A DNA stretch of 63,073 nt, the filler included, from Licmophora abbreviata (taxonomy: Eukaryota): assembly GCA_900291995.1 (NCBI GenBank). It is 15 parts of 15 records of this genome, joined end to end, with 100 filler letters (N's around TTAATTAATTAA, not from the genome) between each part and the next. Parts side by side here need not be neighbours in the genome. Positions count along the whole stretch, not along the records: positions 23,720 to 30,000 come from OLMU01001907.1; 14 more parts are not named here. One strand, written 5' to 3'. The notes below the pieces were generated by a model, which was not told where the DNA came from, did not search any database, and worked only from the letters and a program-made list of their open reading frames with translations. Within the stretch, counting starts at the first letter, position 1. Each line of letters begins with the position of its first letter. Below, piece by piece: positions 1-63,073 of the stretch. The position numbers and the translations under genes were made by a program.

Positions 1-190
1 CGTCGAGAGCCGCATTGACCGATACCAACAGCTCCGGTGTTGAGGTGCCGAAGCCGACAATAACAAGCCCGATCAATAGCTTGGAGATACCCATGCGTTC
101 CGCCAAGGCGACCGAGCCGCGCACCAGCCCCTCGCCGCCGACAAACAAAAGACCAAGGCCACCGGCCACGAGAAGGAGATCGTCGAGCAT
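1..190 (-). CDS. Calcium/sodium antiporter (YrbG/CaCA family), 5' part; runs off window
   Basis: Manual translation from ATG at 190: MLDDLLLVAGGLGLLFVGGEGLVRGSVALAERMGISKLLIGLVIVGFGTSTPELLVS, containing the alpha-1 motif GTSxPEL. Confidence 0.85.
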   Translation of the reverse strand, partial: MLDDLLLVAGGLGLLFVGGEGLVRGSVALAERMGISKLLIGLVIVGFGTSTPELLVSVNAALD

Positions 191-391
191 GCAAGTTCCT
201 GTTCGCTGCATATCGGCGGTGATGTTCAAACGCCGTGCTGGAGCACGTAAGAAGGAGGTTGGCAAAAAGAAACACGGCCATCAGAAATTTGTCGCAAGGC
301 GTTGGTAATAGGGCGATATGACCAAGCACGTTTGGGTTGCAATTGGACGCGTGGAGCATGATATCCCGGCCAAGACCTTGAAAGGGAAGAG

Positions 392-1012
392 ATGCAGCGC
401 GGGGATGAGAGAAAACGCAGGCCTTCGCTGTCGCTGCCGATCTTGCGGACATCGCGGAGTCAGCATCTGGCGGGGACGCTGACGCTTGGGAATCTGCTGT
501 CGGAGCTTGGGGAGGCGTCGTTCGGATGGGCGATCGTTGTGTTTTCTTTGCTGACACTTTTGCCGCTTCCGCCGGGGGCCACGCTGATTACGGCGCTGCC
601 GCTGCTGGTCACGACCGGGCAAATGATGCTGGGATATCCGCATGTTAAGCTGCCCGGGCGACTGGCGCGGCTGAGCATCGAGCAAGAGAAACTTCGGCGC
701 ACGGTGTTGCGTCTGAGGCCGGTGACGCGGCGGTTGGAGAGGGTGCTGACGCCGCGCTACTCGGCGTTTTTTGCGCGGCGCAATGAGCGGCCGATGGGGC
801 TTTTGCTGTTCGTGATCGCCTTCGCGTTGTTTCTGCCCTTGCCGCTAAGTGGTTGGTTTCCCGCGATTTCCTTGTTTGTTGTGGGGGTTGGGCTGGTGGA
901 GCGGGATGGGCTGGTCAGTCTGTTGGGGCTTGGCTTTGGTGTGGCCTCGGTGATGCTGACGGCGGTGATCCTGATTTCGATTGTTATTGAAGCGGATGCG
1001 ATGCTTCATTGA
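392..1012 (+). CDS. exoD: ExoD-family exopolysaccharide-related membrane protein
   Basis: 206 aa hydrophobic ORF with LLPLPPG, GQMMLG..LP, LPLPLSGWFPAI and GLVERDG motifs. Confidence 0.8.
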   Translation: MQRGDERKRRPSLSLPILRTSRSQHLAGTLTLGNLLSELGEASFGWAIVVFSLLTLLPLPPGATLITALPLLVTTGQMMLGYPHVKLPGRLARLSIEQEKLRRTVLRLRPVTRRLERVLTPRYSAFFARRNERPMGLLLFVIAFALFLPLPLSGWFPAISLFVVGVGLVERDGLVSLLGLGFGVASVMLTAVILISIVIEADAMLH

Positions 1013-1093
1013 TGTGATGCTTTAGCTTCGCCAGATAAATATCTTTGCAATTTAGGGAAAATGAGATGCCCTATGGGAAGTGAGGTGGGGGTC

Positions 1094-1393
1094 ATGTCCG
1101 GAATTCGCGCCCTTTGGCGAGGGGATGTATCGCTGTCCGAGGCGTTCTGGACCTGGGCGCTGATGCTGGGGCTTGCTGTCAACGCAGTCACAAGTATAGC
1201 ATTCATGGCGTTGATTTCATTTGATTATCCAATCCCGGCATTGCTTGTCGGCTATGGGATTTCGCTGCCTTATAACATGGTTGCGGTGGTCGGGGTCTGG
1301 CGTGCGGCGGCGCGATATGAGGGGCCGACGCTGCATGCGGATCTGGCACGCGGGGGGACGGTGGCGCTGATGGGGATATTGAGTGTCACCTGA
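1094..1393 (+). CDS. Small hypothetical membrane protein
   Basis: RALWRGDVSLSEAFW...VGVWRAAARYEG, about 3 TM segments, purine-rich RBS before ATG 1094. Confidence 0.65.
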   Translation: MSGIRALWRGDVSLSEAFWTWALMLGLAVNAVTSIAFMALISFDYPIPALLVGYGISLPYNMVAVVGVWRAAARYEGPTLHADLARGGTVALMGILSVT

Positions 1394-1524
1394 CGGGGCG
1401 CGCGGGTGCGGGATGTGTAGGGTTCGTACCAATCCTACGCGGGTTTCGTACAAAATCGGGGGCTGCCCGGCGCATTTGTGTCCCTTTGGTACGCAACTGC
1501 CCGAGAGGGTGCCGAAAGACCCAC

Positions 1525-3917
1525 TCAGCCGAAAGCGCAGAGCGCCGGCATTTTGAGACCGGCATCGGCCAGTGTGCGGTCGATCCAGCTGACCTGATCG
1601 CGGTCGACACGTTTTCTTGCGGCGCGGGTCTTGAGGATCGGGCGGGCCAGTGTGAAACTCTCCAGCGAGCCGGCGGTCGCCTTGAGCAGACAGTGCCGCA
1701 GCGAGCGCCGGTTTTCGGCGGACAGTGCGCGCAACGCCATGCGTCCGGGAAAGAAGCTTTCGCAGGGCAGGCCATTGGCGACGATCACCTCATGCGCGGC
1801 AAACATGATGTGGTGATAGGTGACTTTGCGGCATCCTTCCATCTGACGCACGCCGGGCAGGCCCAAAAGGGCAATGGCGGGGGCGAAAACACCGGAGTGG
1901 TGATCGGTGTCGGGCAGCAGGATGCGATGCTGCGGGGATACCTTGAGGTCGGTCGCGGGCAGGCCGTGGCCCAAAGCGCCTGCCTTGATGATGATCGGCT
2001 TGTCGGAATGGGGCGAGGCATCCCAGGACATTTTTGTATGCGAGGCCCAGATCAGGGGGCGGAAGCCGTGGTCAATGGTGCGGACCATATCGCCCGCCGC
2101 CAGCTTTTCGACCGGGACGAGACCGCGCGGCGTGTCGATCAGCGTGCCATCGGCAAAGCAGATCACGCCGGTATTGTCGGCGTTGAAAAACGTGGGCGAA
2201 CCCGAGGCGCCGGTAAAGACAAGGCCTTCGTTGCCGGGGATGGCGTCGGTGTCGAATTGGGTGTTGTCGGAATAATCGACCGCGTTGCCTTGGGTGTCGG
2301 TGATGTTCGACTGGTTGAGGATGCCGTCATCCTCTTGGTCCGCCCAGAGTTCGAACAGGTGATCGTAAAAGCCGGACAGGTCGATGAAATCGTTGTTGGT
2401 GGTATCCCCATCATTGATGGGGCCGGTATTGCCGGTATTGAAATCCGAGATCGTGTCGAGCCCGTCGCCCGGTATATAGTTGAAAAAGTCATCACCCGCC
2501 CCGCCGGTCAGAAGGTCATTGCCCGCGTCGCCGGTGATCGTGTCGCTGCCCTGGCCGCCGGTGATCGTGTCGTCGCCGTCAAAGCCCCACAGGTCCACCC
2601 CGACCAGATCGCCGGAGGCGTCGATCGTGTCGGCCCCCGAGGAGCCTTCGATGGCTTCGATGCTGGAGAAGACGCCCTGATCGGGGTTGGCGTCGAGATC
2701 GGTATAGGTGCCGCTGCCTGTGCCGGTGAAGAGCACGTTCAACGGGTCATCCGAGCTGGTGGCCGAAAGCGTATCGGTGCCGCTGCCGCCGTCGATGGTG
2801 CTGTCGCCGAAGCCGACGAAGAACACATCGTCGCCCGCGCCGCCCGACAGCGTGTTGTTGCCGTTGCCTTCGGTCAGGGTGTCGTCGCCATCGCCGGTGT
2901 CGATGTCGATATCATCGGTTATGAAATTGCCGTTGAAGACATCGCCCTGATCGGTGAAGACGATCTCTTCTATCTCGCTGAAACTGGCGGAATTCGCCCC
3001 GAGGATCGCGGTGCCGCTTTCGCCGCCTGTGAGGGTGACGGTGATGCCGCTGCCAGTGATGCCGGAGGCGTCGAGCACGTCCACATCGAGGCCGTCGGTA
3101 TCTTCGCCGCCGAAAATGACATCGTCGCGGAAGTCATTGGACAGCTGGATGCGGTCGCTGCCGCCGCCCGCGAAGATCTGATCGTCGCCCGTGCCGCCAT
3201 CGATCGTGTCGTTGCCGTCGTTGGTTGTGTCGGGCGGGGAGGTCACGGTGACGGTGATGTTGTCGATCACCAGATCGGTGTTGACGGTGCCGGAGGATGT
3301 CGGGTTCGAGAAGCGCAGGGTCGTGGCGCTGCCGGTCGCGGTGAAATCAACCGTGATCGTCTGGCTGGTGCCGTTGGCGACAACGACGGTCTGGGTGCCG
3401 AGCACCAGCCCGTTGGCGTCGAGGACATCGACCACAAGGGTGTGAGAGGCGACGGCGCTGCCGAATTCGGCGGCATCGAGGGAAAGCTGGTAATCAACGC
3501 CAGGTTGGGTGGTGACGGTCTGTTGGGCCACGCCACCGACGCCACTGTCTGCGGCATTGAAGGCCAGGAACTCGTCATAGGCAAAGGTGCTGCCACCGCC
3601 GCTGATCGTCCAGCCGGTGGTCGTGTTGCTGGCGAAATCGCCGTTGACCACATCGACATCGGCAAAGGGGCCCGTGTCGCCCAGGATGGTGTCGTTGCCG
3701 GCGCCGCCAAGAAGGGAGTNNNNNNNNNNNNNNNNNNNNNNNNNNNNNNNNNNNNNNNNNNNNTTAATTAATTAANNNNNNNNNNNNNNNNNNNNNNNNN
3801 NNNNNNNNNNNNNNNNNNNACCAGATCGGCTGCCGCGTCCGAGATGTTGTCCGATTCCGTTGTGTCGATCTCGGTCGGACTGATCCCCAGAGAGATGACT
3901 TCAAAACTCGTCGCCAT
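1525..3917 (-). CDS. Secreted RTX-repeat protein with C-terminal Hint (bacterial intein-like) domain; interrupted by gap 3720-3819
   Basis: GGxGxD Ca-binding repeats; Hint motifs VICFADGTLIDTPRG, VSPQHRIL, HEVIVANGLPCESF; N-terminus MATSFEVISLGISPTEIDTTE read from ATG 3917 on the far side of the gap. Confidence 0.85.
3720..3819. other. Artificial scaffold gap linker, first of 14 (others start at 7434, 9627, 13000, 20743, 23620, 30001, 32890, 36958, 42117, 44193, 47193, 49773, 55864)
   Basis: Each is 100 bp of N flanking TTAATTAATTAA, which gives stops in all six frames. Confidence 0.98.
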
Positions 3918-4315
3918 TGCTTACTGCCCACTCATACTCAATTCCGGAATGGGCCAAGCGATCTTTATGCGCCGCTTTTTCATGTCGCGTCGGAACGTGC
4001 CAAAATCGGCATCCGACGCATCAAGAACCCAAATTCCGAACAGTCGTCCTTTATTCTCAGGTTTTGTCTCGAATTGAAAACAATATCGTATGAGAATGTG
4101 GTGATATTGTGGCAAGGTCTGAAGAAAGTAAAGTTGAGGATGGCCGGGGCAACCTGTGCGTGTGGGGCGGCGCCTTGTTTGGAAAACAAGGAAATTTCGG
4201 GCTGGAGGTGCCCGAAGTCGATAGCCCGCGAAATCGGTGATCTCGCGTAGGGCGCGCGCGTGCAGGCGGGTCAGAGCGCCATGATCGAACGGAGCCCTGC
4301 ATGTCGCGAAACGCT

Positions 4316-5029
4316 TTATTGGCTCAGCATATCCTTGAGTGTGAGGTTGGAGGTATCGGTCACGTCGAAGCGCAGGGCCGAGTGCAGTTCGACAAGATGG
4401 CTGCGCATCAGCTCTTCGGCTTCGTCGGCATCGTTGCGTTCGATCGCGTCGATCAGGGCGTTGTGACAGCTCTCGTCGCAGCGGGTGCTGGAGCGGGTCC
4501 AGTAGAGCGCGATGATGAGGGACGAGCGGGACACGAGGTTCTCGATCATCCCGGCGATGGTGCGCTGATTGGCGATCTGAGCGATCATCACGTGAAAGCG
4601 TCCCGATAGCCGTAGGGCGCGGCCCGATTCATTGCGGCTCATGGCATCGTGTTCTTCTTGCGCGTGACGGCGCAGGGCGCGGATGTCGGACTGGTTGGCA
4701 TGGAGTGCCGCCTCACGGGCCGAGCGCGGTTCCAGCAATTCGCGCGCCTCGAACACCTCACGCGCCTCGCGGGGCGAGGGGTTGGCGACGCTGGCGCCGC
4801 GATTCGGGCGCAGTGTCACCAGGTGGGAATGCGCAAGCGCCTGCAGCCCGCTGCGCACGATGGTGCGCGACACGCCGTAGAATTCGGCCAGATCGGTTTC
4901 CGCCAGACGGGTGCCGGGGGGCAGGCGTTGTTCGAGAATGGCCTGTTCGACGCCTGTATAGACGGGGTTTTGCACAAACTCGGCTTCGATTCTGCTGGCG
5001 AAGTCCGCTTCTTGTTGCGTCATGCTCAT
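4316..5029 (-). CDS. GntR-family (FCD) transcriptional regulator
   Basis: wHTH LPPGTRLAETDLAEFYGVSRTIVR; FCD motifs EVFEARELLE, FHVMIA, MRSHL. Confidence 0.9.
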   Translation of the reverse strand: MSMTQQEADFASRIEAEFVQNPVYTGVEQAILEQRLPPGTRLAETDLAEFYGVSRTIVRSGLQALAHSHLVTLRPNRGASVANPSPREAREVFEARELLEPRSAREAALHANQSDIRALRRHAQEEHDAMSRNESGRALRLSGRFHVMIAQIANQRTIAGMIENLVSRSSLIIALYWTRSSTRCDESCHNALIDAIERNDADEAEELMRSHLVELHSALRFDVTDTSNLTLKDMLSQ

Positions 5030-5046
5030 GGGGTGCCCGTTGACGG

Positions 5047-5236
5047 TTGTATACAGTTTGCGACTGTCTTTGTGGCCCTTTTGAAGCCGATTGTCATCCC
5101 CTGTTCCATGCCTTTGGGTTCGGCGACATTTCACGCCTTGCAAACGGGCATCTCACATCATGAATGAACAAAAATAATGCACTTGTGAACTTTTTGAATT
5201 GAAAACGTATACAATCTGGCAATCAGTTGTCGACGT
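5047..5236. promoter_or_regulatory. Candidate GntR operators and NtrC-like box in divergent promoter region
   Basis: TTGTATACAG (5047), ACGTATACAA (5205), TTGTCGACGT (5227); TGAACAAAAATAATGCA (5165-5181) matches TGCACCAAAATGGTGCA at 13/17. Confidence 0.45.
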
Positions 5237-5317
5237 GAGTGGGTGACCTCTCATTCTCCGATCAGGGACACGGCCAACGACCGCGGCTTGGTCCGGACGT
5301 TCAACAGGAGTTATGAC

Positions 5318-6967
5318 ATGAGGACTATCTTGTACCGATCCTCTGCGATCGCATTGACGGCAGCCGTTCTGGCAGCTGGACCGGTCTGGGCCGAAAAGAC
5401 CCTGACAATCGGCATGACAGCGGCGGATATCCCGCGCACATCGGGCCAGCCCGATCAGGGCTTCGAGGGCAACCGGTTCACCGGCATCCCGATGTATGAC
5501 GCGCTGACACATTGGGACCTGTCGTCGGAAACCGAGGCGAGCGGCATCGTGCAGGGCCTTGCGACGGCTTGGGAAGTGAACCCCGATGATACGACGAAAT
5601 GGACCTTCACCCTGCGCGAGGGCGTGACGTTCCATGATGGATCGCCGTTCAATGCCGATGCGGTGGTGTGGAACGTGCAGAAGGTGCTGGATGAAGCTGC
5701 GCCGCATTTCGCCCCGGATCAGGTGGGCGCCACGAAATCGCGGATGCCGACCCTGGCCTCGGCGCGGGCAATCGACGAGCTGACGGTCGAGCTGACCACG
5801 ACGCAGCCCGACAGCTTCCTGCCGCTGAACATGACGATGCTGTTCATGGCCTCGCCGACCCATTGGCAGACGCTGTATGACGCGGTGGATGCGGCGATCA
5901 CCGATCCCAAGGAGCGCGCGGCTGCGGCGTGGACGGCGTTTACGTTCGATCCGTCGGGCACCGGCCCGTTCGAGGGCGATCTTTTCGTTCCGCGCGAGCG
6001 CTTCGAGATGGTGAAGAACGAGAATTACTGGGACCCGGCGCGCACCCCCACGATCGACCGCGTGGTTCTGGTGCCGTTGCCCGATGCCAATGCCCGCACG
6101 GCGGCGCTGCTGTCGGGGCAGGTGGACTGGATCGAGGCCCCAGCCCCGGATGCGATCCCGCGTATCCAGAGCGAAGGCAACGTGATCTATTCGAACCCGC
6201 AGCCGCATGTCTGGCCGTGGCAGTTGTCGTTCCACGAAGGCTCGCCCTGGTTGGACAAGCGCGTGCGTCACGCGGCCAACCTGTGTGTCAATCGCGAGGA
6301 GCTTCAGGTTCTGCTGGGCGGCTACATGGGCATTCCCAAGGGCTCGGTCGAGCCGGGGCATCCGTGGTGGGGCAACCCGTCGTTCGACATCCGCTACGAT
6401 CCCGACGCCGCACGTGCGCTGATGAATGAAGCGGGCTTCTCGGCAGAGAACCCGATCAAGGTGAAGGTGCAGACATCGGCTTCCGGTTCCGGTCAGATGC
6501 AGCCGGTCACGATGAACGAATACGTGCAGCAGGGCCTGCGAGACTGCTTCTTCGATGTCGAACTGGACGTGATCGAATGGAACACGCTCTTCACCAACTG
6601 GCGCAAGGGCGCTGCGGATGAAAGCGCGCGCGGGGCGCATGCGATCAACGTGTCCTTCGCGACGATGGATCCGTTCTTTGCCATGGTGCGGTTCGTGTCG
6701 ACCGGGACCTTCCCGCCGGTGTCCAACAATTGGGGTCTGTTCGGCAATGACGAGTTCGACGCGCTGATCGCGGATGCGCGGACGTCGTTTGCGGATGCGG
6801 ATCGGGATGCGGCGCTGGCCCGTCTGCATACGCGGATCGTGGAAGAGGCGCCGTTCGTCTGGATCGCCCACGATGTCGGCCCGCGCGCCATGTCGTCCAA
6901 GGTCGGCAATGTGACCCAGCCGAAGAACTGGTTCATCGATATCGCGCCGATGACCATCGAAGAGTGA
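5318..6967 (+). CDS. ABC transporter substrate-binding protein, family 5 (peptide/opine/nickel type)
   Basis: Signal peptide; LATAWEV..WTFTLREGVTFHDGSPFNADAV and GTGPF motifs. Confidence 0.92.
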   Translation: MRTILYRSSAIALTAAVLAAGPVWAEKTLTIGMTAADIPRTSGQPDQGFEGNRFTGIPMYDALTHWDLSSETEASGIVQGLATAWEVNPDDTTKWTFTLREGVTFHDGSPFNADAVVWNVQKVLDEAAPHFAPDQVGATKSRMPTLASARAIDELTVELTTTQPDSFLPLNMTMLFMASPTHWQTLYDAVDAAITDPKERAAAAWTAFTFDPSGTGPFEGDLFVPRERFEMVKNENYWDPARTPTIDRVVLVPLPDANARTAALLSGQVDWIEAPAPDAIPRIQSEGNVIYSNPQPHVWPWQLSFHEGSPWLDKRVRHAANLCVNREELQVLLGGYMGIPKGSVEPGHPWWGNPSFDIRYDPDAARALMNEAGFSAENPIKVKVQTSASGSGQMQPVTMNEYVQQGLRDCFFDVELDVIEWNTLFTNWRKGAADESARGAHAINVSFATMDPFFAMVRFVSTGTFPPVSNNWGLFGNDEFDALIADARTSFADADRDAALARLHTRIVEEAPFVWIAHDVGPRAMSSKVGNVTQPKNWFIDIAPMTIEE

Positions 6968-6982
6968 TCTCTTGCACCCATC

Positions 6983-7017
6983 GGGGTCGTCCCTGCAAAT
7001 GGGACGGCCCCCTTTTT
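6983..7017 (+). terminator. Stem-loop with U-tract after SBP gene
   Basis: GGGGTCGTCCC-tgcaaat-GGGACGGCCCC then CTTTTT. Confidence 0.7.
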
Positions 7018-7034
7018 GACAGGCTGACTTGCCC

Positions 7035-8085
7035 ATGATTTCGTTCATCCTGCGCCGCGTCGTCTATACAGTGCCGATCATGCTTGGCGTATCGCTGGTC
7101 TGTTTCGCGCTGGTCCATATCTCGCCCGGTGATCCGCTGGTGTCGATCCTGCCGCCGGATGCGTCGGTGGAGTTGCAGGAACAGATGATGGCGATCTACG
7201 GCTTTGACCGGTCCTACCCTGAGCAGTTCATGCGCTGGCTGGGGCTGGCGGTTCAGGGGGATCTGGGCAATTCGATCGCCACCGGGCGGCCTGTGGCGAC
7301 GGAAGTGTTCAACGCGGTCGGCAATACGCTGATCCTGGCTGTGACGGCGACCATCATCGGGTTCACGCTGGGGGGGCTTTTCGGGTTCGTGGCGGGGTAT
7401 TTCCGCGACAGCTGGATCGACAAGCTGGCCACCNNNNNNNNNNNNNNNNNNNNNNNNNNNNNNNNNNNNNNNNNNNNTTAATTAATTAANNNNNNNNNNN
7501 NNNNNNNNNNNNNNNNNNNNNNNNNNNNNNNNNATTTCGGTGATCGGCGTGTCGGTGCCGCATTACTGGCTGGGCATGGTGATGGTCATCATCTTTTCGG
7601 TCGAGCTGCGCTGGCTGCCGGCGACGGGCGCGGGTCCGGGCGGGTCGAGCCAATGGGTCTGGGACTGGGAGCACATGCAGTATCTGATCCTGCCGGCGGT
7701 CACCATGTCGGTGATCCCCATGGGGATCGTCGCGCGCACGGTGCGCGCGCTGGTGGCCGATATCCTGCACCAGGAGTTCGTCGCGGGGCTGCGGGCCAAG
7801 GGCCTGCTGGATCGCGGCGTGCTCGCGCATGTCATCAAGAACGCGGCGCCCACGGCGCTGGCGGTGATGGGGTTGCAGCTGGGCTATCTGCTGGGCGGGT
7901 CGATCCTGATCGAGACGGTGTTTTCGTGGCCGGGCACGGGCTTCTTGCTGGGGCAGGCCATTTTCCAGCGTGATCTGCCGCTGCTGCAGGGCACGATCCT
8001 GGTGCTGGCGATGTTTTTCGTGATCCTCAACCTGTTGGTGGATGTGGCGCAGACCGCGCTTGATCCGCGCTTGCAAAGGGGCTGA
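7035..8085 (+). CDS. ABC permease (DppB-like), interrupted by gap
   Basis: PGDP, GDLGNS, EAA-like RAKGL loop, IETVFSWPG, QRDLP. Confidence 0.9.
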
Positions 8086-8088
8086 GCC

Positions 8089-8976
8089 ATGGCCGTGACC
8101 GCAGAGAGCATCACGCAGCTTGCAACTGTCGAGAAATCACGAGGCTATTGGCGCTCGGTCGGCGCCCGGTTCCTGCGCGACAAGGTCGCGGTCTGTGCCG
8201 GGCTTGTCGCGGCGGGGCTGATCCTGATGGCGATCTTCGCGCCATGGATCGCGCCGGCAGATCCTTTGGATGGCAGCATGATAAAGCGGCTGTCGCCCAT
8301 CGGGACCGAAGGCTATCCGCTGGGCGCCGACGAGTTGGGGCGCGACATGCTGAGCCGCCTGATCTATGGCGCGCGCCTGTCGCTCTTCATGGGGGTGGTG
8401 CCGGTTCTGATCGCCTTTGCCATCGGTGGCGCCATCGGTGTTGCCGCCGGGTATCTGGGGGGCTGGGTCAACACGATCACGATGCGCGTTCTGGATGTGC
8501 TGTATGCGTTTCCGTCGGTCCTTCTGGCGATTGCGATTTCGGGGGCGTTGGGCGCGGGTATTCTCAACGGGCTGTTGTCGCTGACGGTGGTGTTCATTCC
8601 ACCAATTGCGCGGGTGGCGGAAAGTGTGACCACGTCGGTGCGCAAGCTGGAATATATCGAGGCGGCGCAGGCCAGTGGCGCATCGAGCCTGCGGATCGTG
8701 CGCGATCACGTGTTGGGCAATGTTATGGGGCCGATCTTCGTCTATGCCACGAGCCTCATCTCGGTGTCGATGATCCTTGCGGCGGGCCTGTCGTTCCTGG
8801 GTCTGGGCGTCAGCCCGCCCAATGCGGAATGGGGCCTGATGCTGAACACGCTGCGCAACGCGATCTATCTGCAACCGTGGCTGGCGGCGCTGCCGGGGGT
8901 GATGATCTTTCTGACCTCGATCTCGTTCAACATGCTCAGCGATGGGCTGAGATCCGCCATGGATGTGAAGCAATGA
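8089..8976 (+). CDS. ABC permease (DppC-like)
   Basis: LGADELGRDMLSRLIYGARLSL, YIEAAQASGA, LSFLGLG. Confidence 0.92.
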   Translation: MAVTAESITQLATVEKSRGYWRSVGARFLRDKVAVCAGLVAAGLILMAIFAPWIAPADPLDGSMIKRLSPIGTEGYPLGADELGRDMLSRLIYGARLSLFMGVVPVLIAFAIGGAIGVAAGYLGGWVNTITMRVLDVLYAFPSVLLAIAISGALGAGILNGLLSLTVVFIPPIARVAESVTTSVRKLEYIEAAQASGASSLRIVRDHVLGNVMGPIFVYATSLISVSMILAAGLSFLGLGVSPPNAEWGLMLNTLRNAIYLQPWLAALPGVMIFLTSISFNMLSDGLRSAMDVKQ

Positions 8977-10042
8977 AGACCCCGATCCTGTCCGCCCACA
9001 ACCTCGTCAAGCATTTCAACGCCGGCGGTTTCGGCGCGGGCCGCAAGGTGGTGCGCGCGGTCGATGACGTGAGTTTCGAGCTGGCCCATGGCGAGACCCT
9101 TGGCGTCGTCGGCGAAAGCGGCTGCGGCAAGTCCACGACCGCGCGTCTGCTGGTGCAGCTTCTGACACCCGATAGCGGCGCGGTGCGGTATGACGGCAAG
9201 GTGGTTGGCCCGGAAATGCCGCTCAAGGCGTTTCGCAGCAAGGTGCAGATGGTGTTTCAGGACAGTTTCGCATCGCTGAACCCACGTATGACGATGATCG
9301 ACGCGGTGGCCTTCGGGCCGTCGGTGCATGGTGTGCCCAAGCCCGAGGCGCGGCGCAAGGCGCAGAGCCTTCTGGAGCGGGTCGGGCTGGATCCGGCGCG
9401 CTTTGGCGGGCGATATGCGCATGAATTGTCGGGCGGGCAGCGTCAGCGGGTCAATATCGCGCGCGCGCTGGCTTTCGATCCGCAAGTGATCGTGCTGGAC
9501 GAGGCGGTGTCGGCGCTGGACAAATCGGTCGAGGCACAGGTGTTGAACCTTTTGATGGATTTGCGGCGCGAGCGCGGTCTGACCTATGTGTTCATCAGTC
9601 ATGACCTGAACGTGGTGCGCCATATCNNNNNNNNNNNNNNNNNNNNNNNNNNNNNNNNNNNNNNNNNNNNTTAATTAATTAANNNNNNNNNNNNNNNNNN
9701 NNNNNNNNNNNNNNNNNNNNNNNNNNCCGGGTGATGGTCATGTATCTGGGGGAGGTGGCCGAAATCGGACCGGCGGAGCGTCTCTATACTGCGCCGCGCC
9801 ACCCCTATACCGAAGCGCTTCTGGCGGCGATGCCGTCGCTTGATCCGGACCGGCGGACGCTGGAGGCGCCGCTGGCAGGCGATCCGCCCAACCCGATTGA
9901 TCCGCCGCCGGGCTGTCGGTTCCATACGCGCTGTGCGCGTGCCTTTGGGCCTTGCGACAGCAAGGTGCCCGCACTGCATAGTCTGGGTGGAGGGCATCTT
10001 GCGGCCTGTCATCTGAATTCGACAAAGGAGCATGCCGCATGA
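8973..10042 (+). CDS. ABC ATP-binding protein (DppF-like), interrupted by gap
   Basis: GESGCGKST, LSGGQRQR, DEAVSALD, C-terminal HPYT and GCRFHTRC. Confidence 0.9.
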
Positions 10043-11058
10043 CGCCGCAGCCTTGCCCGAGCGAAACGCCTCTTGTGAAGGTGCGCGACCTGTGTGTGCG
10101 GTTTTCGGGCATCCCGCCGGTGCATGCGGTCAATTCGGTCAGCTTCGATCTGGCGGCAGGAGAGGTGCTGGGCATTCTGGGCGAAAGCGGATCGGGCAAG
10201 AGCGTGACGCTCAAGACCCTGCTGCGGCTCTTGCCGGAACGCAAGACCACCATCAGCGGGACGGTCGAGGTGGAGGGTCGGGACATCCTGTCTTTGCAGG
10301 GGCGCGCGCTGGCCGATCACCGTGGGGGAGTGGCGTCGATGATCTTTCAGGATCCGGCCCTTGCGTTGGATCCGGTCTACACGATCGGGCAGCAGATTGC
10401 CGAGACCGTGATCCGGCACGAGGGCGTCACCAGACGCGACGCCATGGCGCGTGCGCTCGAGATGCTCGAGCTGGTGCGGATCCCGTCGGCCAAACGGCGG
10501 CTGGACAATTACCCGCACGAGATGTCCGGGGGCATGCGGCAGCGTGCGATGATCGCGCTGGCGCTGGCGTGCAGGCCCAAGTTGCTGCTGGCGGATGAGC
10601 CGACAACGGCGCTGGATGCTACGGTGCAGATCCAGATCCTGCTGTTGTTGCGCGAGTTGCAACAGGAGATGGGCATGGGGGTGATTTTCGTGACCCATGA
10701 TATCGGTGTGGCGGTCGAGGTGTCGGACCGGCTGGCTGTGATGTATGCGGGGAGCTTTGTCGAAACGGGATCGGTTGCGGATATCATCTGCGATGCAAGG
10801 CACCCTTATTCGAAGGGGCTGTTGGCGGCCAACCTTGTGGGGGCGGTGCCGGGGACGCGGCTGGATGCGGTGCCCGGGGCGCCGCCGCCATTGAACGCCC
10901 TGCCGGAGGGGTGTTCCTTTGCGCCGCGCTGTGCCCATGCGGAACCCGCCTGCGGACTAAGCCCGCTGCCTGTCTGGACGGGTGGGGGCGGGCGTTGGGC
11001 CAGATGCGTTCAGGCCAGCCGCGCCGAGGCGTTGGCCGGTTCCGGAGCCCGCGCATGA
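10039..11058 (+). CDS. ABC ATP-binding protein (DppD-like)
   Basis: GESGSGKS, MSGGMRQR, ADEPTTALD, GCSFAPRC. Confidence 0.92.
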   Translation: MTPQPCPSETPLVKVRDLCVRFSGIPPVHAVNSVSFDLAAGEVLGILGESGSGKSVTLKTLLRLLPERKTTISGTVEVEGRDILSLQGRALADHRGGVASMIFQDPALALDPVYTIGQQIAETVIRHEGVTRRDAMARALEMLELVRIPSAKRRLDNYPHEMSGGMRQRAMIALALACRPKLLLADEPTTALDATVQIQILLLLRELQQEMGMGVIFVTHDIGVAVEVSDRLAVMYAGSFVETGSVADIICDARHPYSKGLLAANLVGAVPGTRLDAVPGAPPPLNALPEGCSFAPRCAHAEPACGLSPLPVWTGGGGRWARCVQASRAEALAGSGARA

Positions 11059-11717
11059 GCGCGCGGGCCGCGCCGAGGATCGCCATCCTCAATCCCAATT
11101 CGACGCAGCGCATGACCGATGAAATGGTCACATCGGCGCGCTCTGCGATCGGTGGCATGGCCGAGGTGATCGGTCTGACCAACCGTCGGGGGCCTGCGTC
11201 GATCCAAGGCCCCGAGGATGCCGAGCGCTGCCTCGAGGGGTTGTTCGCCGTGGTCGAAGAGGCCCGCGCCATGGGCGTGGATGCCCTTGTCATCGGGTGC
11301 TTCGACGATACCGGCCTTGCCACGTTGCGGGCGACAGCCGGTGTGCCGGTGATCGGCATGGGCGAGGCGGGATGCATTGCCGGCAGCCTTGCGGCGACAT
11401 CCTTTGCCGTGGTGACCAGTCTGGATGTCGCGGTGCCGGTGATCTCGGAGAATATCCGTGTCATGCGGCTGGAGCATCGCTGCGCAGAGGTGCATGCCTC
11501 GGGGGTGCCGGTGTTGGAGCTGAACGAGGGGGCGGAGAGCATCCGCCGTGTTCAAGAGGCGGTGGACCGCATGGCGGATCTGCATCCCGGGTGCAGCATC
11601 GTGCTGGGATGCGGTGGCATGACGACGCTTGCGCGCAAGCTCCGGGCGCCGGGGACATCGCGCGTGATCGATCCGGTGGTCGCGGCTGTGCATCTGTGTC
11701 TTGCCGCGCTGGCGTGA
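11055..11717 (+). CDS. Asp/Glu/hydantoin racemase family (probable allantoin racemase)
   Basis: NPNST..MT, GPASIQG, two catalytic Cys (GCFDDTG, LGCGGM); next to allantoin genes. Confidence 0.85.
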   Translation: MSARAAPRIAILNPNSTQRMTDEMVTSARSAIGGMAEVIGLTNRRGPASIQGPEDAERCLEGLFAVVEEARAMGVDALVIGCFDDTGLATLRATAGVPVIGMGEAGCIAGSLAATSFAVVTSLDVAVPVISENIRVMRLEHRCAEVHASGVPVLELNEGAESIRRVQEAVDRMADLHPGCSIVLGCGGMTTLARKLRAPGTSRVIDPVVAAVHLCLAALA

Positions 11718-11760
11718 GAAGATGACCGGGGCTGTGCGGTTGCAGGATGCGCGGCGCGGC

Positions 11761-12258
11761 TCAGTCGGGGGCCGCTGTCACGATATAGGGGCGATCAAGA
11801 GGGTGCTCTTCGAGGTTGGCACCGCTGCCGATACGGTCGATCACCGCGAAGAGGCCCGGTGCCTCGAAGGGGGCCAGAACACCATGCCAGACACCGCGAT
11901 GCAGGTTCACGCATTGACCGGGCGCGGTGAGAAATGCCTGCGCCGCACCCGGCATGCCGCCTGCGTCGGGCGCCACGATGACCAGAAAGCGCGTCGGGGT
12001 GATCGGGATGAACGCCTGACTTCCATCGGGATGCCGTTCGAGCAGGTCGACGGTGTAGGGCAGGTGCCGCGCCTTGGCGTCGAACAGGCTGATCCCGGCG
12101 CGACCATCGGAAAAATCGAGCTGTGCAAGGTCGGTATACCGGTCGCACATGCCCTGATTGATGATCTTGTCGGGTGCGCGCTGCGTGTCGATGACGTCTC
12201 CGAAGGGGTGAAACGCTTCGGCCGTGAGCGGGGCTGCTGTCAGGATGCGGTCGGTCAT
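11761..12258 (-). CDS. allA: Ureidoglycolate lyase
   Basis: PLTAEAFHPFGDVI, LERHPDGSQAFIP, GVWHGVL, FAVIDR. Confidence 0.9.
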   Translation of the reverse strand: MTDRILTAAPLTAEAFHPFGDVIDTQRAPDKIINQGMCDRYTDLAQLDFSDGRAGISLFDAKARHLPYTVDLLERHPDGSQAFIPITPTRFLVIVAPDAGGMPGAAQAFLTAPGQCVNLHRGVWHGVLAPFEAPGLFAVIDRIGSGANLEEHPLDRPYIVTAAPD

Positions 12259-12473
12259 GGTGTCACGTCCCTTGCGTGTCGTGCCGCGTTCCGGTCGCGG
12301 GCAGCCTTGGTGGTGGCCCGGATCTTGGTGCAGGATCGCGGTCGGGGTGAAGATAGCACCGGGGAACGATGTCAGACAGGGGGTTTCGGGAGGCAACGCC
12401 TGTGTCGTGGCGGCACGCGGGCGCAAGGGCGCAGGCGGCGCGGTGGGACGGTGCGGCCAGTCGTGGAGGGGAG

Positions 12474-13746
12474 ATGAGCTATTCGAGAGATTTGCGTGGC
12501 TATGGGCCGACACCGCCTGATGCCAAATGGCCCGGAGGCGCACGCATCGCGGTGCAGTTCGTGCTGAATTACGAAGAGGGCGGGGAGAATTGCCTGTTGC
12601 ATGGCGATGCGGCCTCGGAGGGGTTCCTGTCGGATATTCCGGGTGCTGCGCCATGGCCGGGGCAGCGTCATTGGAACATGGAGTCGATCTATGAATATGG
12701 CGCGAGGGCGGGGTTTTGGCGGTTGCACCGGCTGTTCACGGGGGCGGGCATTCCGGTGACGATCTATGGCGTCGCCTCGGCGTTGGCGCGCAGCCCCGAG
12801 CAGGTCGAGGCCATGCTGGATGCCGGGTGGGAGATTGCCAGCCACGGCCTGAAATGGATCGAGCACAAGGATATGTCCGAAGCCGAGGAACGCGCCGCGA
12901 TCGCCGAGGCGATCCGCCTGCATGCGGAGGTTGTCGGTGAGCGGCCAAGGGGCTGGTACACCGGACGGTGCAGCATGAACACCGTCAGGCTGGTGGCCGN
13001 NNNNNNNNNNNNNNNNNNNNNNNNNNNNNNNNNNNNNNNNNNNTTAATTAATTAANNNNNNNNNNNNNNNNNNNNNNNNNNNNNNNNNNNNNNNNNNNNA
13101 GCGCGAGCAACTGATCATTCCCTACACGCTGGAGGCCAATGACATGCGCTTTGCCGGAGCGCCGGGCTATGTCACGGGCGAGCAGTTTTTCCAGTATCTC
13201 AAGGACAGTTTTGACGTGCTCTATGCCGAGGGGCAGGCGGGCGCGGCCAAGATGCTGAGTATCGGGTTGCATTGCCGTCTGATCGGCCGCCCCGGAAAGC
13301 TTGCAGGGTTGCAGCGGTTCATCGCGTATATTCAAGGGTTTGAGGGGGTCTGGTGCCCAAGGCGCATCGATATCGCCGAGCATTGGCAGCGGGTGCATCC
13401 GCCGGTGAGAGGCCTGCTGGTCAGTGGCTTGTCGGATGCGGAGTTCATGGCGCGTTTCGCTCAGGTTTTCGGCGGTGTCGACTGGGTGGTCGAGCGGGCA
13501 GTGCTGCTTGAACGCGGACCGGCGCATGATTGTGCCGCAGGTTTGCACAGCCTGTTGTGTCGCGTGTTTCGTCGTGCGTCGCCCGAGGAACAGCGGGCGG
13601 TTGCCGAGAGCTTCGCGGCGCTTGGGCATGATCTGGATACCACGCGCGCGCCGGATGATCTACGTTGCGCGGTCGAGGCCATCGCACGACAACGGCTCAG
13701 CGCCCTGCTGAATGGCGCCACCCAATCCGAACGATCACAGTCCTGA
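12474..13746 (+). CDS. puuE: Allantoinase PuuE with degenerate C-terminal OHCU-decarboxylase-like extension; interrupted by gap
   Basis: RDLRGYG, NYEEGGE, ESIYEYGARAGFWRL, IASHGLKW, GWYTGR, SIGLHCRLIGRPG. Confidence 0.9.
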
Positions 13747-13755
13747 GGATCCGAT

Positions 13756-14565
13756 ATGTATTACGCGCCCAAGGGCGGCTTGCCGCCACAGACCAGTCTG
13801 TTGACCGACCGTGCCATGTTCACCGAAGCCTATGCGGTGATCCCGAAAGGCACCTATTCCGATATCGTGACCAGCCTGTTGCCCTTCTGGGAGGGGGCGC
13901 GGTTCTGGGTGCTGGCGCGGCCTTTGTCGGGCTTTGCCGAGACGTTCTCGCAATACATCGCCGAGGTCAAACCCGGCGGTGGTAGCACCCGGCCGGATAC
14001 GGAAACCGGCATCGAGGCGGTGCTCTTCGTCGTCGAGGGGGCGCTGGTGTTGACTGTCGATGGTGTCCCCCATGAGATGGTGGCGGGGGGCTATGCCTAT
14101 ATCCCGCCCGGCGCTGATTGGACGTTGCGCAACGCCTCGGCACAGGATGTGCGGTTTCACTGGATCCGCAAGGCCTATCAGGCGGTGGCGGGGCTGGATG
14201 TGCCCGATGTGGTGGTGACCAACGAGCGCGATATCGCGCCATTGGCCATGCCCGATACGAACGGGGTCTGGGCCACGACCCGGTTTGTCGACCCGCAGGA
14301 CATGCGCCATGACATGCATGTCACGATCGTGACGTTCCAACCCGGTGGCGTGATCCCGTTTGCCGAGACGCATGTGATGGAGCATGGCCTGTATGTGCTG
14401 GAGGGCAAGGCGGTTTACAGGCTCAATCAGGATTGGGTCGAGGTCGAGGCCGGAGATTTCATGTGGCTGCGGGCGTTCTGCCCACAAGCCTGTTATGCCG
14501 GTGGGCCGGGGCCGTTTCGTTACCTGCTTTACAAGGATGTGAACCGCCACATGCCGATGCGATAA
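13756..14565 (+). CDS. (S)-ureidoglycine aminohydrolase / bifunctional allantoicase-type bicupin
   Basis: FTEAYAVIP, FAETFSQY, ETHVMEHGLYVLEG, FCPQACYAGG, YLLYKDVNRH. Confidence 0.9.
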   Translation: MYYAPKGGLPPQTSLLTDRAMFTEAYAVIPKGTYSDIVTSLLPFWEGARFWVLARPLSGFAETFSQYIAEVKPGGGSTRPDTETGIEAVLFVVEGALVLTVDGVPHEMVAGGYAYIPPGADWTLRNASAQDVRFHWIRKAYQAVAGLDVPDVVVTNERDIAPLAMPDTNGVWATTRFVDPQDMRHDMHVTIVTFQPGGVIPFAETHVMEHGLYVLEGKAVYRLNQDWVEVEAGDFMWLRAFCPQACYAGGPGPFRYLLYKDVNRHMPMR

Positions 14566-14934
14566 GCCGGAACAGGCAGAGCTTGGGTTAGCCGCAGGGC
14601 GCGCAAAGGATACGCGCTTTGCGGATCAAGCTGTGGAATCCGAACGCCGGGGGAAAATAATGCCAGACGCAGGGATGGCACGGTGCAGCGGCTCGAGGGT
14701 AACGAGCGCCGCGAGATCACCCGGTCACGCGATGCCGAAGTTCAAGACTGCCTGAATTCTATACACAACGCCTAAATTCACGTCATTTTTGACGTATGGC
14801 GCGGTTGTGGGACCATTATTTTGCGCATTCTAATTCCTGATCCTCCAACTTTATTGGCAACGCAACGATGTCAGGCTAACCATAACACGTGACCGATATC
14901 CCAAGTGCTAGACGGTTTTGGCACTGCTGCATAA

Positions 14935-16104
14935 ATGGATGTCCCGATGACTTCTTGTGGAGCGCCGGTCACTATCGGCATGTTGTTCTCGCAAACCGGT
15001 GTCACTGCGGTGCTCGAACGCTCGCAGCGTCAGGCCGCGATGCTGGCGGTCTCTCAGATTAATTCCGAGGGCGGCCTGTTGGACCGCGAGGTTGTGTTGC
15101 TCGACTCTGATCCGGCTTCCAGTCCCGGTCAGTTCAGGGCCGAGGCCAAACGGCTGCTGGATGCCGGGGCGGAAACGTTGTTCGGTTGTTACATGTCGTC
15201 AACGCGCAAGGCTGTGCTGCCGGTCGTCGAGTCGCGAAACTCGTTGCTGTTCTACCCAACGCTTTATGAAGGTTTCGAATACACGCCATATTGCATCTAC
15301 TCTGGCGCCGCACCCAATCAAAATGCGGGCATGTTGGCGGACTATCTGACTGAAACGCATGGGCAAAGCTATTATTTTGTCGGATCAAATTATGTTTATC
15401 CCTATGAATGCAACCGCATCATGCGCGACCTGCTGTCGAACCGCGGGGCCACGGTCGTAGATGAAGTTTATATTTCTCTGGATCCAAGCGATGAAGAAAT
15501 CGCACGTGTCATCGCGATGCTGAAGGATGCCGGTCCGGTGGTGGTGTTTTCTACCCTCGTTGGTGATGGCGCGGTGCGGTTTTACAAGGCTTACGACAAG
15601 GCGGGGTTCGACCGGACCGCGCAGCCGATCGCGTCCCTGACCTTTGGAGAGCCGGAAATACAAGCGCTCGGAAGCGAGGCGGCGACGGGGCATATCAAAG
15701 CCGCGCCCTATTTCAGTGTGCTGGACACCGCCGCAAATCGGGACTTCGTCAAGTCCTACCGCGAGACTTTCGGGCCGGACGCGCCCATCTCGGCAGAGGC
15801 TGAAGCGGCATATTTCCAAGTGAAGCTTTTTGCAGAGGCGGTGCGCCGTGCGGGCAAGTCGGATCGCGCCTCGGTCATTCGAACCCTGCCCACGTTCAGC
15901 TTCGAGGCGCCGCAAGGCACGGTGCGTGTGGATGGCGTCACGCATCATACGCATCTGTGGCCCCGCGTCGCTGTCGTTGGAGAAGACGGAGAGTTTGAGA
16001 TTGTGCGTGAAGCCACGGAACCGGTGGCACCTGATCCTTATCTTGTAGAGCTGGAAAACAGCTCCTGGATGCTTCCTTCAGATTTGGCTCACGGGAGTTC
16101 CTGA
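14935..16104 (+). CDS. amiC: AmiC-like cytoplasmic amide sensor
   Basis: LFSQTGVT, GCYMSSTRKAVLPVVE, YPTLYEGFEY, GAAPNQN, APQG, PDPYL; no signal peptide; overlaps the ANTAR gene start. Confidence 0.85.
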   Translation: MDVPMTSCGAPVTIGMLFSQTGVTAVLERSQRQAAMLAVSQINSEGGLLDREVVLLDSDPASSPGQFRAEAKRLLDAGAETLFGCYMSSTRKAVLPVVESRNSLLFYPTLYEGFEYTPYCIYSGAAPNQNAGMLADYLTETHGQSYYFVGSNYVYPYECNRIMRDLLSNRGATVVDEVYISLDPSDEEIARVIAMLKDAGPVVVFSTLVGDGAVRFYKAYDKAGFDRTAQPIASLTFGEPEIQALGSEAATGHIKAAPYFSVLDTAANRDFVKSYRETFGPDAPISAEAEAAYFQVKLFAEAVRRAGKSDRASVIRTLPTFSFEAPQGTVRVDGVTHHTHLWPRVAVVGEDGEFEIVREATEPVAPDPYLVELENSSWMLPSDLAHGSS

Positions 16105-16709
16105 TGCCCCGTTTCCGTCTGAGGGATTTGCGTGACCTATTCGTCGTGATCGTGCACCCGTCCGACAGCGACGGTCGGGCGATGCTTGAACAGATGGAGC
16201 GGATCGGTTGCAGGACCGAGCTGATCTGGCCTCCGAAGCGCCGTCTCCCACCGAATGCGGATGTCGTCTTTCTAGGGCTATTCTTCGACAGCCGGAAAGA
16301 CATCACCAACATGATCCGCCGCTCTGAAAAGCCGGGGCCGGCCATCATAGGTGTGGTCGATTACGAGAACCCTGCGATGCTTGAATTCGTGCTGGAGGTC
16401 GGGGCAATCGCCGTCACATCCAAACCCGTGCGCAGCTTCGGCATATTGACCAATCTCGTGGTCGGATATTCCAGCATGCTGCGCCAGTTCGAGGCACAGG
16501 AACGAATCACGCGGCTGGAAAAAAAGCTTCTGGGCAAGAAAGTCATCGCCAAGGCGAAGGCCATTCTCATCAATATGCATGGGTTCAGTGAAGAAGATGC
16601 CTATAAATTAATCAGAGAGCAGGCAATGTATAAGCGAACGACGATAGAAGACATGGCCCAAGCAATAATCAACGCAAATGAGCTTTTGTCCGGGCCTAGC
16701 CTGTCGTAA
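16104..16709 (+). CDS. amiR: AmiR-like ANTAR RNA-binding antiterminator
   Basis: Pseudo-receiver (HPSDSDG, IGCR..WP, DYENP) plus ANTAR KVIAKAKAIL..FSEEDAYKLIREQAM. Confidence 0.88.
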   Translation: MPRFRLRDLRDLFVVIVHPSDSDGRAMLEQMERIGCRTELIWPPKRRLPPNADVVFLGLFFDSRKDITNMIRRSEKPGPAIIGVVDYENPAMLEFVLEVGAIAVTSKPVRSFGILTNLVVGYSSMLRQFEAQERITRLEKKLLGKKVIAKAKAILINMHGFSEEDAYKLIREQAMYKRTTIEDMAQAIINANELLSGPSLS

Positions 16710-16876
16710 CGTAACCTCAGGACGTGGCCAAAGATGCCCACGCACTGACCAATCCACGCTGCCGCCGAACCATCTTGGTCGGTAAACGCGTAGGCAGGAA
16801 GGCGCAACGCTGCCCCTGACTGCAGGCCGATAAAGCTCGGTCACACTTTACAAAAAATAGCAGGAACACTGCACGC

Positions 16877-16891
16877 TGGTATGCCTGTCGC
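16877..16891 (+). promoter_or_regulatory. Candidate sigma54 (-24/-12) promoter for the transporter-urease operon
   Basis: TGGTATGCCTGTCGC with GG-N10-GC spacing; AT-rich tract just upstream. Confidence 0.4.
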
Positions 16892-17032
16892 GCATTCAGT
16901 CGAACAATGCCGTCATTCCTGCACTGCATGCGTCTGCGGACGCCATCCTTCAACTTCGGTCACACACCTTCTTGGCGTGCCGCCCGGTCGCATGCGCCCA
17001 TCCCAACACACTTCTTGATGGAGACGAAGATA

Positions 17033-18283
17033 ATGACGAATAATCGCCGGAATTTTCTAAAACAGTCAGCTGCTTACGGTGCGACGGCAGCGCTTGGACC
17101 AGGGCTGTGGGCCGCCGCGGCACGAGCGGAATCGGAAATTGATGTTGGTGTGCTCTTTTCGCTCACTGGCGGATTGTCGATTGTCGAGCAATCGCTGGCA
17201 GATGCGACGCTCATGGCAATCGACGAAATCAACGCCGCAGGCGGCGTGATGGGCAAAAAACTCAATCCGATCGTTGAAGATGGTGCCTCGGACGCCCGGA
17301 CATTCAACGAGCGGGCCTCGAAACTCGTTCTTCGCGATCAGGTTCCCACGGTGTTCGGCTGCTATACGTCGGCGTCGCGCAAGGCGGTGTTGCCGATTTT
17401 CGAGCGTCGCAACAACATGCTGTTCTACCCGACCTACTATGAAGGCTTCGAGTGCTCGAAGAACGTGGTCTACACCGGTGCGGTTCCGAACCAGCAGCTG
17501 TCGAACTATATCCCTTGGATCATCAACACCTTGGGCAAAAAGAAATTCTTCATCGTTGGGTCGAACTACATCTACCCGCGTGAGATGGCCAAAGTTTCCA
17601 AGATCCTGATCGAGCAGAATGGCGGGGAATGGGTTGCCGACGAGTATCTGGAGCTGGGGCACTCTGAATGGGGGGCCATGGTGTCCCGGATCAAGTCGTC
17701 GGGCTGCGATGTCGTGCTGTCCAACGTGGTCGGGGATTCCGTCATCGCCTTCTATCGTGAGTTCCGCAATCAGGGTCTGACCCACGACCAGTTGCCGATC
17801 TGTGCGACGGTGACCTCGGAAATCGAGATCGCAGCGATGGGCGCGGAAGTTGCGGCGGGCTCGTTCACGTCCTTCCCCTATTTCCAGGCCATCGATACGA
17901 CAGCGAACAACGATTTCGTGGAGCGCTACCGGCGGTTCGTGGATGACTCGTCTGCGGTGACCCAGCACGCGCTCGAATGTTCCTATTTCCAGGTCTACCT
18001 CTGGAAACAGGCCGTCGAGAAAGCCGGTGAGGTCACGCCGGATGCGATCAGGGAAGGCATCAAGGGACAGACCTTCGATGCGCCGAACGGCAAGGTCACC
18101 GTTGATGGTGAGAACCTGCACACATTCCTCACCCCGCGCATCGCGCAATGGGGCGGGGATGGCCAAGGCGAGATCATCGACGAATACCCCGAGCCGATCA
18201 AGCCGCTGCCCTATGTCGCCTATGGCGAAACGGATGGCGACCTCTTCTGCTCCGCTGCCGGGCTCGATTCGTCACGGCTGTAA
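17033..18283 (+). CDS. Urea/short-chain amide ABC substrate-binding protein (UrtA/FmdD-like), Tat signal
   Basis: RRNFLK twin-arginine signal; LFSLTG, EDGASD, FGCYTSASRKAVLP, GSNYIYPR. Confidence 0.9.
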   Translation: MTNNRRNFLKQSAAYGATAALGPGLWAAAARAESEIDVGVLFSLTGGLSIVEQSLADATLMAIDEINAAGGVMGKKLNPIVEDGASDARTFNERASKLVLRDQVPTVFGCYTSASRKAVLPIFERRNNMLFYPTYYEGFECSKNVVYTGAVPNQQLSNYIPWIINTLGKKKFFIVGSNYIYPREMAKVSKILIEQNGGEWVADEYLELGHSEWGAMVSRIKSSGCDVVLSNVVGDSVIAFYREFRNQGLTHDQLPICATVTSEIEIAAMGAEVAAGSFTSFPYFQAIDTTANNDFVERYRRFVDDSSAVTQHALECSYFQVYLWKQAVEKAGEVTPDAIREGIKGQTFDAPNGKVTVDGENLHTFLTPRIAQWGGDGQGEIIDEYPEPIKPLPYVAYGETDGDLFCSAAGLDSSRL

Positions 18284-18292
18284 GGCCAAAAG

Positions 18293-18317
18293 GGCGGGCA
18301 TCGACGCGGTGCCCGCC
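18293..18317 (+). other. Intercistronic stem-loop (probable mRNA stabiliser)
   Basis: GGCGGGCATCG-acg-CGGTGCCCGCC with no U-tract. Confidence 0.55.
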
Positions 18318-18343
18318 ACTCTCAAAGTCTTTCGGAGAGCGCA

Positions 18344-19237
18344 ATGTTTGAAGTCCTGTTCATCGGTCTGTCGCTGACATCTGTCCTGCTGCTTATCGCG
18401 TTGGGATTGTCCATAACCTACGGCGCCATGGGCGTCATCAACATGGCGCATGGCGAGTTGGTTATGATCGGCGCCTACACCGCGGTGTTGGCCGGTATCC
18501 ATCTTGGCTTCAATATCTTCCTGTCATTGCCCTTGGCTTTTGTGGTCGCCGCGCTTGTTGGGTTGCTGATCGAGCGGGTTGTCATTCGCAGGCTGTACGG
18601 GCGGATCATCGACACGCTGCTTGCCACCTGGGGTGTGGCGATCATCCTGCAGCAGCTTATCAGGCTGGAATTCGGGCTGACATTTTTCGGCATCAGTATC
18701 GAAGGGCTTGGCCCGGGTCTTCAGAACATGCGCGTGCCGACCTTCATGATGGAACCCTTCGATCTGATGGGTCTCTCCATCCAACCCTATCGGACCTTTA
18801 TCCTGTGCGTCACGATCCTGCTAACGGCGCTGACGTGGTACCTTGTGTATCGCACGGCCATCGGGGTGCAGGTGCGGGCGATCATGCGCAACCCCCAGAT
18901 GGCCGCGGCCTGCGGTATCGACGTGCGGCGCGTATCGGCCCTGACCTTCGCCTATGGATCGGGCCTCGCTGGCGTGGCCGGCGTTCTGCTGGCCGGGTTC
19001 CGCACGGTGATGCCCGAAATGGGGGCCACCGTTGTGGTTGACGGGTTCCTTGTCGTGGTGGTTGGCGGTGTAGGCAGCCTGTTGGGCACAATCCTGTCCT
19101 CCGCGCTTTTGGGGCAGATCAACGGGATCGTGTCGGTGTTTTCCAACGACATCATTGCGCGGGCCGTCGTATTTGGCGTGGTCATTGCCATCATCCTGTG
19201 GCGGCCGCGTGGTCTTTTCTCCTTCAAATCGAGGTAA
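18344..19237 (+). CDS. urtB: ABC permease UrtB-like
   Basis: GLSITYGAMGVINMAHGELVMIGAY, TLLATWG, FLVVVVGGVG. Confidence 0.8.
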   Translation: MFEVLFIGLSLTSVLLLIALGLSITYGAMGVINMAHGELVMIGAYTAVLAGIHLGFNIFLSLPLAFVVAALVGLLIERVVIRRLYGRIIDTLLATWGVAIILQQLIRLEFGLTFFGISIEGLGPGLQNMRVPTFMMEPFDLMGLSIQPYRTFILCVTILLTALTWYLVYRTAIGVQVRAIMRNPQMAAACGIDVRRVSALTFAYGSGLAGVAGVLLAGFRTVMPEMGATVVVDGFLVVVVGGVGSLLGTILSSALLGQINGIVSVFSNDIIARAVVFGVVIAIILWRPRGLFSFKSR

Positions 19238-19243
19238 GCGATC

Positions 19244-20392
19244 ATGTCCAACAGGATCTTCATCCTGGGTGATCGGGCTGTCTATGCAGCCTTCATCATC
19301 ATCGTCCTTGCGCTGCCGCTTCTGGTGGACGACGTCTTTTGGCTGAACCGGATCGCCAAATACCTTGTGTTCGGTATGCTCGGTCTCGCGATTGCGCTGT
19401 CCTGGGGCTATGCCGGCATTCTCAATCTGGGGCAGGGGCTGTTCTTTGGTCTTGGCGCCTACATGATCGCGATGTCGCTGAAGCTGCAAAGCTACACATC
19501 GCTGCAACAGGGCTCTGACAAGCCGATCCCCGATTTCATGTTGTGGAATGCCGAACCGGGCGCGCCGACCGATCTGTGCTGCATCACGCCCGGCTCGTGG
19601 TTGTGGATCCCCTTCCAGGCGCAATGGTTCGGGATGGCCATGGCGATTGTCGTTCCCGTCGTGTTTGCGTTGATCATCGGTTCCACCATCTTCCGTTTGC
19701 GGGTGTCCGGCGTCTATGTGGCGATCATCACGCTGGCGCTGGTGCTGCTGGCGCGGCTGTTGTTCATCGATCTGCAGCCGGTCACAAACGGGTTCAACGG
19801 CCTGACAGATCTTGGGTGGCTGACGATTGCGGGGATCGAATTCGATCCGTTCATGGTCGCGACCTATTATATCATCGCGGTTTCCGTCTGCGTGGTGTTG
19901 CTATTGTCACGCTGGCTGATCTCAACGCGCGCGGGGCTGATCCTGCAGTCGACGCGGGATGATCCCAATCGTTCGCGGTACCTTGGCTATGACGTGGCGT
20001 CCTACCAGGTCTTCTTCTTTACCGTCTCGGCAGGGATCGCCGGGTTTGCGGGGATGCTCTTTGTCATCGTATCGGAATTCGCGACGCCCACCTATTTCGA
20101 CATCGCCTTTTCGATCTCGATGGTGGTCTGGGCGGCGGTCGGGGGGCGCTCGTCGCTGATCGGCGCTGCTTTGGGAGCGATCCTGATCAATACGATCGAG
20201 GCCTCGGTGTCCGAAAGCGAGATGTTCCAGCAGGCGTGGCGACTGATCATCGGCATCGTGTTCGTCCTGGTGGTCCTGTTCATGCCGCGCGGTCTTGCCG
20301 GCTTGGCCCGTGACGCTCTGGCCCGCGTCGTCGCGTTGTCGCAGCGCTCGGGCGGCAAGGACAGCCAATCTTCCCACACCGCAGCCGAATAA
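19244..20392 (+). CDS. urtC: ABC permease UrtC-like
   Basis: WGYAGILNLGQGLFFGLGAY, PDFMLW, GVYVAIIT, AAVGGRSSL. Confidence 0.8.
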   Translation: MSNRIFILGDRAVYAAFIIIVLALPLLVDDVFWLNRIAKYLVFGMLGLAIALSWGYAGILNLGQGLFFGLGAYMIAMSLKLQSYTSLQQGSDKPIPDFMLWNAEPGAPTDLCCITPGSWLWIPFQAQWFGMAMAIVVPVVFALIIGSTIFRLRVSGVYVAIITLALVLLARLLFIDLQPVTNGFNGLTDLGWLTIAGIEFDPFMVATYYIIAVSVCVVLLLSRWLISTRAGLILQSTRDDPNRSRYLGYDVASYQVFFFTVSAGIAGFAGMLFVIVSEFATPTYFDIAFSISMVVWAAVGGRSSLIGAALGAILINTIEASVSESEMFQQAWRLIIGIVFVLVVLFMPRGLAGLARDALARVVALSQRSGGKDSQSSHTAAE

Positions 20393-20404
20393 GGGGGACA
20401 GCAC

Positions 20405-21286
20405 ATGAAAGCTGCATTGACGATCGAGGGGCTGGAGGTTGATTTCGGCGGCTTCAAGGCTGTGGATTCAATGACCACGGTGATAGATGACGGTGAATTG
20501 CGCGTCATCCTGGGCCCGAACGGCGCAGGCAAGACCACGCTGATGGATCTCATCAGCGGCAAGACGGCGGTGACGGGCGGGAAGGTTCACCTGTTTGGTC
20601 GTGACATCACCAATCGTCCTGAGCACGAGATCGCTCGGGCCGGGGTGGGGCGCAAGTTCCAGATCCCGTCGGTTTTCCGCGACCTGTCTGTTTTGCAAAA
20701 CCTTGAAGTGGCGGTCAGTCATGAGCCGCGTGTGTTTCGGAANNNNNNNNNNNNNNNNNNNNNNNNNNNNNNNNNNNNNNNNNNNNTTAATTAATTAANN
20801 NNNNNNNNNNNNNNNNNNNNNNNNNNNNNNNNNNNNNNNNNNGTGGCGGTCAGTCATGAGCCGCGTGTGTTTCGGAACCTGCGGCTTGGCATGAGCCGGG
20901 CCGACCGCAAGCGCATCGACGAGGTCATCGATCTGACCGGGCTGGGAGCGGTGCTCGACACTTTGGCAGGGGATCTCAGCCACGGTCAGATGCAATGGCT
21001 CGAACTCGGGATGCTCATCACGCAGCAATCGAAGGTGATCTTGCTGGATGAGCCGACGGCGGGCATGACGCAGGGCGAAACCTCGAAAACCGCCGATATC
21101 ATCCTGCGCTTGAAGGGCACGCATACCATCCTTGTCGTCGAGCATGACATGGCTTTCGTGCGCAAGATTGCCGAGAAAGTGACGGTCATGCATCTGGGCA
21201 AGTTGCTTGCGGAAGGGCCGATGCATGCGATCGAGGCAGACCCTGCCGTGCGCGACGCCTATCTTGGATCGGGAGGGTTGCATTGA
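20405..21286 (+). CDS. urtD: ABC ATP-binding UrtD-like (gap is a false join with a 35-bp overlap)
   Basis: GPNGAGKTT, GRKFQIPSVF, LSHGQMQWLELGM, LDEPTAGM. Confidence 0.85.
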
Positions 21287-21978
21287 TGCTGGCTCTACGC
21301 AACGTCAACAGCTTCTATGGCCGCAGTCAGGCATTGCATGACCTGAACTTCGATGCCCCAGAGGGTCAGATCGTGGCGATCCTCGGTCGTAACGGGGTCG
21401 GCAAAACAACGCTTTTGCGCACAATCATCGGGCTGACCGACCGCACCGAGGGGCAGATCGACCTGTCCGGGGTCGAGATCGGGTCCATGCCCACCTTCGC
21501 CAGGGCACGTGCGGGTATTGCCTATGTGCCGCAGGGCCGCATGATCATCCCTGATTTCAGCATTCGCGAGAATATCATGATGGGAGGGTTCGCCGCCTCC
21601 GGTCAGCGTCGTATTCCGGAGATCGTCGCGGAGCTGTTTCCTTACCTGATCGAGAACCTTGAACGCCCCGGCGGTGTGCTGTCCGGCGGCCAGCAACAGC
21701 AACTGGCCATTGCGCGCGCCTTGGCGTGCGATCCGAAGATCTTGCTCATGGATGAGCCGACGGAAGGTATCCAGCCCAATATCGTGCATCAGATCGAGGA
21801 TTGCATCATCCGACTGAACACGGAGCTTGGTCTGACGATCCTTCTGGTGGAGCAGAATGTCGATTTTGCAAAACGTGCGGCAAGCACATTCGCCATGATC
21901 GAGAACGGAACCAATGTCTCGGCAGGAAAAATCGAGGACCTGACCGAAGAGATCGTTTCGCGGCACATGGCGATCTGA
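21286..21978 (+). CDS. urtE: ABC ATP-binding UrtE-like
   Basis: GRNGVGKTT, YVPQGR, LSGGQQQQLAIARAL, DEPTEGIQP. Confidence 0.85.
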   Translation: MLALRNVNSFYGRSQALHDLNFDAPEGQIVAILGRNGVGKTTLLRTIIGLTDRTEGQIDLSGVEIGSMPTFARARAGIAYVPQGRMIIPDFSIRENIMMGGFAASGQRRIPEIVAELFPYLIENLERPGGVLSGGQQQQLAIARALACDPKILLMDEPTEGIQPNIVHQIEDCIIRLNTELGLTILLVEQNVDFAKRAASTFAMIENGTNVSAGKIEDLTEEIVSRHMAI

Positions 21979-22439
21979 TGGACATCTACACCTCCATACT
22001 CGGAACCGCGGACGCACCGGAGCATCACGATGCGCTGCACCATCTGGCGCATAAACACGCTGTGGATGTCGTGCGGCTGCCTCGCGCCGACCTAGCACGC
22101 CGTCGACTGCGGATCCGGACAGACGCAGGTCGCGAGGTCGCGATCGCCTTGCCCCGTGACCAGAAGCTGTTCGAGGGCGCTTTGCTGGCGCTGAAAGAGG
22201 ACAGCGCGCTGGTTGTGCGTGTCGAGACGGAGCGCTGGATCCGACTGGCGCCGCGCGACGCGGCGGCGGCACTCAGGCTTGGGTATTTCTGTGGCAACCT
22301 GCACTGGCGCGTCCGCTTTGAAGATGACGACCTCTGCGTTGCAGTGGAAACCGAAGAGCATGTCTATCTGGAGCGTCTGGAGGGCCTTCTGGAAGAGGGC
22401 GCCGTTGTTCTTGTGTCTGATAACGGAGAGGCGGGATGA
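21978..22439 (+). CDS. ureE: Urease accessory protein UreE-like
   Basis: RRRLRIRTDAGREVAIALPR and LGYFCGNLHW; first gene of the ure block. Confidence 0.8.
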   Translation: MDIYTSILGTADAPEHHDALHHLAHKHAVDVVRLPRADLARRRLRIRTDAGREVAIALPRDQKLFEGALLALKEDSALVVRVETERWIRLAPRDAAAALRLGYFCGNLHWRVRFEDDDLCVAVETEEHVYLERLEGLLEEGAVVLVSDNGEAG

Positions 22440-23122
22440 CGTCTAAGACTGGCACCGCCATTCGGCTGTTGCAGGTTTCGGATTCGGCCTTTCCCTCGGG
22501 TGCGTTCGCGTTTTCGTCCGGTTTGGAAACGCTAGTGAACGAGGGGCGCATACACGATGCAGCGGATATCCGTGCTGTTCTGACGGGTCAGGTTCTGCCC
22601 CGTTGGGCAAGTTTCGACCGCCCTTTCCTGCAGGCGGCCCATGCCGCCGAGGCGGACATCGCGCGATTGGCCGAGATCGACGAACGCTGTCATGCTCAAA
22701 ACAGTGCAGACCGTTTGGCCGAGGCGGCACGGCGTATCGGCAGGTCGCTTCTTTCGGTGCACGCCCGGATCGGGACACGGGGCACGGCAGAATATCGCGC
22801 GGCGACAAGTGGGCCGGATTTGCGGGATAGGACCGGGTATGAACCCGTGGTGCAGGGTCTGATCGGGTTCGGACTGGGTTTGAGTGCCGCTCAGACTGAA
22901 ATGAGCGCGCTGCACACTGTCACGATGGGGTTCGTTTCGGCCGCCATACGTTTGGGTCGGCTTGGCGCAATAGAGGCACAGGCCGTTCTGGCCGCTGCCG
23001 CGCCAGAGATGGCGGACATCCTTGATAGCCCTGTTCCGGCGCGCCCCGGAGCGTTTTCGCCCTTCGCAGAAATCGCGGCCCTGCGCCGAAGCACGGGCAA
23101 TGCCAACCTGTTCGCCACATGA
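22436..23122 (+). CDS. ureF: Urease accessory protein UreF
   Basis: LLQVSDSAFPSGAFAFSSGLE, SAAIRLG, C-terminal LFAT. Confidence 0.9.
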   Translation: MTSKTGTAIRLLQVSDSAFPSGAFAFSSGLETLVNEGRIHDAADIRAVLTGQVLPRWASFDRPFLQAAHAAEADIARLAEIDERCHAQNSADRLAEAARRIGRSLLSVHARIGTRGTAEYRAATSGPDLRDRTGYEPVVQGLIGFGLGLSAAQTEMSALHTVTMGFVSAAIRLGRLGAIEAQAVLAAAAPEMADILDSPVPARPGAFSPFAEIAALRRSTGNANLFAT

Positions 23123-23136
23123 TGAAAGTTTGATCC

Positions 23137-23799
23137 ATGCTGCTGACACCCACGGAACTTGAGCGATTGACGATCTTCACCGCAGCGGAACTTGCTCGCA
23201 AGCGACGTGCGCGCGGCCTTCGGCTGAATGCGCCGGAGGCGGTTGCGCTGATTGCCGATGAAATCCTGGAAGGTGCGCGCGACGGCTCGTCGGTCGCGGC
23301 CATGATCAGTTTCGGATCGACCGTGCTGAGCACCGACGATGTGATGCCCGGTGTCGCAGACCTTTTGCCGATGATCCAGGTGGAGGCGGTCTTTCCCGAT
23401 GGCACAAAGCTGGTCACGGTGCACGATCCGATCCGCCCCGGTGACTTGCCGCTTGACGATACGGTGGGCCGTCCGGGAGAAATTCGCGCAGCCGAGGGCG
23501 AGATCGAACTCAATGCGGGCCGTGAAAAGGCAACCTTGACGGTGAAGAACACCGGCGATCGTCCGGTTCAGGTTGGCAGCCACTATCACTTCTTCGAGAC
23601 GAACAAGGCGCTCGATTTCNNNNNNNNNNNNNNNNNNNNNNNNNNNNNNNNNNNNNNNNNNNNTTAATTAATTAANNNNNNNNNNNNNNNNNNNNNNNNN
23701 NNNNNNNNNNNNNNNNNNNGACTGAACAACCTGACGCGAGGTGAAGGCAAAGAGGCGGCTTTGGAGCGTGCGCGCGCCGCAGGATTCAAGGGAGCCTGA
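23137..23799 (+). CDS. ureAB: Fused urease gamma/beta subunit, interrupted by gap
   Basis: [35 protein letters not shown] continuing in frame into [21 protein letters not shown]; after the gap [21 protein letters not shown]. Confidence 0.9.
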
Positions 23800-23801
23800 C
23801 C

Positions 23802-25514
23802 ATGGTATCGATGACCCGAGCAGACTATGCCGCGATGTTTGGCCCGACCAAGGGCGACATGATCCGGCTTGCCGATACGGAATTATGGGCTGAGATCGAG
23901 CACGACTACACATCCTACGGCGATGAATGCTTGCATGGTGGCGGCAAGACCCTGCGCGATGGTCTGGGTATGGCCGTTGGCGTGACAAGTGCTCAGGGCG
24001 CCTTGGATATGCTGATCTGCAACGTGGTGGTGATCGATGCAGTGGCGGGTATCGTGAAGGGCGATATCGGCATCAAGGATGGTCGTATCGTGGCCATCGG
24101 CAAGGCCGGCAATCCCGATGTGATGAACGGTGTTGACCCGCGCCTGATTGTGGGGGCGAGCACCACGGTGCGTGACGCCGAGGGTCTTATCGCGACAGCG
24201 GGCGCGATTGACGTGCATGTGCATTTCGATAGTGCGCAGCTTGTGGAACACGCGATGTCTTCGGGCATTACGACCATGCTGGGCGGATCGCTTGGCCCGA
24301 TCACGGTGGGGATCGATTGCGGCGGTGTCTTCAATGTCGGCAAGATGATTCAGGCGTCCCAGGAATGGCCGATGAATTTCGGGTTTCTGGGTCGTGGCAA
24401 TGCGCATCGTCCCGAAGCGATGCATGAACAAATCCAAAATGGGGCGCTTGGCCTGAAGATCCATGAGGATTGGGGTGCGATGCCTGCCGCCATCGATACC
24501 TGCCTCAGCGTGGCCGACGAGTTGGATTTTCAGGTTCAGATCCACACGGACACGCTCAATGAAAGCGGATTTCTGGAAAATACGCTTGCGGCGATCGGCG
24601 ACCGTGTCATCCACATGTACCACACCGAAGGGGCCGGCGGCGGACATGCGCCGGACATCATCCGCGTCGCGGGTATCGCGAATTGCCTTCCGTCGTCTAC
24701 CAATCCGACCAATCCCTTTACCGTCAATACGTTCGACGAACATCTCGACATGACGATGGTGTGCCACCATCTGAACCCGTCGATCCCCGAGGACGTGGCT
24801 TTCGCCGAAAGCCGGATCCGTGCGCAGACCATCGCCGCCGAAGACATTCTGCACGACATGGGGGCGATCTCGATGCTGGGGTCGGACAGTCAGGGCATGG
24901 GGCGCATTCATGAGGTGATCTGCCGGACATGGCAGCTTGCATCCAAGATGCGGGTGCAACGGGGACGATTGCCCGAAGAAACGTCGGCGAAGGGAGATAA
25001 CCTCAGGATCAAGCGCTATATCGCCAAATACACGATCAATGCCGCGAGATGCTTTGGGATAGAGGCGCATGTCGGCTCGATAGAGCCCGGAAAGATGGCC
25101 GATATCGTCCTGTGGCGTCCCGGCTATTTCGGCATAAAGCCCGAACTTGTGGTCAAGGGAGGCTTTATCGCATGGGGTGCGATGGGCGACAGCGCCGCAT
25201 CGCTGATGACCTGCGAGCCACTTGTCATGCGACCGCAATGGGGCGCGTTCGGTCGTGCCGCCCCGACGCTTGGCGCCTGCTTTGTGAACCCGCGTGCCAT
25301 CGAGGGCGGACTGCAGGAGGAGCTGGACATCTGCAAGCCCTTGTTGCCGGCAGTCGGCTGTCGTGGCTTGAGCAAGCGGGACATGCTGCTGAACGACGCG
25401 CTTCCGGATATCCGCGTTGATCCGGCGACATTTGATGTCTTCGTTGATGGCGTTCTGGCGACCTGTGACCCCGCAACGGAGCTTCCCCTGACGCAAAGGT
25501 ACATGCTCCGATGA
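23802..25514 (+). CDS. ureC: Urease alpha subunit-like nickel amidohydrolase (divergent pocket)
   Basis: [52 protein letters not shown]. Confidence 0.92.
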
Positions 25515-26170
25515 CCGATAGCGCACCTATTCCCGAACGCCTTGCCACAGGACCCGCGCGCGTGGGTATCGGAGGGCCGGTCGGTTCGGGCAAGACGGCC
25601 CTGATCGAGGCGCTGATCCCGATTTTCCACGAGCGTGGCATCGAGGTGGCGGTCGTGACGAATGATCTTGTCACCAAGGAAGATGCCCGTCGCTTGCAAG
25701 CGGGTGGGCTGATCGATCCACAGCGGGTTGTGGCCGTGGAGGCGGGGGCCTGTCCGCATACCGTCATCCGGGAGGACCCTACGCTGAACATCGCCGCAGC
25801 CGACGATCTGGAGGCGCGGTTTCCCGATCTGGATCTGATCCTGATCGAAAGCGGCGGGGACAATCTTGCGTCGACCTTCTCGCTCGATCTGGTGGACTGG
25901 TGGATGTTCGTCATCGATGTGGGGCAGGGGGATGACATCCCGCGCAAGCGCGGGCCGGGGATCATGCTGTGCGATCTGCTGGTCATCAACAAGCTGGACA
26001 TCGCCCCGCATGTCTTCGTCGATGCCGCGTCGATCCTGTCGGAAGCGCGCGATGTGCGTGCGGGAAAACCTGTCATAGGCTGTCGTTGCAAAGGCGCGCA
26101 GACAGAGGGCTTGACCGATATCGCCGACGCGATCGTGCGCGACCTTCTGTTTCGGGATGTTGTGACATGA
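25511..26170 (+). CDS. ureG: Urease accessory GTPase UreG
   Basis: [25 protein letters not shown]. Confidence 0.93.
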
Positions 26171-26994
26171 ACGTGGCGCACGTCCCGTCCCGGGCACGCA
26201 GTGTGCACGGCGAGTTGACCTTTGCCTGCGTCTCGGGGCGGACGCATCTGATGCGCCAGCATACGCCGCATCCATTTCACATCACGCGCCCGTTTCGTCA
26301 TCCCTGCGACCCTCAAGGAATGGTCACGCTTTACCTGCAGAGCTCTTCCGGGGGGGTATATGGGGACGATGATCTGGCGTTGTCTGTCGGTCTGAAGCCC
26401 GGCTCAGCGGTTCACCTGACCACGCAGGCATCAACCGTGGTGCATGATGCGCGGGGGCGCGACGGGGCCAGCCAGACCATATCACTGGACGTGGGCGCGG
26501 GCGCTTTGCTGGAATACGTGCCGGACCCGGCGATCATGATGGCTGGATCACGGCTCAAGACCCGCATCCATGCAAATCTGGCCGACGGCGCGAAGGTCCT
26601 GTTGGCTGACGCGCAGCTTTGCCATGACCCCGAAGACAATGGCCGACCTTTCGATGCGTTGGAGTGCGAGGTTGCCATTACGGCTGCGGGCAAAACGCTT
26701 TTGCTGGACCGTTTCGAATTGCAGGGTGCCGACTGGTTGACCCGCACCGGGGGCTATCGCTGTGCCGGGATGATGCTTGTCGCTGGCGATACGCGGCCCG
26801 GCGCAGCGATGCTCGATGCGGCAGCCAGCGTTCCGGGCGTCTATGCGGGTCTGTCGAACCTCGCAGATCGCGAGGTGACCATAGTGCGCTTTCTTGCGGA
26901 GGACGGTGTCGCTCTCAGTCGTGCGCTCAAGGCCATTTGGATGGCCGCACGCGAGGCAATGACCGGAGACATTCCCGTGGCACGCCGCAAATAG
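26167..26994 (+). CDS. ureD: Urease accessory protein UreD/UreH
   Basis: [26 protein letters not shown]. Confidence 0.88.
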
Positions 26995-27100
26995 CGGTGG
27001 CCGACTTTTATCGCTGCGGGAAACGGTCCCGTGGTTAAACCAGTGCTGGCTTTGTTTTTGCGCTTCGCCGGCACGCATGTGACGAAAGAGGAGAGACGAG

Positions 27101-28144
27101 ATGTATCATGGTGATATCGGAAGCAGCAATGACACGGTCGGGGTCGCCGTCGTCAACTACAAGATGCCACGAATGCATACCAAAGCAGAAGTGATCGAAA
27201 ACTGCCACAAGATCGCCGACATGCTCAAGGGGATGAAAAAGGGATTGCCCGGTATGGATCTGGCGATTTTCCCTGAATATTCGACCCAAGGGATCATGTA
27301 CGACGAAACCGAGATGTACGAGACGGCTGCGGCCATCCCAGGGGAAGAGACCGAAATATTCGCGGCTGCCTGTCGCGAAGCGAATGTCTGGGCTGTGTTC
27401 TCGCTCACCGGGGAACGCCACGAGGAGCACCCCAAGAAGGCGCCGTACAATACGCTCATCCTGATGAACAACAAGGGCGAGATCGTACAGAAATACCGCA
27501 AGATCATGCCTTGGGTGCCGATAGAGGGCTGGTATCCGGGCAACTGCACCTATGTCAGCGAAGGCCCCAAGGGCATGAAGATCAGCCTGATTATCTGCGA
27601 TGATGGCAACTACCCAGAGATCTGGCGGGATTGCGCCATGAAGGGCGCGGAACTGATCATTCGGTGTCAGGGCTACATGTATCCGGCAAAGGATCAGCAG
27701 ATTGTCATGGCCAAGGCCATGGCTTGGGCCAACAACAGCTATGTGGCTGTCGCCAATGCCACGGGCTTTGACGGCGTCTACAGCTATTTTGGTCATTCCA
27801 GCATCATCGGCTTCGACGGGCGCACGCTCGGTGAGTGCGGCACAGAGGAAATGGGCATCCAGTTTGCTCAGCTCTCCGTGTCCATGATCCGCGACGCGCG
27901 CCGCACGATGCAATCCAACAACCATTTGTTCAAGCTGGTTCACCGTGGCTACACCGGCATGATCAACTCGGGTGATGGGGATAAGGGCGCGGCAGAACTG
28001 CCCTATGATTTCTACCGCAAGTGGGTCGAAGATCCCGAAGGCACACGTGAAATGGTCGAGGCGATGACCCGCCCCACGGTGGGGACATCTGAATCGCCCA
28101 TCGAAGGCCTGCCAAACGAGAGCACGGACAAAGCGCATCGCTGA
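27101..28144 (+). CDS. amiE: Aliphatic amidase (nitrilase superfamily)
   Basis: [22 protein letters not shown]; Glu-Lys-Cys triad in [33 protein letters not shown]. Confidence 0.95.
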
Positions 28145-28157
28145 CCTTCGTTCCCAG

Positions 28158-28179
28158 ATCCGGGGGTTTGGCCCCGGAT
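28158..28179 (+). other. Intercistronic stem-loop after amiE
   Basis: ATCCGGGG-gtttgg-CCCCGGAT with no U-tract. Confidence 0.5.
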
Positions 28180-28225
28180 GCGCTGGCGGCCCGTTGCCGC
28201 CAGCGACTTCACCGATGGAGAGATC

Positions 28226-29035
28226 ATGACAACCAGCCCTCTGCTTGATGCCTATCGTTTGACGGAAGAACCCAAATGGTACCCGACGGGAGAAGAGGTT
28301 GCGCAATTTACTGCGGCTTATTCCGTGCGGCTACCTGTCATGCTGAAAGGGCCGACAGGCTGTGGGAAGACGCGGTTTGTCGAACATATGGCGTCGCGAC
28401 TGGATCGACCGCTGGTCACCGTGTCCTGCCATGAGGACATGACAGCTTCCGATCTTGTCGGACGTTATCTGCTGGGACCGGATGGCACGATTTGGCAAGA
28501 TGGCCCTTTGACGCTTGCCGTCCGTCATGGCGGGATCTGTTATCTCGATGAGATTGTGGAAGCCCGGCAGGATACGACTGTCATCATTCACGCGCTGACG
28601 GATGACAGACGCATTCTGCCACTTGAAAAGAAGGGCGAGTTGGTACGGGCGCATCCTGATTTTCAACTCGTGATTTCATACAACCCTGGCTATCAATCCG
28701 TGCTCAAAGATCTCAAGGAATCCACCAAGCAGCGGTTCTGTGCCCTGGATTTTGACTACCCTGCAACCGAGATCGAGACCTCGATCGTTGCCGCAGAAGC
28801 AGGTATCCCCAGTGCGACCGCTGCGGTTCTGGTCAAGATTGGCGAGAAAAGTCGCAATCTGCGTGGGCAGGGCCTGAGCGAGGGGGCTTCTACGCGGATG
28901 CTGATCCATACCGGGCGGTTGATGCAGCAGGGCCTGACACTGCCTGAGGCATGTCGCTTGGCCATGATAACCCCCATAACCGACGACCCCGACATGCGCG
29001 CCGCACTCGAGGCTGCGGTCGATGCCTGTAGCTGA
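28226..29035 (+). CDS. CbbQ/NirQ/NorQ-family MoxR AAA+ ATPase
   Basis: LKGPTGCGKTRFVEHMA, CHEDMTASDLVGRYL, CYLDEIVEARQDT, SYNPGYQ, LKESTKQRF, STRML. Confidence 0.93.
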   Translation: MTTSPLLDAYRLTEEPKWYPTGEEVAQFTAAYSVRLPVMLKGPTGCGKTRFVEHMASRLDRPLVTVSCHEDMTASDLVGRYLLGPDGTIWQDGPLTLAVRHGGICYLDEIVEARQDTTVIIHALTDDRRILPLEKKGELVRAHPDFQLVISYNPGYQSVLKDLKESTKQRFCALDFDYPATEIETSIVAAEAGIPSATAAVLVKIGEKSRNLRGQGLSEGASTRMLIHTGRLMQQGLTLPEACRLAMITPITDDPDMRAALEAAVDACS

Positions 29036-31361
29036 CATGGTTGCCGCGTCGCCCAATACCCTGGTTCAGGCGGCAACGCGGTCCGCGTTTCCCGGTCATA
29101 CGCTGACGGAGTTCCTGTCGGCTCATGATCGTCTGACCAAGGCGGGATATGGGGTTGCAGTGCCACGCAGCTTCCTGCAGGCGGCGCCAGATGTCGCCAG
29201 GCTTGTCGGCACGGATCAGGCGCTGGCCCTTGCTCCGGCGGCGTCGCGCATCGCGATACGAAGCAGCCCCCGGACGGCGGCGGTCTTCCTTGACCTGACG
29301 GTGCCGATGTCTCGCAGGCTTGGAGAGCCGCAGGCGTTTTCCAGTTGGGTCCAGCTTGTCATTTCGCTTGTCAACGCCGCGCCGGAATCGGTGGATCCGC
29401 TGCTTTCAAGAGCCGAGATGCTGGATGAGCGTCTGGGACTGGACGGCTTGAAAGCTTGGGTGCAATCGGGTTTGCGGTTGGGCGGAGGCGACGAACGCAA
29501 GCGACAGCAGTACTTTTCGCTGGACATGATCGAAGCGCAAAGACTTCTGGAACGCTATGCCGGCGAAGAGACATTCCAGAGCCTCGAGAGTGAATTGCGC
29601 GCAGGTCACAGGGCGCTTTGGGGACGCATGCCGCCGCTCCGCGAAGCGCTTCCGTTGGGCAAGGGGCAAGCCGAATTGCGTGCAAGCTTCGGTGGCGGCG
29701 TTGTGCAGCTTCCTGCCAGCTTCAGTGGATACCGCGGGCGTGAAAGGTCGGTCTACAAGGCCGCTCTTGCTCATATCGGGGCGCATATGGCCTATGGCGG
29801 TTCAAGCTTTCACGTTGGGCAACTCAAGCCTTTGCAGATCGCTGTCGTATCCCTGATTGAAGATGCACGGGTCGAATATCTGGCCATGCGTGAAATGCCG
29901 GGGCTTTCGCGGCTCTGGCTGCCTTTTCATGATGTCTCACCCGACGGGATGGCGACGGCACCATCGCTTTTTGCGCGGCTGGCTCGCGCCTTGCTGGATC
30001 NNNNNNNNNNNNNNNNNNNNNNNNNNNNNNNNNNNNNNNNNNNNTTAATTAATTAANNNNNNNNNNNNNNNNNNNNNNNNNNNNNNNNNNNNNNNNNNNN
30101 CCATGGCTGGGTGCAAAAGGGCGTGACCATGTTTACCGAGGGCATTGAGCAGATCGGTAACCCCGCCTTGTCGCGCCATATCGGAAATATCCTTGGAAAC
30201 GATCTTGGCCAGACACGGGTTCAGTTCAATGCCCGCAACTATGTCGTGCAGCCTGCTTACCGCGATGACAATCTTGGTCTGTGGGATTTGCCGCCGGAAC
30301 CAAACGCGCCCCCGCAGCAACACCAGTTCGAGATAAACACCTTCGACCGGCGTGAAACCGAGACGCAGGATAGCCCGCAAAAGCGTAAACAGGGGCAGTC
30401 CGATCAAGCGCATGATAGCGGTGTCGAAGCAGTCACATCGGCCCGGCTGGAGCCCAGTACCGGTCGTGTGGTCGCGCACTTGCCGGAATATGACTTCACG
30501 GCAGGTATCGAACGCCCCGATTGGGTCACGGTGAAGGAATACGAGCCCGGCCCCGGCGATCCGCTCTTCTGGCACAAGCTGAAGGAGCGTCAGGCCGTCT
30601 TGCTCGCGCGTATCGGTGAGATGGTCCGTGCCGCGTCTCTTGGACGGGCGCGTCGGCTGAAGCGGCAGGCCGAAGGCGGGGCGCTGGACCTTGATGCCAC
30701 GATCGAGGCCGCCATCAACCTGAGATCCAGGCAGACGCCCGATCTGAACGTCTATGAGGGTGTGTCACGGCCCGAAAGGTCCATCGCGGTCCACCTGTTG
30801 CTCGATATATCCCAGTCGACCGAGGACCCTGTTGAAGCAGCCGGGGCGAGTGTGATCAGCCTCTTGCGCGAGGCGTCGGCCGTGCTTGCCCATGCGATGG
30901 ACAGGTTGGGCGATCCGCTTGCGATCACGGCCTTCTCATCGGACGGGCGCGATGATCTGCGCGTGGTCCACGTCAAGCGGTTCGAGGACGAGTTGACCCC
31001 GCTCACGGGCATGGCGCTCTCGGGGCTGCGCGCCGGATACTCGACACGGATCGGAGCAGCCATTCGCTATGCGGGCGCGAAACTTGCCAAGATTCCGTGC
31101 CATCGGCGGCTGGTTCTTGTCGTGACGGATGGAGAGCCTTCTGACGTGGATGTGTCTGACCCTGACTATCTCGCGATGGATGCCAAGCGCGCGGTGCAGT
31201 CGCTCAACGCGTCCGGGATCGATGTCTTCTGCATAGCTTTGGGACACGCAGCCGGCCAACGGCATGGCGAAATCTTTTCGCGACGTGGATTCCTTCAGTT
31301 GGACCGATTGGACGCGCTGCCCACGAAACTTCCTGCACTTTATCTGAGGATGGCCAGATAA
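29022..31361 (+). CDS. CbbO/NorD-like von Willebrand A protein, interrupted by gap
   Basis: IEDARVE, LPEYD, LDLDATI, MIDAS LLDISQST, YSTRIGAAIR, VTDGEPSDVD; overlaps the AAA+ gene. Confidence 0.9.
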
Positions 31362-31427
31362 GCGCATCTGGCAATTGAAAACCAACCTTGGCTGCTTCTG
31401 GGCCGACAATGGGAAAGGAGACACTTC

Positions 31428-32414
31428 ATGAACTGGCTGGAACATTCTGTCATGGCCCGAAAAGGCGTGGCAAAGGGAAAGGCGGGTGAACACCACGAGA
31501 TCACTATCGCTGACCAGGGTACGTTTCACTATGTCTATGGCCCTTTCGTCGACCCTGTCCTGAAAGTGTCGCCGGGGGCAGTGGTTTCGGTAGAGACCCA
31601 TGACGCTTTCGAGGGCAAGATCACCAGCGAAAGCGACAAGCCTTCCGAACGGTTGAATTTTCCGTATCTCAATCCGCAGACCGGCCCGATCCATGTGGAA
31701 GGTGCGGAAAAGGGGGATGCTCTTGCGGTACGGATCATATCCATCAAGCCGCGTGGTCCGCAGCCAGTTGGTACAACCTGTCTCATTCCGGAATTCGGTG
31801 GTCTGGTGGGAACCGGCAACACCGCGATGTTGAACGCGCCGCTGGATGAAGTGGTCAGAAAGATCCGCGTCGACGAAACCGGCATTCACTGGTCCGACAG
31901 ATTGGTGTTGCCCTATGAGCCGTTTATCGGAACCATTGGCACCTCGCCCGAGATCGAGGCGATTTCCTCGCTTCAGCCGGACTATTACGGTGGCAACATG
32001 GATATGCCGGATGTTGCCCCGGGTGCGATCATCTATTTGCCGGTCAATCGCGAGGGTGGATATCTTTACCTTGGCGATTGTCATGCAATTCAAGGGGATG
32101 GGGAGCTTTGCGGAGTCGCGCTTGAAATTCCCGCGACGGTGGAATTGCAGATCGACCTGATAAAGGGGCATGGCAACAGCTGGCCGCAGCTGGAAACCGA
32201 GGACATGATGATGTTCATCGGCTCCGCCCGTCCGCTGGAGGATGCCACACGCATTGCTTATCGTGAGCTCGTTCGTTGGCTGGCGCTGGAGACCGATCAG
32301 AGCGAAGTCGACGCCTATATGCTTCTGACAATGTGCGGGAAGGTTCGTCTGGGGAACATGGTGGACCCGAAATACAGCGTCGGGGCGTCAATCGCGAAGC
32401 GCTATCTGAAATAG
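31428..32414 (+). CDS. Acetamidase/formamidase family protein
   Basis: ETHDAF, NPQTGPIHVEGAEKGD, GGNMD, GDCHAIQGDGELCGVALE. Confidence 0.9.
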   Translation: MNWLEHSVMARKGVAKGKAGEHHEITIADQGTFHYVYGPFVDPVLKVSPGAVVSVETHDAFEGKITSESDKPSERLNFPYLNPQTGPIHVEGAEKGDALAVRIISIKPRGPQPVGTTCLIPEFGGLVGTGNTAMLNAPLDEVVRKIRVDETGIHWSDRLVLPYEPFIGTIGTSPEIEAISSLQPDYYGGNMDMPDVAPGAIIYLPVNREGGYLYLGDCHAIQGDGELCGVALEIPATVELQIDLIKGHGNSWPQLETEDMMMFIGSARPLEDATRIAYRELVRWLALETDQSEVDAYMLLTMCGKVRLGNMVDPKYSVGASIAKRYLK

Positions 32415-32545
32415 CATTCTCAATCAGGGTTGCGGACCGTGGACCTTGGATTGAAGACCCCGCCTTCGTCCGGACGTATCAGAGCAAGCCTCTTAAGAGC
32501 CCCACCGCACAGCTTCCTGAAATTCTCAACATGAAAGGACATATC

Positions 32546-34082
32546 ATGACCGACGACACAACAGTTCCGGCAGGCGCCGCATCCATCGAGCTTGCCAACC
32601 TCACAGTCAAAGGCATTCAAGAGGGCCTTCGCAGCGGTGCATTCACCGCAGAGGCGCTCACCCTGGCATCACTTGCGCAAGTCGAGGCAACGAACCCGAA
32701 ATACAACGCGATCATCTTTCACAACAAAGACGCTGCGCTGGAAACCGCACGAGATGTGGATCGTCGCATCGCGGCAGGCGAGGATCTTGGGCCGCTGGCA
32801 GGGGTGCCTGTCGTGGTGAAAGACCCCATGGATATGGTTGGTTTCCCGACGACGGCGGGATGGCGACTGTTGTATTCGGGAGCCGGAGGNNNNNNNNNNN
32901 NNNNNNNNNNNNNNNNNNNNNNNNNNNNNNNNNTTAATTAATTAANNNNNNNNNNNNNNNNNNNNNNNNNNNNNNNNNNNNNNNNNNNNTGACAGTTGGG
33001 CCGGACCGACACTGAATGTTGCCATAGAAGACCGTGTTCCCGGCGGCTCCAGTGCAGGAACAGCCGCAGCGGTTGCCGCAAAGATGTGTGTGCTCGGTCT
33101 GGCAGAGGAAACAGGCGGGTCCATTCAGAACCCGGCCTCGGCGCAAGGTTTGGTGGGAATAAAGCCGACAATTGGTCTGGTGCCGAATGCCGGTGTCGTG
33201 CCCTTGTCCGCAAATCGTGACGTGGTCGGTCCGATTGCGCGCACAGTCACCGATGCGGCCATATGCCTTGATATTCTTGCAGGCTACAGCAGCGAAGATC
33301 CCAAAACACTGGCGAGCGTGGGGAAAATTCCTGCCAAAGGCTATACCGCAGCGCTTTCTAAAGACGCGCTGAAAGGCAAGCGGATCGGATTGTACGGCTC
33401 AGGTTGGCGCAATCAGCCGCTTTGCCCTGAAACAACGGCACTCTATGAACAGGCTCAAGAAGAGCTGACAGCCGCCGGCGCCATTCTGGTCGAAGATCCG
33501 TTTGCCGGGAGCGGCTTTGCGGATTTGCGTCAACCCACGGCGCCCACACCGAATTTCGACGGACGGGGACTGGAGTCGATCGCGTACGATCTGCAGTCTT
33601 ACCTGCGGCGCCTCGGTCCTGATGCCGCGCTCAAGACTTTTGCTGAATTTGCCGAAGCGACTTCTGAAGAGAACCCCTTTGGGCCAGAGGGCGTGTTGTA
33701 TTTCCTCAATTCGCTCCCGGATTTCCAGGCGGCTATGCTTGACCCGACCGCGCCGCCGGCCATGCCGGAGTTCATAGCCCTGAAGGCGGCTTATCTGGAT
33801 ATCCTCGAGACTGTCTTCCGCGAGCATAGCCTAGATTCCCTCATCTTTCCGCAAATGCGTCAAGAATTGCCGGGCCTGCATTCCGGAGAGACGATCCAGG
33901 AAACGACCGTCGGAGAGCTAAATATTGCGGGTCTTCCAGGGGTGACAGTGCCTGCCGGTTTCTATGCATCCTCGGCGCCTTTTGAACTGATCTTCCTCGG
34001 TCGGTTGTGGGACGAGGCGGAATTGCTGGCTCAGGCGTTTGCGTATGAACAGGCGGCAGGGGCTGGCGGGTCGATGAAATAG
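32546..34082 (+). CDS. Amidase-signature (Ser-cisSer-Lys) amidase, interrupted by gap
   Basis: GPLAGVPVVVKD, PGGSSAGTA, EETGGSIQNPAS, GIKPTIG. Confidence 0.88.
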
Positions 34083-34110
34083 TCCAAGAGCTTGTAGGAT
34101 TTGCATACTT

Positions 34111-34158
34111 AAGGCTGCTCCGCGACGAAAGACCGTCTCGCTCGCGTAGCAGCCTTTT
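34111..34158 (+). terminator. Probable intrinsic terminator closing the amide/urease locus
   Basis: AAGGCTGCT...AGCAGCCTT inverted repeat ending in TTTT, about 30 nt after the last stop codon. Confidence 0.55.
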
Positions 34159-34223
34159 CGTCTGATCTGGACCCGGTAGGGACCAGCGGGTGCTTGGTGC
34201 TGAAGGCCATTTTCATGTGCGCC

Positions 34224-34465
34224 TCATGTGTGCAATGAGTCGCCGGAGAAAGGCGGCATCAGCCGCACCACAGGGCCCATCGCCTGCAACCGCCGTGCCC
34301 AGTGATGCGCCCCGGAGCAGGCCTCAATGCCAATCAAACATCTGAGTCGACCTTCGAAAAATGAGAGAACTGGTTCCGCCCGAGCTGGCGCCGCAATATG
34401 GTTCTGCCGTCGGTGTCGACGCCATGGACCTGAATAACGTTCTTTGCGAGATCGACGCCGGTTGG
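34224..34465 (-). mobile_element. IS110-family transposase remnant (frameshifted N-terminus)
   Basis: GVDLAKNVIQVHGVD in one frame and IGIEACSGAHHWARRLQAMG..VRLMPP in another. Confidence 0.8.
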
Positions 34466-34479
34466 AGCGGGAGCCATCC

Positions 34480-34660
34480 ACACCATCAATCGAAATGGCC
34501 TTCTCAAAGCTCAAGGCGCGGATCCGAAAGGCTGCTGCCCGAACCTACCATGAGCTTTGGCAGGTGGTGGGGCATGTGTTCGACCTGTTCACCGACGAAG
34601 AGTGCTACTACTTCTTCAAGGCCGCTGAATGCCAACCCAATTAACCGCGATCCGCTCTAG
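34480..34660 (+). mobile_element. IS630-family transposase C-terminal remnant with right end
   Basis: IEMAFSKLKARIRKAAARTYHELWQ..EECYYFFKAA; ends ...CGCTCTAG. Confidence 0.75.
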
Positions 34661-34756
34661 TGACTGATGAGGCGAGACGTCGACTGTCTGCCTTGCCACA
34701 TAGTGCGCCGGGCGCGCCGAAGCGGCGCATCCGGTTTGATCTGCAAGGGAAGGGGA

Positions 34757-35008
34757 TCAGTCGACGAAGCCCATGCCTTCGTACTTGGCCTTGAGCTTAT
34801 TGAAATTCTTGGAGCCGCCAGAGGTCTTTTCGACTGTTCCCCAGCTGCCGCCAGGCTTCTTGCCCTGGACGTCGCAGCCGGAACCGCGGCACTTGATGAT
34901 GATCTGCATCCCGTCAGAGCGGGTCATGGACGCATCGCCGGCGGCGGCGGGCATGGATGTCACGCTGAGAAAAGCCGCGAAAACGGCGAGAAGGGTGAAA
35001 TACTTCAT
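34757..35008 (-). CDS. Small secreted hypothetical protein
   Basis: 83 aa, signal peptide ending PAAA, GGAGAG RBS, one Cys pair. Confidence 0.7.
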   Translation of the reverse strand: MKYFTLLAVFAAFLSVTSMPAAAGDASMTRSDGMQIIIKCRGSGCDVQGKKPGGSWGTVEKTSGGSKNFNKLKAKYEGMGFVD

Positions 35009-35274
35009 ACTCGATACTCTCCACTAAAGGTGCAACTTGCAAAAGCGACATCAGCCACGCAGCCTGCCGCCGCAATTTAAGGTAGCAAGCCGAGGCCATA
35101 ATAACAACCCGTGCTGCCGGGCATGGCCGCTGCTTACGTGCAACCGCGTCGTCCTGGGGCGCTCGGTCAAAACAATTGCAGGCTTATGCCACAAGCACAG
35201 AATCCACTCCGTCGAGGGCTTTCCGATGGGAGGCAATATAGTGGGGCACTTCACAGACAAGGGTTCGGACTCAA

Positions 35275-35560
35275 TCATAGCCAGAATGCGACGAGTGTCG
35301 CCAGTGCGACGGCGGAGCGAAAGTTCTTGGCGAGTTTGTCGTAGCGGGTTGCGACGCGTCTGAAGTCCTTCAATCGGCAGAAGGCATTCTCGATGGGATG
35401 GCGGGCTTTGTCTTGCGTGGCGTCGTCGCGATAGCCGTAATGCTGCACCCGCCGTTTCAGATCGGTGCGCCAGGGGGCTGCGCCGATCTCACGGACGAGC
35501 CTTTCGGCCTTATCATCTGGGATGTAATTTTCCAGATAGGTCAGCCCGTCAAGGCAATCA
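35275..35560 (-). pseudogene. Chimera of an AlkB-like 2OG-Fe(II) oxygenase N-fragment and an IS5-family transposase C-fragment
   Basis: GLTYLENYI..WRTDLKRRVQHYGY joined to RHPIENAFCRLKDFRRVATRYDKLAKNF. Confidence 0.7.
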
Positions 35561-36503
35561 TCGCGACGAGAAGAAATCTGGGCTGACCGCAAACTAAAGA
35601 CCCCCTGTGCCAACTATTGTCCACCGCGTCCGACAGGTTTGATTGGCATATTCAGGTCGTCTTTGCAGCTCCATCAAGATGATATGAGAATCCACGACAT
35701 TGATACCCTTGTTGCCCATCAGTGTGCCCGCTTCAGAAACGAGCTTTTCGTAAAGCTCAGGTTTTTCAGCTTGGAGAACTAGGTCGGTGTCTTCACGCCA
35801 TGCGAACTAGAAACCATCTCTGGGGTCAGTTTCCTAAGCCAGCCCGTGAACAGTGGTTTCCGTTGCGAAGAACGGCCATGCGTCTCCGGGTAGTAGCGGC
35901 TTTCCACTGTCAAACTTGGGAACAATGTCTGGCCAGAAATATTTCCTACTCAGATCAATCGGAGCCTGTTTTGTGCCCTTGCTTTAAGCCAGCCGCACCC
36001 AAACACTGGCGTTTTCCTGTCTATGTGCGGGTGGGGTAGCAGGACAGTCGCCGTGTGCTTATGGTTTGCACAGCAGATTCGTTCCGGTATTGGCCGGCCC
36101 CGAGGAGATCACTGAATGCCATGACCGCAGCCACCCAGGCCGCGCGCCTATCTTCTGCCCCTATGATGGATGGTGGCGATTTATGCAGCGTTTCAATGGT
36201 TTAAGCGACTTCGTGTGCATAATGTGTTCATGCTTTGATCGCGCAATCTCGTGCTGCGTCGCGTTTGTGTCGGTTCGTCATGTTCGAAACGGCAGAACTC
36301 AATTCTGAAATCTCATCTGCCGAAATGTCAGCGAAATGCGTCGCGTTCGTTGGGATTTCTGGCCTTCGACAATATCTGTCTTTCTGGCCGGCATTGCATG
36401 GGTCCAGTCATGACGGGCTTCGCCCGCCATAACCAAAAGACTGTCAGGCTGGAGCAGAAGATCCATGTGGACCTGCACCGGTTTCAGGTGAGGGGCACCT
36501 CAG

Positions 36504-36615
36504 ATGGGACCGAGACAGGAAACGCATTCGGCGCTGTTTTGCGAGTTCTCGCTGGAGGATCATGTCTCGCAAGATCACCATTTTCGGTCGATCGATCGCT
36601 TCGTGGATCTCAGCG
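36504..36615 (+). mobile_element. IS1182-family transposase N-terminal remnant
   Basis: MGPRQETHSALFCEFSLEDHVSQDHHFRSIDRFVDLS. Confidence 0.7.
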
Positions 36616-36744
36616 CCAGAACCGAGCACGGGTTGAATGTTTACGCGAACCTCAGCCAGCGAAGTCGATCTGGTATGCCGGTCACAAACTCGGTGCGCGA
36701 CGTCCTACACCACCACATGGGACACTGCCCGTACAGGGCGCCGC

Positions 36745-38621
36745 CTATTTCCCGCCGACAAGCATGTCCGATATATTTTCCTTGGCGCCGATGATTTCGA
36801 TGATCCGCCCCATGATGAATTCGGTTTGCTGATAGATCAACAGGTCCGCGCTTTCCGGCACGGGCAATACGGTCACGCGTGAGTTCCGTCTTTCCAGCTG
36901 TTGGTATTCTTCCAGATCGAACAAGCCGTCCTTGGTTGGCACCATGCTGAGCATCGGNNNNNNNNNNNNNNNNNNNNNNNNNNNNNNNNNNNNNNNNNNN
37001 NTTAATTAATTAANNNNNNNNNNNNNNNNNNNNNNNNNNNNNNNNNNNNNNNNNNNNTGGTCAACCGGTCGATCGCGCCGTCCACCGGGGCGTGGAACAT
37101 TTGCATGTCCCGCACGAAGGTGCGGGTGCCCTGAACGATAAGATGCGAACAGGCATCCCGCACGAGCGTCGCCGTAGAGGGATTGCGGCAGATCTGCAGG
37201 TCGAGCGGAGTCGAGGCATGGGCACGATCAAGATACCAATCCACCCCGTAGCGGGCGACCATGCGCTGACCAATCCGTGCGATCAGGTCCAAGAGCCGCG
37301 GCGCGGTCTTGGCAAGGCGCAACAGCGTTGCCTGCGGCACCGGCAGCTTGCGAAACGCCGCCCGGTTCAGGCAGCCGTTGAACCCGACAGAGATCAACGC
37401 CCGAAATGTCGTGGGGTCCTTGTCCTGTTGCGCCAAGAGCGGGATGATCCCGTCGGACAGGCCGATTCCGACACAGCCTTTCAAGCCCATGCCCTCCAGA
37501 AATTCCTGCAACATCAACCGATTGTCTTCAAGAACCGGAAGGTCCGGGTGCAGGGACGAATTCCCATAGCCGGGCCGCGATGGAATGAGCAGTTTGATCC
37601 CGGCCTGCTTGAGCATCTTTTCCGCACTTTCCGGCAGGAGGTAACCCATGGCCATCCCCCGCAGGAAAACCGCGGGGATGCCATCGCGGGCCCCCATCCA
37701 TGTCCAGGCGATGTCGCGCCCGGTATCGGTCACGAGGATCTTTTCGCGCCCAAGCGGGTCTTGCCATTTCGAGAGCAGCCCCCGATTGCGCAGCATCTGC
37801 CGACTGGTCACCATTGAAAACAGCCGGATCAGTTCCGCCTGCGATGTCGCGCCGGTCTTGCTGAGGATGGTTTTCATCTGGGTGCGCACCGTATGCACCG
37901 AAACGCCGCGCTGTGTGGCCACCTCGGCAAGATCGCAATTATCGAAAAACTGCCGGGCGACTTCGATTTCGGCATCGGTCAGATCGAAAGCCTGAGACAG
38001 GGTCGCCGACACCTCGGGCGACCAGCTCAGTTCCAAGGAGCGGATCACGATGTAGAATCCATCCTTGTTGGAGGCTTTGAGCAGAAACGCCTCGGCGCGG
38101 AAGGCCGGTTCGCCGGTGGCGCGGTCAAGGACCTGAGCGATGGCCTGCCCAAGGTTGCCCGGTTTCTTGGCCGACCGCAAAACAGCGTCCAGATCCTCCC
38201 GCGAATCCGGAGAAAAGCAGTCCAGTGACAGAAACGTGCCTTGAGATGACCCAAAACTCCGCTCGCCTTCCGCATTGATGAGAGAGACACGCAAATCCGG
38301 GCTGATGACAACGGCAGGCCCAGCAACTTCGGCAACAACCCGTTCAAGAGGGTCTTCGAAAACCGGAGTCTCCAGACGGTCCAGCGTTTCGGCGGCAAGG
38401 TCCATCTGTTTGAAGAAAGCATTGGAAAAATGCCGCTCGAACAGGCTGGACTCGGTGTCGAGCGCATTCAGTTTCTGGTTCCAGCGTTCAATAAGGCTGT
38501 CAACGGCCGCTTGATCGACAAAGGCGCGGAACGTATCCGAAATGATGTCCAGATCAAGCTCGGTCGTTGGTATGGTGTCGTCGGATCCAGTGTCCGGTTT
38601 GCTGCGTGTATCGTCTGACAC
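36745..38621 (-). CDS. LuxR-type HTH / alpha-beta hydrolase-fold regulator, interrupted by gap
   Basis: FDLTDAEIEVA..VATQRGVSVHTVRTQMKTILSKTGATSQAELIR, then hydrolase motifs RPGYGNS and GLSDG. Confidence 0.8.
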
Positions 38622-38720
38622 AAAAGGCCCTCTGCCGCCGCTTGCGTTTGTAGGAGGCCCGCCATGTGAGAGGCCGAGCCGCGTTGGATATGAAGGACAG
38701 AACCAAAGTCAATCCAGCCC

Positions 38721-38766
38721 CATACACCAAATAGTGTATGACAGGGTGTTCGTCACCTCCTAACCC
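38721..38766 (+). promoter_or_regulatory. Lux-box-like palindrome overlapping a candidate -35 element
   Basis: CATACAC-caaata-GTGTATG (38721-38740), then ATGACA-N17-TAACCC. Confidence 0.55.
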
Positions 38767-38961
38767 TGTGCAGAGACTTCGTGCACAAGGCGCGGTTGCG
38801 CCGTAGGACCAGACAGGATGACCCGTGGATAGATCCAGAACGCGAAAAGACTGCCTTGGGTTAGGGCCATCTGCCGCAGATCTTGGGGCCGAGGGGCGCC
38901 AAGGACCCGCGCCATCGTCCCAGCTTTTTCAACGCTCAACACAAGTGTCGGACTCGCCACG

Positions 38962-41685
38962 ATGACAAGATTTTTCTTAGCCCTTACACTTATGTGCGCC
39001 GCAACTGCCGCTTTGGCGCAGGATCGCGGAACGATCCTTGTTCTGGATGGGTCCGGGTCGATGTGGGCGCAATTGCCCGAAGGCCGGTCGCGGATCGAGG
39101 TGGCCCGCGACGTGCTCGACGATTTTCTGACCGCGCGCGATAAAGCGCAGCCACTGGGTGTCATTGCCTATGGCCATAACCGCCGCGGTGATTGCAGCGA
39201 TATCGAAACCATCGCCCCGGTAGGCATGCAGGAGGGTCGTGCCCTTGGCGAGCGCCTGCGCGGGTTGAACCCCCGGGGCAAGACGCCCCTGGCCGACGCG
39301 CTGCGTCGTGCCGCCGCCGAAATCCCGCGCACCGCCGAAGAGGCCGATATCGTGCTGGTCACCGACGGGTTGGAAACCTGCGGCGGCGATCCTTGCGCGG
39401 TGGCCGCCGAACTGGCCGCCCAAGGCATCCCCATTCGCGCCCATGTGGTCGGCTTTGGCCTGACCGAGGCTGAGGTCCAGCAGATCGCCTGCGTGGCCGA
39501 ACAGACTGGCGGTATGGTACTGGCCACTCAATCGGGCGCGGAGCTGACCGACGCCTTGGTGCGCACGGCCTCCGCCCCTGTGGACGCGCCAGACCAGCCG
39601 GGCGTGGCGGCCATCGCTCTGTCGATCCGTGCCGATATCGCCGGGCGGCCGGATCGGGTCGCCTTTCGTGCGGTGAGCGAGGCGACGGGCGAAACGCTGG
39701 AGCTCGGGGTTCTGGATTTCGCGACCGCCGGGGCGCTGACGGTCGAACTGGCCGAAGGCAACTGGCTGATTAAGGCGGATGCCGGCGATCAGGGCAACGG
39801 CGAAATCGCGGTTGCCATCGATGCAGGCGACAATCGCGCGATCTATGTCCCGTTTCGCGGGCTGCTGCCCAGTCTCGACATGCCCGCCCCGACCGGGGCC
39901 TTTCGGGCGGGCATAAATGGCCTGATCCCCTATCGGATCACCGAGGAAGGTCTGGCAACCGGCGGCGGTGACTTCATTTTCTCGCTTCTGCCGCTCGATG
40001 CGGTCGATACCGCCGATCGCCGGATCGACTATTCCACTCAGGCGAGCCAGATTGGGTCCCATGTCGGGGCCTTCCGCACCCCGGGCGAACCCGGCGATTA
40101 CCTGCTGGTGTTCCACCGAAACGCTGCGATGCCGATCGACGAGGTGATGGAGCGATTTGTCATCACGGTCGAACCCCGCCCCGAGGTGCGCCTGATCGCG
40201 CCCCCGGCCGTTGAACCCGGCGCAAGGGTGCCTGTCAGCATTGCCGGTGGCATGGGCAACTCCGACCGCATCGAAATCTGGCGCGACGGGGCGCTGGTGT
40301 CATGGGATCAGAGCATCTACGTTCAGGACTTTTTCGACAATGGTTACGGTCCGGCAAAACCGTTGCTCGCCCCGACCGAGCCCGGTGACTATGACCTGGT
40401 CTATGTCTTCAGCGAAATCGACGGCCCCGACGCGGTCGCGGCGCGCGTTCCCCTGACGGTCGGCGTGGTTCCCGAGCTTGACGAGGCTGGGGTGGCGGCC
40501 CCGTCTGACAAACCGATCCGTCAGGCAGACGCGGCATCAGTTGCGGCGGAACAGATCAGCGAAGATATCGCCTATGCCTGTCCCGCCGAAGAAGGGTTTC
40601 CCTGTTTCTTCGACGATCCTGCCACCGGGCTTGTCTTTGCCTTGCCGCCCGGTTGGGTCACGGATTTTCCCACCCGCGAGGCGGCAACTGCAGGCGGTCA
40701 GCCCGGCCCGGTGCGCGTCACCTTTTTCAGCACCGGCGACCCGGTCGAAACGATTGTCCTGAACCCGCACCAATGGACAACAATGAACGGCCCCTGCAGC
40801 GAGATGCAGCCCGGCTCCCTGTGCTGGTTCACCACCGATAGCGCGGAATTGACCCGCGCGCTCGAGATCCTGCGCCGCGCGATCCGCGACATGGGCCCAC
40901 CGACCGATGCGGCCGAAGTCGCCCCGGCACCACCAGCGGACGGCCACGGGTTTGACGGGAAAACTGATGGTCGCCCGTGGTCGACCTATCCTTACCGCTG
41001 CCTGCCCGATGACCGCCCCGAGGGCCTGTGCGAATTCACCGATGAGGCCACCGGACTGGCCATGTATCTGCCCGACAATTGGGTGGCCGAGGTCACCCCG
41101 GGGCCCGACGGCCCGCGCGCCGACTTCTTCGAGGTGACGGGCGCGGCGCGATCCGCCTATCTCAACCCTGCGAACTGGCCAACGCCGGATCAGGGCTGTT
41201 TTGCCACGCGGGCAGGCGATCTTTGCGTCCTTGCCGATGCCATCGACGCCGGGTTCGAAGAACCGCTGTCGATCCTGCAACGGTACCTTAGAACCGGTGA
41301 CGTGCTGCGCACCTGCGGCCAAGAGCCCTGCGATTACCTGTTGCCCTGGCGCGGGTTCATGGGGACTTTGCCGGGTTATTGGGGCGTGGAATTCCCGCAA
41401 GAAAACAGGCAGGGCACCCTGACTGGCTGGTTCTACGGCACTTTCGGTTCCGATCCTGTCAAGATCATCGGGCTGAACCAGCCCGGTGGCGAGAACTGCG
41501 TAGAGGCTTTTGAGGGCGCCGAACTCTGCGCGTTCACCCCTTATATCTCGACCGAAGAGATGGAGGTCATCCGCAGCACCTTGCGGATTGCGCCGCCCCC
41601 GCTGCCGGGCACCATCGGAACCCCGTCAGGCAAAGTCGACTATCGGGAGATCGACCGCGTTCTGTCGATTATCAAAGGGAATTGA
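38962..41685 (+). CDS. Secreted vWA-domain protein with three Cys-rich C-terminal repeats
   Basis: Signal peptide; MIDAS LDGSGSM, GKTPL, VTDGLETCGGDPC. Confidence 0.85.
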   Translation: MTRFFLALTLMCAATAALAQDRGTILVLDGSGSMWAQLPEGRSRIEVARDVLDDFLTARDKAQPLGVIAYGHNRRGDCSDIETIAPVGMQEGRALGERLRGLNPRGKTPLADALRRAAAEIPRTAEEADIVLVTDGLETCGGDPCAVAAELAAQGIPIRAHVVGFGLTEAEVQQIACVAEQTGGMVLATQSGAELTDALVRTASAPVDAPDQPGVAAIALSIRADIAGRPDRVAFRAVSEATGETLELGVLDFATAGALTVELAEGNWLIKADAGDQGNGEIAVAIDAGDNRAIYVPFRGLLPSLDMPAPTGAFRAGINGLIPYRITEEGLATGGGDFIFSLLPLDAVDTADRRIDYSTQASQIGSHVGAFRTPGEPGDYLLVFHRNAAMPIDEVMERFVITVEPRPEVRLIAPPAVEPGARVPVSIAGGMGNSDRIEIWRDGALVSWDQSIYVQDFFDNGYGPAKPLLAPTEPGDYDLVYVFSEIDGPDAVAARVPLTVGVVPELDEAGVAAPSDKPIRQADAASVAAEQISEDIAYACPAEEGFPCFFDDPATGLVFALPPGWVTDFPTREAATAGGQPGPVRVTFFSTGDPVETIVLNPHQWTTMNGPCSEMQPGSLCWFTTDSAELTRALEILRRAIRDMGPPTDAAEVAPAPPADGHGFDGKTDGRPWSTYPYRCLPDDRPEGLCEFTDEATGLAMYLPDNWVAEVTPGPDGPRADFFEVTGAARSAYLNPANWPTPDQGCFATRAGDLCVLADAIDAGFEEPLSILQRYLRTGDVLRTCGQEPCDYLLPWRGFMGTLPGYWGVEFPQENRQGTLTGWFYGTFGSDPVKIIGLNQPGGENCVEAFEGAELCAFTPYISTEEMEVIRSTLRIAPPPLPGTIGTPSGKVDYREIDRVLSIIKGN

Positions 41686-41688
41686 AGG

Positions 41689-42580
41689 ATGTTCAGAACG
41701 TTACTGGCCGTTGCACCCTGGCTGGCCACCGCTGCCGCGGCTGAGGCCTGCAATACACCCACTGTTGTGGTCGAACGGGATGGTACTGCGCAATATGTGT
41801 CGCCGCAGACGGATAATCGCGCCGAACTGGAGGTTGTGTTCGGCACTGCCCAGACGGATGATTCCATCCTCGTGTTTGACGCCCGCAACGGTCAAGGAAC
41901 ATGGGTCTCGAAATCGGATTTGTCGCTGATCGGCATTGGTTTCAACACAAGGGACGCAGAGCTCGTCTATTCCGGCCCGCCCGAGTGCCGCCCGCCCGAG
42001 CTGCCCATCGCTTTGCCGGGTGGCGTGCCCATCGGGGAACCCGCCGAGCTGTTTCCCGACGGCGACCCCGGCACCCAACCCATCGACCTGTTCCCGGATG
42101 AAACGGCCGACGGTGGNNNNNNNNNNNNNNNNNNNNNNNNNNNNNNNNNNNNNNNNNNNNTTAATTAATTAANNNNNNNNNNNNNNNNNNNNNNNNNNNN
42201 NNNNNNNNNNNNNNNNATTTCCGGCCTCTGCCGGCGCATTGCCCGGCATGACGGGCGATGCGCGGCCCATGAGCTTTACCAACCCGTTTCATCCCGACAC
42301 GCTTGAGATGTCGCACATCATGGGGGTCCGCTGGAATGCCGCCGGCGAAAATCGGTGGATCTCCACAGACCTTGGTGCAGAGGCTTTCGCCCAGATTCCC
42401 GCAGGCGAAGGTGCCGGATCGCGGATTGTCTGGACCCTAACGGTAACCTCCGCCGAAGAGTTGCGCTTCGAAAGGACCGTCGAAATTGTCTTGCCTGCTG
42501 CAGCCGCCGCGGTAATGGGTATTTCAGCAGATGGCTGCCGCGTCATCGGGGAGGATCGCTGGATCCGAGTCGGAGACTGA
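41689..42580 (+). CDS. Secreted hypothetical protein, interrupted by gap
   Basis: Signal peptide, starts 3 nt after the vWA gene; ORF pieces 41689-42116 and 42217-42580. Confidence 0.65.
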
Positions 42581-42600
42581 AGCGCGCCGGACATGGTCGC

Positions 42601-42860
42601 GGTCGTGTCTCGGAAGTGGTGGAAATTCGAAGGCGGCGTAATCTCCGGTCGAACTGACATCCACACAGTCGGCGGCTGCAACCTCCCTGGAGATTACGCC
42701 ATGACCCAGATTGCCGAGACTGCAAGCTTTGCGCTCCTGGCCGGGGGGGGTGCTACCCGATCGAAGAGTGACTGCGGGTAAACATTCGCGCGACCATCAA
42801 GCCATAATCGAAGAGGAGCTGGCCGACTTTTTGGGCCGCCGCCGACATCGATCCCAAGGA
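42601..42860 (+). mobile_element. IS256-family left end and decayed transposase 5' end
   Basis: Terminal GGTCGTGTCTCGGAAGTGGTGGAAATT; MTQIAETASFALL/PIEE*LRVNIRATI/AIIEEELADFLGR with a stop and frameshifts. Confidence 0.65.
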
Positions 42861-43056
42861 TCACAGGACCGTTCGGCGCTCAAATTTGTCGACTGGACCG
42901 ATTTGCGGGACGCGCCTCACCTAGGGCGCCGCGACGATCTCGCTCGTCGATGTAGTGCATCCTGAGAGGCTCCGATCCGAGTGAAGCATCTGTCGGGAGC
43001 TTGACTGACCCGGATGAACAGCCCCCTTGACTTCATGCATATTGGTGATGGCTGTG

Positions 43057-43662
43057 TCACAGTTTGGTGAACACCGACAATGCCAGGGTCAGCATCTCGC
43101 GGACACGGGCGGGGTCTTCTCCTGAGGCGCGCATTGTGATGGCAAGGGCGATCTGCTCGCCAAGGTATTTCGCACCGGCCTCGACCGACAGGCCCTCCGG
43201 CCATTCCCCGGAATCGCGGGCCGCTTGCAGGAATGCGGCATAAGCCGCCTGTCCGGCTGCGTCGATCTCCTCCACCCGCGCCCGTGTGTCCGGCCCCAGC
43301 CGGTGCTTGCCCGCGCGCATCTTGTAGAACAGGCAACCGGTTTCCATCCGGGGATCGTCGCTGGCAAAGTCCACGAGCGCGTCAAGCGTCTGGCGCAGCC
43401 CCGTGCCGCGATGCAGGACCACGAACATTTCCGACAGCACCTGTTCGGCATAGCGGTCGAGGACCGCGCGCGAGAGCCCGTCCTCGCTTCCGAACTCGCG
43501 GTAAAGCGAGGGTTTCGAGATGCCAGCCATCTGGCAGATCGCATTGACCGACACATCGGCGGGGTCGCTCTGCCAGTAGGCATTCATCGCAACGTCTACC
43601 ACCTTTCCGGCATTCATCGTCCGCGGTCTGCCACGCGTGGGTCCTTTTTCGGAATCATTCAA
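43057..43662 (-). CDS. TetR/AcrR-family regulator
   Basis: RGRPR, SVNAICQMAGISKPSLYREFGSEDGL; start uncertain (TTG 43662 or ATG 43617). Confidence 0.88.
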   Translation of the reverse strand: MNDSEKGPTRGRPRTMNAGKVVDVAMNAYWQSDPADVSVNAICQMAGISKPSLYREFGSEDGLSRAVLDRYAEQVLSEMFVVLHRGTGLRQTLDALVDFASDDPRMETGCLFYKMRAGKHRLGPDTRARVEEIDAAGQAAYAAFLQAARDSGEWPEGLSVEAGAKYLGEQIALAITMRASGEDPARVREMLTLALSVFTKL

Positions 43663-43667
43663 TTTTA

Positions 43668-43724
43668 TACTGTCCGGTATTTTATTACTTGACGGGGTGC
43701 CTTCGATATACGTACCAGTCGGTA
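43668..43724. promoter_or_regulatory. Two candidate TetR operators
   Basis: TACTGTCCGGTA (43668-43679) and TACCAGTCGGTA (43713-43724) flanking TTGACG (43689). Confidence 0.6.
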
Positions 43725-43752
43725 ACGCAACACGCAAGCAGGAGAACGACCC

Positions 43753-44730
43753 ATGTCGACACCCGAAAGAACCATTGTCATCACCGGCGCAAGCAGCGGC
43801 TTTGGCGCGGCGGCTGTGCGGGCCTTTGCAGATCGTGGCGACCGCGTCTGGGGCACGATGCGCGATACGGCGGGGCGCAACGCAGCTAAGAAGGCCGAGC
43901 TTGAGGGTTATTCCTCCCGCATCACCATCGCCGAGATGGACGTCACCAGCGACGCCTCGGTGACCGAGGGCTTCGCCGCCATTCTGGCCCATGGACCCAT
44001 CGATATCCTGATCAACAACGCTGGCATCATGTATATCGGCATGACCGAGGCCTATTCCGTCGCGCAGGCCGCGGAACAGATGGACACCAATTATTTCGGG
44101 GCCATCCGCGCGATGCAGGCGGTTCTGCCGTCGATGCGCGCGGCCGGTCGCGGCCTGATCATCAACACTAGTTCGATTGCCGGACGGGTGTCNNNNNNNN
44201 NNNNNNNNNNNNNNNNNNNNNNNNNNNNNNNNNNNNTTAATTAATTAANNNNNNNNNNNNNNNNNNNNNNNNNNNNNNNNNNNNNNNNNNNNGTGCCCTT
44301 CTTCGGCACCTATTGCGCCACGAAACACGCGCTGGAGGCCTACAGTCAGAGCCTGCGTTACGAGGTGGCCCCCTTCGGCATCGACGTGTCGCTGGTCGAG
44401 CCCGGCCCGTTCCCGTCGAACCTGCTGGCTGCTGGCAAACCGCCCGCCCGCGCCGATGTTCTGGCGTCATATGGCGACCTTGGGCAGGTGCTTTCGGCCA
44501 TGGTCGCGGGTTTTGCCCAGATGCTGGCCAGCGATGAAGCCCCCGACCCGCAACTGGTGGTGGATGCCTATCTGTCGTTGGCCGATGCCGCGCCCGGCAA
44601 ACGGCCCACGCGCACGGTCGTCGGCATCACCTGGGGCGTCGATGAGGTGAACGCCTTCACCCAACCGCGCCAGGACGCGCTTTTGAAAGAGATGCAGCTC
44701 GACACCGTGCTGGGCGGGGCTGACGCCTGA
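43753..44730 (+). CDS. SDR-family oxidoreductase, interrupted by gap
   Basis: [20 protein letters not shown]. Confidence 0.92.
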
Positions 44731-44770
44731 CCAGCCCAATATCTCTCCCCCTGAAAAAGGACCCAATCCG

Positions 44771-45652
44771 ATGAAACAGACCCTGACTGCCGCCGTAGCC
44801 GCCGCGTCGCTTGCCAGCGGTGCTCTTGCCGATGACACCCCTTCGATCAAGCCGATTGTCGGCAAGTTTCTGGGCGCTGTCCTGCAAGGTGACGTCGATA
44901 CCATGCGCGAGGTGGCGAATGCGGATTACATCCAGCACAACCCCTTTATCCCGACCGGGCTGGAACCGTTCATAGGCCTTCTGCCGGTTCTGGCAAAGGC
45001 GGGCACGACCGCTGAAAATATCCGCATGTTCGAAGACGGCAACTATGTCTTCATGCACAACATCTGGCGCAATGCCGAGCCGTTTGGCGCCCCCGAGATG
45101 GTGGCGTTCGACATCATCCGCGTGGACGAGAATGGCAAAGTCGCCGAGCATTGGGACGCCTTGCAGCCCCTCGTCGCGGAAACAGCCAGCGGCAGAACAC
45201 AGACCGACGGCCCGGCCGAAGTGACGGATCTGGACAAGACCGAGGAAAACAAGGCGCTCGCCGTGGCTTTGATCGAAGACGTGTTGATGGGCAAGAACCC
45301 GGCCAAGATTACCGAGTACATCAGTTCTGAAAGCTATGCCCAGCATAACCCGTATATCAAGGACGGGCTGAGCGGAATCGTCGAGGCGGTCGAGGCGCTG
45401 ACCGCGCAAGGCAACATGTTCCAATACACCGAGATCCATGCGGTACTGGGCGAGGGCAATTTTGTTCTGACCGTCAGCGAAGGCCAATGGAACGGCACGA
45501 CCAACGCCTTCTACGACCTGTTCCGCATGGAAGACGGCATGATCGTTGAGCATTGGGACGTGATCCAGCCTGTGCCGACCGAGGGTCTGGCCAACACCAA
45601 CGGCATGTTCACCGGCTTTGACGGCGTTGGCCCGGACTCGATCGGGCAATAG
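44771..45652 (+). CDS. Secreted tandem SnoaL/NTF2-like protein
   Basis: Signal peptide; duplicated Y(I/A)QHNP...G..EHWD units. Confidence 0.85.
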   Translation: MKQTLTAAVAAASLASGALADDTPSIKPIVGKFLGAVLQGDVDTMREVANADYIQHNPFIPTGLEPFIGLLPVLAKAGTTAENIRMFEDGNYVFMHNIWRNAEPFGAPEMVAFDIIRVDENGKVAEHWDALQPLVAETASGRTQTDGPAEVTDLDKTEENKALAVALIEDVLMGKNPAKITEYISSESYAQHNPYIKDGLSGIVEAVEALTAQGNMFQYTEIHAVLGEGNFVLTVSEGQWNGTTNAFYDLFRMEDGMIVEHWDVIQPVPTEGLANTNGMFTGFDGVGPDSIGQ

Positions 45653-45799
45653 ACCTCATCACGACATAGCCCGGTCAACGGGCAGCGCCCAAGCAGGCGG
45701 GACACCTCGCCCGCCTGCCAATCGCAATCCATGCCCGCAATCATAGAACAGCGCATGACCGACCGGATGTCTGCCTGATGATCGATAGAAGGAAAACGA

Positions 45800-46549
45800 A
45801 TGCCTGCCGATGAACTGACACTTGAGAGCTTTCGCCAGCACCCGGACGTTGTTCGAGCGGTTGAAAATCCCCGGTCCCCGCGTAGCGTGCTCAACTACAT
45901 GTGCGGCTGCGATACTGCGAAGCCGGAAATCCGTGAAAGCCTGAACCAGGACGAAACGGTACGGCCGTTGATGACGATCTGGTTTCAAAGCGGTCGGACT
46001 CTCGACGCGTTTTGCCAGCCCTTCGCACCGGTTGTGCGTGAACTGAAGGCCGACCCACCGAGTTTGATCGGCGAAGAGTGGGATAGCCTTGAAGGCAAAG
46101 TGGCCAAGGTACTGCTGGCCGATCAATTGTCACGATCCTGTTTTAGGGGCAGCGCCGAAGCCTTTTCCTACGATTCGATTGCGCGCGACCTGATGCGCGC
46201 GTTGATGGCCCCGCAGATGATCGACGACACGCTTACCCAGCCGGCCGCCATACTCGATCTGCTTCCTTGGGCGCTGGCGCATTCCGAAGATGCTTCTGAT
46301 CTGGACCTTGCCTGCGACTTTGTCGATCTGGCCATCGTGGCCCATCCGAACTTTAGATTGTTCGCCGAGCGCAACAAACCGGCCATCGACCAGCACCGCC
46401 AGGTTCTGAAAAAGTTCGGCCGCTACCCGCAACGCAACACCGAGTTTGGTCGAAAGACTACGGCGGCTGAGGCAGCATGGCTCGACGACAAGGAAAACCT
46501 GCCCATCTGGGCAGGCGGCAGGGCGTCGTTCAGCCAAAGAATTGGATAA
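45800..46549 (+). CDS. DUF924-family protein
   Basis: DQLSRSCFRG, HSED, FGRYPQRN..GR. Confidence 0.75.
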   Translation: MPADELTLESFRQHPDVVRAVENPRSPRSVLNYMCGCDTAKPEIRESLNQDETVRPLMTIWFQSGRTLDAFCQPFAPVVRELKADPPSLIGEEWDSLEGKVAKVLLADQLSRSCFRGSAEAFSYDSIARDLMRALMAPQMIDDTLTQPAAILDLLPWALAHSEDASDLDLACDFVDLAIVAHPNFRLFAERNKPAIDQHRQVLKKFGRYPQRNTEFGRKTTAAEAAWLDDKENLPIWAGGRASFSQRIG

Positions 46550-46742
46550 TTGAGGCATGGCACACACACCGAATTGCGAGTCCGAATGCGCATGCATGCT
46601 CATGCGAATGATTGCGTGTTCGCATGACTTGCGCACCGGACGCATGAATCAGGCGCAGAAGGGCTCGAACCCGACACTGTTGCCGTGGCTCTTCCAATCG
46701 TTGTCACAATCGATAACTTCGTAATCGAAAAGATTGAACGAA

Positions 46743-47367
46743 ATGTCGTCCGCATTTGCCTCCAACCTCGGCCTGCTGCTCTGCCTTGCCCCGGCTGTCG
46801 TCCATGCCGTCGAGGTCTTCTGCCCCCTCTGGGCCCGGTGGGTCGTGAACTGGGTGCCGCCCTTCTTCGCCCCCGGCCTGCCGCGCCTGTCGAAGGCGCT
46901 GACTCATCATGATCAGATCGCCATGCTTGATGCGGCCTTGGACGCCGCCCCGAAAGACAAGGCACCTGCGGGCGCGGACTACATCTTCCTGATGCTGTTT
47001 GAGCAACGACAAGGTGCGCTGGCCTTTATCGCAGTTGCGGCTGGCGTGCTGTATGGCCTGTCGTTGCCCCTCGCGGATCGTCATGCCCTGCACCTGGTCT
47101 TCGGCATTATGGCCGCCCTCTTCGCGCTGGTGAATGCCAATCATGCCGGCATCCCCGGACTTGGGCATCACCTCAGGGTCAGCCGCAACGGGNNNNNNNN
47201 NNNNNNNNNNNNNNNNNNNNNNNNNNNNNNNNNNNNTTAATTAATTAANNNNNNNNNNNNNNNNNNNNNNNNNNNNNNNNNNNNNNNNNNNNCACAATGT
47301 CGGCATCCTCTTCGCGCCGTTCTGGGCAGCAGCGGCGATCTTGAACTACATCGGCTTCAACAACTGA
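46743..47367 (+). CDS. Hypothetical membrane protein, interrupted by gap
   Basis: Several TM segments; continues after the gap as HNVGILFAPFWAAAAILNYIGFNN*. Confidence 0.6.
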
Positions 47368-47491
47368 CCGCTGCGCGGTTTGGAAATGAACCCACCTGCA
47401 ATGCTGCGGGGCTCACGGTCCGCACGCAAGCAAGCGGTAAGCTAGGTCTGGCTGCTTCTCGTAATCACAACACCTGTCTGGAGCTAACACA

Positions 47492-47983
47492 ATGCGAAGC
47501 CCCGTACCTGATCTCATTCATGGCCTTCGTTGCCTATCTTCGATTTTGTCAAAGGCGGAAAGCCATTGTGGAAATCGCAAGATTGACCCAGACGCCCTTC
47601 TGAAAGCGCGGCTGTATCCAGATATGTTCAATCTGACTCGCAACGTCACCACGGCATGCGATTCTGCAAAGTTTACAGCCGCTCGCTTGTCGCAGACCGA
47701 ACCACCGAGATATGAGGACAACGAAGCGTCATTCGCAGAGCTTCGGGGCCGCATCGCGAAGACGATCGCATTTCTGGAGACCATCCCCGATGCCGCTTTC
47801 GCTGCTGCCGAAATACGCGACCTGGCAGTGCCGCTCTCGCCCGAAGGAACGGCTCGCAACGGGCGGACCTATCTCATACGCTTCGGCCTCCCGAACTTCT
47901 ACTTTCATCTGGCGACGGCCTACAACATCTTGCGCCACAATGGCGTGCCCTTGGGAAAGCGCGATTTTCTATGGGCGAGTTGA
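47492..47983 (+). CDS. DUF1993-family (DinB-like) protein
   Basis: ARLYPDM, LPNFYFHLATAYNILRHNGVPLGKRDFL. Confidence 0.85.
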   Translation: MRSPVPDLIHGLRCLSSILSKAESHCGNRKIDPDALLKARLYPDMFNLTRNVTTACDSAKFTAARLSQTEPPRYEDNEASFAELRGRIAKTIAFLETIPDAAFAAAEIRDLAVPLSPEGTARNGRTYLIRFGLPNFYFHLATAYNILRHNGVPLGKRDFLWAS

Positions 47984-48105
47984 ACTGCTCAAAAGCAGTC
48001 CGGTCCATGGGCTGAGGCGGAGCGATCAGACCGTCAATCCAGAAACGTAGGCACCAAGGGCGACGCTGGCGGCAATTTTCAGCCTCAAGGACCACGTATC
48101 TATCC

Positions 48106-48135
48106 TTGACACCGAAGACTGACCGTTAGTAAGTT
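48106..48135 (+). promoter_or_regulatory. sigma70-type promoter with BetI/TetR-like operator
   Basis: TTGACA-N6-ACTGACCgttAGTAAGTT. Confidence 0.65.
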
Positions 48136-48350
48136 TTTAGGAAAGCCGGGCAGTTCTTTAGCTGCGCGCCGGATCATGTGCAGAACCGTATCGGCACCGC
48201 GAGGGCTCACTTAGGAGAAGTGCTGCAGATGATCGCAAAGATGAGGCAAGTTTCGAACATCTGGCCGAGCCAGCACGCGCGGACAGGCGGGAGAGCGGTC
48301 AACATGACACAATCCTGTTGCCTTCTACTTGCCACTGTCGGCGGCGGGTC

Positions 48351-48863
48351 ATGACATCATTGGCCGATCTGCTGGCGAGCGTCTTCGACCGTCGCAAGGT
48401 GTGGCCTGCTCCTGCAACGCCTAGCGAGAAATCAATTGCCGAACTGGCGTTCGAACTGGTCGGCAGTGCGGGGGAAGCATCAGGACTCGCGTCAGCCGCC
48501 GCCATTTTGGCAAGTTACGTCCACATTCTGGGGCGCAACAAAGATCTGATCATTTCCGGCGGATACAACATCTATCCCAAAGAAATCGAACTGGTGCTGG
48601 ATGCTCAGTCAGGCGTGATCGAAAGCGCCGTCATCGGCGTGCCGCACCGTGACCTGGGCGAGACAGCCATCGGGTTGCTTGTGGCCGAGCCCGGCCAGTC
48701 GCTGGACCTAGAGCAGATCATGGAAGCGATTAAGGCAACACTCGCGCGGTTCAAGCACCCCAGAAAGCTCATCCTTGTGCCGGAATTGCCGCGCAATGCG
48801 ATGGCCAAGGTGCGGAAAAACATCCTTCGGGAACAGTTCAAAGATGCAGTCCATGCAGTCTGA
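48351..48863 (+). pseudogene. In-frame deletion fusion of a malonyl-CoA decarboxylase-like N-terminus and an acyl-CoA synthetase (MatB-like) C-terminus
   Basis: MTSLADLLASVFDRR..GEASG..AIL joined to YVHILGRNKDLIISGGYNIYPKEIE..LPRNAMAKVRKN. Confidence 0.7.
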
Positions 48864-48980
48864 GGCGGTTCTCAGAGAAACGAAGTTGGAGGTGCCCATC
48901 GCGAGATGAGTTTGGAAAGACCACGGTGACCTTCGAGGAGGAAGGCGCCGCAACTTAGGAAACCAAGGGAGGAGAGACTT

Positions 48981-50288
48981 ATGACCAAACATTTGATTGG
49001 CCAAGGCGGAATGACCCGTCGGGGCCTCTTGAAAAGCGGGATGGCAATGACGGCCGCAGGGTTGGTGTTGCCGGCCGGCATGGCAATGGCGCAATCGGAA
49101 CCGAAGAAGGGCGGGACCCTGCGGATCGGCTTTAACTCGGGCAGCACGGTCGACAATTACGACCCCGGCGTCTGGGATACGAACTTCGTTCAGGTCTTTG
49201 CTCAAGCGCGGCACAACTATCTGACGGAAATCGCGGCTGACGGCTCTCTGGTCGGGGAAGTTGCGCAAAGCTGGGAAGCCAGCGCCGATGCGATGACCTG
49301 GACGCTGAAGATCCGATCAGGCATCACCTTCCACAGCGGCGGAACCGTGACGGCTGACGACGTCATTGCATCGATCAACTATCACCGCGGCCCAGAGAGC
49401 ACATCCGCTGCCAAGCCGATCGTCGATCCAATCGTCGAAATCAAGTCAGACGGGCCGAATACGGTCATCGTCACGTTGAGCGGCGGGAATGCCGATTTCC
49501 CCTATCTGATGTCGGACTATCACCTGCCGATCATGCCCGCCAGGGATGGGAAGATCGATCCGACTTCGCCTGACGGTTGCGGCCCCTACAAGGTCGACAA
49601 CTTCGAACCCGGTATCAGCGCCTCGCTGACCCGGCATTCGGGATATTGGAAGACGGATCGCGCCCATTTCGACGGGCTTTTGCTGCTGGCTCTGCCCGAT
49701 CCTGTGGCGCGGCAGAACGCGCTCCTGACCGGCCAGGTGGACGTCATCAACCAAGTCGATCTGACGACTGTTNNNNNNNNNNNNNNNNNNNNNNNNNNNN
49801 NNNNNNNNNNNNNNNNTTAATTAATTAANNNNNNNNNNNNNNNNNNNNNNNNNNNNNNNNNNNNNNNNNNNNAACGGGCCAAAGCCGCCGGCATCAATAT
49901 CACCGTCGAACGTGCGCCGAACGATGGGTATTGGAGCAACGTCTGGATGCAGAAGCCGTGGGTTGCTTCCTACTGGGGCGGTCGTGCCACCTGTGACTGG
50001 ATGTTCTCTACCGCCTATGCGGCGGGTGCTCCCTGGAACGAAAGCTACTGGGACAATGAGCGGTTCAACACCCTTCTGTTGCAAGGGCGGTCCGAACTGG
50101 ATGAAGCGAAGCGGGCGGAGATCTATCACGAGATGCAAGCCATCGTTTCGAATGAAGGTGGCGTTGTGATCCCGATGTTCGCGAGCTTTGTCATGGGCGT
50201 TTCCAACGCGGTCGCGACGCCCGATGTCGTCGGCGCGAACTGGGATCTTGACGGGTTCCGCGCCGTCGAGCGCTGGTGGTTCGCCTGA
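48981..50288 (+). CDS. ABC substrate-binding protein family 5, Tat signal, interrupted by gap
   Basis: RRGLLK, VAQSWEAS..WTLKIRSGITFH, GCGPY, ERWWFA. Confidence 0.9.
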
Positions 50289-50392
50289 TCCTTCCGGTCA
50301 TCTGAACGGGCTCTGGCTAGCATCCCTCGCCAGAGCCTTCAGGCCAGTGCGGCATCAAGACCGCAGGCCATGCATGTAAACGGGGGGACAAA

Positions 50393-51346
50393 ATGAACGA
50401 GATCTGGCGAATGATCGGGCAGCGGCTGCTTCTGGGCGTGCTGACCCTTTTCATCATTTCCGTGGTGATCTTCGGGGCGACGGAGCTTTTGCCGGGCGAC
50501 CTCGCACGCGAGTTGCTTGGGCAGTCGGCCACCGAAGAAACTCTTGCAGCACTTCGCGAGCAGCTTGGCCTCAATGATCCGGCGCCCCTGCGCTACTGGA
50601 ACTGGCTGGCCGGCGTTTTGCAGGGCGATTTCGGGATGTCGATGGCGACACAGAAACCGATCTCGGAACTGGTTGGGGCACGGTTGGGAAACACGCTTTT
50701 CCTAGCATTGTATGCGGCGGCCCTCGCTGTTCCCTTCGCACTGCTGCTTGGCGTTTTGGCTGCCCTTTGGCGCAATTCGATTTTTGACCGTGCATCGAAC
50801 GCACTGGCCCTTACCGCAATTTCCTTTCCCGAGTTTTTCGTGGCTTACACTCTGATCTTGTGGCTGGCGCAATCGGGTCTCTTCCCATCGATGGTGCGCA
50901 TCACGGGGAGCACGACGACGGGCAATCTCTTGTACATGGCTTTCTTGCCCGCGCTGACGCTGACCCTTGTCGTCACAGCCCACATGATGCGGATGACGCG
51001 GGCCGCGATCATCAACCTGCTGGCTAGCCTTTATATCGAGATGGCGCGGCTCAAGGGTATGTCACCCATACGTGTCGTTCTACGCCATGCGGTGCCGAAT
51101 GCGCTGGCCCCGATCATCAACGTAGTTGCATTGAACCTTGCCTATTTGATCACCGGAGTCGTGGTGGTTGAGGTGGTCTTCGTCTACCCTGGCCTCGGGC
51201 AGTTGATGATTGACGCCGTGTCCAATCGCGACATCGCCGTGGTGCAGGCCATCGCGCTGATCTTCGCCTCGGCCTACGTCCTGCTCAACCTTCTCGCGGA
51301 TGTGCTCTCGACGATCACCAACCCGCGCCTGATGCACAGGAAGTAG
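50393..51346 (+). CDS. ABC permease (DppB-like)
   Basis: LPGD, YIEMARLKG, VEVVFVYPGLG. Confidence 0.92.
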   Translation: MNEIWRMIGQRLLLGVLTLFIISVVIFGATELLPGDLARELLGQSATEETLAALREQLGLNDPAPLRYWNWLAGVLQGDFGMSMATQKPISELVGARLGNTLFLALYAAALAVPFALLLGVLAALWRNSIFDRASNALALTAISFPEFFVAYTLILWLAQSGLFPSMVRITGSTTTGNLLYMAFLPALTLTLVVTAHMMRMTRAAIINLLASLYIEMARLKGMSPIRVVLRHAVPNALAPIINVVALNLAYLITGVVVVEVVFVYPGLGQLMIDAVSNRDIAVVQAIALIFASAYVLLNLLADVLSTITNPRLMHRK

Positions 51347-51350
51347 AGCC

Positions 51351-52265
51351 ATGACCATTCTACTTTCCATAGCCGTCGGCCTGGCATTGTTCTTCATGAT
51401 CGGTTTTGCCGCTCGTGCCGTCTTGCAAGCGTTTGCCCCGGCCCATCACAAACCAACCTTCCGCGACATGCCGCTGACGGCTTCCTTCGGGCTGGCGATC
51501 ATCCTGCTTTACGTCTTCGTCGCTGTCTTTGCCCCGTTGATTGCCCCTTACGGCGAGAGTGAGGTTCTTGGTGCCCAGTTCTTGCCGTGGGCATCCCCCC
51601 ACTATCTCGGCACGGACAAGCTGGGCCGTGACATGCTGACCAGGCTAATCTATGGCGCGCGCAATACCGTAGGTATCGCTTTTGCCACCACTGCGCTTGC
51701 GTTCTTTGTGGGGTCGTTCCTTGGAATATGGGCGGCGCTCGTTGGAGGCTGGCTCGACCAATGGTTGTCGCGTTTCGTCGATGCGTTGATGGCCATTCCA
51801 GCCCTGATTTTCTCGCTGCTACTGCTCACAATCTTTGGGACATCGGTCCTTACGCTGATCCTCGTCATCGCGGCTGTTGATGCCACACGTGTGTACCGTC
51901 TGGCGCGCTCGGTCGCCCAAGGGATCGTCGTCATGGACTATATCGAGGCTGCCCGCCTCAGGGGCGAAGGCATGTGGCGTCTCATCCGTCGGGAGATCCT
52001 TCCGAACGCTATGGCACCCCTGGTTGCCGAGTTTGGCCTGCGGTTCTGCTTTGTGTTCCTGTCAATCTCGGCGCTGTCGTTCCTTGGCCTTGGCATCAAA
52101 CCACCGACCGCCGACTGGGGCAGCATGGTACGCGAAAACGCGACGCTGATTACCTTTGGCGACATCACCCCCCTGCTGCCCGCCGGGGCCATCGCGCTGC
52201 TGACGGTCGCAGTGAACTTCGTGGTGGACTGGCAGTTGCACCGCGCAAGCGGTTTGAAGGAGTAG
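51351..52265 (+). CDS. ABC permease (DppC-like)
   Basis: LGTDKLGRDMLTRLIYGAR, YIEAARLRGE. Confidence 0.92.
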   Translation: MTILLSIAVGLALFFMIGFAARAVLQAFAPAHHKPTFRDMPLTASFGLAIILLYVFVAVFAPLIAPYGESEVLGAQFLPWASPHYLGTDKLGRDMLTRLIYGARNTVGIAFATTALAFFVGSFLGIWAALVGGWLDQWLSRFVDALMAIPALIFSLLLLTIFGTSVLTLILVIAAVDATRVYRLARSVAQGIVVMDYIEAARLRGEGMWRLIRREILPNAMAPLVAEFGLRFCFVFLSISALSFLGLGIKPPTADWGSMVRENATLITFGDITPLLPAGAIALLTVAVNFVVDWQLHRASGLKE

Positions 52266-52268
52266 CCC

Positions 52269-53894
52269 ATGGAAACGACAAGGCTGCTGACCATCAAGGG
52301 CCTTAAAATCGAAGGCCGATCTGGTGATGCCTGGCATGAGATTGTCAAAGGTGTGGACCTAACCCTCCATAAAGGCGAGGTGCTGGGCCTGATCGGGGAA
52401 TCCGGGGCTGGAAAATCAACGCTGGGTCTCGCTGCAATGGGCTTTGCCCGGGACGGCTGTCGCATCTCGGGCGGGACAATCGACTTCGACGGGATCGACC
52501 TGCGCACCGCTTCCGAAGCGCTGCGACGGGGGTTGCGGGGCAAGCGTATCGCCTATGTCGCTCAATCGGCAGCGGCGAGCTTCAATCCGGCGCACAAGTT
52601 GATCGACCAGTACTGCGAAGCGCCAGTCGTGCATGGTGTCATGCCGCGCAAGAAGGCCGAAGACGACGCAGTAGAACTCTACCGTCGCATGCGTTTGCCC
52701 AACCCGGATGAGATCGGATTCAGATATCCGCACCAAGTCTCAGGTGGGCAGCTACAGCGAGCGATGACCGCCATGGCGATGTCCTGCCGTCCAGACCTGA
52801 TCATATTTGACGAACCAACCACTGCGCTTGACGTCACCACCCAGATTGAGGTTATGGCCGCAATCCGCGACATCGTACGGCAGTTCGGCACGGCGGCGAT
52901 CTATATCACGCATGATCTTGCCGTAGTTGCTCAGATGGCCGACCGCATCAAGGTTCTGCTCAGAGGCAATGAGGTGGAGGAGGCCGACACCCGGACCATG
53001 CTCGCCGCCCCACGCAAGGACTATACCCGCAGCCTGTGGGCCGTACGTAGTTTTGCACGCGCTGAACATCCGTCTGTAGCCGGAATACCGGTGGTCTCGG
53101 TTCGCAATGTGACAGCGGGCTACGGGGCGGTCGATGTGCTGAAACATATCAGCTTTGACATCCACGCCGGACGCACCGTGGCAGTCGTGGGTGAGAGCGG
53201 ATCGGGCAAGTCCACGACCGCGCGGGTCATCACAGGTCTTCTGCCACCGCGTGAGGGCGAGGTCCTGTTCAACGGCAAGCCGTTACCCGCCAGCTTCAAG
53301 GCTCGCTCCCGCGACGAACTTCGCCAGTGCCAGATGATCTATCAGATGGCCGATACGGCTCTGAACCCAAAGCTTCGCCTGCGCGAGTTGATCGGTCGAC
53401 CGGCAGAGATGTATCTGGGGCTGAAAGGAAAGGCACTGGACACGCGCATCCGCGACCTTCTGGCGCTGATTGAACTGGAACCCGACAAGTACATCGATCG
53501 CTTGCCATCCGAGCTTTCGGGTGGGCAGAAACAGCGCATCGGCATCGCGCGGGCCCTTGCTGCTGAACCGCAGCTTATAGTCTGCGACGAGGTGACCAGT
53601 GCCCTTGACCAGATCGTGCAAGAGGGCATCCTCAAGCTGCTTGACCGGCTGCAGAGCGAGTTCAACCTTGGCTACATGTTCATCACCCATGATCTGGCCA
53701 CAGTGAAATCGATCGCCGATGAGGTGGTGGTGATGCAGAATGGTGAAGTGGTCGAGCGTGGAGCGAAAATGGAGATATTTGCTGATCCGAAGGAGGAGTA
53801 CACTAAACTCCTTCTTTCTTCGGTTCCGGAAATGGATCCTGACTGGCTCAACCGCCTCTTGGTAACGCGATCGAACTTGACACCAAATGTTTGA
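52269..53894 (+). CDS. ABC ATP-binding protein with two fused NBDs
   Basis: GESGAGKST and GESGSGKST; SGGQ twice. Confidence 0.93.
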   Translation: METTRLLTIKGLKIEGRSGDAWHEIVKGVDLTLHKGEVLGLIGESGAGKSTLGLAAMGFARDGCRISGGTIDFDGIDLRTASEALRRGLRGKRIAYVAQSAAASFNPAHKLIDQYCEAPVVHGVMPRKKAEDDAVELYRRMRLPNPDEIGFRYPHQVSGGQLQRAMTAMAMSCRPDLIIFDEPTTALDVTTQIEVMAAIRDIVRQFGTAAIYITHDLAVVAQMADRIKVLLRGNEVEEADTRTMLAAPRKDYTRSLWAVRSFARAEHPSVAGIPVVSVRNVTAGYGAVDVLKHISFDIHAGRTVAVVGESGSGKSTTARVITGLLPPREGEVLFNGKPLPASFKARSRDELRQCQMIYQMADTALNPKLRLRELIGRPAEMYLGLKGKALDTRIRDLLALIELEPDKYIDRLPSELSGGQKQRIGIARALAAEPQLIVCDEVTSALDQIVQEGILKLLDRLQSEFNLGYMFITHDLATVKSIADEVVVMQNGEVVERGAKMEIFADPKEEYTKLLLSSVPEMDPDWLNRLLVTRSNLTPNV

Positions 53895-54064
53895 TGCACA
53901 CGGTGCTTTGCGGAGGTCGAGGACCGACAGGCTAGGAAGACGATCATCGCGACAGTACAGTCGGGTTCTTTTCTTTCGGTAAGTTTCTGATTACCTTAGT
54001 CAGACAAGGTTGAATCTCTCGGGTTTTCGGTCCGCAGATAAGAACTGACAAAGGAAACTACCAA

Positions 54065-54748
54065 TTGCGATCAAGGTCGATCCGTACGATCCGACGTGCC
54101 GAACTCTCAAAGGCGGCATTCGAGGCTGTGGTCCTTTATGGACTTCGTGGAACGACACTTGAGAAGGTCGGCGAGATTGCAGGCGTTTCCAAGGGTGTCG
54201 TCTTGCATCATTTCAAAGACAAGAGCTCTTTGCTTGAGGCCGTGATCCGCCGAACCAACGGAATGCTCAGCACGTCGCTGGTCGAACTCTATCGGCACGC
54301 TGAGACACCCTATGAGCGGCTTTGGGCCATCATCATCGCAAATTTCCACGAGTCGATCTTCAATCAGGCAGTCTGCCAGGCATGGGTGTCGCTTATGGCA
54401 GAGGTTCCCCATAACAGGTCATGCCAACGCGTGCAGATTGCCAATTATGCGCGCGTGTCCAGTAATTTTTCGCATGAGTTGAAGCACTTTGTTACAAGAG
54501 ATGAAGCCAAGATCATCGCGCGCCAGCTCAACCTGTTGATTGACGGCATTTGGGTGCGGGTTGGCTCGCGGGTCGAACCGCTCGATAGCGACCGTGCAAT
54601 CGGCGACCTTGAGTATTTCCTGATGCGGTTTCTACCAATGGATGAAGAAAGCATCCAAAAGCATCGGGCTGCACGCGAAAAGATCGAGAACGTGGCACGT
54701 ATCGCACTGGGAACGCGTGCATTTCTTGAGACCGCAATGGCACGCTGA
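54065..54748 (+). CDS. BetI-like TetR-family repressor
   Basis: IRRAELSKAAFE..TTLEKVGEIAGVSKGVVLHHFKDK, RLWAIIIANF, AWVSL, LIDGIWVR. Confidence 0.8.
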   Translation: MRSRSIRTIRRAELSKAAFEAVVLYGLRGTTLEKVGEIAGVSKGVVLHHFKDKSSLLEAVIRRTNGMLSTSLVELYRHAETPYERLWAIIIANFHESIFNQAVCQAWVSLMAEVPHNRSCQRVQIANYARVSSNFSHELKHFVTRDEAKIIARQLNLLIDGIWVRVGSRVEPLDSDRAIGDLEYFLMRFLPMDEESIQKHRAAREKIENVARIALGTRAFLETAMAR

Positions 54749-54751
54749 TGG

Positions 54752-55660
54752 TCAGTCACCGGCCATGACCCGGGTCAGGTGGTCTGCGATCTGACGGATG
54801 GACTGTTGCGCCTCAGGCAAGTTTTTATACCATTCAAAGACGTGCCAAAGACCTTCCCACACTTGCAGATCGACCCTCGCTCCGCTGTCGCGCAGCCGTT
54901 GTGACAGCTGAACCGCTTGGCTTAGCAGCAGGTCGCGGGTTCCAGTGCTGATCAGGACCGCAGGAAAGCCGGAATCGAACATGCCGTTGATTGGTGAAAT
55001 CAATGGCTGATCCACATTGTTGGTCCCAGCATAATAGCTTGCCGCGATATCCGAATTTCGCCGCGTCAACGTGGGGTCGCGGCCATCGTTGAAGGTCAGG
55101 CTCTCGCCTGCGTTGCTCAGATCGCACCACGGCGACAGAAGGGCGGCAGCACCGGGCAATCGCAAACCTTCGGCTTTCGCCTTTAGAATCCAAGCGAGCG
55201 ACAGGTTTCCCCCTGCAGATTCCCCTATAATTGCAAACGTCTGGTCGGCAATCGTCCGGTAGACCGCAAAGCCATCGTCAACGGCAGCCGGCCAGGGATG
55301 TTCGGGTGCCAGCCGATAGTCCGGCACAATGACCCTAGCACCGCTCAGGGCCGAAATTGGGGCTATGATCGGCAGGTCTTCGATTGGGCTTCCTTCGACC
55401 ATGCCACCGCCAAAACCATAGAGTATGGGCCAGTCGACCCGCAGGGTTGTTGGGCGCACGTCCAAGCAGCGCACCCCGCCAAGTGTTACTTCATCTAGCT
55501 TAACGCCATGCTCCTTACATATGCGTGGAGCTTCGGCATTGGCCAACTCCATCGCTTTTGCCCGCAAGGCGGGTAGGTTTCGAGCCGATCTGTCTCTTGC
55601 TCGGACGCCTTGATCCAGAAAGTTCAGGGCGGCGTCGCTGAGATGTGGGAAGGGTGACAT
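54752..55660 (-). CDS. Alpha/beta hydrolase, HSL-family esterase
   Basis: DYRLAPEHPWPAAVDD, GESAGG, LSPW, GTRD, GLWHVF. Confidence 0.9.
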   Translation of the reverse strand: MSPFPHLSDAALNFLDQGVRARDRSARNLPALRAKAMELANAEAPRICKEHGVKLDEVTLGGVRCLDVRPTTLRVDWPILYGFGGGMVEGSPIEDLPIIAPISALSGARVIVPDYRLAPEHPWPAAVDDGFAVYRTIADQTFAIIGESAGGNLSLAWILKAKAEGLRLPGAAALLSPWCDLSNAGESLTFNDGRDPTLTRRNSDIAASYYAGTNNVDQPLISPINGMFDSGFPAVLISTGTRDLLLSQAVQLSQRLRDSGARVDLQVWEGLWHVFEWYKNLPEAQQSIRQIADHLTRVMAGD

Positions 55661-55793
55661 GATTGGGATCCCGTGGTTATTGTGCCTGTCGGCCAAAGGC
55701 GATTGACTTGCGTTTGAAAGACAAATGACGAGTGGTCATGAAATTCTTAGGTGCGGATCTGTGGGTTAGGCCTTTGGGCCATCTTGTCGATCA

Positions 55794-56428
55794 TCACGCA
55801 GTCGGGCGACTTGATTGAAAATGTTCGGAAAGTTTGCCCAAGGCTCCCGTGTCTATCTCGACANNNNNNNNNNNNNNNNNNNNNNNNNNNNNNNNNNNNN
55901 NNNNNNNTTAATTAATTAANNNNNNNNNNNNNNNNNNNNNNNNNNNNNNNNNNNNNNNNNNNNATTCGCGTAAACCGGCAGGGGCGTCCTGTGGTCCCCG
56001 CCAAGAACGTCACAAAGCGGTTTTTCCGCAAGCTTGCCATGGATGTCCCACAATGCCATTTCCAGCGCGCTCGTTGCGGCGGAGAAGTCCAGGCCGCGAT
56101 GTTTTGAGGCGATTTCAAGTGCCATGGCGCGAAACGCCCAAGGAGATGCAGATTGCAGCGAAGCCGCCGCTTGGCCAAGTGCATGAATGATCTCTGCGAC
56201 GGCTTTCTCGCGACAGGGCAGAACAAATGCCTCGCCCAAGCCGGCTATTCCGCTGTCGGTGGTGACACGAAGCAGCAGACAGGGTTTTACGTCACTCCAG
56301 CCTCCGCCGCCCTTTGCCGGGGCGGTGATCCAGGTCTCGATCTGCGCCAGCACGACGTGTGCGACCCCGGAGGGCGCTTGCCGATTTAAAGAGGATGGGG
56401 CCAAGGGGCGACGGGCGATTGTCTGCAT
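55794..56428 (-). CDS. Mandelate racemase/muconate lactonizing enzyme family; most of the middle lost in gap
   Basis: RVTTDSGIAGLGE, SALEMALWDIHGK..PLCDVLGG..PVYAN; C-terminus VEIDTGAL..RPTA* beyond the gap. Confidence 0.8.
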
Positions 56429-56459
56429 CTGATGTGTCCAGGAAATGAGTATTCGAAAA

Positions 56460-56476
56460 ACTAACCTATGGTCAGT
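56460..56476. promoter_or_regulatory. BetI/TetR-like operator between divergent genes
   Basis: ACTAACCtatGGTCAGT near-perfect palindrome. Confidence 0.65.
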
Positions 56477-56592
56477 TTATAGACAATGAGCATGTTGTGA
56501 TGGTTGGGTGGCGGTGCGAACGGCTCCTATTACCATCCCCCTGTAAACGGCACGAGTGTATTGGACCGGCCAGGCCATGCAGGAACGCGGTC

Positions 56593-57020
56593 ATGAAATT
56601 CGACTACATCATCGTGGGGGCAGGCTCGGCCGGTTGCGATCTGGCCAATCGCTTGACCAGCGATCCACGCAACCGGGTCTTGCTTCTGGATGCGGGCCCT
56701 GACAACAGCGCGCTCTCCCTGAAGATTCCGGTTGCACTTTTGACGACCCTGAAAGGCACCAGGTACAACTGGGCTTTTGAGGGTGAGCCTGAACCATCGC
56801 TCAACGATCGCAAGATAAGTCATGACCGTGGCAAGACGGTTGGGGGCTCGTCCTCGATCAACGGGATGGTGTTCGTCCGGGAACATGCATTGGACTACGA
56901 AGGCTGGCGACCGGCAGGCTGGCCGAAAAGCTGAGCGATGACATTCTGAGCCGCGTGCCCCTGAAGCGGGACGATGCCGACGTCTGGTCCAATGAGCAAG
57001 CCGCGAAACCGCAGCTTTGA
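56593..57020 (+). pseudogene. Internally deleted GMC oxidoreductase (choline dehydrogenase-like)
   Basis: FDYIIVGAGSAGC..RGKTVGGSSSINGMVFVR, then out-of-frame C-terminus AEKLSDDILSRVPL..VW. Confidence 0.8.
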
Positions 57021-57099
57021 GGAACGCCGTGCAGCAAGAGGCAAGGCCGAACGCGGGTCGCGAAAAGTAATGGAAATCCGTAGGCATGAAAACTATACA

Positions 57100-57129
57100 T
57101 TGACATAAAAAACTGACCAAAGGTAAGTT
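57100..57129 (+). promoter_or_regulatory. sigma70-type promoter with BetI/TetR-like operator
   Basis: TTGACA-N6-ACTGACCaaaGGTAAGTT. Confidence 0.7.
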
Positions 57130-57203
57130 GTGGTTGGGGAAGAGAGGCCAACACCTCTGCCACTGCAGACAGCGGCCAAATCGTCAATTTCTGGGAGGAA
57201 GAC

Positions 57204-58151
57204 ATGTTTTCGACACTGAAGGCAGCTCTGGTTGCCACGTCTCTTATCGCGTCGGCATCCGTTGCGTCCGGGCAATCGGTTCCCGAGTCCACCGATCCGA
57301 TCAAGGTCGTTCTGAACGACTGGACTGGTCAGCTTTTCTCGGCGAACGTCGCGGGGCTGTTGCTGCAGGAGATGGGCTATAATGTCGAGTATGTGAGCGC
57401 CGGTGCCCTTCCGCAACATGTTGGCCTGCAACAAGGCAACCTGCATTTCGTCTCCGAAGTCTGGAGTAACAATGTCGGGGATATCTATCCCAAGGCGCTT
57501 GCCGCCGGAGAGGTCGTGAACCTGGGCAGCCTCGGTCTCGATCTCAAGGAAGGCTGGGTCTATCCGCCCTATATGGAAGAGGTTTGCCCCGGTCTGCCGG
57601 ATTATAGAGCGCTCTATGATTGTGCGCCGGCCTTTGCGGCCCCTGAGACCTTTCCCAAGGGGCGTCTGATCACCTATCCGGCGGATTGGGGCACCAGATC
57701 AAGGGATCTGGTAGCTGCGATCGACATGCCGCTCGAGCCGATCGCGGGCGGCAGCGAAGGGGCGATGATCGCGGAACTTCGTTCTGCCATCGACGCGCAA
57801 CAGCCCATCCTCATGATGATGTACCAACCGCACTGGATATTCAGCGAGTACGAGCTGAACTTCGTCGAGTGGAACCCGATCGAGGGCGAATGCGTGGAAG
57901 AGAGCCAAATGCGCGAAACCGCCTGTGGTTTTCAACAGGCGACAGCTGACAAGGTCGTCTGGGGCGGTTTCGAAGCTGAATGGCCGGCCGCGTTCCGGAT
58001 GCTGTCGGCTTTGACGCTGACAAACGCCGACGAAAACGCGGCCATTCTTGCTGTCGATACCCAGGGCGCCCAGGTCGAAGACATCGCGGCAGACTGGGTT
58101 GCAAAGAACGAAGCAACTTGGAAGCCCTGGATCGAACAGGCCCTGCAATAG
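57204..58151 (+). CDS. Quaternary-amine (ProX/OpuAC, TmoX-like) ABC substrate-binding protein
   Basis: Signal peptide; DPIKVVLNDWTGQ, GYNVEYV, CPGLP, PHW, WKPWI. Confidence 0.85.
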   Translation: MFSTLKAALVATSLIASASVASGQSVPESTDPIKVVLNDWTGQLFSANVAGLLLQEMGYNVEYVSAGALPQHVGLQQGNLHFVSEVWSNNVGDIYPKALAAGEVVNLGSLGLDLKEGWVYPPYMEEVCPGLPDYRALYDCAPAFAAPETFPKGRLITYPADWGTRSRDLVAAIDMPLEPIAGGSEGAMIAELRSAIDAQQPILMMMYQPHWIFSEYELNFVEWNPIEGECVEESQMRETACGFQQATADKVVWGGFEAEWPAAFRMLSALTLTNADENAAILAVDTQGAQVEDIAADWVAKNEATWKPWIEQALQ

Positions 58152-58284
58152 CCTCGATCATCCCTGCACAAACAGCCGAAGACGTCCGCCAGGCATGGTT
58201 TCGACCCGATACTGCCGAAAGCTGTGCGCCTATGGCCGACCGTCTGCATCGCGCGTTGTGCCTTCGATCCAACGGGAGCCCGCC

Positions 58285-59367
58285 ATGACAAACACAACTG
58301 CCGACCCGGGCCCGGTCAGATTGTCCTGCCGAAACGTCTGGAAGGTCTATGGGGCTTACCCGGATCGGTTCTTTGAGGCCGCATCGGGACCGGGGCGCGA
58401 TGCCGCGACAAAGGCTGCCGAAATCCAAGCCGAAGGGCACATCGTCGCCAATGCCGATGTCAGTTTTGATGTCCATGAGGGGGAGATATTCGTGATCATG
58501 GGGCTGTCGGGATCGGGCAAGTCGACCATCCTGCGTTGTCTGTCCCGTTTGGTCGAGCCTACGGCGGGTGAGATCCTGCTTGACGGTGAGGACCTGTTGA
58601 AAAAGTCGACCGCCGAGTTGATCGATATTCGCCGCCACAAGATGGGCATGGTGTTCCAGAATTTTGGTCTGATGCCGCATCTCAACGTGATCGACAACAT
58701 CGCGTTCCCCCTGAAGGTGCAAGGCATGCGCGCGGAAGATCGCTATGCATGTGCCGCGCGTGTGATCGATCTGGTGGGGCTCGCAGGCCGCGAACACGAC
58801 TTTCCAAATGCGTTGTCCGGCGGTCAGCAGCAGCGTGTGGGCATCGCCCGGTCGCTCGCGGTTGAACCTGACGTCTGGTTCCTGGACGAACCCTTTTCGG
58901 CGCTCGATCCCTTGATCCGCAAGCAGATGCAGAACGAATTCCTGCGCATTCAGTCGCAACTGCGCAAGTCCATCGTCTTCATCACCCATGATTTCCAGGA
59001 GGCACTCCGGATCGCCGATCGCATGGCCATCATGCGCGACGGTGCCGTGGTGCAGATCGGTCGTCCGATTGATCTGATCCTGAACCCGGCGGATGACTAT
59101 ATCCGCGACTTCACGCAGGACGTTCCCTGGGAAAGCATCATGCGCGCGCGCGACATCATGGAGCCGGCTGACGGGCCTTTGGACAGCCTGCGCCGGGTTC
59201 CTGCAGATGCGCTTGTCGAAAGCCTGTTGGCCGATCTGGCCAGCGCGGCAGCCGGCGTCGTTGTCGAAGGCGCCGATGGTGCCGTTCTTGGGATCGCAAC
59301 CGCTCGGAGCTTTGCTGCGTCGCTGGCCCGGGGCTGCATTCCCGGTAACCACTCGGGGCCTGCATGA
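58285..59367 (+). CDS. Betaine/choline ABC ATP-binding protein (ProV-like)
   Basis: MGLSGSGKST, LSGGQQQRVG, DEPFSALDPLIR. Confidence 0.9.
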   Translation: MTNTTADPGPVRLSCRNVWKVYGAYPDRFFEAASGPGRDAATKAAEIQAEGHIVANADVSFDVHEGEIFVIMGLSGSGKSTILRCLSRLVEPTAGEILLDGEDLLKKSTAELIDIRRHKMGMVFQNFGLMPHLNVIDNIAFPLKVQGMRAEDRYACAARVIDLVGLAGREHDFPNALSGGQQQRVGIARSLAVEPDVWFLDEPFSALDPLIRKQMQNEFLRIQSQLRKSIVFITHDFQEALRIADRMAIMRDGAVVQIGRPIDLILNPADDYIRDFTQDVPWESIMRARDIMEPADGPLDSLRRVPADALVESLLADLASAAAGVVVEGADGAVLGIATARSFAASLARGCIPGNHSGPA

Positions 59368-61436
59368 AGCAGTTGCCGGATCGTTTTGATCGCGCCACGC
59401 TATTGTGGCTTGGCGCAATCGCCCTGACCCTGATCGGCGTGTTCGTGCAGGAGCATCTGGACTGGCTGGCGCGCTACCCTGAAACATGGGTCGTGCCGCT
59501 TGCAGATGTCCTAAACGCCTTGTCCAACTGGATCGTGGGGCAGTTTTCCCCGGTTTTCCAAGCCATATCCCTTGTTCTGGGAGTCCCGATCAAGGCTGTC
59601 CAGCAGGTGCTGCAAGTGCTTCCCTGGTCGGTGACCATGTTCGGGTTTTGCGTTTTGGCCTATGCGGCTTCGGGCTGGCGGTTGGCATTGTTCACCTTTG
59701 GGGCGTCGGCTTACATGCTTGCCATCGGCTACTGGGACGCGGGGATGAACACCTTGTCTCTGGTGGCGATCTCTGTCCCTTCGGCAATCCTTGTGGGCTT
59801 TGCAATCGGCGTCTGGGGGTTTCGTTCGCCACGTGCAGAGCGGATCATCATGCCCGCGCTGGACCTGCTTCAGACCGTCCCGACATTCGCCTACCTGCTT
59901 CCAATCTTGATGCTGTTTGGCTTTGGAACGGTCGTCGGGCTGATCGCGAGCATCTTGTATTCCTTTCCCCCGATGGTGCGCAACACCATCCTTGGGCTGC
60001 GCCGTGTGGCCCCGGAGGTGATTGAATCCGGACTGATGGCCGGCGCGACGACGAGACAGCTTTTCTGGCAGGTTCGCGTCTCCTCGGCGCGGCGACAGCT
60101 TCTTCTGGGGGTCAATCAGGCGACCATGGCGTCTTTGAGCATGGTGATTATCGCGTCCATCATCGGTGGGACGGCAGACCTTGGCTGGGAGGTGCTGTCA
60201 ACAATCCGAAAGGCTCAATTCGGTGAAAGCCTACTAGTCGGTCTGGTGATCGCACTGATGGCCATGGTGATCGATCGCGTAACAAGCGGCCTGGCGAATG
60301 GTTCGGACCGGGATGGCATGCCGCGATACCATCGGCATCTATGGATCATCGCGGTTTTGGGCAGCATCGTGATTTTCGCCGCGTCTCTCGTGGCCCCGAT
60401 ACTGAACGAATGGCCGGAAGCGTATCGCTTCAACCCCGCGCCTGTCATGAACGAGGCTCTGAGCGGCTTCATCACCACGTTTCGCACACAGATCGAAATG
60501 ATCAAGACTGCGGCCTTCTATTTCTTGATGCTGCCCGTGAAGATCGGTCTGCAAGGCGCGGTCAGCCCCTATACATGGGGTTTTTCGCTGACCACTGCAC
60601 ACTCACTGGCCTTTGCCCTGAGCACGGTCGCGCTTGCCCTTTGGTCAACGACACGTCGGGGGCCAAAGGTCGGCATCGCAATCCTCGTCTTTGCCGTTGT
60701 ATATTATTTTGGGCTGACCGGCTTGCCGTGGCCGGCCCTCATCCTGCTCCTAGCCCTCCTGGCCTATGGAATTGGTGGCGTTGTCCTTTCGTTTGGCACG
60801 ATTCTTGGTCTGGCTTTCATCCTCGTAACCGGCAACTGGCCTGCCGCGGTGCTCTCGATATACCTTTGCGGGATCGCCGTGGTGATCGCATTCACGCTTG
60901 GCACCGCCATCGGTATCTGGGCCGCCCAAAATGACAGGGTCTCGGCTTTCGTTCGCCCGATCAACGACACGTTGCAGACCATGCCGCTATTCGTGATCCT
61001 GATCCCTTTCGTGATGGTTTTCAGAATTGGAGACTTCACCGCGCTTCTGTCGGTCATCGCCTATGCCATTGTTCCCGCGATCCGCTACGCCGAACACGGG
61101 TTGCGCAGCTTGCCGGATACTGTGATCGAGGCGGCGCGGATGGTTGGGGCGACGCCGCGCCAGATGCTCTGGCAGGTGCAGATTCCGCTGGCTCTTCCGG
61201 TCATGATGCTGGGCCTGAACCAGACAATTCTCTACGGCATCGCCATGCTCGTGATTGCCGCGCTCGTGGGTGCGGGAGGATTGGAGCAAACCGTTTACAC
61301 CGCTCTGACCGACGGCAACGTGGGTGAGGGCCTGATCGCGGGCCTTGCTATGGCGGTCATCGCCATCATCGCCGACCGAATGACAAACGGTTGGAGCCGA
61401 AAGCGCCAGTCAGCCCTCGGTTTCGGCCCCGGATAA
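59364..61436 (+). CDS. Betaine/choline ABC permease with two fused ProW-like units
   Basis: Two QT(V/M)P and G(V/L)NQ repeats with EAA-like loops. Confidence 0.88.
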   Translation: MKQLPDRFDRATLLWLGAIALTLIGVFVQEHLDWLARYPETWVVPLADVLNALSNWIVGQFSPVFQAISLVLGVPIKAVQQVLQVLPWSVTMFGFCVLAYAASGWRLALFTFGASAYMLAIGYWDAGMNTLSLVAISVPSAILVGFAIGVWGFRSPRAERIIMPALDLLQTVPTFAYLLPILMLFGFGTVVGLIASILYSFPPMVRNTILGLRRVAPEVIESGLMAGATTRQLFWQVRVSSARRQLLLGVNQATMASLSMVIIASIIGGTADLGWEVLSTIRKAQFGESLLVGLVIALMAMVIDRVTSGLANGSDRDGMPRYHRHLWIIAVLGSIVIFAASLVAPILNEWPEAYRFNPAPVMNEALSGFITTFRTQIEMIKTAAFYFLMLPVKIGLQGAVSPYTWGFSLTTAHSLAFALSTVALALWSTTRRGPKVGIAILVFAVVYYFGLTGLPWPALILLLALLAYGIGGVVLSFGTILGLAFILVTGNWPAAVLSIYLCGIAVVIAFTLGTAIGIWAAQNDRVSAFVRPINDTLQTMPLFVILIPFVMVFRIGDFTALLSVIAYAIVPAIRYAEHGLRSLPDTVIEAARMVGATPRQMLWQVQIPLALPVMMLGLNQTILYGIAMLVIAALVGAGGLEQTVYTALTDGNVGEGLIAGLAMAVIAIIADRMTNGWSRKRQSALGFGPG

Positions 61437-61494
61437 TGGCCCTTCCTTCCCCCCAATGCAGGCGCCTCGCGCTTCTCCAAAGGACCCAAAGACA

Positions 61495-62676
61495 ATGAAA
61501 ATAGATGATCTGACGATGCTGGCCGCACACGACTGGGACTTTCCGGTCCCGATTGCCTATGGTCCGGGACGATTGGCCGAGATGGGGCGTCGCTGTATAG
61601 AACTTGGTATCCGCAATCCGCTGATAGTGACTGATCGCGGCAGCCGTGACTTGCCCTTTATCGGTCAACTTCAATCCTTGCTTGAGGATCAAGAACTAGG
61701 CGCGACAATCTTTTCGGACATTTCCCCCAATCCGGTGGACAGCGAAATCGGATTGGGGCGCAAGGCGTTCCGCGCGGGCGGTCATGATGCAGTCATCGCG
61801 ATCGGCGGCGGGAGCGCCATGGATGGCGGCAAGGCTATCTGCCTGACGGCCAACAACGATCATGACCTCTGGGCGTTTGAATTCGAACAGCCTGTGCCGG
61901 TTATCGGGCAGGGCGAAAACTTTCCGGCCCTGATCACCATTCCGACAACCGCGGGTACCGGTGCCGAAACCGAAAGCACCGCCATGGTGACGCACGCGGC
62001 CAAGGGCATGAAGTTTTGCGTCTGGCACCCGGACCTGAAGCCGGCGCTGGCGCTCTTGGACCCGGAACTGACGGTTGGCCTTCCTCGCACGCTCACGGCC
62101 TGGACCGGGGCGGATGCGCTGGTTCATGCGATCGAGGCCTATCTCGTGCCGGGCTTTAACCCGTTGTGCGATGGCCTGGCGCTGGAAGGGCTGGCCCTGA
62201 TTGCAAAGTGGCTGCCGGTCGCCGTAGAAGAGCCACAGAATCTGAACGCGCGGGGGGGGATGCTGGTCGGCTCAAGCCTCGCCGGGATCGCTTTTCTGAA
62301 GGGTCTCGGCATGGTCCATGCGATTTCCCATATGGTCGGAGCCGAATTCAACACGCAACACGGCTTGACCAACGCGATCCTTCTGCCCGTCGTGCTGCGC
62401 TTCAACTTGCCGGGTCAGGAAGAAAAGGTGCGCCGCATGGCCCAAGCTATGGATCTGTCCGATATGTCCGTCGAAGGGTTTATGGCTGCCGTGGAAACCA
62501 TGCTCGACCAGATTGAAATTCCGAAGTCTCTGGGCGAGATTGGCGTACCTGCAGATTGTGCTGCAAGGATCGCGGACAAGGCGTTGAAAGACAGTGCCGC
62601 CCGCACCAACCCCCGTGTGGCAACACAGGCCGAAGTGCAAGCGATGATCGAAAACGCCATCGCGCATGCGCGCTGA
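61495..62676 (+). CDS. Iron-containing alcohol dehydrogenase
   Basis: GGGSAMD, PTTAGTGAE, DALVHAIE, HAISH, HGLTN. Confidence 0.92.
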   Translation: MKIDDLTMLAAHDWDFPVPIAYGPGRLAEMGRRCIELGIRNPLIVTDRGSRDLPFIGQLQSLLEDQELGATIFSDISPNPVDSEIGLGRKAFRAGGHDAVIAIGGGSAMDGGKAICLTANNDHDLWAFEFEQPVPVIGQGENFPALITIPTTAGTGAETESTAMVTHAAKGMKFCVWHPDLKPALALLDPELTVGLPRTLTAWTGADALVHAIEAYLVPGFNPLCDGLALEGLALIAKWLPVAVEEPQNLNARGGMLVGSSLAGIAFLKGLGMVHAISHMVGAEFNTQHGLTNAILLPVVLRFNLPGQEEKVRRMAQAMDLSDMSVEGFMAAVETMLDQIEIPKSLGEIGVPADCAARIADKALKDSAARTNPRVATQAEVQAMIENAIAHAR

Positions 62677-62692
62677 CAATAGGGCGGGAAGA

Positions 62693-63073
62693 ATGCTGAA
62701 CCTGACTAAATTCTACATCGATGGCAATTGGGTTGCCCCGCAATCCTCGGTCACCTTGCCGGTTCTGAACCCGGCGACCGAGGCACAGATCGGCACCGTT
62801 TCTATGGGCAATGCGCAGGACGTGGATCGCGCCGTAGCGGCTGCAAAGGCGGGTTTTGTGGACTTCTCCACCACGTCAAAGGCAGACAGGCTCGATCTTT
62901 TGCATCGGTTGAAGTCTGCGACCGAGCGGCGCTTCGAGGATCTGGCGCAGGCCATGCGGATGGAGATGGGTGCCCCGATCACAATGGCGCGGTCCGCCCA
63001 GGCGGACGCGGCCATCGGTCATCTGCAGGGCTTCATCGACGCGCTGGAACAGCTGGATGAGCGCCAGGTGCTG
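62693..63073 (+). CDS. Aldehyde dehydrogenase, 5' part; runs off window
   Basis: Manual translation MLNLTKFYIDGNWV..LNPATE..DVDRAVAAAKAGF..EMGAPI. Confidence 0.85.
   Translation, partial: MLNLTKFYIDGNWVAPQSSVTLPVLNPATEAQIGTVSMGNAQDVDRAVAAAKAGFVDFSTTSKADRLDLLHRLKSATERRFEDLAQAMRMEMGAPITMARSAQADAAIGHLQGFIDALEQLDERQVL

Follow-up and report, generated by a model that had tools for sequence, protein, structure and literature searches.

The ureC gene at 23802..25514 (+ strand) of the window, by which we mean the whole 63,073-nt stretch of DNA analysed here, belongs to a variant lineage that keeps an intact nickel and catalytic site and carries a remodelled urea pocket. We consider that its product is probably the catalytic subunit of a genuine, lineage-distinct ('second-type') nickel urease, and judging from its residues and genomic setting, urea is most likely its substrate.

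Urease is a textbook enzyme with a near-invariant active site, and the variant lineage alters both of the alanines that hold urea together with the loop of one of them. The lineage is widespread and strongly conserved; it frequently accompanies a canonical urease and occupies islands devoted to amide catabolism. Should it prove to be a true urease, it would reveal which 'invariant' pocket features are dispensable and represent a self-contained, horizontally spread urea module found in methylotrophs and in marine, soda-lake and sponge-associated bacteria. Otherwise, a new nickel-enzyme activity would lie hidden among thousands of entries annotated as 'urease subunit alpha', and surveys of urea cycling that rely on ureC would count too many. 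Our search of the literature outside subscription journals returned no published assay or biochemical characterization of a clade member, and one may exist.

Family membership and active-site residues of the variant UreC

The 570-aa ORF translates without stops. In profile searches, it returned 827.6 bits against TIGR01792 (urease_alph, EC 3.5.1.5), passing the equivalog cut-off of 680, and 870.6 bits against NF009686, with Urease_alpha and Amidohydro_1 as its Pfam domains. Members of its clade score 802–843 bits against TIGR01792, vs 942–1013 bits for the canonical copies from the same genomes. Identity to crystallised ureases is 57–60 % over the full length, which already fixes the predicted fold; a PDB match search found no solved structure within the clade or elsewhere in the non-canonical group around it.

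The nickel ligands, located by script and in alignments, are H139, H141, K219, H248, H274 and D362. H139 and H141 form HVH, K219 (the carbamylated lysine position) shares GLKIHEDWG (residues 217–225) with H221 and D223, H248 sits in IHTD, H274 in YHTEG and D362 within SDSQGMG (residues 361–367, nt 24882–24902). The flap is C321-H322-H323 and R338 sits in SRIR, so that H221, D223, C321, H322 and R338 make up the catalytic and flap set matching His222, Asp224, Cys322, His323 and Arg339 of Sporosarcina pasteurii. MVCHHL is present in 78 of 80 relatives, the remaining two being N-terminally cut fragments in which the motif lies outside the searched slice. With every residue located, the original prediction of a urease-like nickel enzyme with an intact metal and catalytic site is borne out.

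Remodelling of the urea-contacting motifs

The first changed motif covers 15 residues (161–175, nt 24282–24326) and, in alignments with jack bean, pigeon pea and Klebsiella aerogenes ureases, is three residues shorter than the canonical GGGTGPaaGTxATTCTP. It reads TVGIDC-GG where the canonical loop reads GTxATTCTPG; Ile-Asp stands for Thr-Thr, introducing a new Asp (D172) into the shortened substrate loop. The second is SDSQGMG vs canonical SDSQAMG, and the third (residues 462–473) has 12 residues in place of canonical GDPNASIPTPQP. The first two include a pair of Ala-to-Gly exchanges, G170 and G365, which correspond to Ala170 and Ala366 of S. pasteurii; Gly occupies both positions in 78/78 aligned clade rows and Ala in 31/31 canonical rows.

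These three alterations had been proposed beforehand; their coordinates were confirmed and all three motifs are kept in 80/80 fetched relatives, with variable spots at [CS] in the first, [NHG]E ending the second and [EQ]P ending the third. Because of this conservation, the motif changes are more than chance and are not drift. Further changes, also fixed across the clade and including three segments that adjoin metal ligands, are: HVHFDSAQL directly after the nickel ligands (canonical HxH-ICPQQ), HEDWGAM (HEDWGAT), DMTMVCHH (DMLMVCHH), RAQT (RxET) and RPQWG (RPMFG). In total, 46 alignment columns separate the 78 clade rows from the 31 canonical rows, and 277/570 columns are invariant in the clade vs 210 in the canonical rows.

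According to the available part of PMC7433671, the Ni(2)-bound urea nitrogen is held by the backbone oxygens of Ala170 and Ala366, the distal nitrogen by those of Ala366 and Gly280, and the Ni(2)-bound water is touched by the Ala366 C-beta. This agrees with the earlier statement that the alanines of the ATT and QAMG motifs line the urea site through backbone carbonyls. As glycine has the same backbone, the carbonyls of G170 and G365 may still serve urea binding.

Phylogeny and distribution

The window UreC and its relatives form a single clade (support 99 in FastTree and 92 in IQ-TREE), nested in a larger group of non-canonical UreC proteins, the sister group of the canonical ureases. Reference rows were called canonical by motifs and by alignments to PDB ureases, the PDB sequences themselves being absent from the trees, and diverse outgroup rows were taken from a 50 %-identity representative library. 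That library was rejected for delimiting the clade, as it lumps the clade with canonical ureases (best representative 58–59 % identity). Nesting among ureases had been named at the outset as a refutation; in the tree, the window UreC lies outside the canonical ureases.

Other non-canonical UreC-like proteins (L123–L127 and the cluster representatives P0126, P0127, P0130–P0133 and P0148) group with the window clade at 97–99 support and share with it the loop deletion and the Gly at the Ala366 position. However, they are much more divergent and lack the flap Cys-His-His, displaying AHR, SHL, CHN, CHM, AHA, CHL and others instead.

Alpha- and Gammaproteobacteria carry the variant lineage widely, and its own accessory genes come with it. 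Of 401 alphaproteobacterial genomes drawn evenly, 14 have variant ureC. A canonical urease accompanies it in 7/14 of these, in 21/25 hand-picked carrier genomes and in G001, the genome nearest to the window among those compared. Canonical ureC was not found in the other seven carriers of the even draw: G198, G118 and G334 returned a single ureC match each, G131 a single partial match, G437 a second copy as broken pieces only, and G234 and G085 further copies that are all non-canonical. In several near-complete genomes, no urease-like gene other than the variant is present.

Organization of the urease cassette

The window consists of draft contigs joined by 14 N44-TTAATTAATTAA-N44 linkers, and urtD, ureAB, a gene without family and an amidase look broken because these linkers interrupt them. 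All genes described below are on the + strand. The cassette begins with ureE (21981..22439), a nickel chaperone (NF009752, 167.6 bits, cut-off 162) that contains GNLHW and is rich in His near its N-terminus; the start of the ORF was inferred from the beginning of the profile match. It continues with ureF (22436..23122; Pfam UreF, 87 bits) and ureAB (23137..23799; NF009671, 255.9 bits, cut-off 243), a fused gamma/beta subunit gene that is broken in the window by linker 23620–23719, with 41 residues hidden, and intact in G001 (227 aa). Beyond ureC lie ureG (25511..26170; TIGR00101, 219.5 bits, cut-off 204), encoding a GTPase with P-loop GSGKT and a CPH motif, and ureD (26173..26994; Pfam UreD, 125.5 bits; start inferred). 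The ureE/F/AB/G/D set is complete around variant ureC in 59 of the 62 loci with enough flank. The best-conserved cassette gene is ureC (75–95 % identity across orders), with zero stops in 80 loci.

We compared this arrangement with the canonical nickel ureases of K. aerogenes (UreABC), S. pasteurii and jack bean (PDB 1ejw, 1s3t and 3la4). Common to all are the nickel ligands, the carbamylated-Lys position, the flap Cys-His, the Arg and Asp, and a UreDEFG-dependent layout; unlike them, the window has fused gamma and beta subunits and the order ureE-F-AB-C-G-D. A second urease set beside a canonical one, as in variant carriers, is also found with Helicobacter mustelae UreA2B2 (3qga) and Brucella ure2, although the gene order that the available part of PMC2868824 gives for ure2 differs from that of the variant cassette.

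The amidase island

The variant cassette lies inside a 19.5-kb amiC-amiR/Urt-like importer/amiE island. The same 19.5 kb is uninterrupted in G001 at ~95 % nucleotide identity, and the block common to both ends on the right at ~34242. At its left are amiC (14935..16104), encoding an AmiC-like cytoplasmic ligand sensor and negative regulator (Pfam Peripla_BP_5, 414 bits; 327.8 bits against Pseudomonas aeruginosa AmiC, 1pea), and amiR (16104..16709), encoding an ANTAR antiterminator (Pfam AmiR_N, 125 bits; ANTAR, 55 bits). These genes and amiE stand in one co-directional string that recurs in relatives in four gene orders. Scans of the island for an ANTAR leader, Rfam families and terminators returned nothing convincing: there was no Rfam match in 14000–35000, and the hairpins predicted in 16700–16909 (z-scores only −1.5 to −1.9) include none with a clear A1/G4 hexaloop.

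The next gene (16907..18283; TIGR03407, 414 bits against a cut-off of 492.75) encodes a periplasmic binding protein that resembles UrtA/FmdD and bears a TAT signal. Its best PDB match is 8tg1 (352.7 bits), with UrtA 7s6e at 280 bits and AmiC at 218; a literature search on the ligand of 8tg1 found no relevant paper. The residue at the AmiC Thr106 position was considered as an amide-vs-urea marker for this protein and discarded, as Thr also occurs in a Methylobacterium UrtA (535 bits) and in all other binding proteins beside the cassette, and the Ile/Val of PDB UrtA is not discriminating. The ABC importer genes urtB, urtC, urtD and urtE (18344..21978) returned 333 bits for TIGR03409, 366 for TIGR03408 and 296 for TIGR03410, above the cut-offs. 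Linker 20743–20842 splits urtD into pieces matching TIGR03411 positions 2–111 and 100–241; in G001, the importer genes are continuous.

On the other side of the cassette, the aliphatic amidase gene amiE (27101..28144; NF009802, 702.9 bits, cut-off 427) is followed by a trio (28178..31361) encoding a CbbQ/NorQ-type AAA ATPase (amiB-like; AAA_5 and CbbQ_C), a protein without family, in whose gene linker 30001–30100 falls, and a VWA protein (Pfam VWA). The trio accompanies amiE in relatives, and the available part of PMC13209695 describes the same kind of AAA and VWA pair beside amiE. Two further amidase genes complete the island: an acetamidase/formamidase-family gene (31428..32414; Pfam FmdA_AmdA, 123 bits; only 73.8 bits for NF045496, cut-off 500) and an amidase-signature gene (33084..34082; Pfam Amidase, 117 bits, profile positions 142–274) whose N-terminus is lost at linker 32890–32989. 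With the P. aeruginosa amiEBCRS and amiCR-ABC-amiE operons, as far as PMC13209695 is available, the island has in common AmiC, AmiR, amiE, the AAA and NorD-like VWA proteins and an ABC importer; unlike such operons, it holds a complete urease cassette between importer and amiE.

Neighbours of the variant cassette in relatives

Flanks of 7 kb or more to the left and right were available for 47 loci; 18 of these have amiE, and 27 have either amiE or amiC plus amiR. At the level of the 25 carrier genomes, amiE was not found in 10, and only 9 have it at most 10 kb from variant ureC; two Methylobacterium genomes have it next to canonical ureC instead. Importers also differ. Some variant loci have an Urt-like ABC importer with AmiC/AmiR, Methylobacterium bullatum (L018) has a lone UrtA (535 bits, cut-off 492.75) beside the cassette, and L042 and L048 have a NitT/TauT-type ABC importer nearby. 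DMFase-like genes occur in 5/80 variant loci, including those of methylotrophs (we found no literature linking such genes with urease), and isochorismatase-like, cytosine-deaminase-like and AS-amidase genes are among the other neighbours.

Transporters and hydrolases thus differ between loci while the pocket motifs stay invariant, which lends no support to the earlier inference of a bulkier substrate. The accompanying proposal, that an acylurea would release an amide for the adjacent AmiE, fares no better given how often amiE is missing or distant.

Candidate function and alternative explanations

In the urease that we favour, UreE, UreF, UreG and UreD would load two nickel ions onto H139, H141, carbamylated K219, H248, H274 and D362 of an enzyme made of fused UreAB and UreC. 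The urea oxygen would bind Ni1, aided by H221, and a urea nitrogen Ni2; the backbone carbonyls of G170 and G365 would hold the substrate, and flap H322 and R338 would assist cleavage. AmiC/AmiR are predicted to control the whole island string, comprising an importer of the urea/short-amide type, AmiE with its AAA/VWA helpers and two more amidases, which together may form one inducible nitrogen-scavenging unit that converts imported urea and small amides to ammonia. In P. aeruginosa, urea reportedly inhibits the aliphatic amidase in an active-site-directed manner (a finding attributed to Gregoriou and Brown, 1979); on that basis, coupling AmiE and an amide/urea importer to a urease would make sense.

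We prefer a genuine urease because the full catalytic set is present, flap Cys-His-His included, unlike in the other non-canonical branches; because TIGR01792 is passed and the protein resembles crystallised ureases so closely; because a dedicated accessory set, with the CPH motif in UreG, surrounds the gene; and because the variant is often the only urease-like gene in its genome. A shared intermediate, urea for example, would suit an enzyme that stays invariant while its partners change. Urea-producing purine-catabolism genes near amiC in the window also favour it: a PuuE allantoinase fragment and a (S)-ureidoglycine aminohydrolase gene (525 bits) lie directly upstream of amiC on the same contig, and the preceding contig carries a ureidoglycolate lyase gene (258.1 bits, just under the 260 cut-off; 170 bits for subfamily model NF009932, cut-off 160). 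Ureidoglycolate lyase releases urea. As a conserved context, however, these neighbours were rejected, being found neither upstream of amiC in G001 nor in the 80 loci. Further points speak against urea: AmiC/AmiR belong to an acetamide-sensing type of regulator, and the binding protein falls short of the equivalog cut-off for UrtA.

A rather unlikely alternative is that the substrate range has shifted or broadened, giving a nickel-dependent amidohydrolase for a urea analogue or small amide (N-methylurea or another N-substituted urea, hydroxyurea, semicarbazide, formamide, acetamide or an acylurea) with urea at best a side substrate. Canonical ureases themselves are said to turn over formamide, acetamide and N-methylurea slowly, as ascribed to Dixon et al. 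in 1980. The clade-fixed Ala-to-Gly change at both carbonyl donors, the 3-residue deletion, D172 and the changes flanking HxH would be expected if the pocket were tuned beyond or besides urea, and the canonical urease of many carriers invites functional divergence. Linkage to AmiC/AmiR and amiE recurs in four gene orders, other amide hydrolases lie nearby (the DMFase-like genes of methylotrophs included), and the flap His is lost in sister branches, meaning that the non-canonical group as a whole has diversified. Loss of the Ala366 C-beta may also free space at the Ni(2)-bound position, on the contacts given in the available part of PMC7433671. Yet no one alternative substrate suits every context, and the absence of amiE from 10 of the 25 carriers makes an obligate acylurea-to-amide-to-AmiE route unlikely. 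A true UrtA stands beside the cassette in Methylobacterium, several near-complete genomes have the variant as sole urease-like gene, the residues of urea chemistry are all kept (H221, D223, the G at the Gly280 position, C321, H322 and R338), and Gly retains the binding backbone carbonyls. About as unlikely is a wider form of this idea, in which the window UreC would belong to an undescribed sister lineage of urease composed of nickel-dependent amidohydrolases. Their remodelled pocket would be adapted on the Ni(2) side to a small amide or urea analogue and not to urea itself, and the flap-His-less branches would have further activities. Candidate substrates would then be N-methylated or otherwise N-substituted ureas and formamide-type compounds, and the 'urease' substrate annotation would be wrong in ~3–4 % of alphaproteobacterial genomes.

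Two other readings are far less probable. The split appearance of several window genes and the canonical urease of G001 could point to a decaying or silent duplicate like Brucella ure2, which the available part of PMC2868824 reports not to give urease activity. But the splits are contig linkers and the block is intact in G001, ureC is the best-conserved cassette gene and stop-free in 80 loci, almost half of its columns (277/570) are invariant, and neither frameshifts nor relaxed constraint is seen across most clade members, all of which makes decay very improbable; ~95 % alike contigs in seawater RNA libraries (see below) argue the same way, although they do not show transcription. It is just as improbable that the variant is a nickel-independent back-up urease with another metal. 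H. mustelae UreA2B2 uses iron, and is not known to have or need nickel-insertion accessory genes. Like it, the variant is a second paralogue with substitutions near the metal site, and 3qga (UreB2) is among its PDB matches (645 bits); however, 3qga is no closer than the nickel ureases, a full UreE/F/G/D nickel-insertion set accompanies the variant, and UreG keeps its CPH metal motif.

Related contigs in seawater metatranscriptomes

Contigs ~95 % alike to the locus were present in seawater metatranscriptomes, in two runs of one study; as contigs from RNA libraries, they do not prove transcription of the locus or a single transcript. One contig of 15.9 kb spans 23720–30000 and another, of 1 kb, links ureD to amiE, while two further RNA runs contained small pieces of the locus only.

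Metal site and altered motifs of the variant UreC

The 570-aa UreC encoded at window 23802–25514 (+ strand) scored 827.6 bits on TIGR01792 (cut-off 680) and aligned end to end with the jack bean, pigeon pea and K. aerogenes ureases (E value ~1e-203 to 1e-205). The original prediction of intact nickel ligands and catalytic residues was borne out, as the whole set was located (H139, H141, K219, H221, D223, H248, H274, C321, H322, R338 and D362), and the positions of its three altered motifs were confirmed. In the first of these, the loop is three residues shorter than in canonical ureases, with Ala170 (S. pasteurii numbering) replaced by Gly and Thr-Thr by Ile-Asp. Forty-six columns told 78 clade rows apart from 31 canonical ones; they include a replacement absent from the original list, HFDSAQL versus the canonical H-ICPQQ, directly after the HxH ligands. 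As the conserved urea-holding loop feature is missing while most other membership features are present, the protein was classed as a urease variant rather than an ordinary member; judged by its residues, it would be urease-like in its workings.

According to PMC7433671, the Ni(2)-bound urea nitrogen is held by the carbonyls of Ala170 and Ala366 and the distal nitrogen by those of Ala366 and Gly280, and the Ala366 C-beta touches the water on Ni(2). The structural premise of the original prediction, that backbone carbonyls of the motif alanines line the urea site, is therefore correct. Gly at both Ala sites (window G170 and G365) would keep the carbonyls, remove two methyl groups and add flexibility.

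Phylogenetic position

A scan for relatives, limited to one genome per species, confirmed 584, of which the best 80 were retained, a sample biased to close relatives. All of these best 80 carry the three altered motifs, with variable positions only at [CS], [NHG] and [EQ], and the motifs are a clade trait rather than drift. Across the same best 80, which span Rhodobacterales, Hyphomicrobiales, Rhodospirillales and some Gammaproteobacteria, UreC identity was 75–95 %, while that of the accompanying UreE, UreF and UreD was mostly only ~30–60 %, rising in the closest relatives.

The 78 full-length clade rows were monophyletic in FastTree (129 rows, support 99), and the clade was recovered by IQ-TREE (44 rows, SH-aLRT 92); neither tree placed the variant among canonical ureases, the outcome that the original prediction had anticipated. 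The clade is nested (support 97–99) in a larger non-canonical group that includes further UreC-like paralogues (L123–L127) and seven 50 %-cluster representatives (P0126, P0127, P0130–P0133 and P0148) and stands apart from the canonical ureases of bacteria and eukaryotes. Every member of this group, for which no PDB entries were found, has the loop deletion and a Gly where canonical ureases have Ala366, and the flap Cys-His-His is lost in all members except the window's clade. UreC-like proteins without this flap motif, of which some genomes (G045, G085 and G344) hold two or three copies, are probably not ureases.

Gene order and the 19.5-kb block

Fourteen linkers (N44-TTAATTAATTAA-N44, six-frame-stop; e.g. 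3720–3819, 13000–13099 and 23620–23719) chain draft contigs in the window into a sequence that is not continuous, so that gene neighbourhood across any linker is only as reliable as the scaffolding and linker-crossing genes appear split or truncated. Four lie in the region of interest (20743–20842, 23620–23719, 30001–30100 and 32890–32989) and account for an apparently split urtD and a truncated ureAB, unknown gene and amidase. In G001, the closest genome compared, window 14737–34242 is collinear and unbroken on one contig (C15; 93–96 % nucleotide identity), ureAB is intact (227 aa) and the ureC product is 99 % identical. Similarity starts and stops sharply at 14737 and 34242, with unrelated flanks, so that the ~19.5-kb block acts as a unit, and the stretch from amiC to the amidase looks like a transferable island.

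The + strand string opens with an amiC-like sensor gene, followed by amiR (AmiR_N and ANTAR domains), a UrtA-like binding protein (414 bits, below the UrtA cut-off of 492.75), urtB, urtC, urtD, urtE, ureE, ureF, a fused ureAB, ureC, ureG, ureD and amiE (703 bits). It continues with a CbbQ/NorQ-type AAA protein, an unknown protein, a VWA protein and an FmdA/AmdA-family protein, and ends with an amidase-signature amidase. Immediately upstream of amiC in the window, but absent there in G001, are ureide pathway genes for ureidoglycolate lyase (11761–12654, − strand; 258.1 bits, just below the model cut-off of 260, and 170 bits on the subfamily model, above its cut-off of 160), a PuuE allantoinase C-terminal fragment (13144–13746, +) and (S)-ureidoglycine aminohydrolase (13756–14565, +; 525 bits). 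The ureidoglycolate lyase step yields urea.

Neighbourhoods in relatives

In the 62 loci whose flanks were long enough to judge, the ureE-F-AB-C-G-D cassette was complete in 59. Of the 47 loci that had 7 kb or more of sequence on each side, 18 had amiE, 23 amiC, 24 amiR, 21 a close Urt-like binding protein, 16 the AAA protein and 17 the VWA protein; 27 had amiE or both amiC and amiR. At least four different gene orders link the cassette to amiE, an argument for selection on co-regulation. About ten loci (e.g. L042 and L048) have a NitT/TauT-type ABC importer upstream, and a lone UrtA (535 bits, above the equivalog cut-off) lies downstream of the cassette in Methylobacterium bullatum.

A pair of N,N-dimethylformamidase-like genes, one small and one large (PF20254, 292 bits), separates urtABCDE from ureE in five of the 80 loci (L010, 2880–5848; L035, 2840–5816; L044, 2959–5926; L050, 993–3926; L080, 2301–5176), which come from Hoeflea, Ancylobacter, Xanthobacter, Planktomarina and a MAG. 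The pair is highly conserved (75–94 % identity) and is followed by an uncharacterised 373–428-aa gene; we found no literature joining such genes to urease. More distant members (73–76 % identity) have isochorismatase-like, CN-hydrolase, cytosine-deaminase-like and AS-amidase neighbours. Two of these more distant loci, L130 (7634–12115) and L135 (7717–14517), retain only ureF-ureAB-ureC, with no ureE, ureG or ureD nearby, followed by a cytosine-deaminase-like amidohydrolase and, in L135, also by an isochorismatase-family protein and an AS amidase. A full alphaproteobacterial-type island (UreC 85 % identity) was also present in the Bacillota-labelled assembly of Oceanobacillus sp. HTM 045 (L004), which is probably mislabelled or contains a contaminant contig.

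Co-occurrence and probable substrate

Canonical ureC (942–1013 bits) accompanied the variant in 21 of 25 hand-picked carrier genomes; two had the variant only and two the variant with other non-canonical copies. When 401 alphaproteobacterial genomes of 90 % completeness or more were drawn evenly, 113 had a ureC-type match and 14 the variant (at least 73 % identity; one partial), half of which (7/14) held a second, canonical-class copy and half (7/14) none. Of the 25 hand-picked carriers, 15 have amiE (no more than 10 kb from the variant in nine, adjoining canonical ureC in G042 and G043, and elsewhere in four), and it was not found in the other ten; G004, a close relative, has amiE without ureC.

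These neighbourhood and co-occurrence data speak against the proposed pathway from an acylurea to AmiE and mildly favour urea as the constant substrate, since the pocket is invariant while importers, regulators and partner hydrolases vary, a true UrtA can adjoin the cassette, half of the even-draw carriers lack another candidate urease and urea-yielding purine-catabolism genes abut the island in the window, an adjacency that is not conserved. The window UreC is somewhat more probably a genuine urease than not. A shifted or broadened substrate range, to which the recurrent association with AmiC/AmiR, amiE and further amide hydrolases and the frequent coexistence with canonical urease point, seems possible but rather unlikely, and a silent copy or an enzyme using another metal would be very improbable. 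In the main texts of openly accessible papers, we found no biochemical work on the variant lineage.

Elsewhere in the window, a 708-aa protein (1525–3651, −) combines DUF642, RTX calcium-binding repeats and a Hint_2 domain, and an Opp/Nik-type ABC importer adjoins a GntR/FCD regulator (5243–11058, +). The SBP_bac_5 protein of this importer, which could supply nickel or peptide, scored ~92–93 bits on nickel nikA models, which falls far short of the cut-offs.

Follow-up and report, generated by a model that had tools for sequence, protein, structure and literature searches.

A CbbQ/CbbO-type AAA+ and VWA gene pair following the aliphatic amidase gene amiE: a candidate remodeller for an AmiE with a Rubisco-like C-terminal tail

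Two genes that follow amiE on the plus strand of a 63,073-nt stretch of DNA from Licmophora abbreviata (GCA_900291995.1; the whole stretch is hereafter called the window) probably encode, at odds that we put near 60%, a CbbQO-type remodeller dedicated to AmiE, which would reopen stuck active sites of this amidase; we base this reading on sequence comparison and on analogy with the Rubisco activases. The gene order is amiE (27101–28144), a CbbQ-type MoxR AAA+ ATPase gene (28178/28226–29035), and a MIDAS-bearing VWA gene (29022–31361). The pair is sister to CbbQ/CbbO and AmiE ends with the two-residue tail of the Rubisco that CbbQO serves; AmiE is therefore likely the client. We hold more tentatively, at slightly less than even odds, that AmiE truly belongs among the clients of CbbQO-type activases and is recognized as Rubisco is, through the same C-terminal His-Lys/Arg tag and a MIDAS contact.

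Pfam and NCBIfam matches, together with the corresponding gapless operon of G001 (the nearest genome examined, ~95% nucleotide identity), bore out the initial annotation, which had placed an AAA+ gene and an overlapping MIDAS-bearing VWA gene between amiE and an acetamidase gene. The genes described here all lie on the plus strand. Upstream are an amiC-like regulator gene (14935–16104; Peripla_BP_5, 414 bits) and amiR (16104–16709; AmiR_N, 125 bits, and ANTAR, 55 bits), a pair that is also found 5′ of amiE in many related loci, followed by a urtA-E-type ABC transporter (16907–21978) and the urease genes ureE, ureF, ureAB, ureC, ureG and ureD (21801–26994), both assigned with Pfam and NCBIfam and both with gapless counterparts in G001. 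The amiE gene encodes an aliphatic amidase of 347 aa (NF009802, 702.9 bits at a cut-off of 427). Downstream of the pair are genes for a short FmdA/AmdA-family protein (31428–32414; 328 aa; FmdA_AmdA, 123.1 bits) and an amidase-signature enzyme (~32500–34082; Pfam and NCBIfam), whose G001 equivalents encode 328 and 522 aa, respectively.

Short contigs, joined by 14 artificial 100-nt linkers (N run, TTAATTAATTAA, N run), make up the window; the linkers cut two genes of the urtA-E/urease region (16907–26994), the amidase-signature gene (32890–32989) and the VWA gene itself (30001–30100). The contig at 23720–30000 bears amiE, the AAA gene and codons 1–326 of the VWA gene, whose C-terminal part sits with the FmdA-like gene on the next contig, in an order confirmed in G001. 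The overlap between the AAA stop and the start of the VWA gene stands as first described and measures 14 nt; in correction of the initial annotation, the overlapping ORF (29022–30056) and the VWA ORF (30111–31361) share a reading frame and form one gene (N part, 29022–30000; C part, 30101–31361), of which the linker hides ~6 codons. Its two pieces correspond to residues 1–326 (96% identity) and 333–751 (98.3% identity) of the 751-aa G001 protein, which we refer to as the adaptor. Furthermore, a DNA contig from run X1, 16.8 kb long, spans 27101–30000 and continues past it. Small contigs from an RNA library, possibly DNA carry-over, cross both gene junctions at ~96% identity and give weak support to the main reading.

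The absence of Rubisco and nor genes noted at the outset also held: RuBisCO_large, COX1/NorB and NorC were all missing from the window's called genes by Pfam. In G001 (99% complete), RbcL gave no match and a NorB query reached just 18 bits. This genome contains one CbbQ_C gene in all, so only one such pair is present there.

The ATPase gene (28178–29035 as the longest ORF) encodes an AAA_5 domain (PF07728, 120.4 bits) followed by CbbQ_C (PF08406, 104.5 bits), with intact Walker A (GPTGCGKT, residues 58–65, 28349–28372) and Walker B (YLDE, residues 122–125, 28541–28552) motifs; with its downstream VWA partner gene, this places it in the CbbQ/NirQ/NorQ/GvpN group of MoxR ATPases. An ATG at 28226 is preceded by GGAGAG, and related AAA proteins measure 264–269 aa, covering 88–94% of the query; translation likely starts at 28226, giving 269 aa, rather than at the longest-ORF start, 28178. 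Among solved chains, the closest were those of CbbQ (5c3c, 383 bits; 6l1q, 377 bits), with NorQ scoring 310 and 308 bits. We also considered AmiB, the AAA+ protein encoded directly after amiE in Pseudomonas-type amiEBCRS operons (10 loci here), and rejected this identity: AmiB has AAA_2 and ClpB_D2-small domains, a 234-bit partial ClpB match and no VWA partner, whereas the window ATPase has AAA_5 and CbbQ_C and matches ClpA at 18 bits only.

The adaptor consists of helical repeats, a middle domain, a disordered linker, a beta finger (30465–30542) and a VWA domain (30.7 bits, in 30111–31361). Its MIDAS is complete, with D567, S569 and S571 (DxSxS, 30804–30818), T647 (31044–31046) and D675 (31128–31130). 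The DxSxS triad is kept in 57–58 of 59 amiE-linked adaptors; among the rows with the residue, T647 is kept in 54 of 55 and D675 in 55 of 55, the other 4 of the 59 being gapped. An AF2 model (pLDDT 85.6) displayed the finger and VWA architecture, and the top structural match of its C-terminal part was the finger-bearing VWA domain of NorD (9qh6_G; E = 2.8e-18, TM 0.78 on target). The middle domain carries H251xxxH255 (29772–29786) and E280 (29859–29861); compared with a zincin of the gluzincin type, these residues are conserved but the catalytic Glu of HExxH is absent. Its fold matches were weak (Ste24, Z 5.7–6.1; selecase, Z 5.1; abylysin, Z 4.9), and Foldseek returned no match for this domain at E ≤ 0.001. 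H251, H255, E280, D281 and R283 are common to all 23 CbbO proteins compared.

We then compared the adaptor with those of the two known systems. Residues 1–520 matched all 23 Rubisco-linked CbbO over ~500 aa (~27% identity; E = 5e-26 to 3e-52), whereas against 32 NorD proteins nothing was better than E = 0.46. Similarly, the median length of amiE-linked adaptors (757 aa) is close to that of rbc-linked ones (775 aa), nor-linked ones being shorter (646 aa). In the adaptor tree, amiE-linked and rbc-linked proteins form one clade (SH-aLRT 100), within which the CbbO clade (SH-aLRT 98) leaves out the window adaptor and 57 other amiE-linked adaptors; the sole amiE-labelled adaptor inside it (L083) is located in a true cbb operon. 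The amiE-linked adaptors are a group of their own beside the CbbO clade. The AAA tree gives no clean split of amiE-linked from Rubisco-linked motors. NorQ falls on the other side (38 rows, support 90), the 99-supported CbbQ clade takes in 11 amiE-labelled rows (10 truly amiE-linked, plus L083), and one amiE-linked motor (L126) lies beside NorQ.

With the solved-chain scores, the N-terminal domain and the adaptor tree, the CbbQ/NorQ-type label first given to the pair narrows to CbbQO-like. The likeness to CbbQ/CbbO includes the motor architecture and its best solved matches, the length class of the adaptor (CbbO, ~770 aa), an N-terminal domain of ~500 aa with HxxxH...ED, a perfect MIDAS, and a gene order in which the AAA gene comes right after the client gene and the adaptor gene overlaps it or is directly next. 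Unlike CbbQ/CbbO, which in chemoautotrophic proteobacteria uses ATP to free Rubisco of inhibitors, the pair follows the gene of a nitrilase-superfamily thiol amidase and occurs in G001 without Rubisco; identification of the adaptor as CbbO itself was rejected, since its neighbor is amiE and it lies, on sequence evidence, outside the Rubisco-linked clade. NorQ/NorD, which mature cytochrome c-dependent NO reductase and whose names public annotation often applies to relatives of the window pair, share with it a MoxR AAA+ of equal Pfam architecture and a VWA protein with beta finger and MIDAS. NorQD was nevertheless ruled out: the N-terminal 520 residues of the adaptor are CbbO-homologous and unrelated to those of NorD, norCB is missing from the window, and AmiE offers no metal site for such a system to load.

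Conservation of the pair near amiE was found in two surveys. In the best 80 of 596 amiE loci, a sample biased toward query-like AmiE, the pair lay within 8 kb of amiE in 65 loci (39 tandem, one of them overlapping; 10 convergent adjacent; 12 convergent spaced; 4 same-strand spaced). Five of the pair-less loci were checked, and the adaptor was encoded elsewhere in the genome in all five, in three of them just beyond the flank. The linkage thus takes at least four gene arrangements, and besides one Terriglobia MAG it extends over Alpha-, Beta- and Gammaproteobacteria. Of the 23 amiE-bearing genomes in a phylum sample drawn without bias, 6 had the pair next to amiE, 7 a Clp-like AmiB and 10 neither; nine of these last 10 had no CbbQ_C gene at all. 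Because 10 of 23 have neither pair nor AmiB adjoining, AmiE in general can do without the pair. Starting instead from the AAA gene, a family sample of 151 genomes gave 47 CbbQ_C matches (34 nor, 9 rbc, 3 amiE and 1 weak). The module is also carried on plasmids (41 records, 6 conjugative and 3 mobilizable), and on RefSeq-annotated plasmids the order runs urtBCDE, aliphatic amidase gene, CbbQ-family gene, VWA gene, with urease absent.

The second line of evidence is the C-terminus of AmiE. The window enzyme, whose best solved relatives are 2plq and 2uxy and whose catalytic E59, K134 and C166 do not vary in our AmiE alignment (A2), has the tail KAHR, with the codons of His346-Arg347, the proposed client tag, at 28136–28141. 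Pair-linked AmiE proteins (n = 72) ended in HR (68), HK (3) or HS (1), that is, H[RK] in 71 of 72, with the penultimate His in all 72 and variable residues at positions −3 to −7. RbcL proteins adjoining CbbQ/CbbO (n = 23) ended in HK (15), HR (6) or HA (2), giving H[KR] in 21. The ending was found in none of 21 UreC, 21 UreAB, 19 FmdA and 10 amidase-signature proteins, and in just 3 of 1,862 other called genes. For Rubisco, it is reported that CbbQO needs the HK/R tail both to activate the enzyme and to have its ATPase stimulated, that the penultimate His is critical and the last residue replaceable, and that the tail acts on the mature, inhibited enzyme (PMC4660213). This match between pair-linked AmiE and CbbQO-served Rubisco is new in the present analysis.

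Tag and pair also occur together. By genome, 76 had both, 19 neither, 1 the pair without the tag and none the tag without the pair; five of five phylogenetically independent contrasts agreed, five being all that were available (sign test, p = 0.0625). A second sample, of 400 genomes, contained 12 with amiE, of which 7 had the tag and 5 lacked it; an adaptor or AAA gene was ≤1.5 kb away in 6 of the 7 tagged cases, while the untagged ones had no adaptor nearby (0 of 5) and AmiB in 4 of 5. There are two exceptions: locus L010 has the pair with an HS tail, and genome G589 has an HR tail and no dedicated adaptor, the only one it encodes being a CbbO (31% identity) located elsewhere. An acidic MIDAS-contact residue that separates pair-linked from AmiB-linked AmiE was not found by alignment comparison. 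The AmiE proteins that accompany AmiB form a clade of their own (10 of 10 rows, support 100), in which the H[KR] tail is missing (0 of 10); the role of AmiB is described as poorly understood, with a chaperone function suggested (PMC12591593). On comparative grounds, the clade difference, the linkage and the tag strongly support the part of the initial proposal that put the pair in AmiB's place, probably acting on AmiE; the urease and acetamidase named there as alternative clients are not supported.

In the ami operon of the Pseudomonas veronii plasmid pYu-LOS15-16, too, an AAA_5/CbbQ_C gene and a gene termed 'NorD-like' accompany amiE, amiC and amiR (Microorganisms 2026, PMC13209695). A new client class for MoxR/VWA systems, as first proposed for the window, is consistent with linkage and tag, but it had already been suggested in that paper, in a one-sentence remark on one plasmid; the text sections of the paper at hand contain no CbbO assignment, survey, phylogeny, tail tag or experiment with the two genes.

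By analogy with CbbQ6-CbbO1, the AAA+ hexamer would carry one adaptor, plugged onto the ring by its beta finger and VWA domain. The client, presumably AmiE, would be held through the MIDAS metal bound to an acidic surface residue, and the complex would read the extreme C-terminus of AmiE (...His-Arg-COOH). ATP hydrolysis might then pull or twist the AmiE hexamer, most likely freeing active sites from a dead-end state, for example an amide analogue such as urea held tightly or covalently at Cys166; assistance in hexamer assembly is a less likely purpose. A urea-type block would fit the operon because the operon also imports and hydrolyses urea. Urea and hydroxyurea inhibit AmiE-type amidases. 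A literature search on urea inhibition of AmiE returned nothing, and likewise no documented physiological dead-end inhibitor. Other AmiE lineages have the Clp-like AmiB in this position.

Linkage and tag would be expected equally if the pair were a one-time assembly or maturation chaperone for AmiE, acting on the homohexamer or on subunit folding as NorQD does and with no repeated repair. Some MoxR/VWA pairs, NorQD among them, are indeed maturation factors (PMC9976466; PMC13036017), the P. veronii paper speaks of 'assembly/activation' (PMC13209695), and the chaperone function suggested for AmiB (PMC12591593) points the same way. We nevertheless consider this rather unlikely: the Cys-Glu-Lys triad of AmiE leaves no metal cofactor to insert, the client-side N-domain of the adaptor resembles that of CbbO, a repair factor, and not that of NorD, the common tag serves, in Rubisco, on the mature, inhibited enzyme (PMC4660213), and close AmiE relatives function in genomes without such a pair.

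That the client is urease, a nickel enzyme, or the FmdA/AmdA-type acetamidase, with amiE a mere neighbor, appears very improbable. Of the 80 loci, 16 do have the pair at a distance from amiE (the convergent and same-strand spaced ones), with a urease cluster between them in at least nine and a lone UreE-like gene in four others; metalloenzymes are often served by MoxR/VWA systems (PMC13036017; PMC9976466), and in the window the FmdA-like gene comes directly after the adaptor gene. However, none of the 47 CbbQ_C matches of the family sample was with urease but without amiE, many loci and the two annotated plasmids examined have the pair beside amiE and neither urease nor FmdA genes in the vicinity, the UreDEFG set of the window is already complete by Pfam, and these proteins lack the tail. 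The remaining explanation, in which mobile DNA merely carries pair and amiE together, or a Rubisco or NO reductase encoded elsewhere is the client, draws on the plasmid carriage and the frequent NorQ/NorD names. We regard it as very unlikely, given that the linkage persists across arrangements and classes, that the adaptors group on their own beside CbbO, that the AmiE tag co-varies with the pair, and that G001 has neither Rubisco nor NorB.

If the pair is indeed a CbbQO-type remodeller of AmiE, the HK/R-COOH tail would be a general client code for CbbQO-class AAA+ remodellers, and client choice would reside in the CbbO-like adaptor, the CbbQ motor being interchangeable. A metal-free thiol amidase would then, as Rubisco does, become dead-end inhibited in vivo, perhaps by urea, and need ATP-driven repair. 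In some genomes an orphan adaptor gene stands alone after amiE; such genomes may borrow the motor of the Rubisco or NOR system.

Finally, RNA folding placed two neighboring GC-rich hairpins in the spacer between amiE and the AAA gene (28158–28205, plus strand), no U-tract following them. The fold of 28140–28230 has −44 kcal/mol (z = −3.6 versus 200 shuffles), and the hairpins may serve in attenuation or processing of the transcript.

The + strand around amiE carries one long amide/urea cluster, consisting of an amiC-like gene (14935–16104), amiR (16104–16709), urtABCDE (16907–21978), ureE, ureF, ureAB, ureC, ureG and ureD (21801–26994), amiE (27101–28144; NF009802 at 702.9 bits, cut-off 427), a gene for an AAA_5 + CbbQ_C ATPase (ORF 28178–29035), a gene for a VWA protein, the adaptor (29022–31361), a gene for a short FmdA/AmdA-family protein (31428–32414), and an amidase-signature enzyme gene extending to 34082. 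The initial annotation, which described a MoxR AAA+ gene and an overlapping MIDAS-bearing VWA gene between amiE and an acetamidase-type gene, was borne out: the gene order holds, the AAA stop and adaptor start overlap by 14 nt, and the pair preserves both Walker motifs (A and B) and the full set of five MIDAS residues. The AAA protein likely starts at the ATG at 28226, which is preceded by GGAGAG; its relatives are 264–269 aa long.

The window is a draft scaffold of ~2–6 kb contigs with 14 linkers of 100 nt (an N run, TTAATTAATTAA and a second N run) spanning 3720–55963, among them 20743–20842, 23620–23719, 30001–30100 and 32890–32989. At the urtD joint, the contigs flanking the linker each encode the 11 residues VAVSHEPRVFR, so their ends overlap there; the splits in the urtD, ureAB, adaptor and amidase genes are assembly artefacts. 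The adaptor gene looks split because of the linker at 30001–30100; its two halves share one frame and correspond to residues 1–326 and 333–751 of the 751-aa ORF in G001, the nearest genome available for comparison, where gene order is identical and gapless. GC3 was unsuited to gene calling in this 59% GC genome, and an amino-acid-composition score was used instead; since this caller overlooks some genes, such as ureE, some AAA genes (called antisense as 'c27') and RbcL (called as 'c66'), the AAA, adaptor, AmiE, AmiB and RbcL counts rest on tblastn. The FmdA/AmdA-family gene encodes 328 aa versus ~409 aa in typical FmdA and reaches 73.8 bits where the NCBIfam formamidase model requires 500; at related loci, close copies were seen in G001 and L004 only. 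A second, unrelated VWA protein lies at 38962–41685 (907 aa, N-terminal VWA_2), with no AAA partner noted beside it. A 730-aa protein that combines DUF642 and RTX calcium-binding repeats with a Hint domain at its C-terminus is encoded on the − strand at 1525–3717.

We surveyed amiE neighbourhoods in one-genome-per-species contigs, taking the best 80 of 596 amiE stretches by likeness to the query, which favours query-like AmiE. An AAA gene and/or adaptor lay inside the 8-kb flanks at 65 of these 80 loci, arranged in tandem at 39 (one overlapping), convergent and adjacent at 10, convergent and spaced at 12, and spaced on the same strand at 4; the pair was absent from 9 loci with adequate flanks and 6 with short flanks. 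Pair-linked loci span Alpha-, Beta- and Gammaproteobacteria, with one Terriglobia MAG besides. Five pair-less loci traced into their genomes all had an adaptor (40–46% identity), ~11 kb from amiE and so barely outside the flank in three. An unbiased phylum sample of 301 genomes held amiE in 23; the pair adjoined it in 6 (G001, G412, G417, G407, G386 and G215), AmiB followed it in 7, and 10 had neither system, nine of these being without any CbbQ_C gene and one (G316) having a nor-linked one. The neighbourhood survey proposed in the initial annotation thus revealed a conserved linkage to amiE. A family sample of 151 genomes, each from a different genus, was searched from the AAA side; its 47 CbbQ_C hits were distributed as 34 by norCB, 9 by rbcL, 3 near amiE, and 1 weak and not fetched; G001 itself lacks both Rubisco and NorB. 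On the conjugative Rhizobium etli plasmid pRsp8C3a (L215, 315513–331666), an acetate–CoA ligase gene (acs) lies directly 3' of the adaptor gene, which fits a module converting acetamide to acetyl-CoA.

The window ATPase scored 383 and 377 bits against solved CbbQ (5c3c and 6l1q), versus 310 and 308 bits against solved NorQ. In the AAA tree (141 rows, HSPs of at least 200 aa), the NorQ side comprised 38 rows (support 90), and motors linked to amiE were placed on the CbbQ side. The CbbQ clade (support 99) is nested among amiE-linked rows; 11 of its rows are labelled amiE, 10 of them truly amiE-linked, as the L083 row is a true CbbQ. The adaptor gave a sharper picture: each of the 23 Rubisco-linked CbbO aligned with residues 1–520 across ~500 positions (E 5e-26 to 3e-52), and the motif H251-x3-H255 ... 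E280-D281-x-R283 is present in 23/23 CbbO, whereas it is missing from NorD. Median adaptor lengths were 757 aa when amiE-linked (n = 59), 775 for rbc (n = 23), 646 for nor (n = 32) and 708 for others (n = 13). The adaptor tree, which has 126 rows and NorD as its root, united amiE-linked and Rubisco-linked adaptors in one clade (SH-aLRT 100); the CbbO clade within it (support 98; 30 rows) contained L083 as the sole exception to an absence of amiE-linked adaptors, and L083 lies in a genuine cbb operon with RbcL at L083:8263–9678; 55 amiE-linked adaptors formed one group (support 83), with 3 more branching apart in a polytomy. In the tree comparison proposed in the initial annotation, the adaptors lie outside both the CbbO and NorD clades, and the AAA motors lack a clean separation from CbbQ. 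Judged from these alignments and trees, the pair is CbbQO-like and its adaptor a sister family of CbbO.

Public records name relatives of the adaptor 'VWA domain-containing protein' or 'NorD' and those of the ATPase 'NorQ', and no NCBIfam model names the adaptor family. A NorD identity is ruled out by the N-domain, since residues 1–520 gave nothing better than E 0.46 across 32 NorD, and by tree placement. One amiE-adjacent AAA gene (L126, G417:C26:1-13000) sits on a long branch (0.95) beside the NorQ side, with no adaptor after it by tblastn and gene calls; this copy may have diverged or be in decay. Pairs of CbbQ_C AAA and VWA genes at further loci (L098, L100, L109, L110, L112, L115, L128, L208–L212 and L214) form a clade of their own (support 99 for AAA, 100 for adaptor) that has no nor, rbc or amiE neighbour and whose N-domain gives no match to CbbO or to NorD.

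The AF2 model of the adaptor (pLDDT 85.6) comprises helical repeats (residues 12–200), a middle domain (206–395), a disordered linker (400–449), a two-stranded beta finger (454–479) and a VWA domain (488–751); its best structural match was the solved NorD VWA domain plus finger (9qh6_G, E 2.8e-18), an architecture described for NorQD in excerpts of PMC13036017 and PMC9976466. A separate model of the N-terminal 398 residues (pLDDT 93.2) gave no Foldseek match in the PDB at E ≤ 0.001. With VIA-align, residues 12–182 matched designed helical repeats only (Z up to 10.6), and residues 182–386 (L002:13180–14373; window 29565–30000 on) gave weak zincin-like matches to Ste24, selecase and abylysin (Z 4.9–6.1). 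CbbO and amiE-linked adaptors share in this middle domain an HxxxH with a Glu 25 residues downstream, the catalytic Glu of HExxH being missing; the domain may be a degenerate zincin that binds metal.

Among 72 pair-linked AmiE, the terminal dipeptide is His-Arg in 68, His-Lys in 3 and His-Ser in 1, with His at −2 invariant, positions −3 to −7 variable (2.2–2.9 bits of entropy) and tail length variable; the window AmiE ends in KAHR. This tag is found in 0/10 AmiB-linked AmiE, and AmiE of genomes without any CbbQ_C end in SNY, NDR, AAK, DPR or DPH. RbcL beside CbbQ/CbbO at the surveyed loci (n = 23) end in HK (15), HR (6) or HA (2). Excerpts of Tsai et al. 2015 (PMC4660213) describe the same HK/R tail on cbbQO-associated Rubiscos, where activation and ATPase stimulation were lost when the tail was shortened by one or two residues or extended by a single alanine, the penultimate His was critical and the last residue replaceable, and a C-terminal peptide by itself stimulated ATPase activity. 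The dipeptide ends 3 of 1,862 other called genes across all loci, and none of 10 amidase-signature proteins or 37 NorB.

At the genome level, 76 genomes had pair and tag, 19 had neither, 1 had the pair without the tag (L010, HS) and none had the tag without the pair; phylogenetically independent contrasts agreed in direction in 5/5 cases (p = 0.0625, the best attainable with five pairs). A second, independent sample of 400 genomes from another class held amiE in 12, 10 of them new. An adaptor or AAA gene lay within 1.5 kb in six of seven tagged cases; the five untagged AmiE had no adaptor nearby and AmiB in four. The exception, G589, has an HR tail and only a CbbO (31% identity) on another contig. 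In three genomes (G563, L225; G608, L223; G798, L228), a shorter adaptor (ORFs of 616–633 aa, 37–40% identity) directly follows amiE with no AAA gene beside it, and CbbQ_C genes lie elsewhere, beside other VWA genes; these orphan adaptors may borrow a motor shared with Rubisco or NOR systems. Within the AmiE body, only Y73M, Y302F, P312A, G314K and I334V separate the classes, none of them acidic; the informative difference is the last two residues, not the body.

AmiB, a Clp-like protein (AAA_2 + ClpB_D2-small in the phylum sample), directly follows amiE in all 10 rows of one clade of the AmiE tree (107 rows; support 100; tblastn), and on the other side 72 of the 96 rows have the CbbQO-like pair linked to amiE, the losses being scattered. 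This partition by AmiE clade agrees with the earlier suggestion that the pair stands in AmiB's place. One genome, G015 (L158, G015:C1:2500000-2518000), combines the two systems near amiE: amiE–amiB–amiC–amiR and, on the opposite strand 5 kb upstream, an AAA/adaptor pair with c43, c44 and CbtA at its flanks. The AmiE of this genome groups within the AmiB clade and has EAD as its last three residues. The c43 (~450–560 aa, up to 3 copies) and c44 (~108 aa) families, which have no Pfam/NCBIfam model, recur near some amiE–pair loci (L036:1504–7935, L039:14241–16191, L050, L158:2955–10971), together with a peroxiredoxin-like gene and genes for a CobW-like GTPase and the cobalt transporter subunit CbtA.

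The comparative evidence of linkage, CbbO homology and tail tag supports the proposal that the pair works on AmiE, and we put the probability that AmiE is its client at roughly three in four; the full mechanism, a CbbQO-type remodeller acting on AmiE, is probable to a lesser degree. Co-folding of AmiE with adaptor residues 100–751 (our own alignments A2 and A1) scored 0.00 twice, which counts neither for nor against binding. The initial annotation had also offered the urease-like enzyme or the acetamidase as clients, and in spaced arrangements the intervening genes are often urease genes. These alternatives are disfavoured: the tag is absent from 21 UreC, 21 UreAB and 19 FmdA, CbbQ_C never occurs with urease alone (0 of 47 family-sample hits), and annotated plasmids (R. 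etli pRsp8C3a and one of Roseibium aggregatum) carry urtBCDE, an aliphatic amidase, and CbbQ-family and VWA genes, with no urease.

Excerpts on CbbQO and NorQD (PMC5437159, PMC4660213, PMC13036017, PMC9976466) describe a hexameric motor carrying one adaptor, which inserts its VWA finger into the pore and binds an acidic residue of the client through the MIDAS metal; productive binding stimulates ATP hydrolysis, whereby the client is remodelled. For CbbQO, a specific pocket binds the client's HK/R tail (PMC5437159, PMC4660213, likewise excerpts). By analogy, the AAA–adaptor complex would bind AmiE via its HR tail and a putative carboxylate, and would loosen the AmiE hexamer. Its purpose would more probably be repair of an inhibited active site. 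Assembly of AmiE is less favoured because the adaptor is a sister of CbbO, the tag is the one that is read on Rubisco in its mature, inhibited form, AmiE needs no cofactor inserted, and related AmiE work without the pair. A candidate for the inhibitor that repair would relieve is urea, whose putative slow inhibition of AmiE would fit an operon importing urea; our literature search on urea/hydroxyurea inhibition of AmiE found nothing relevant.

To our knowledge, the established clients of CbbQ/NorQ-type MoxR–VWA machines fall into just two classes, Rubisco, which is repaired, and NO reductase, which has iron inserted. If the reading is right, AmiE would be a third, unrelated and metal-free, bearing the tag that CbbQO reads on Rubisco; tag-plus-MIDAS recognition would be portable, a simple sequence rule would locate further clients, and a soluble, readily assayed model enzyme would be available for studying substrate remodelling by these poorly understood motors. 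Aliphatic amidases, which have industrial uses and serve as diagnostic markers, would undergo an inhibited state worth knowing; AmiB, long unexplained, would gain a rationale, and the widespread misannotation of relatives as NorQ and NorD would be corrected.

Our full-text search for an amidase–MoxR link found only PMC13209695 (2026), excerpts of which describe these same genes together on a plasmid of Pseudomonas veronii and state that the two proteins could take part in amidase assembly or activation, their roles being unclear; the gene arrangement is therefore known in passing. Reviews mention CbbQ/CbbO-like pairs without Rubisco association but do not name amidases (PMC5437159; PMC4633670), and the word 'amidase' does not occur in the CbbQ survey PMC4633670. 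To present knowledge, five results appear to be new: that the adaptor belongs with CbbO, how widely the pair is linked to amiE, that AmiE clades divide between AmiB and CbbQO, that orphan adaptors exist and, foremost, that AmiE and Rubisco have a client tag in common. We read the system as a probable remodeller of CbbQO type whose client is new.

Both gene junctions are spanned by small contigs of an RNA library, evidence that is weak because DNA carry-over is possible; in run X15 the stretch lies inside a single 15.9-kb contig, possibly DNA, run X16 has no contig over 29235–30000, and the contigs are uninformative on level, strand and transcript ends. A promoter and terminator scan of 26800–32600 gave no signal above shuffles. 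The 81-nt amiE–AAA spacer contains two adjacent GC-rich hairpins at 28158–28205 with no U-tract (−44 kcal/mol, z = −3.6 versus shuffles), which may keep helper-gene expression below that of amiE and could act through attenuation or processing of the transcript between client and helper genes.
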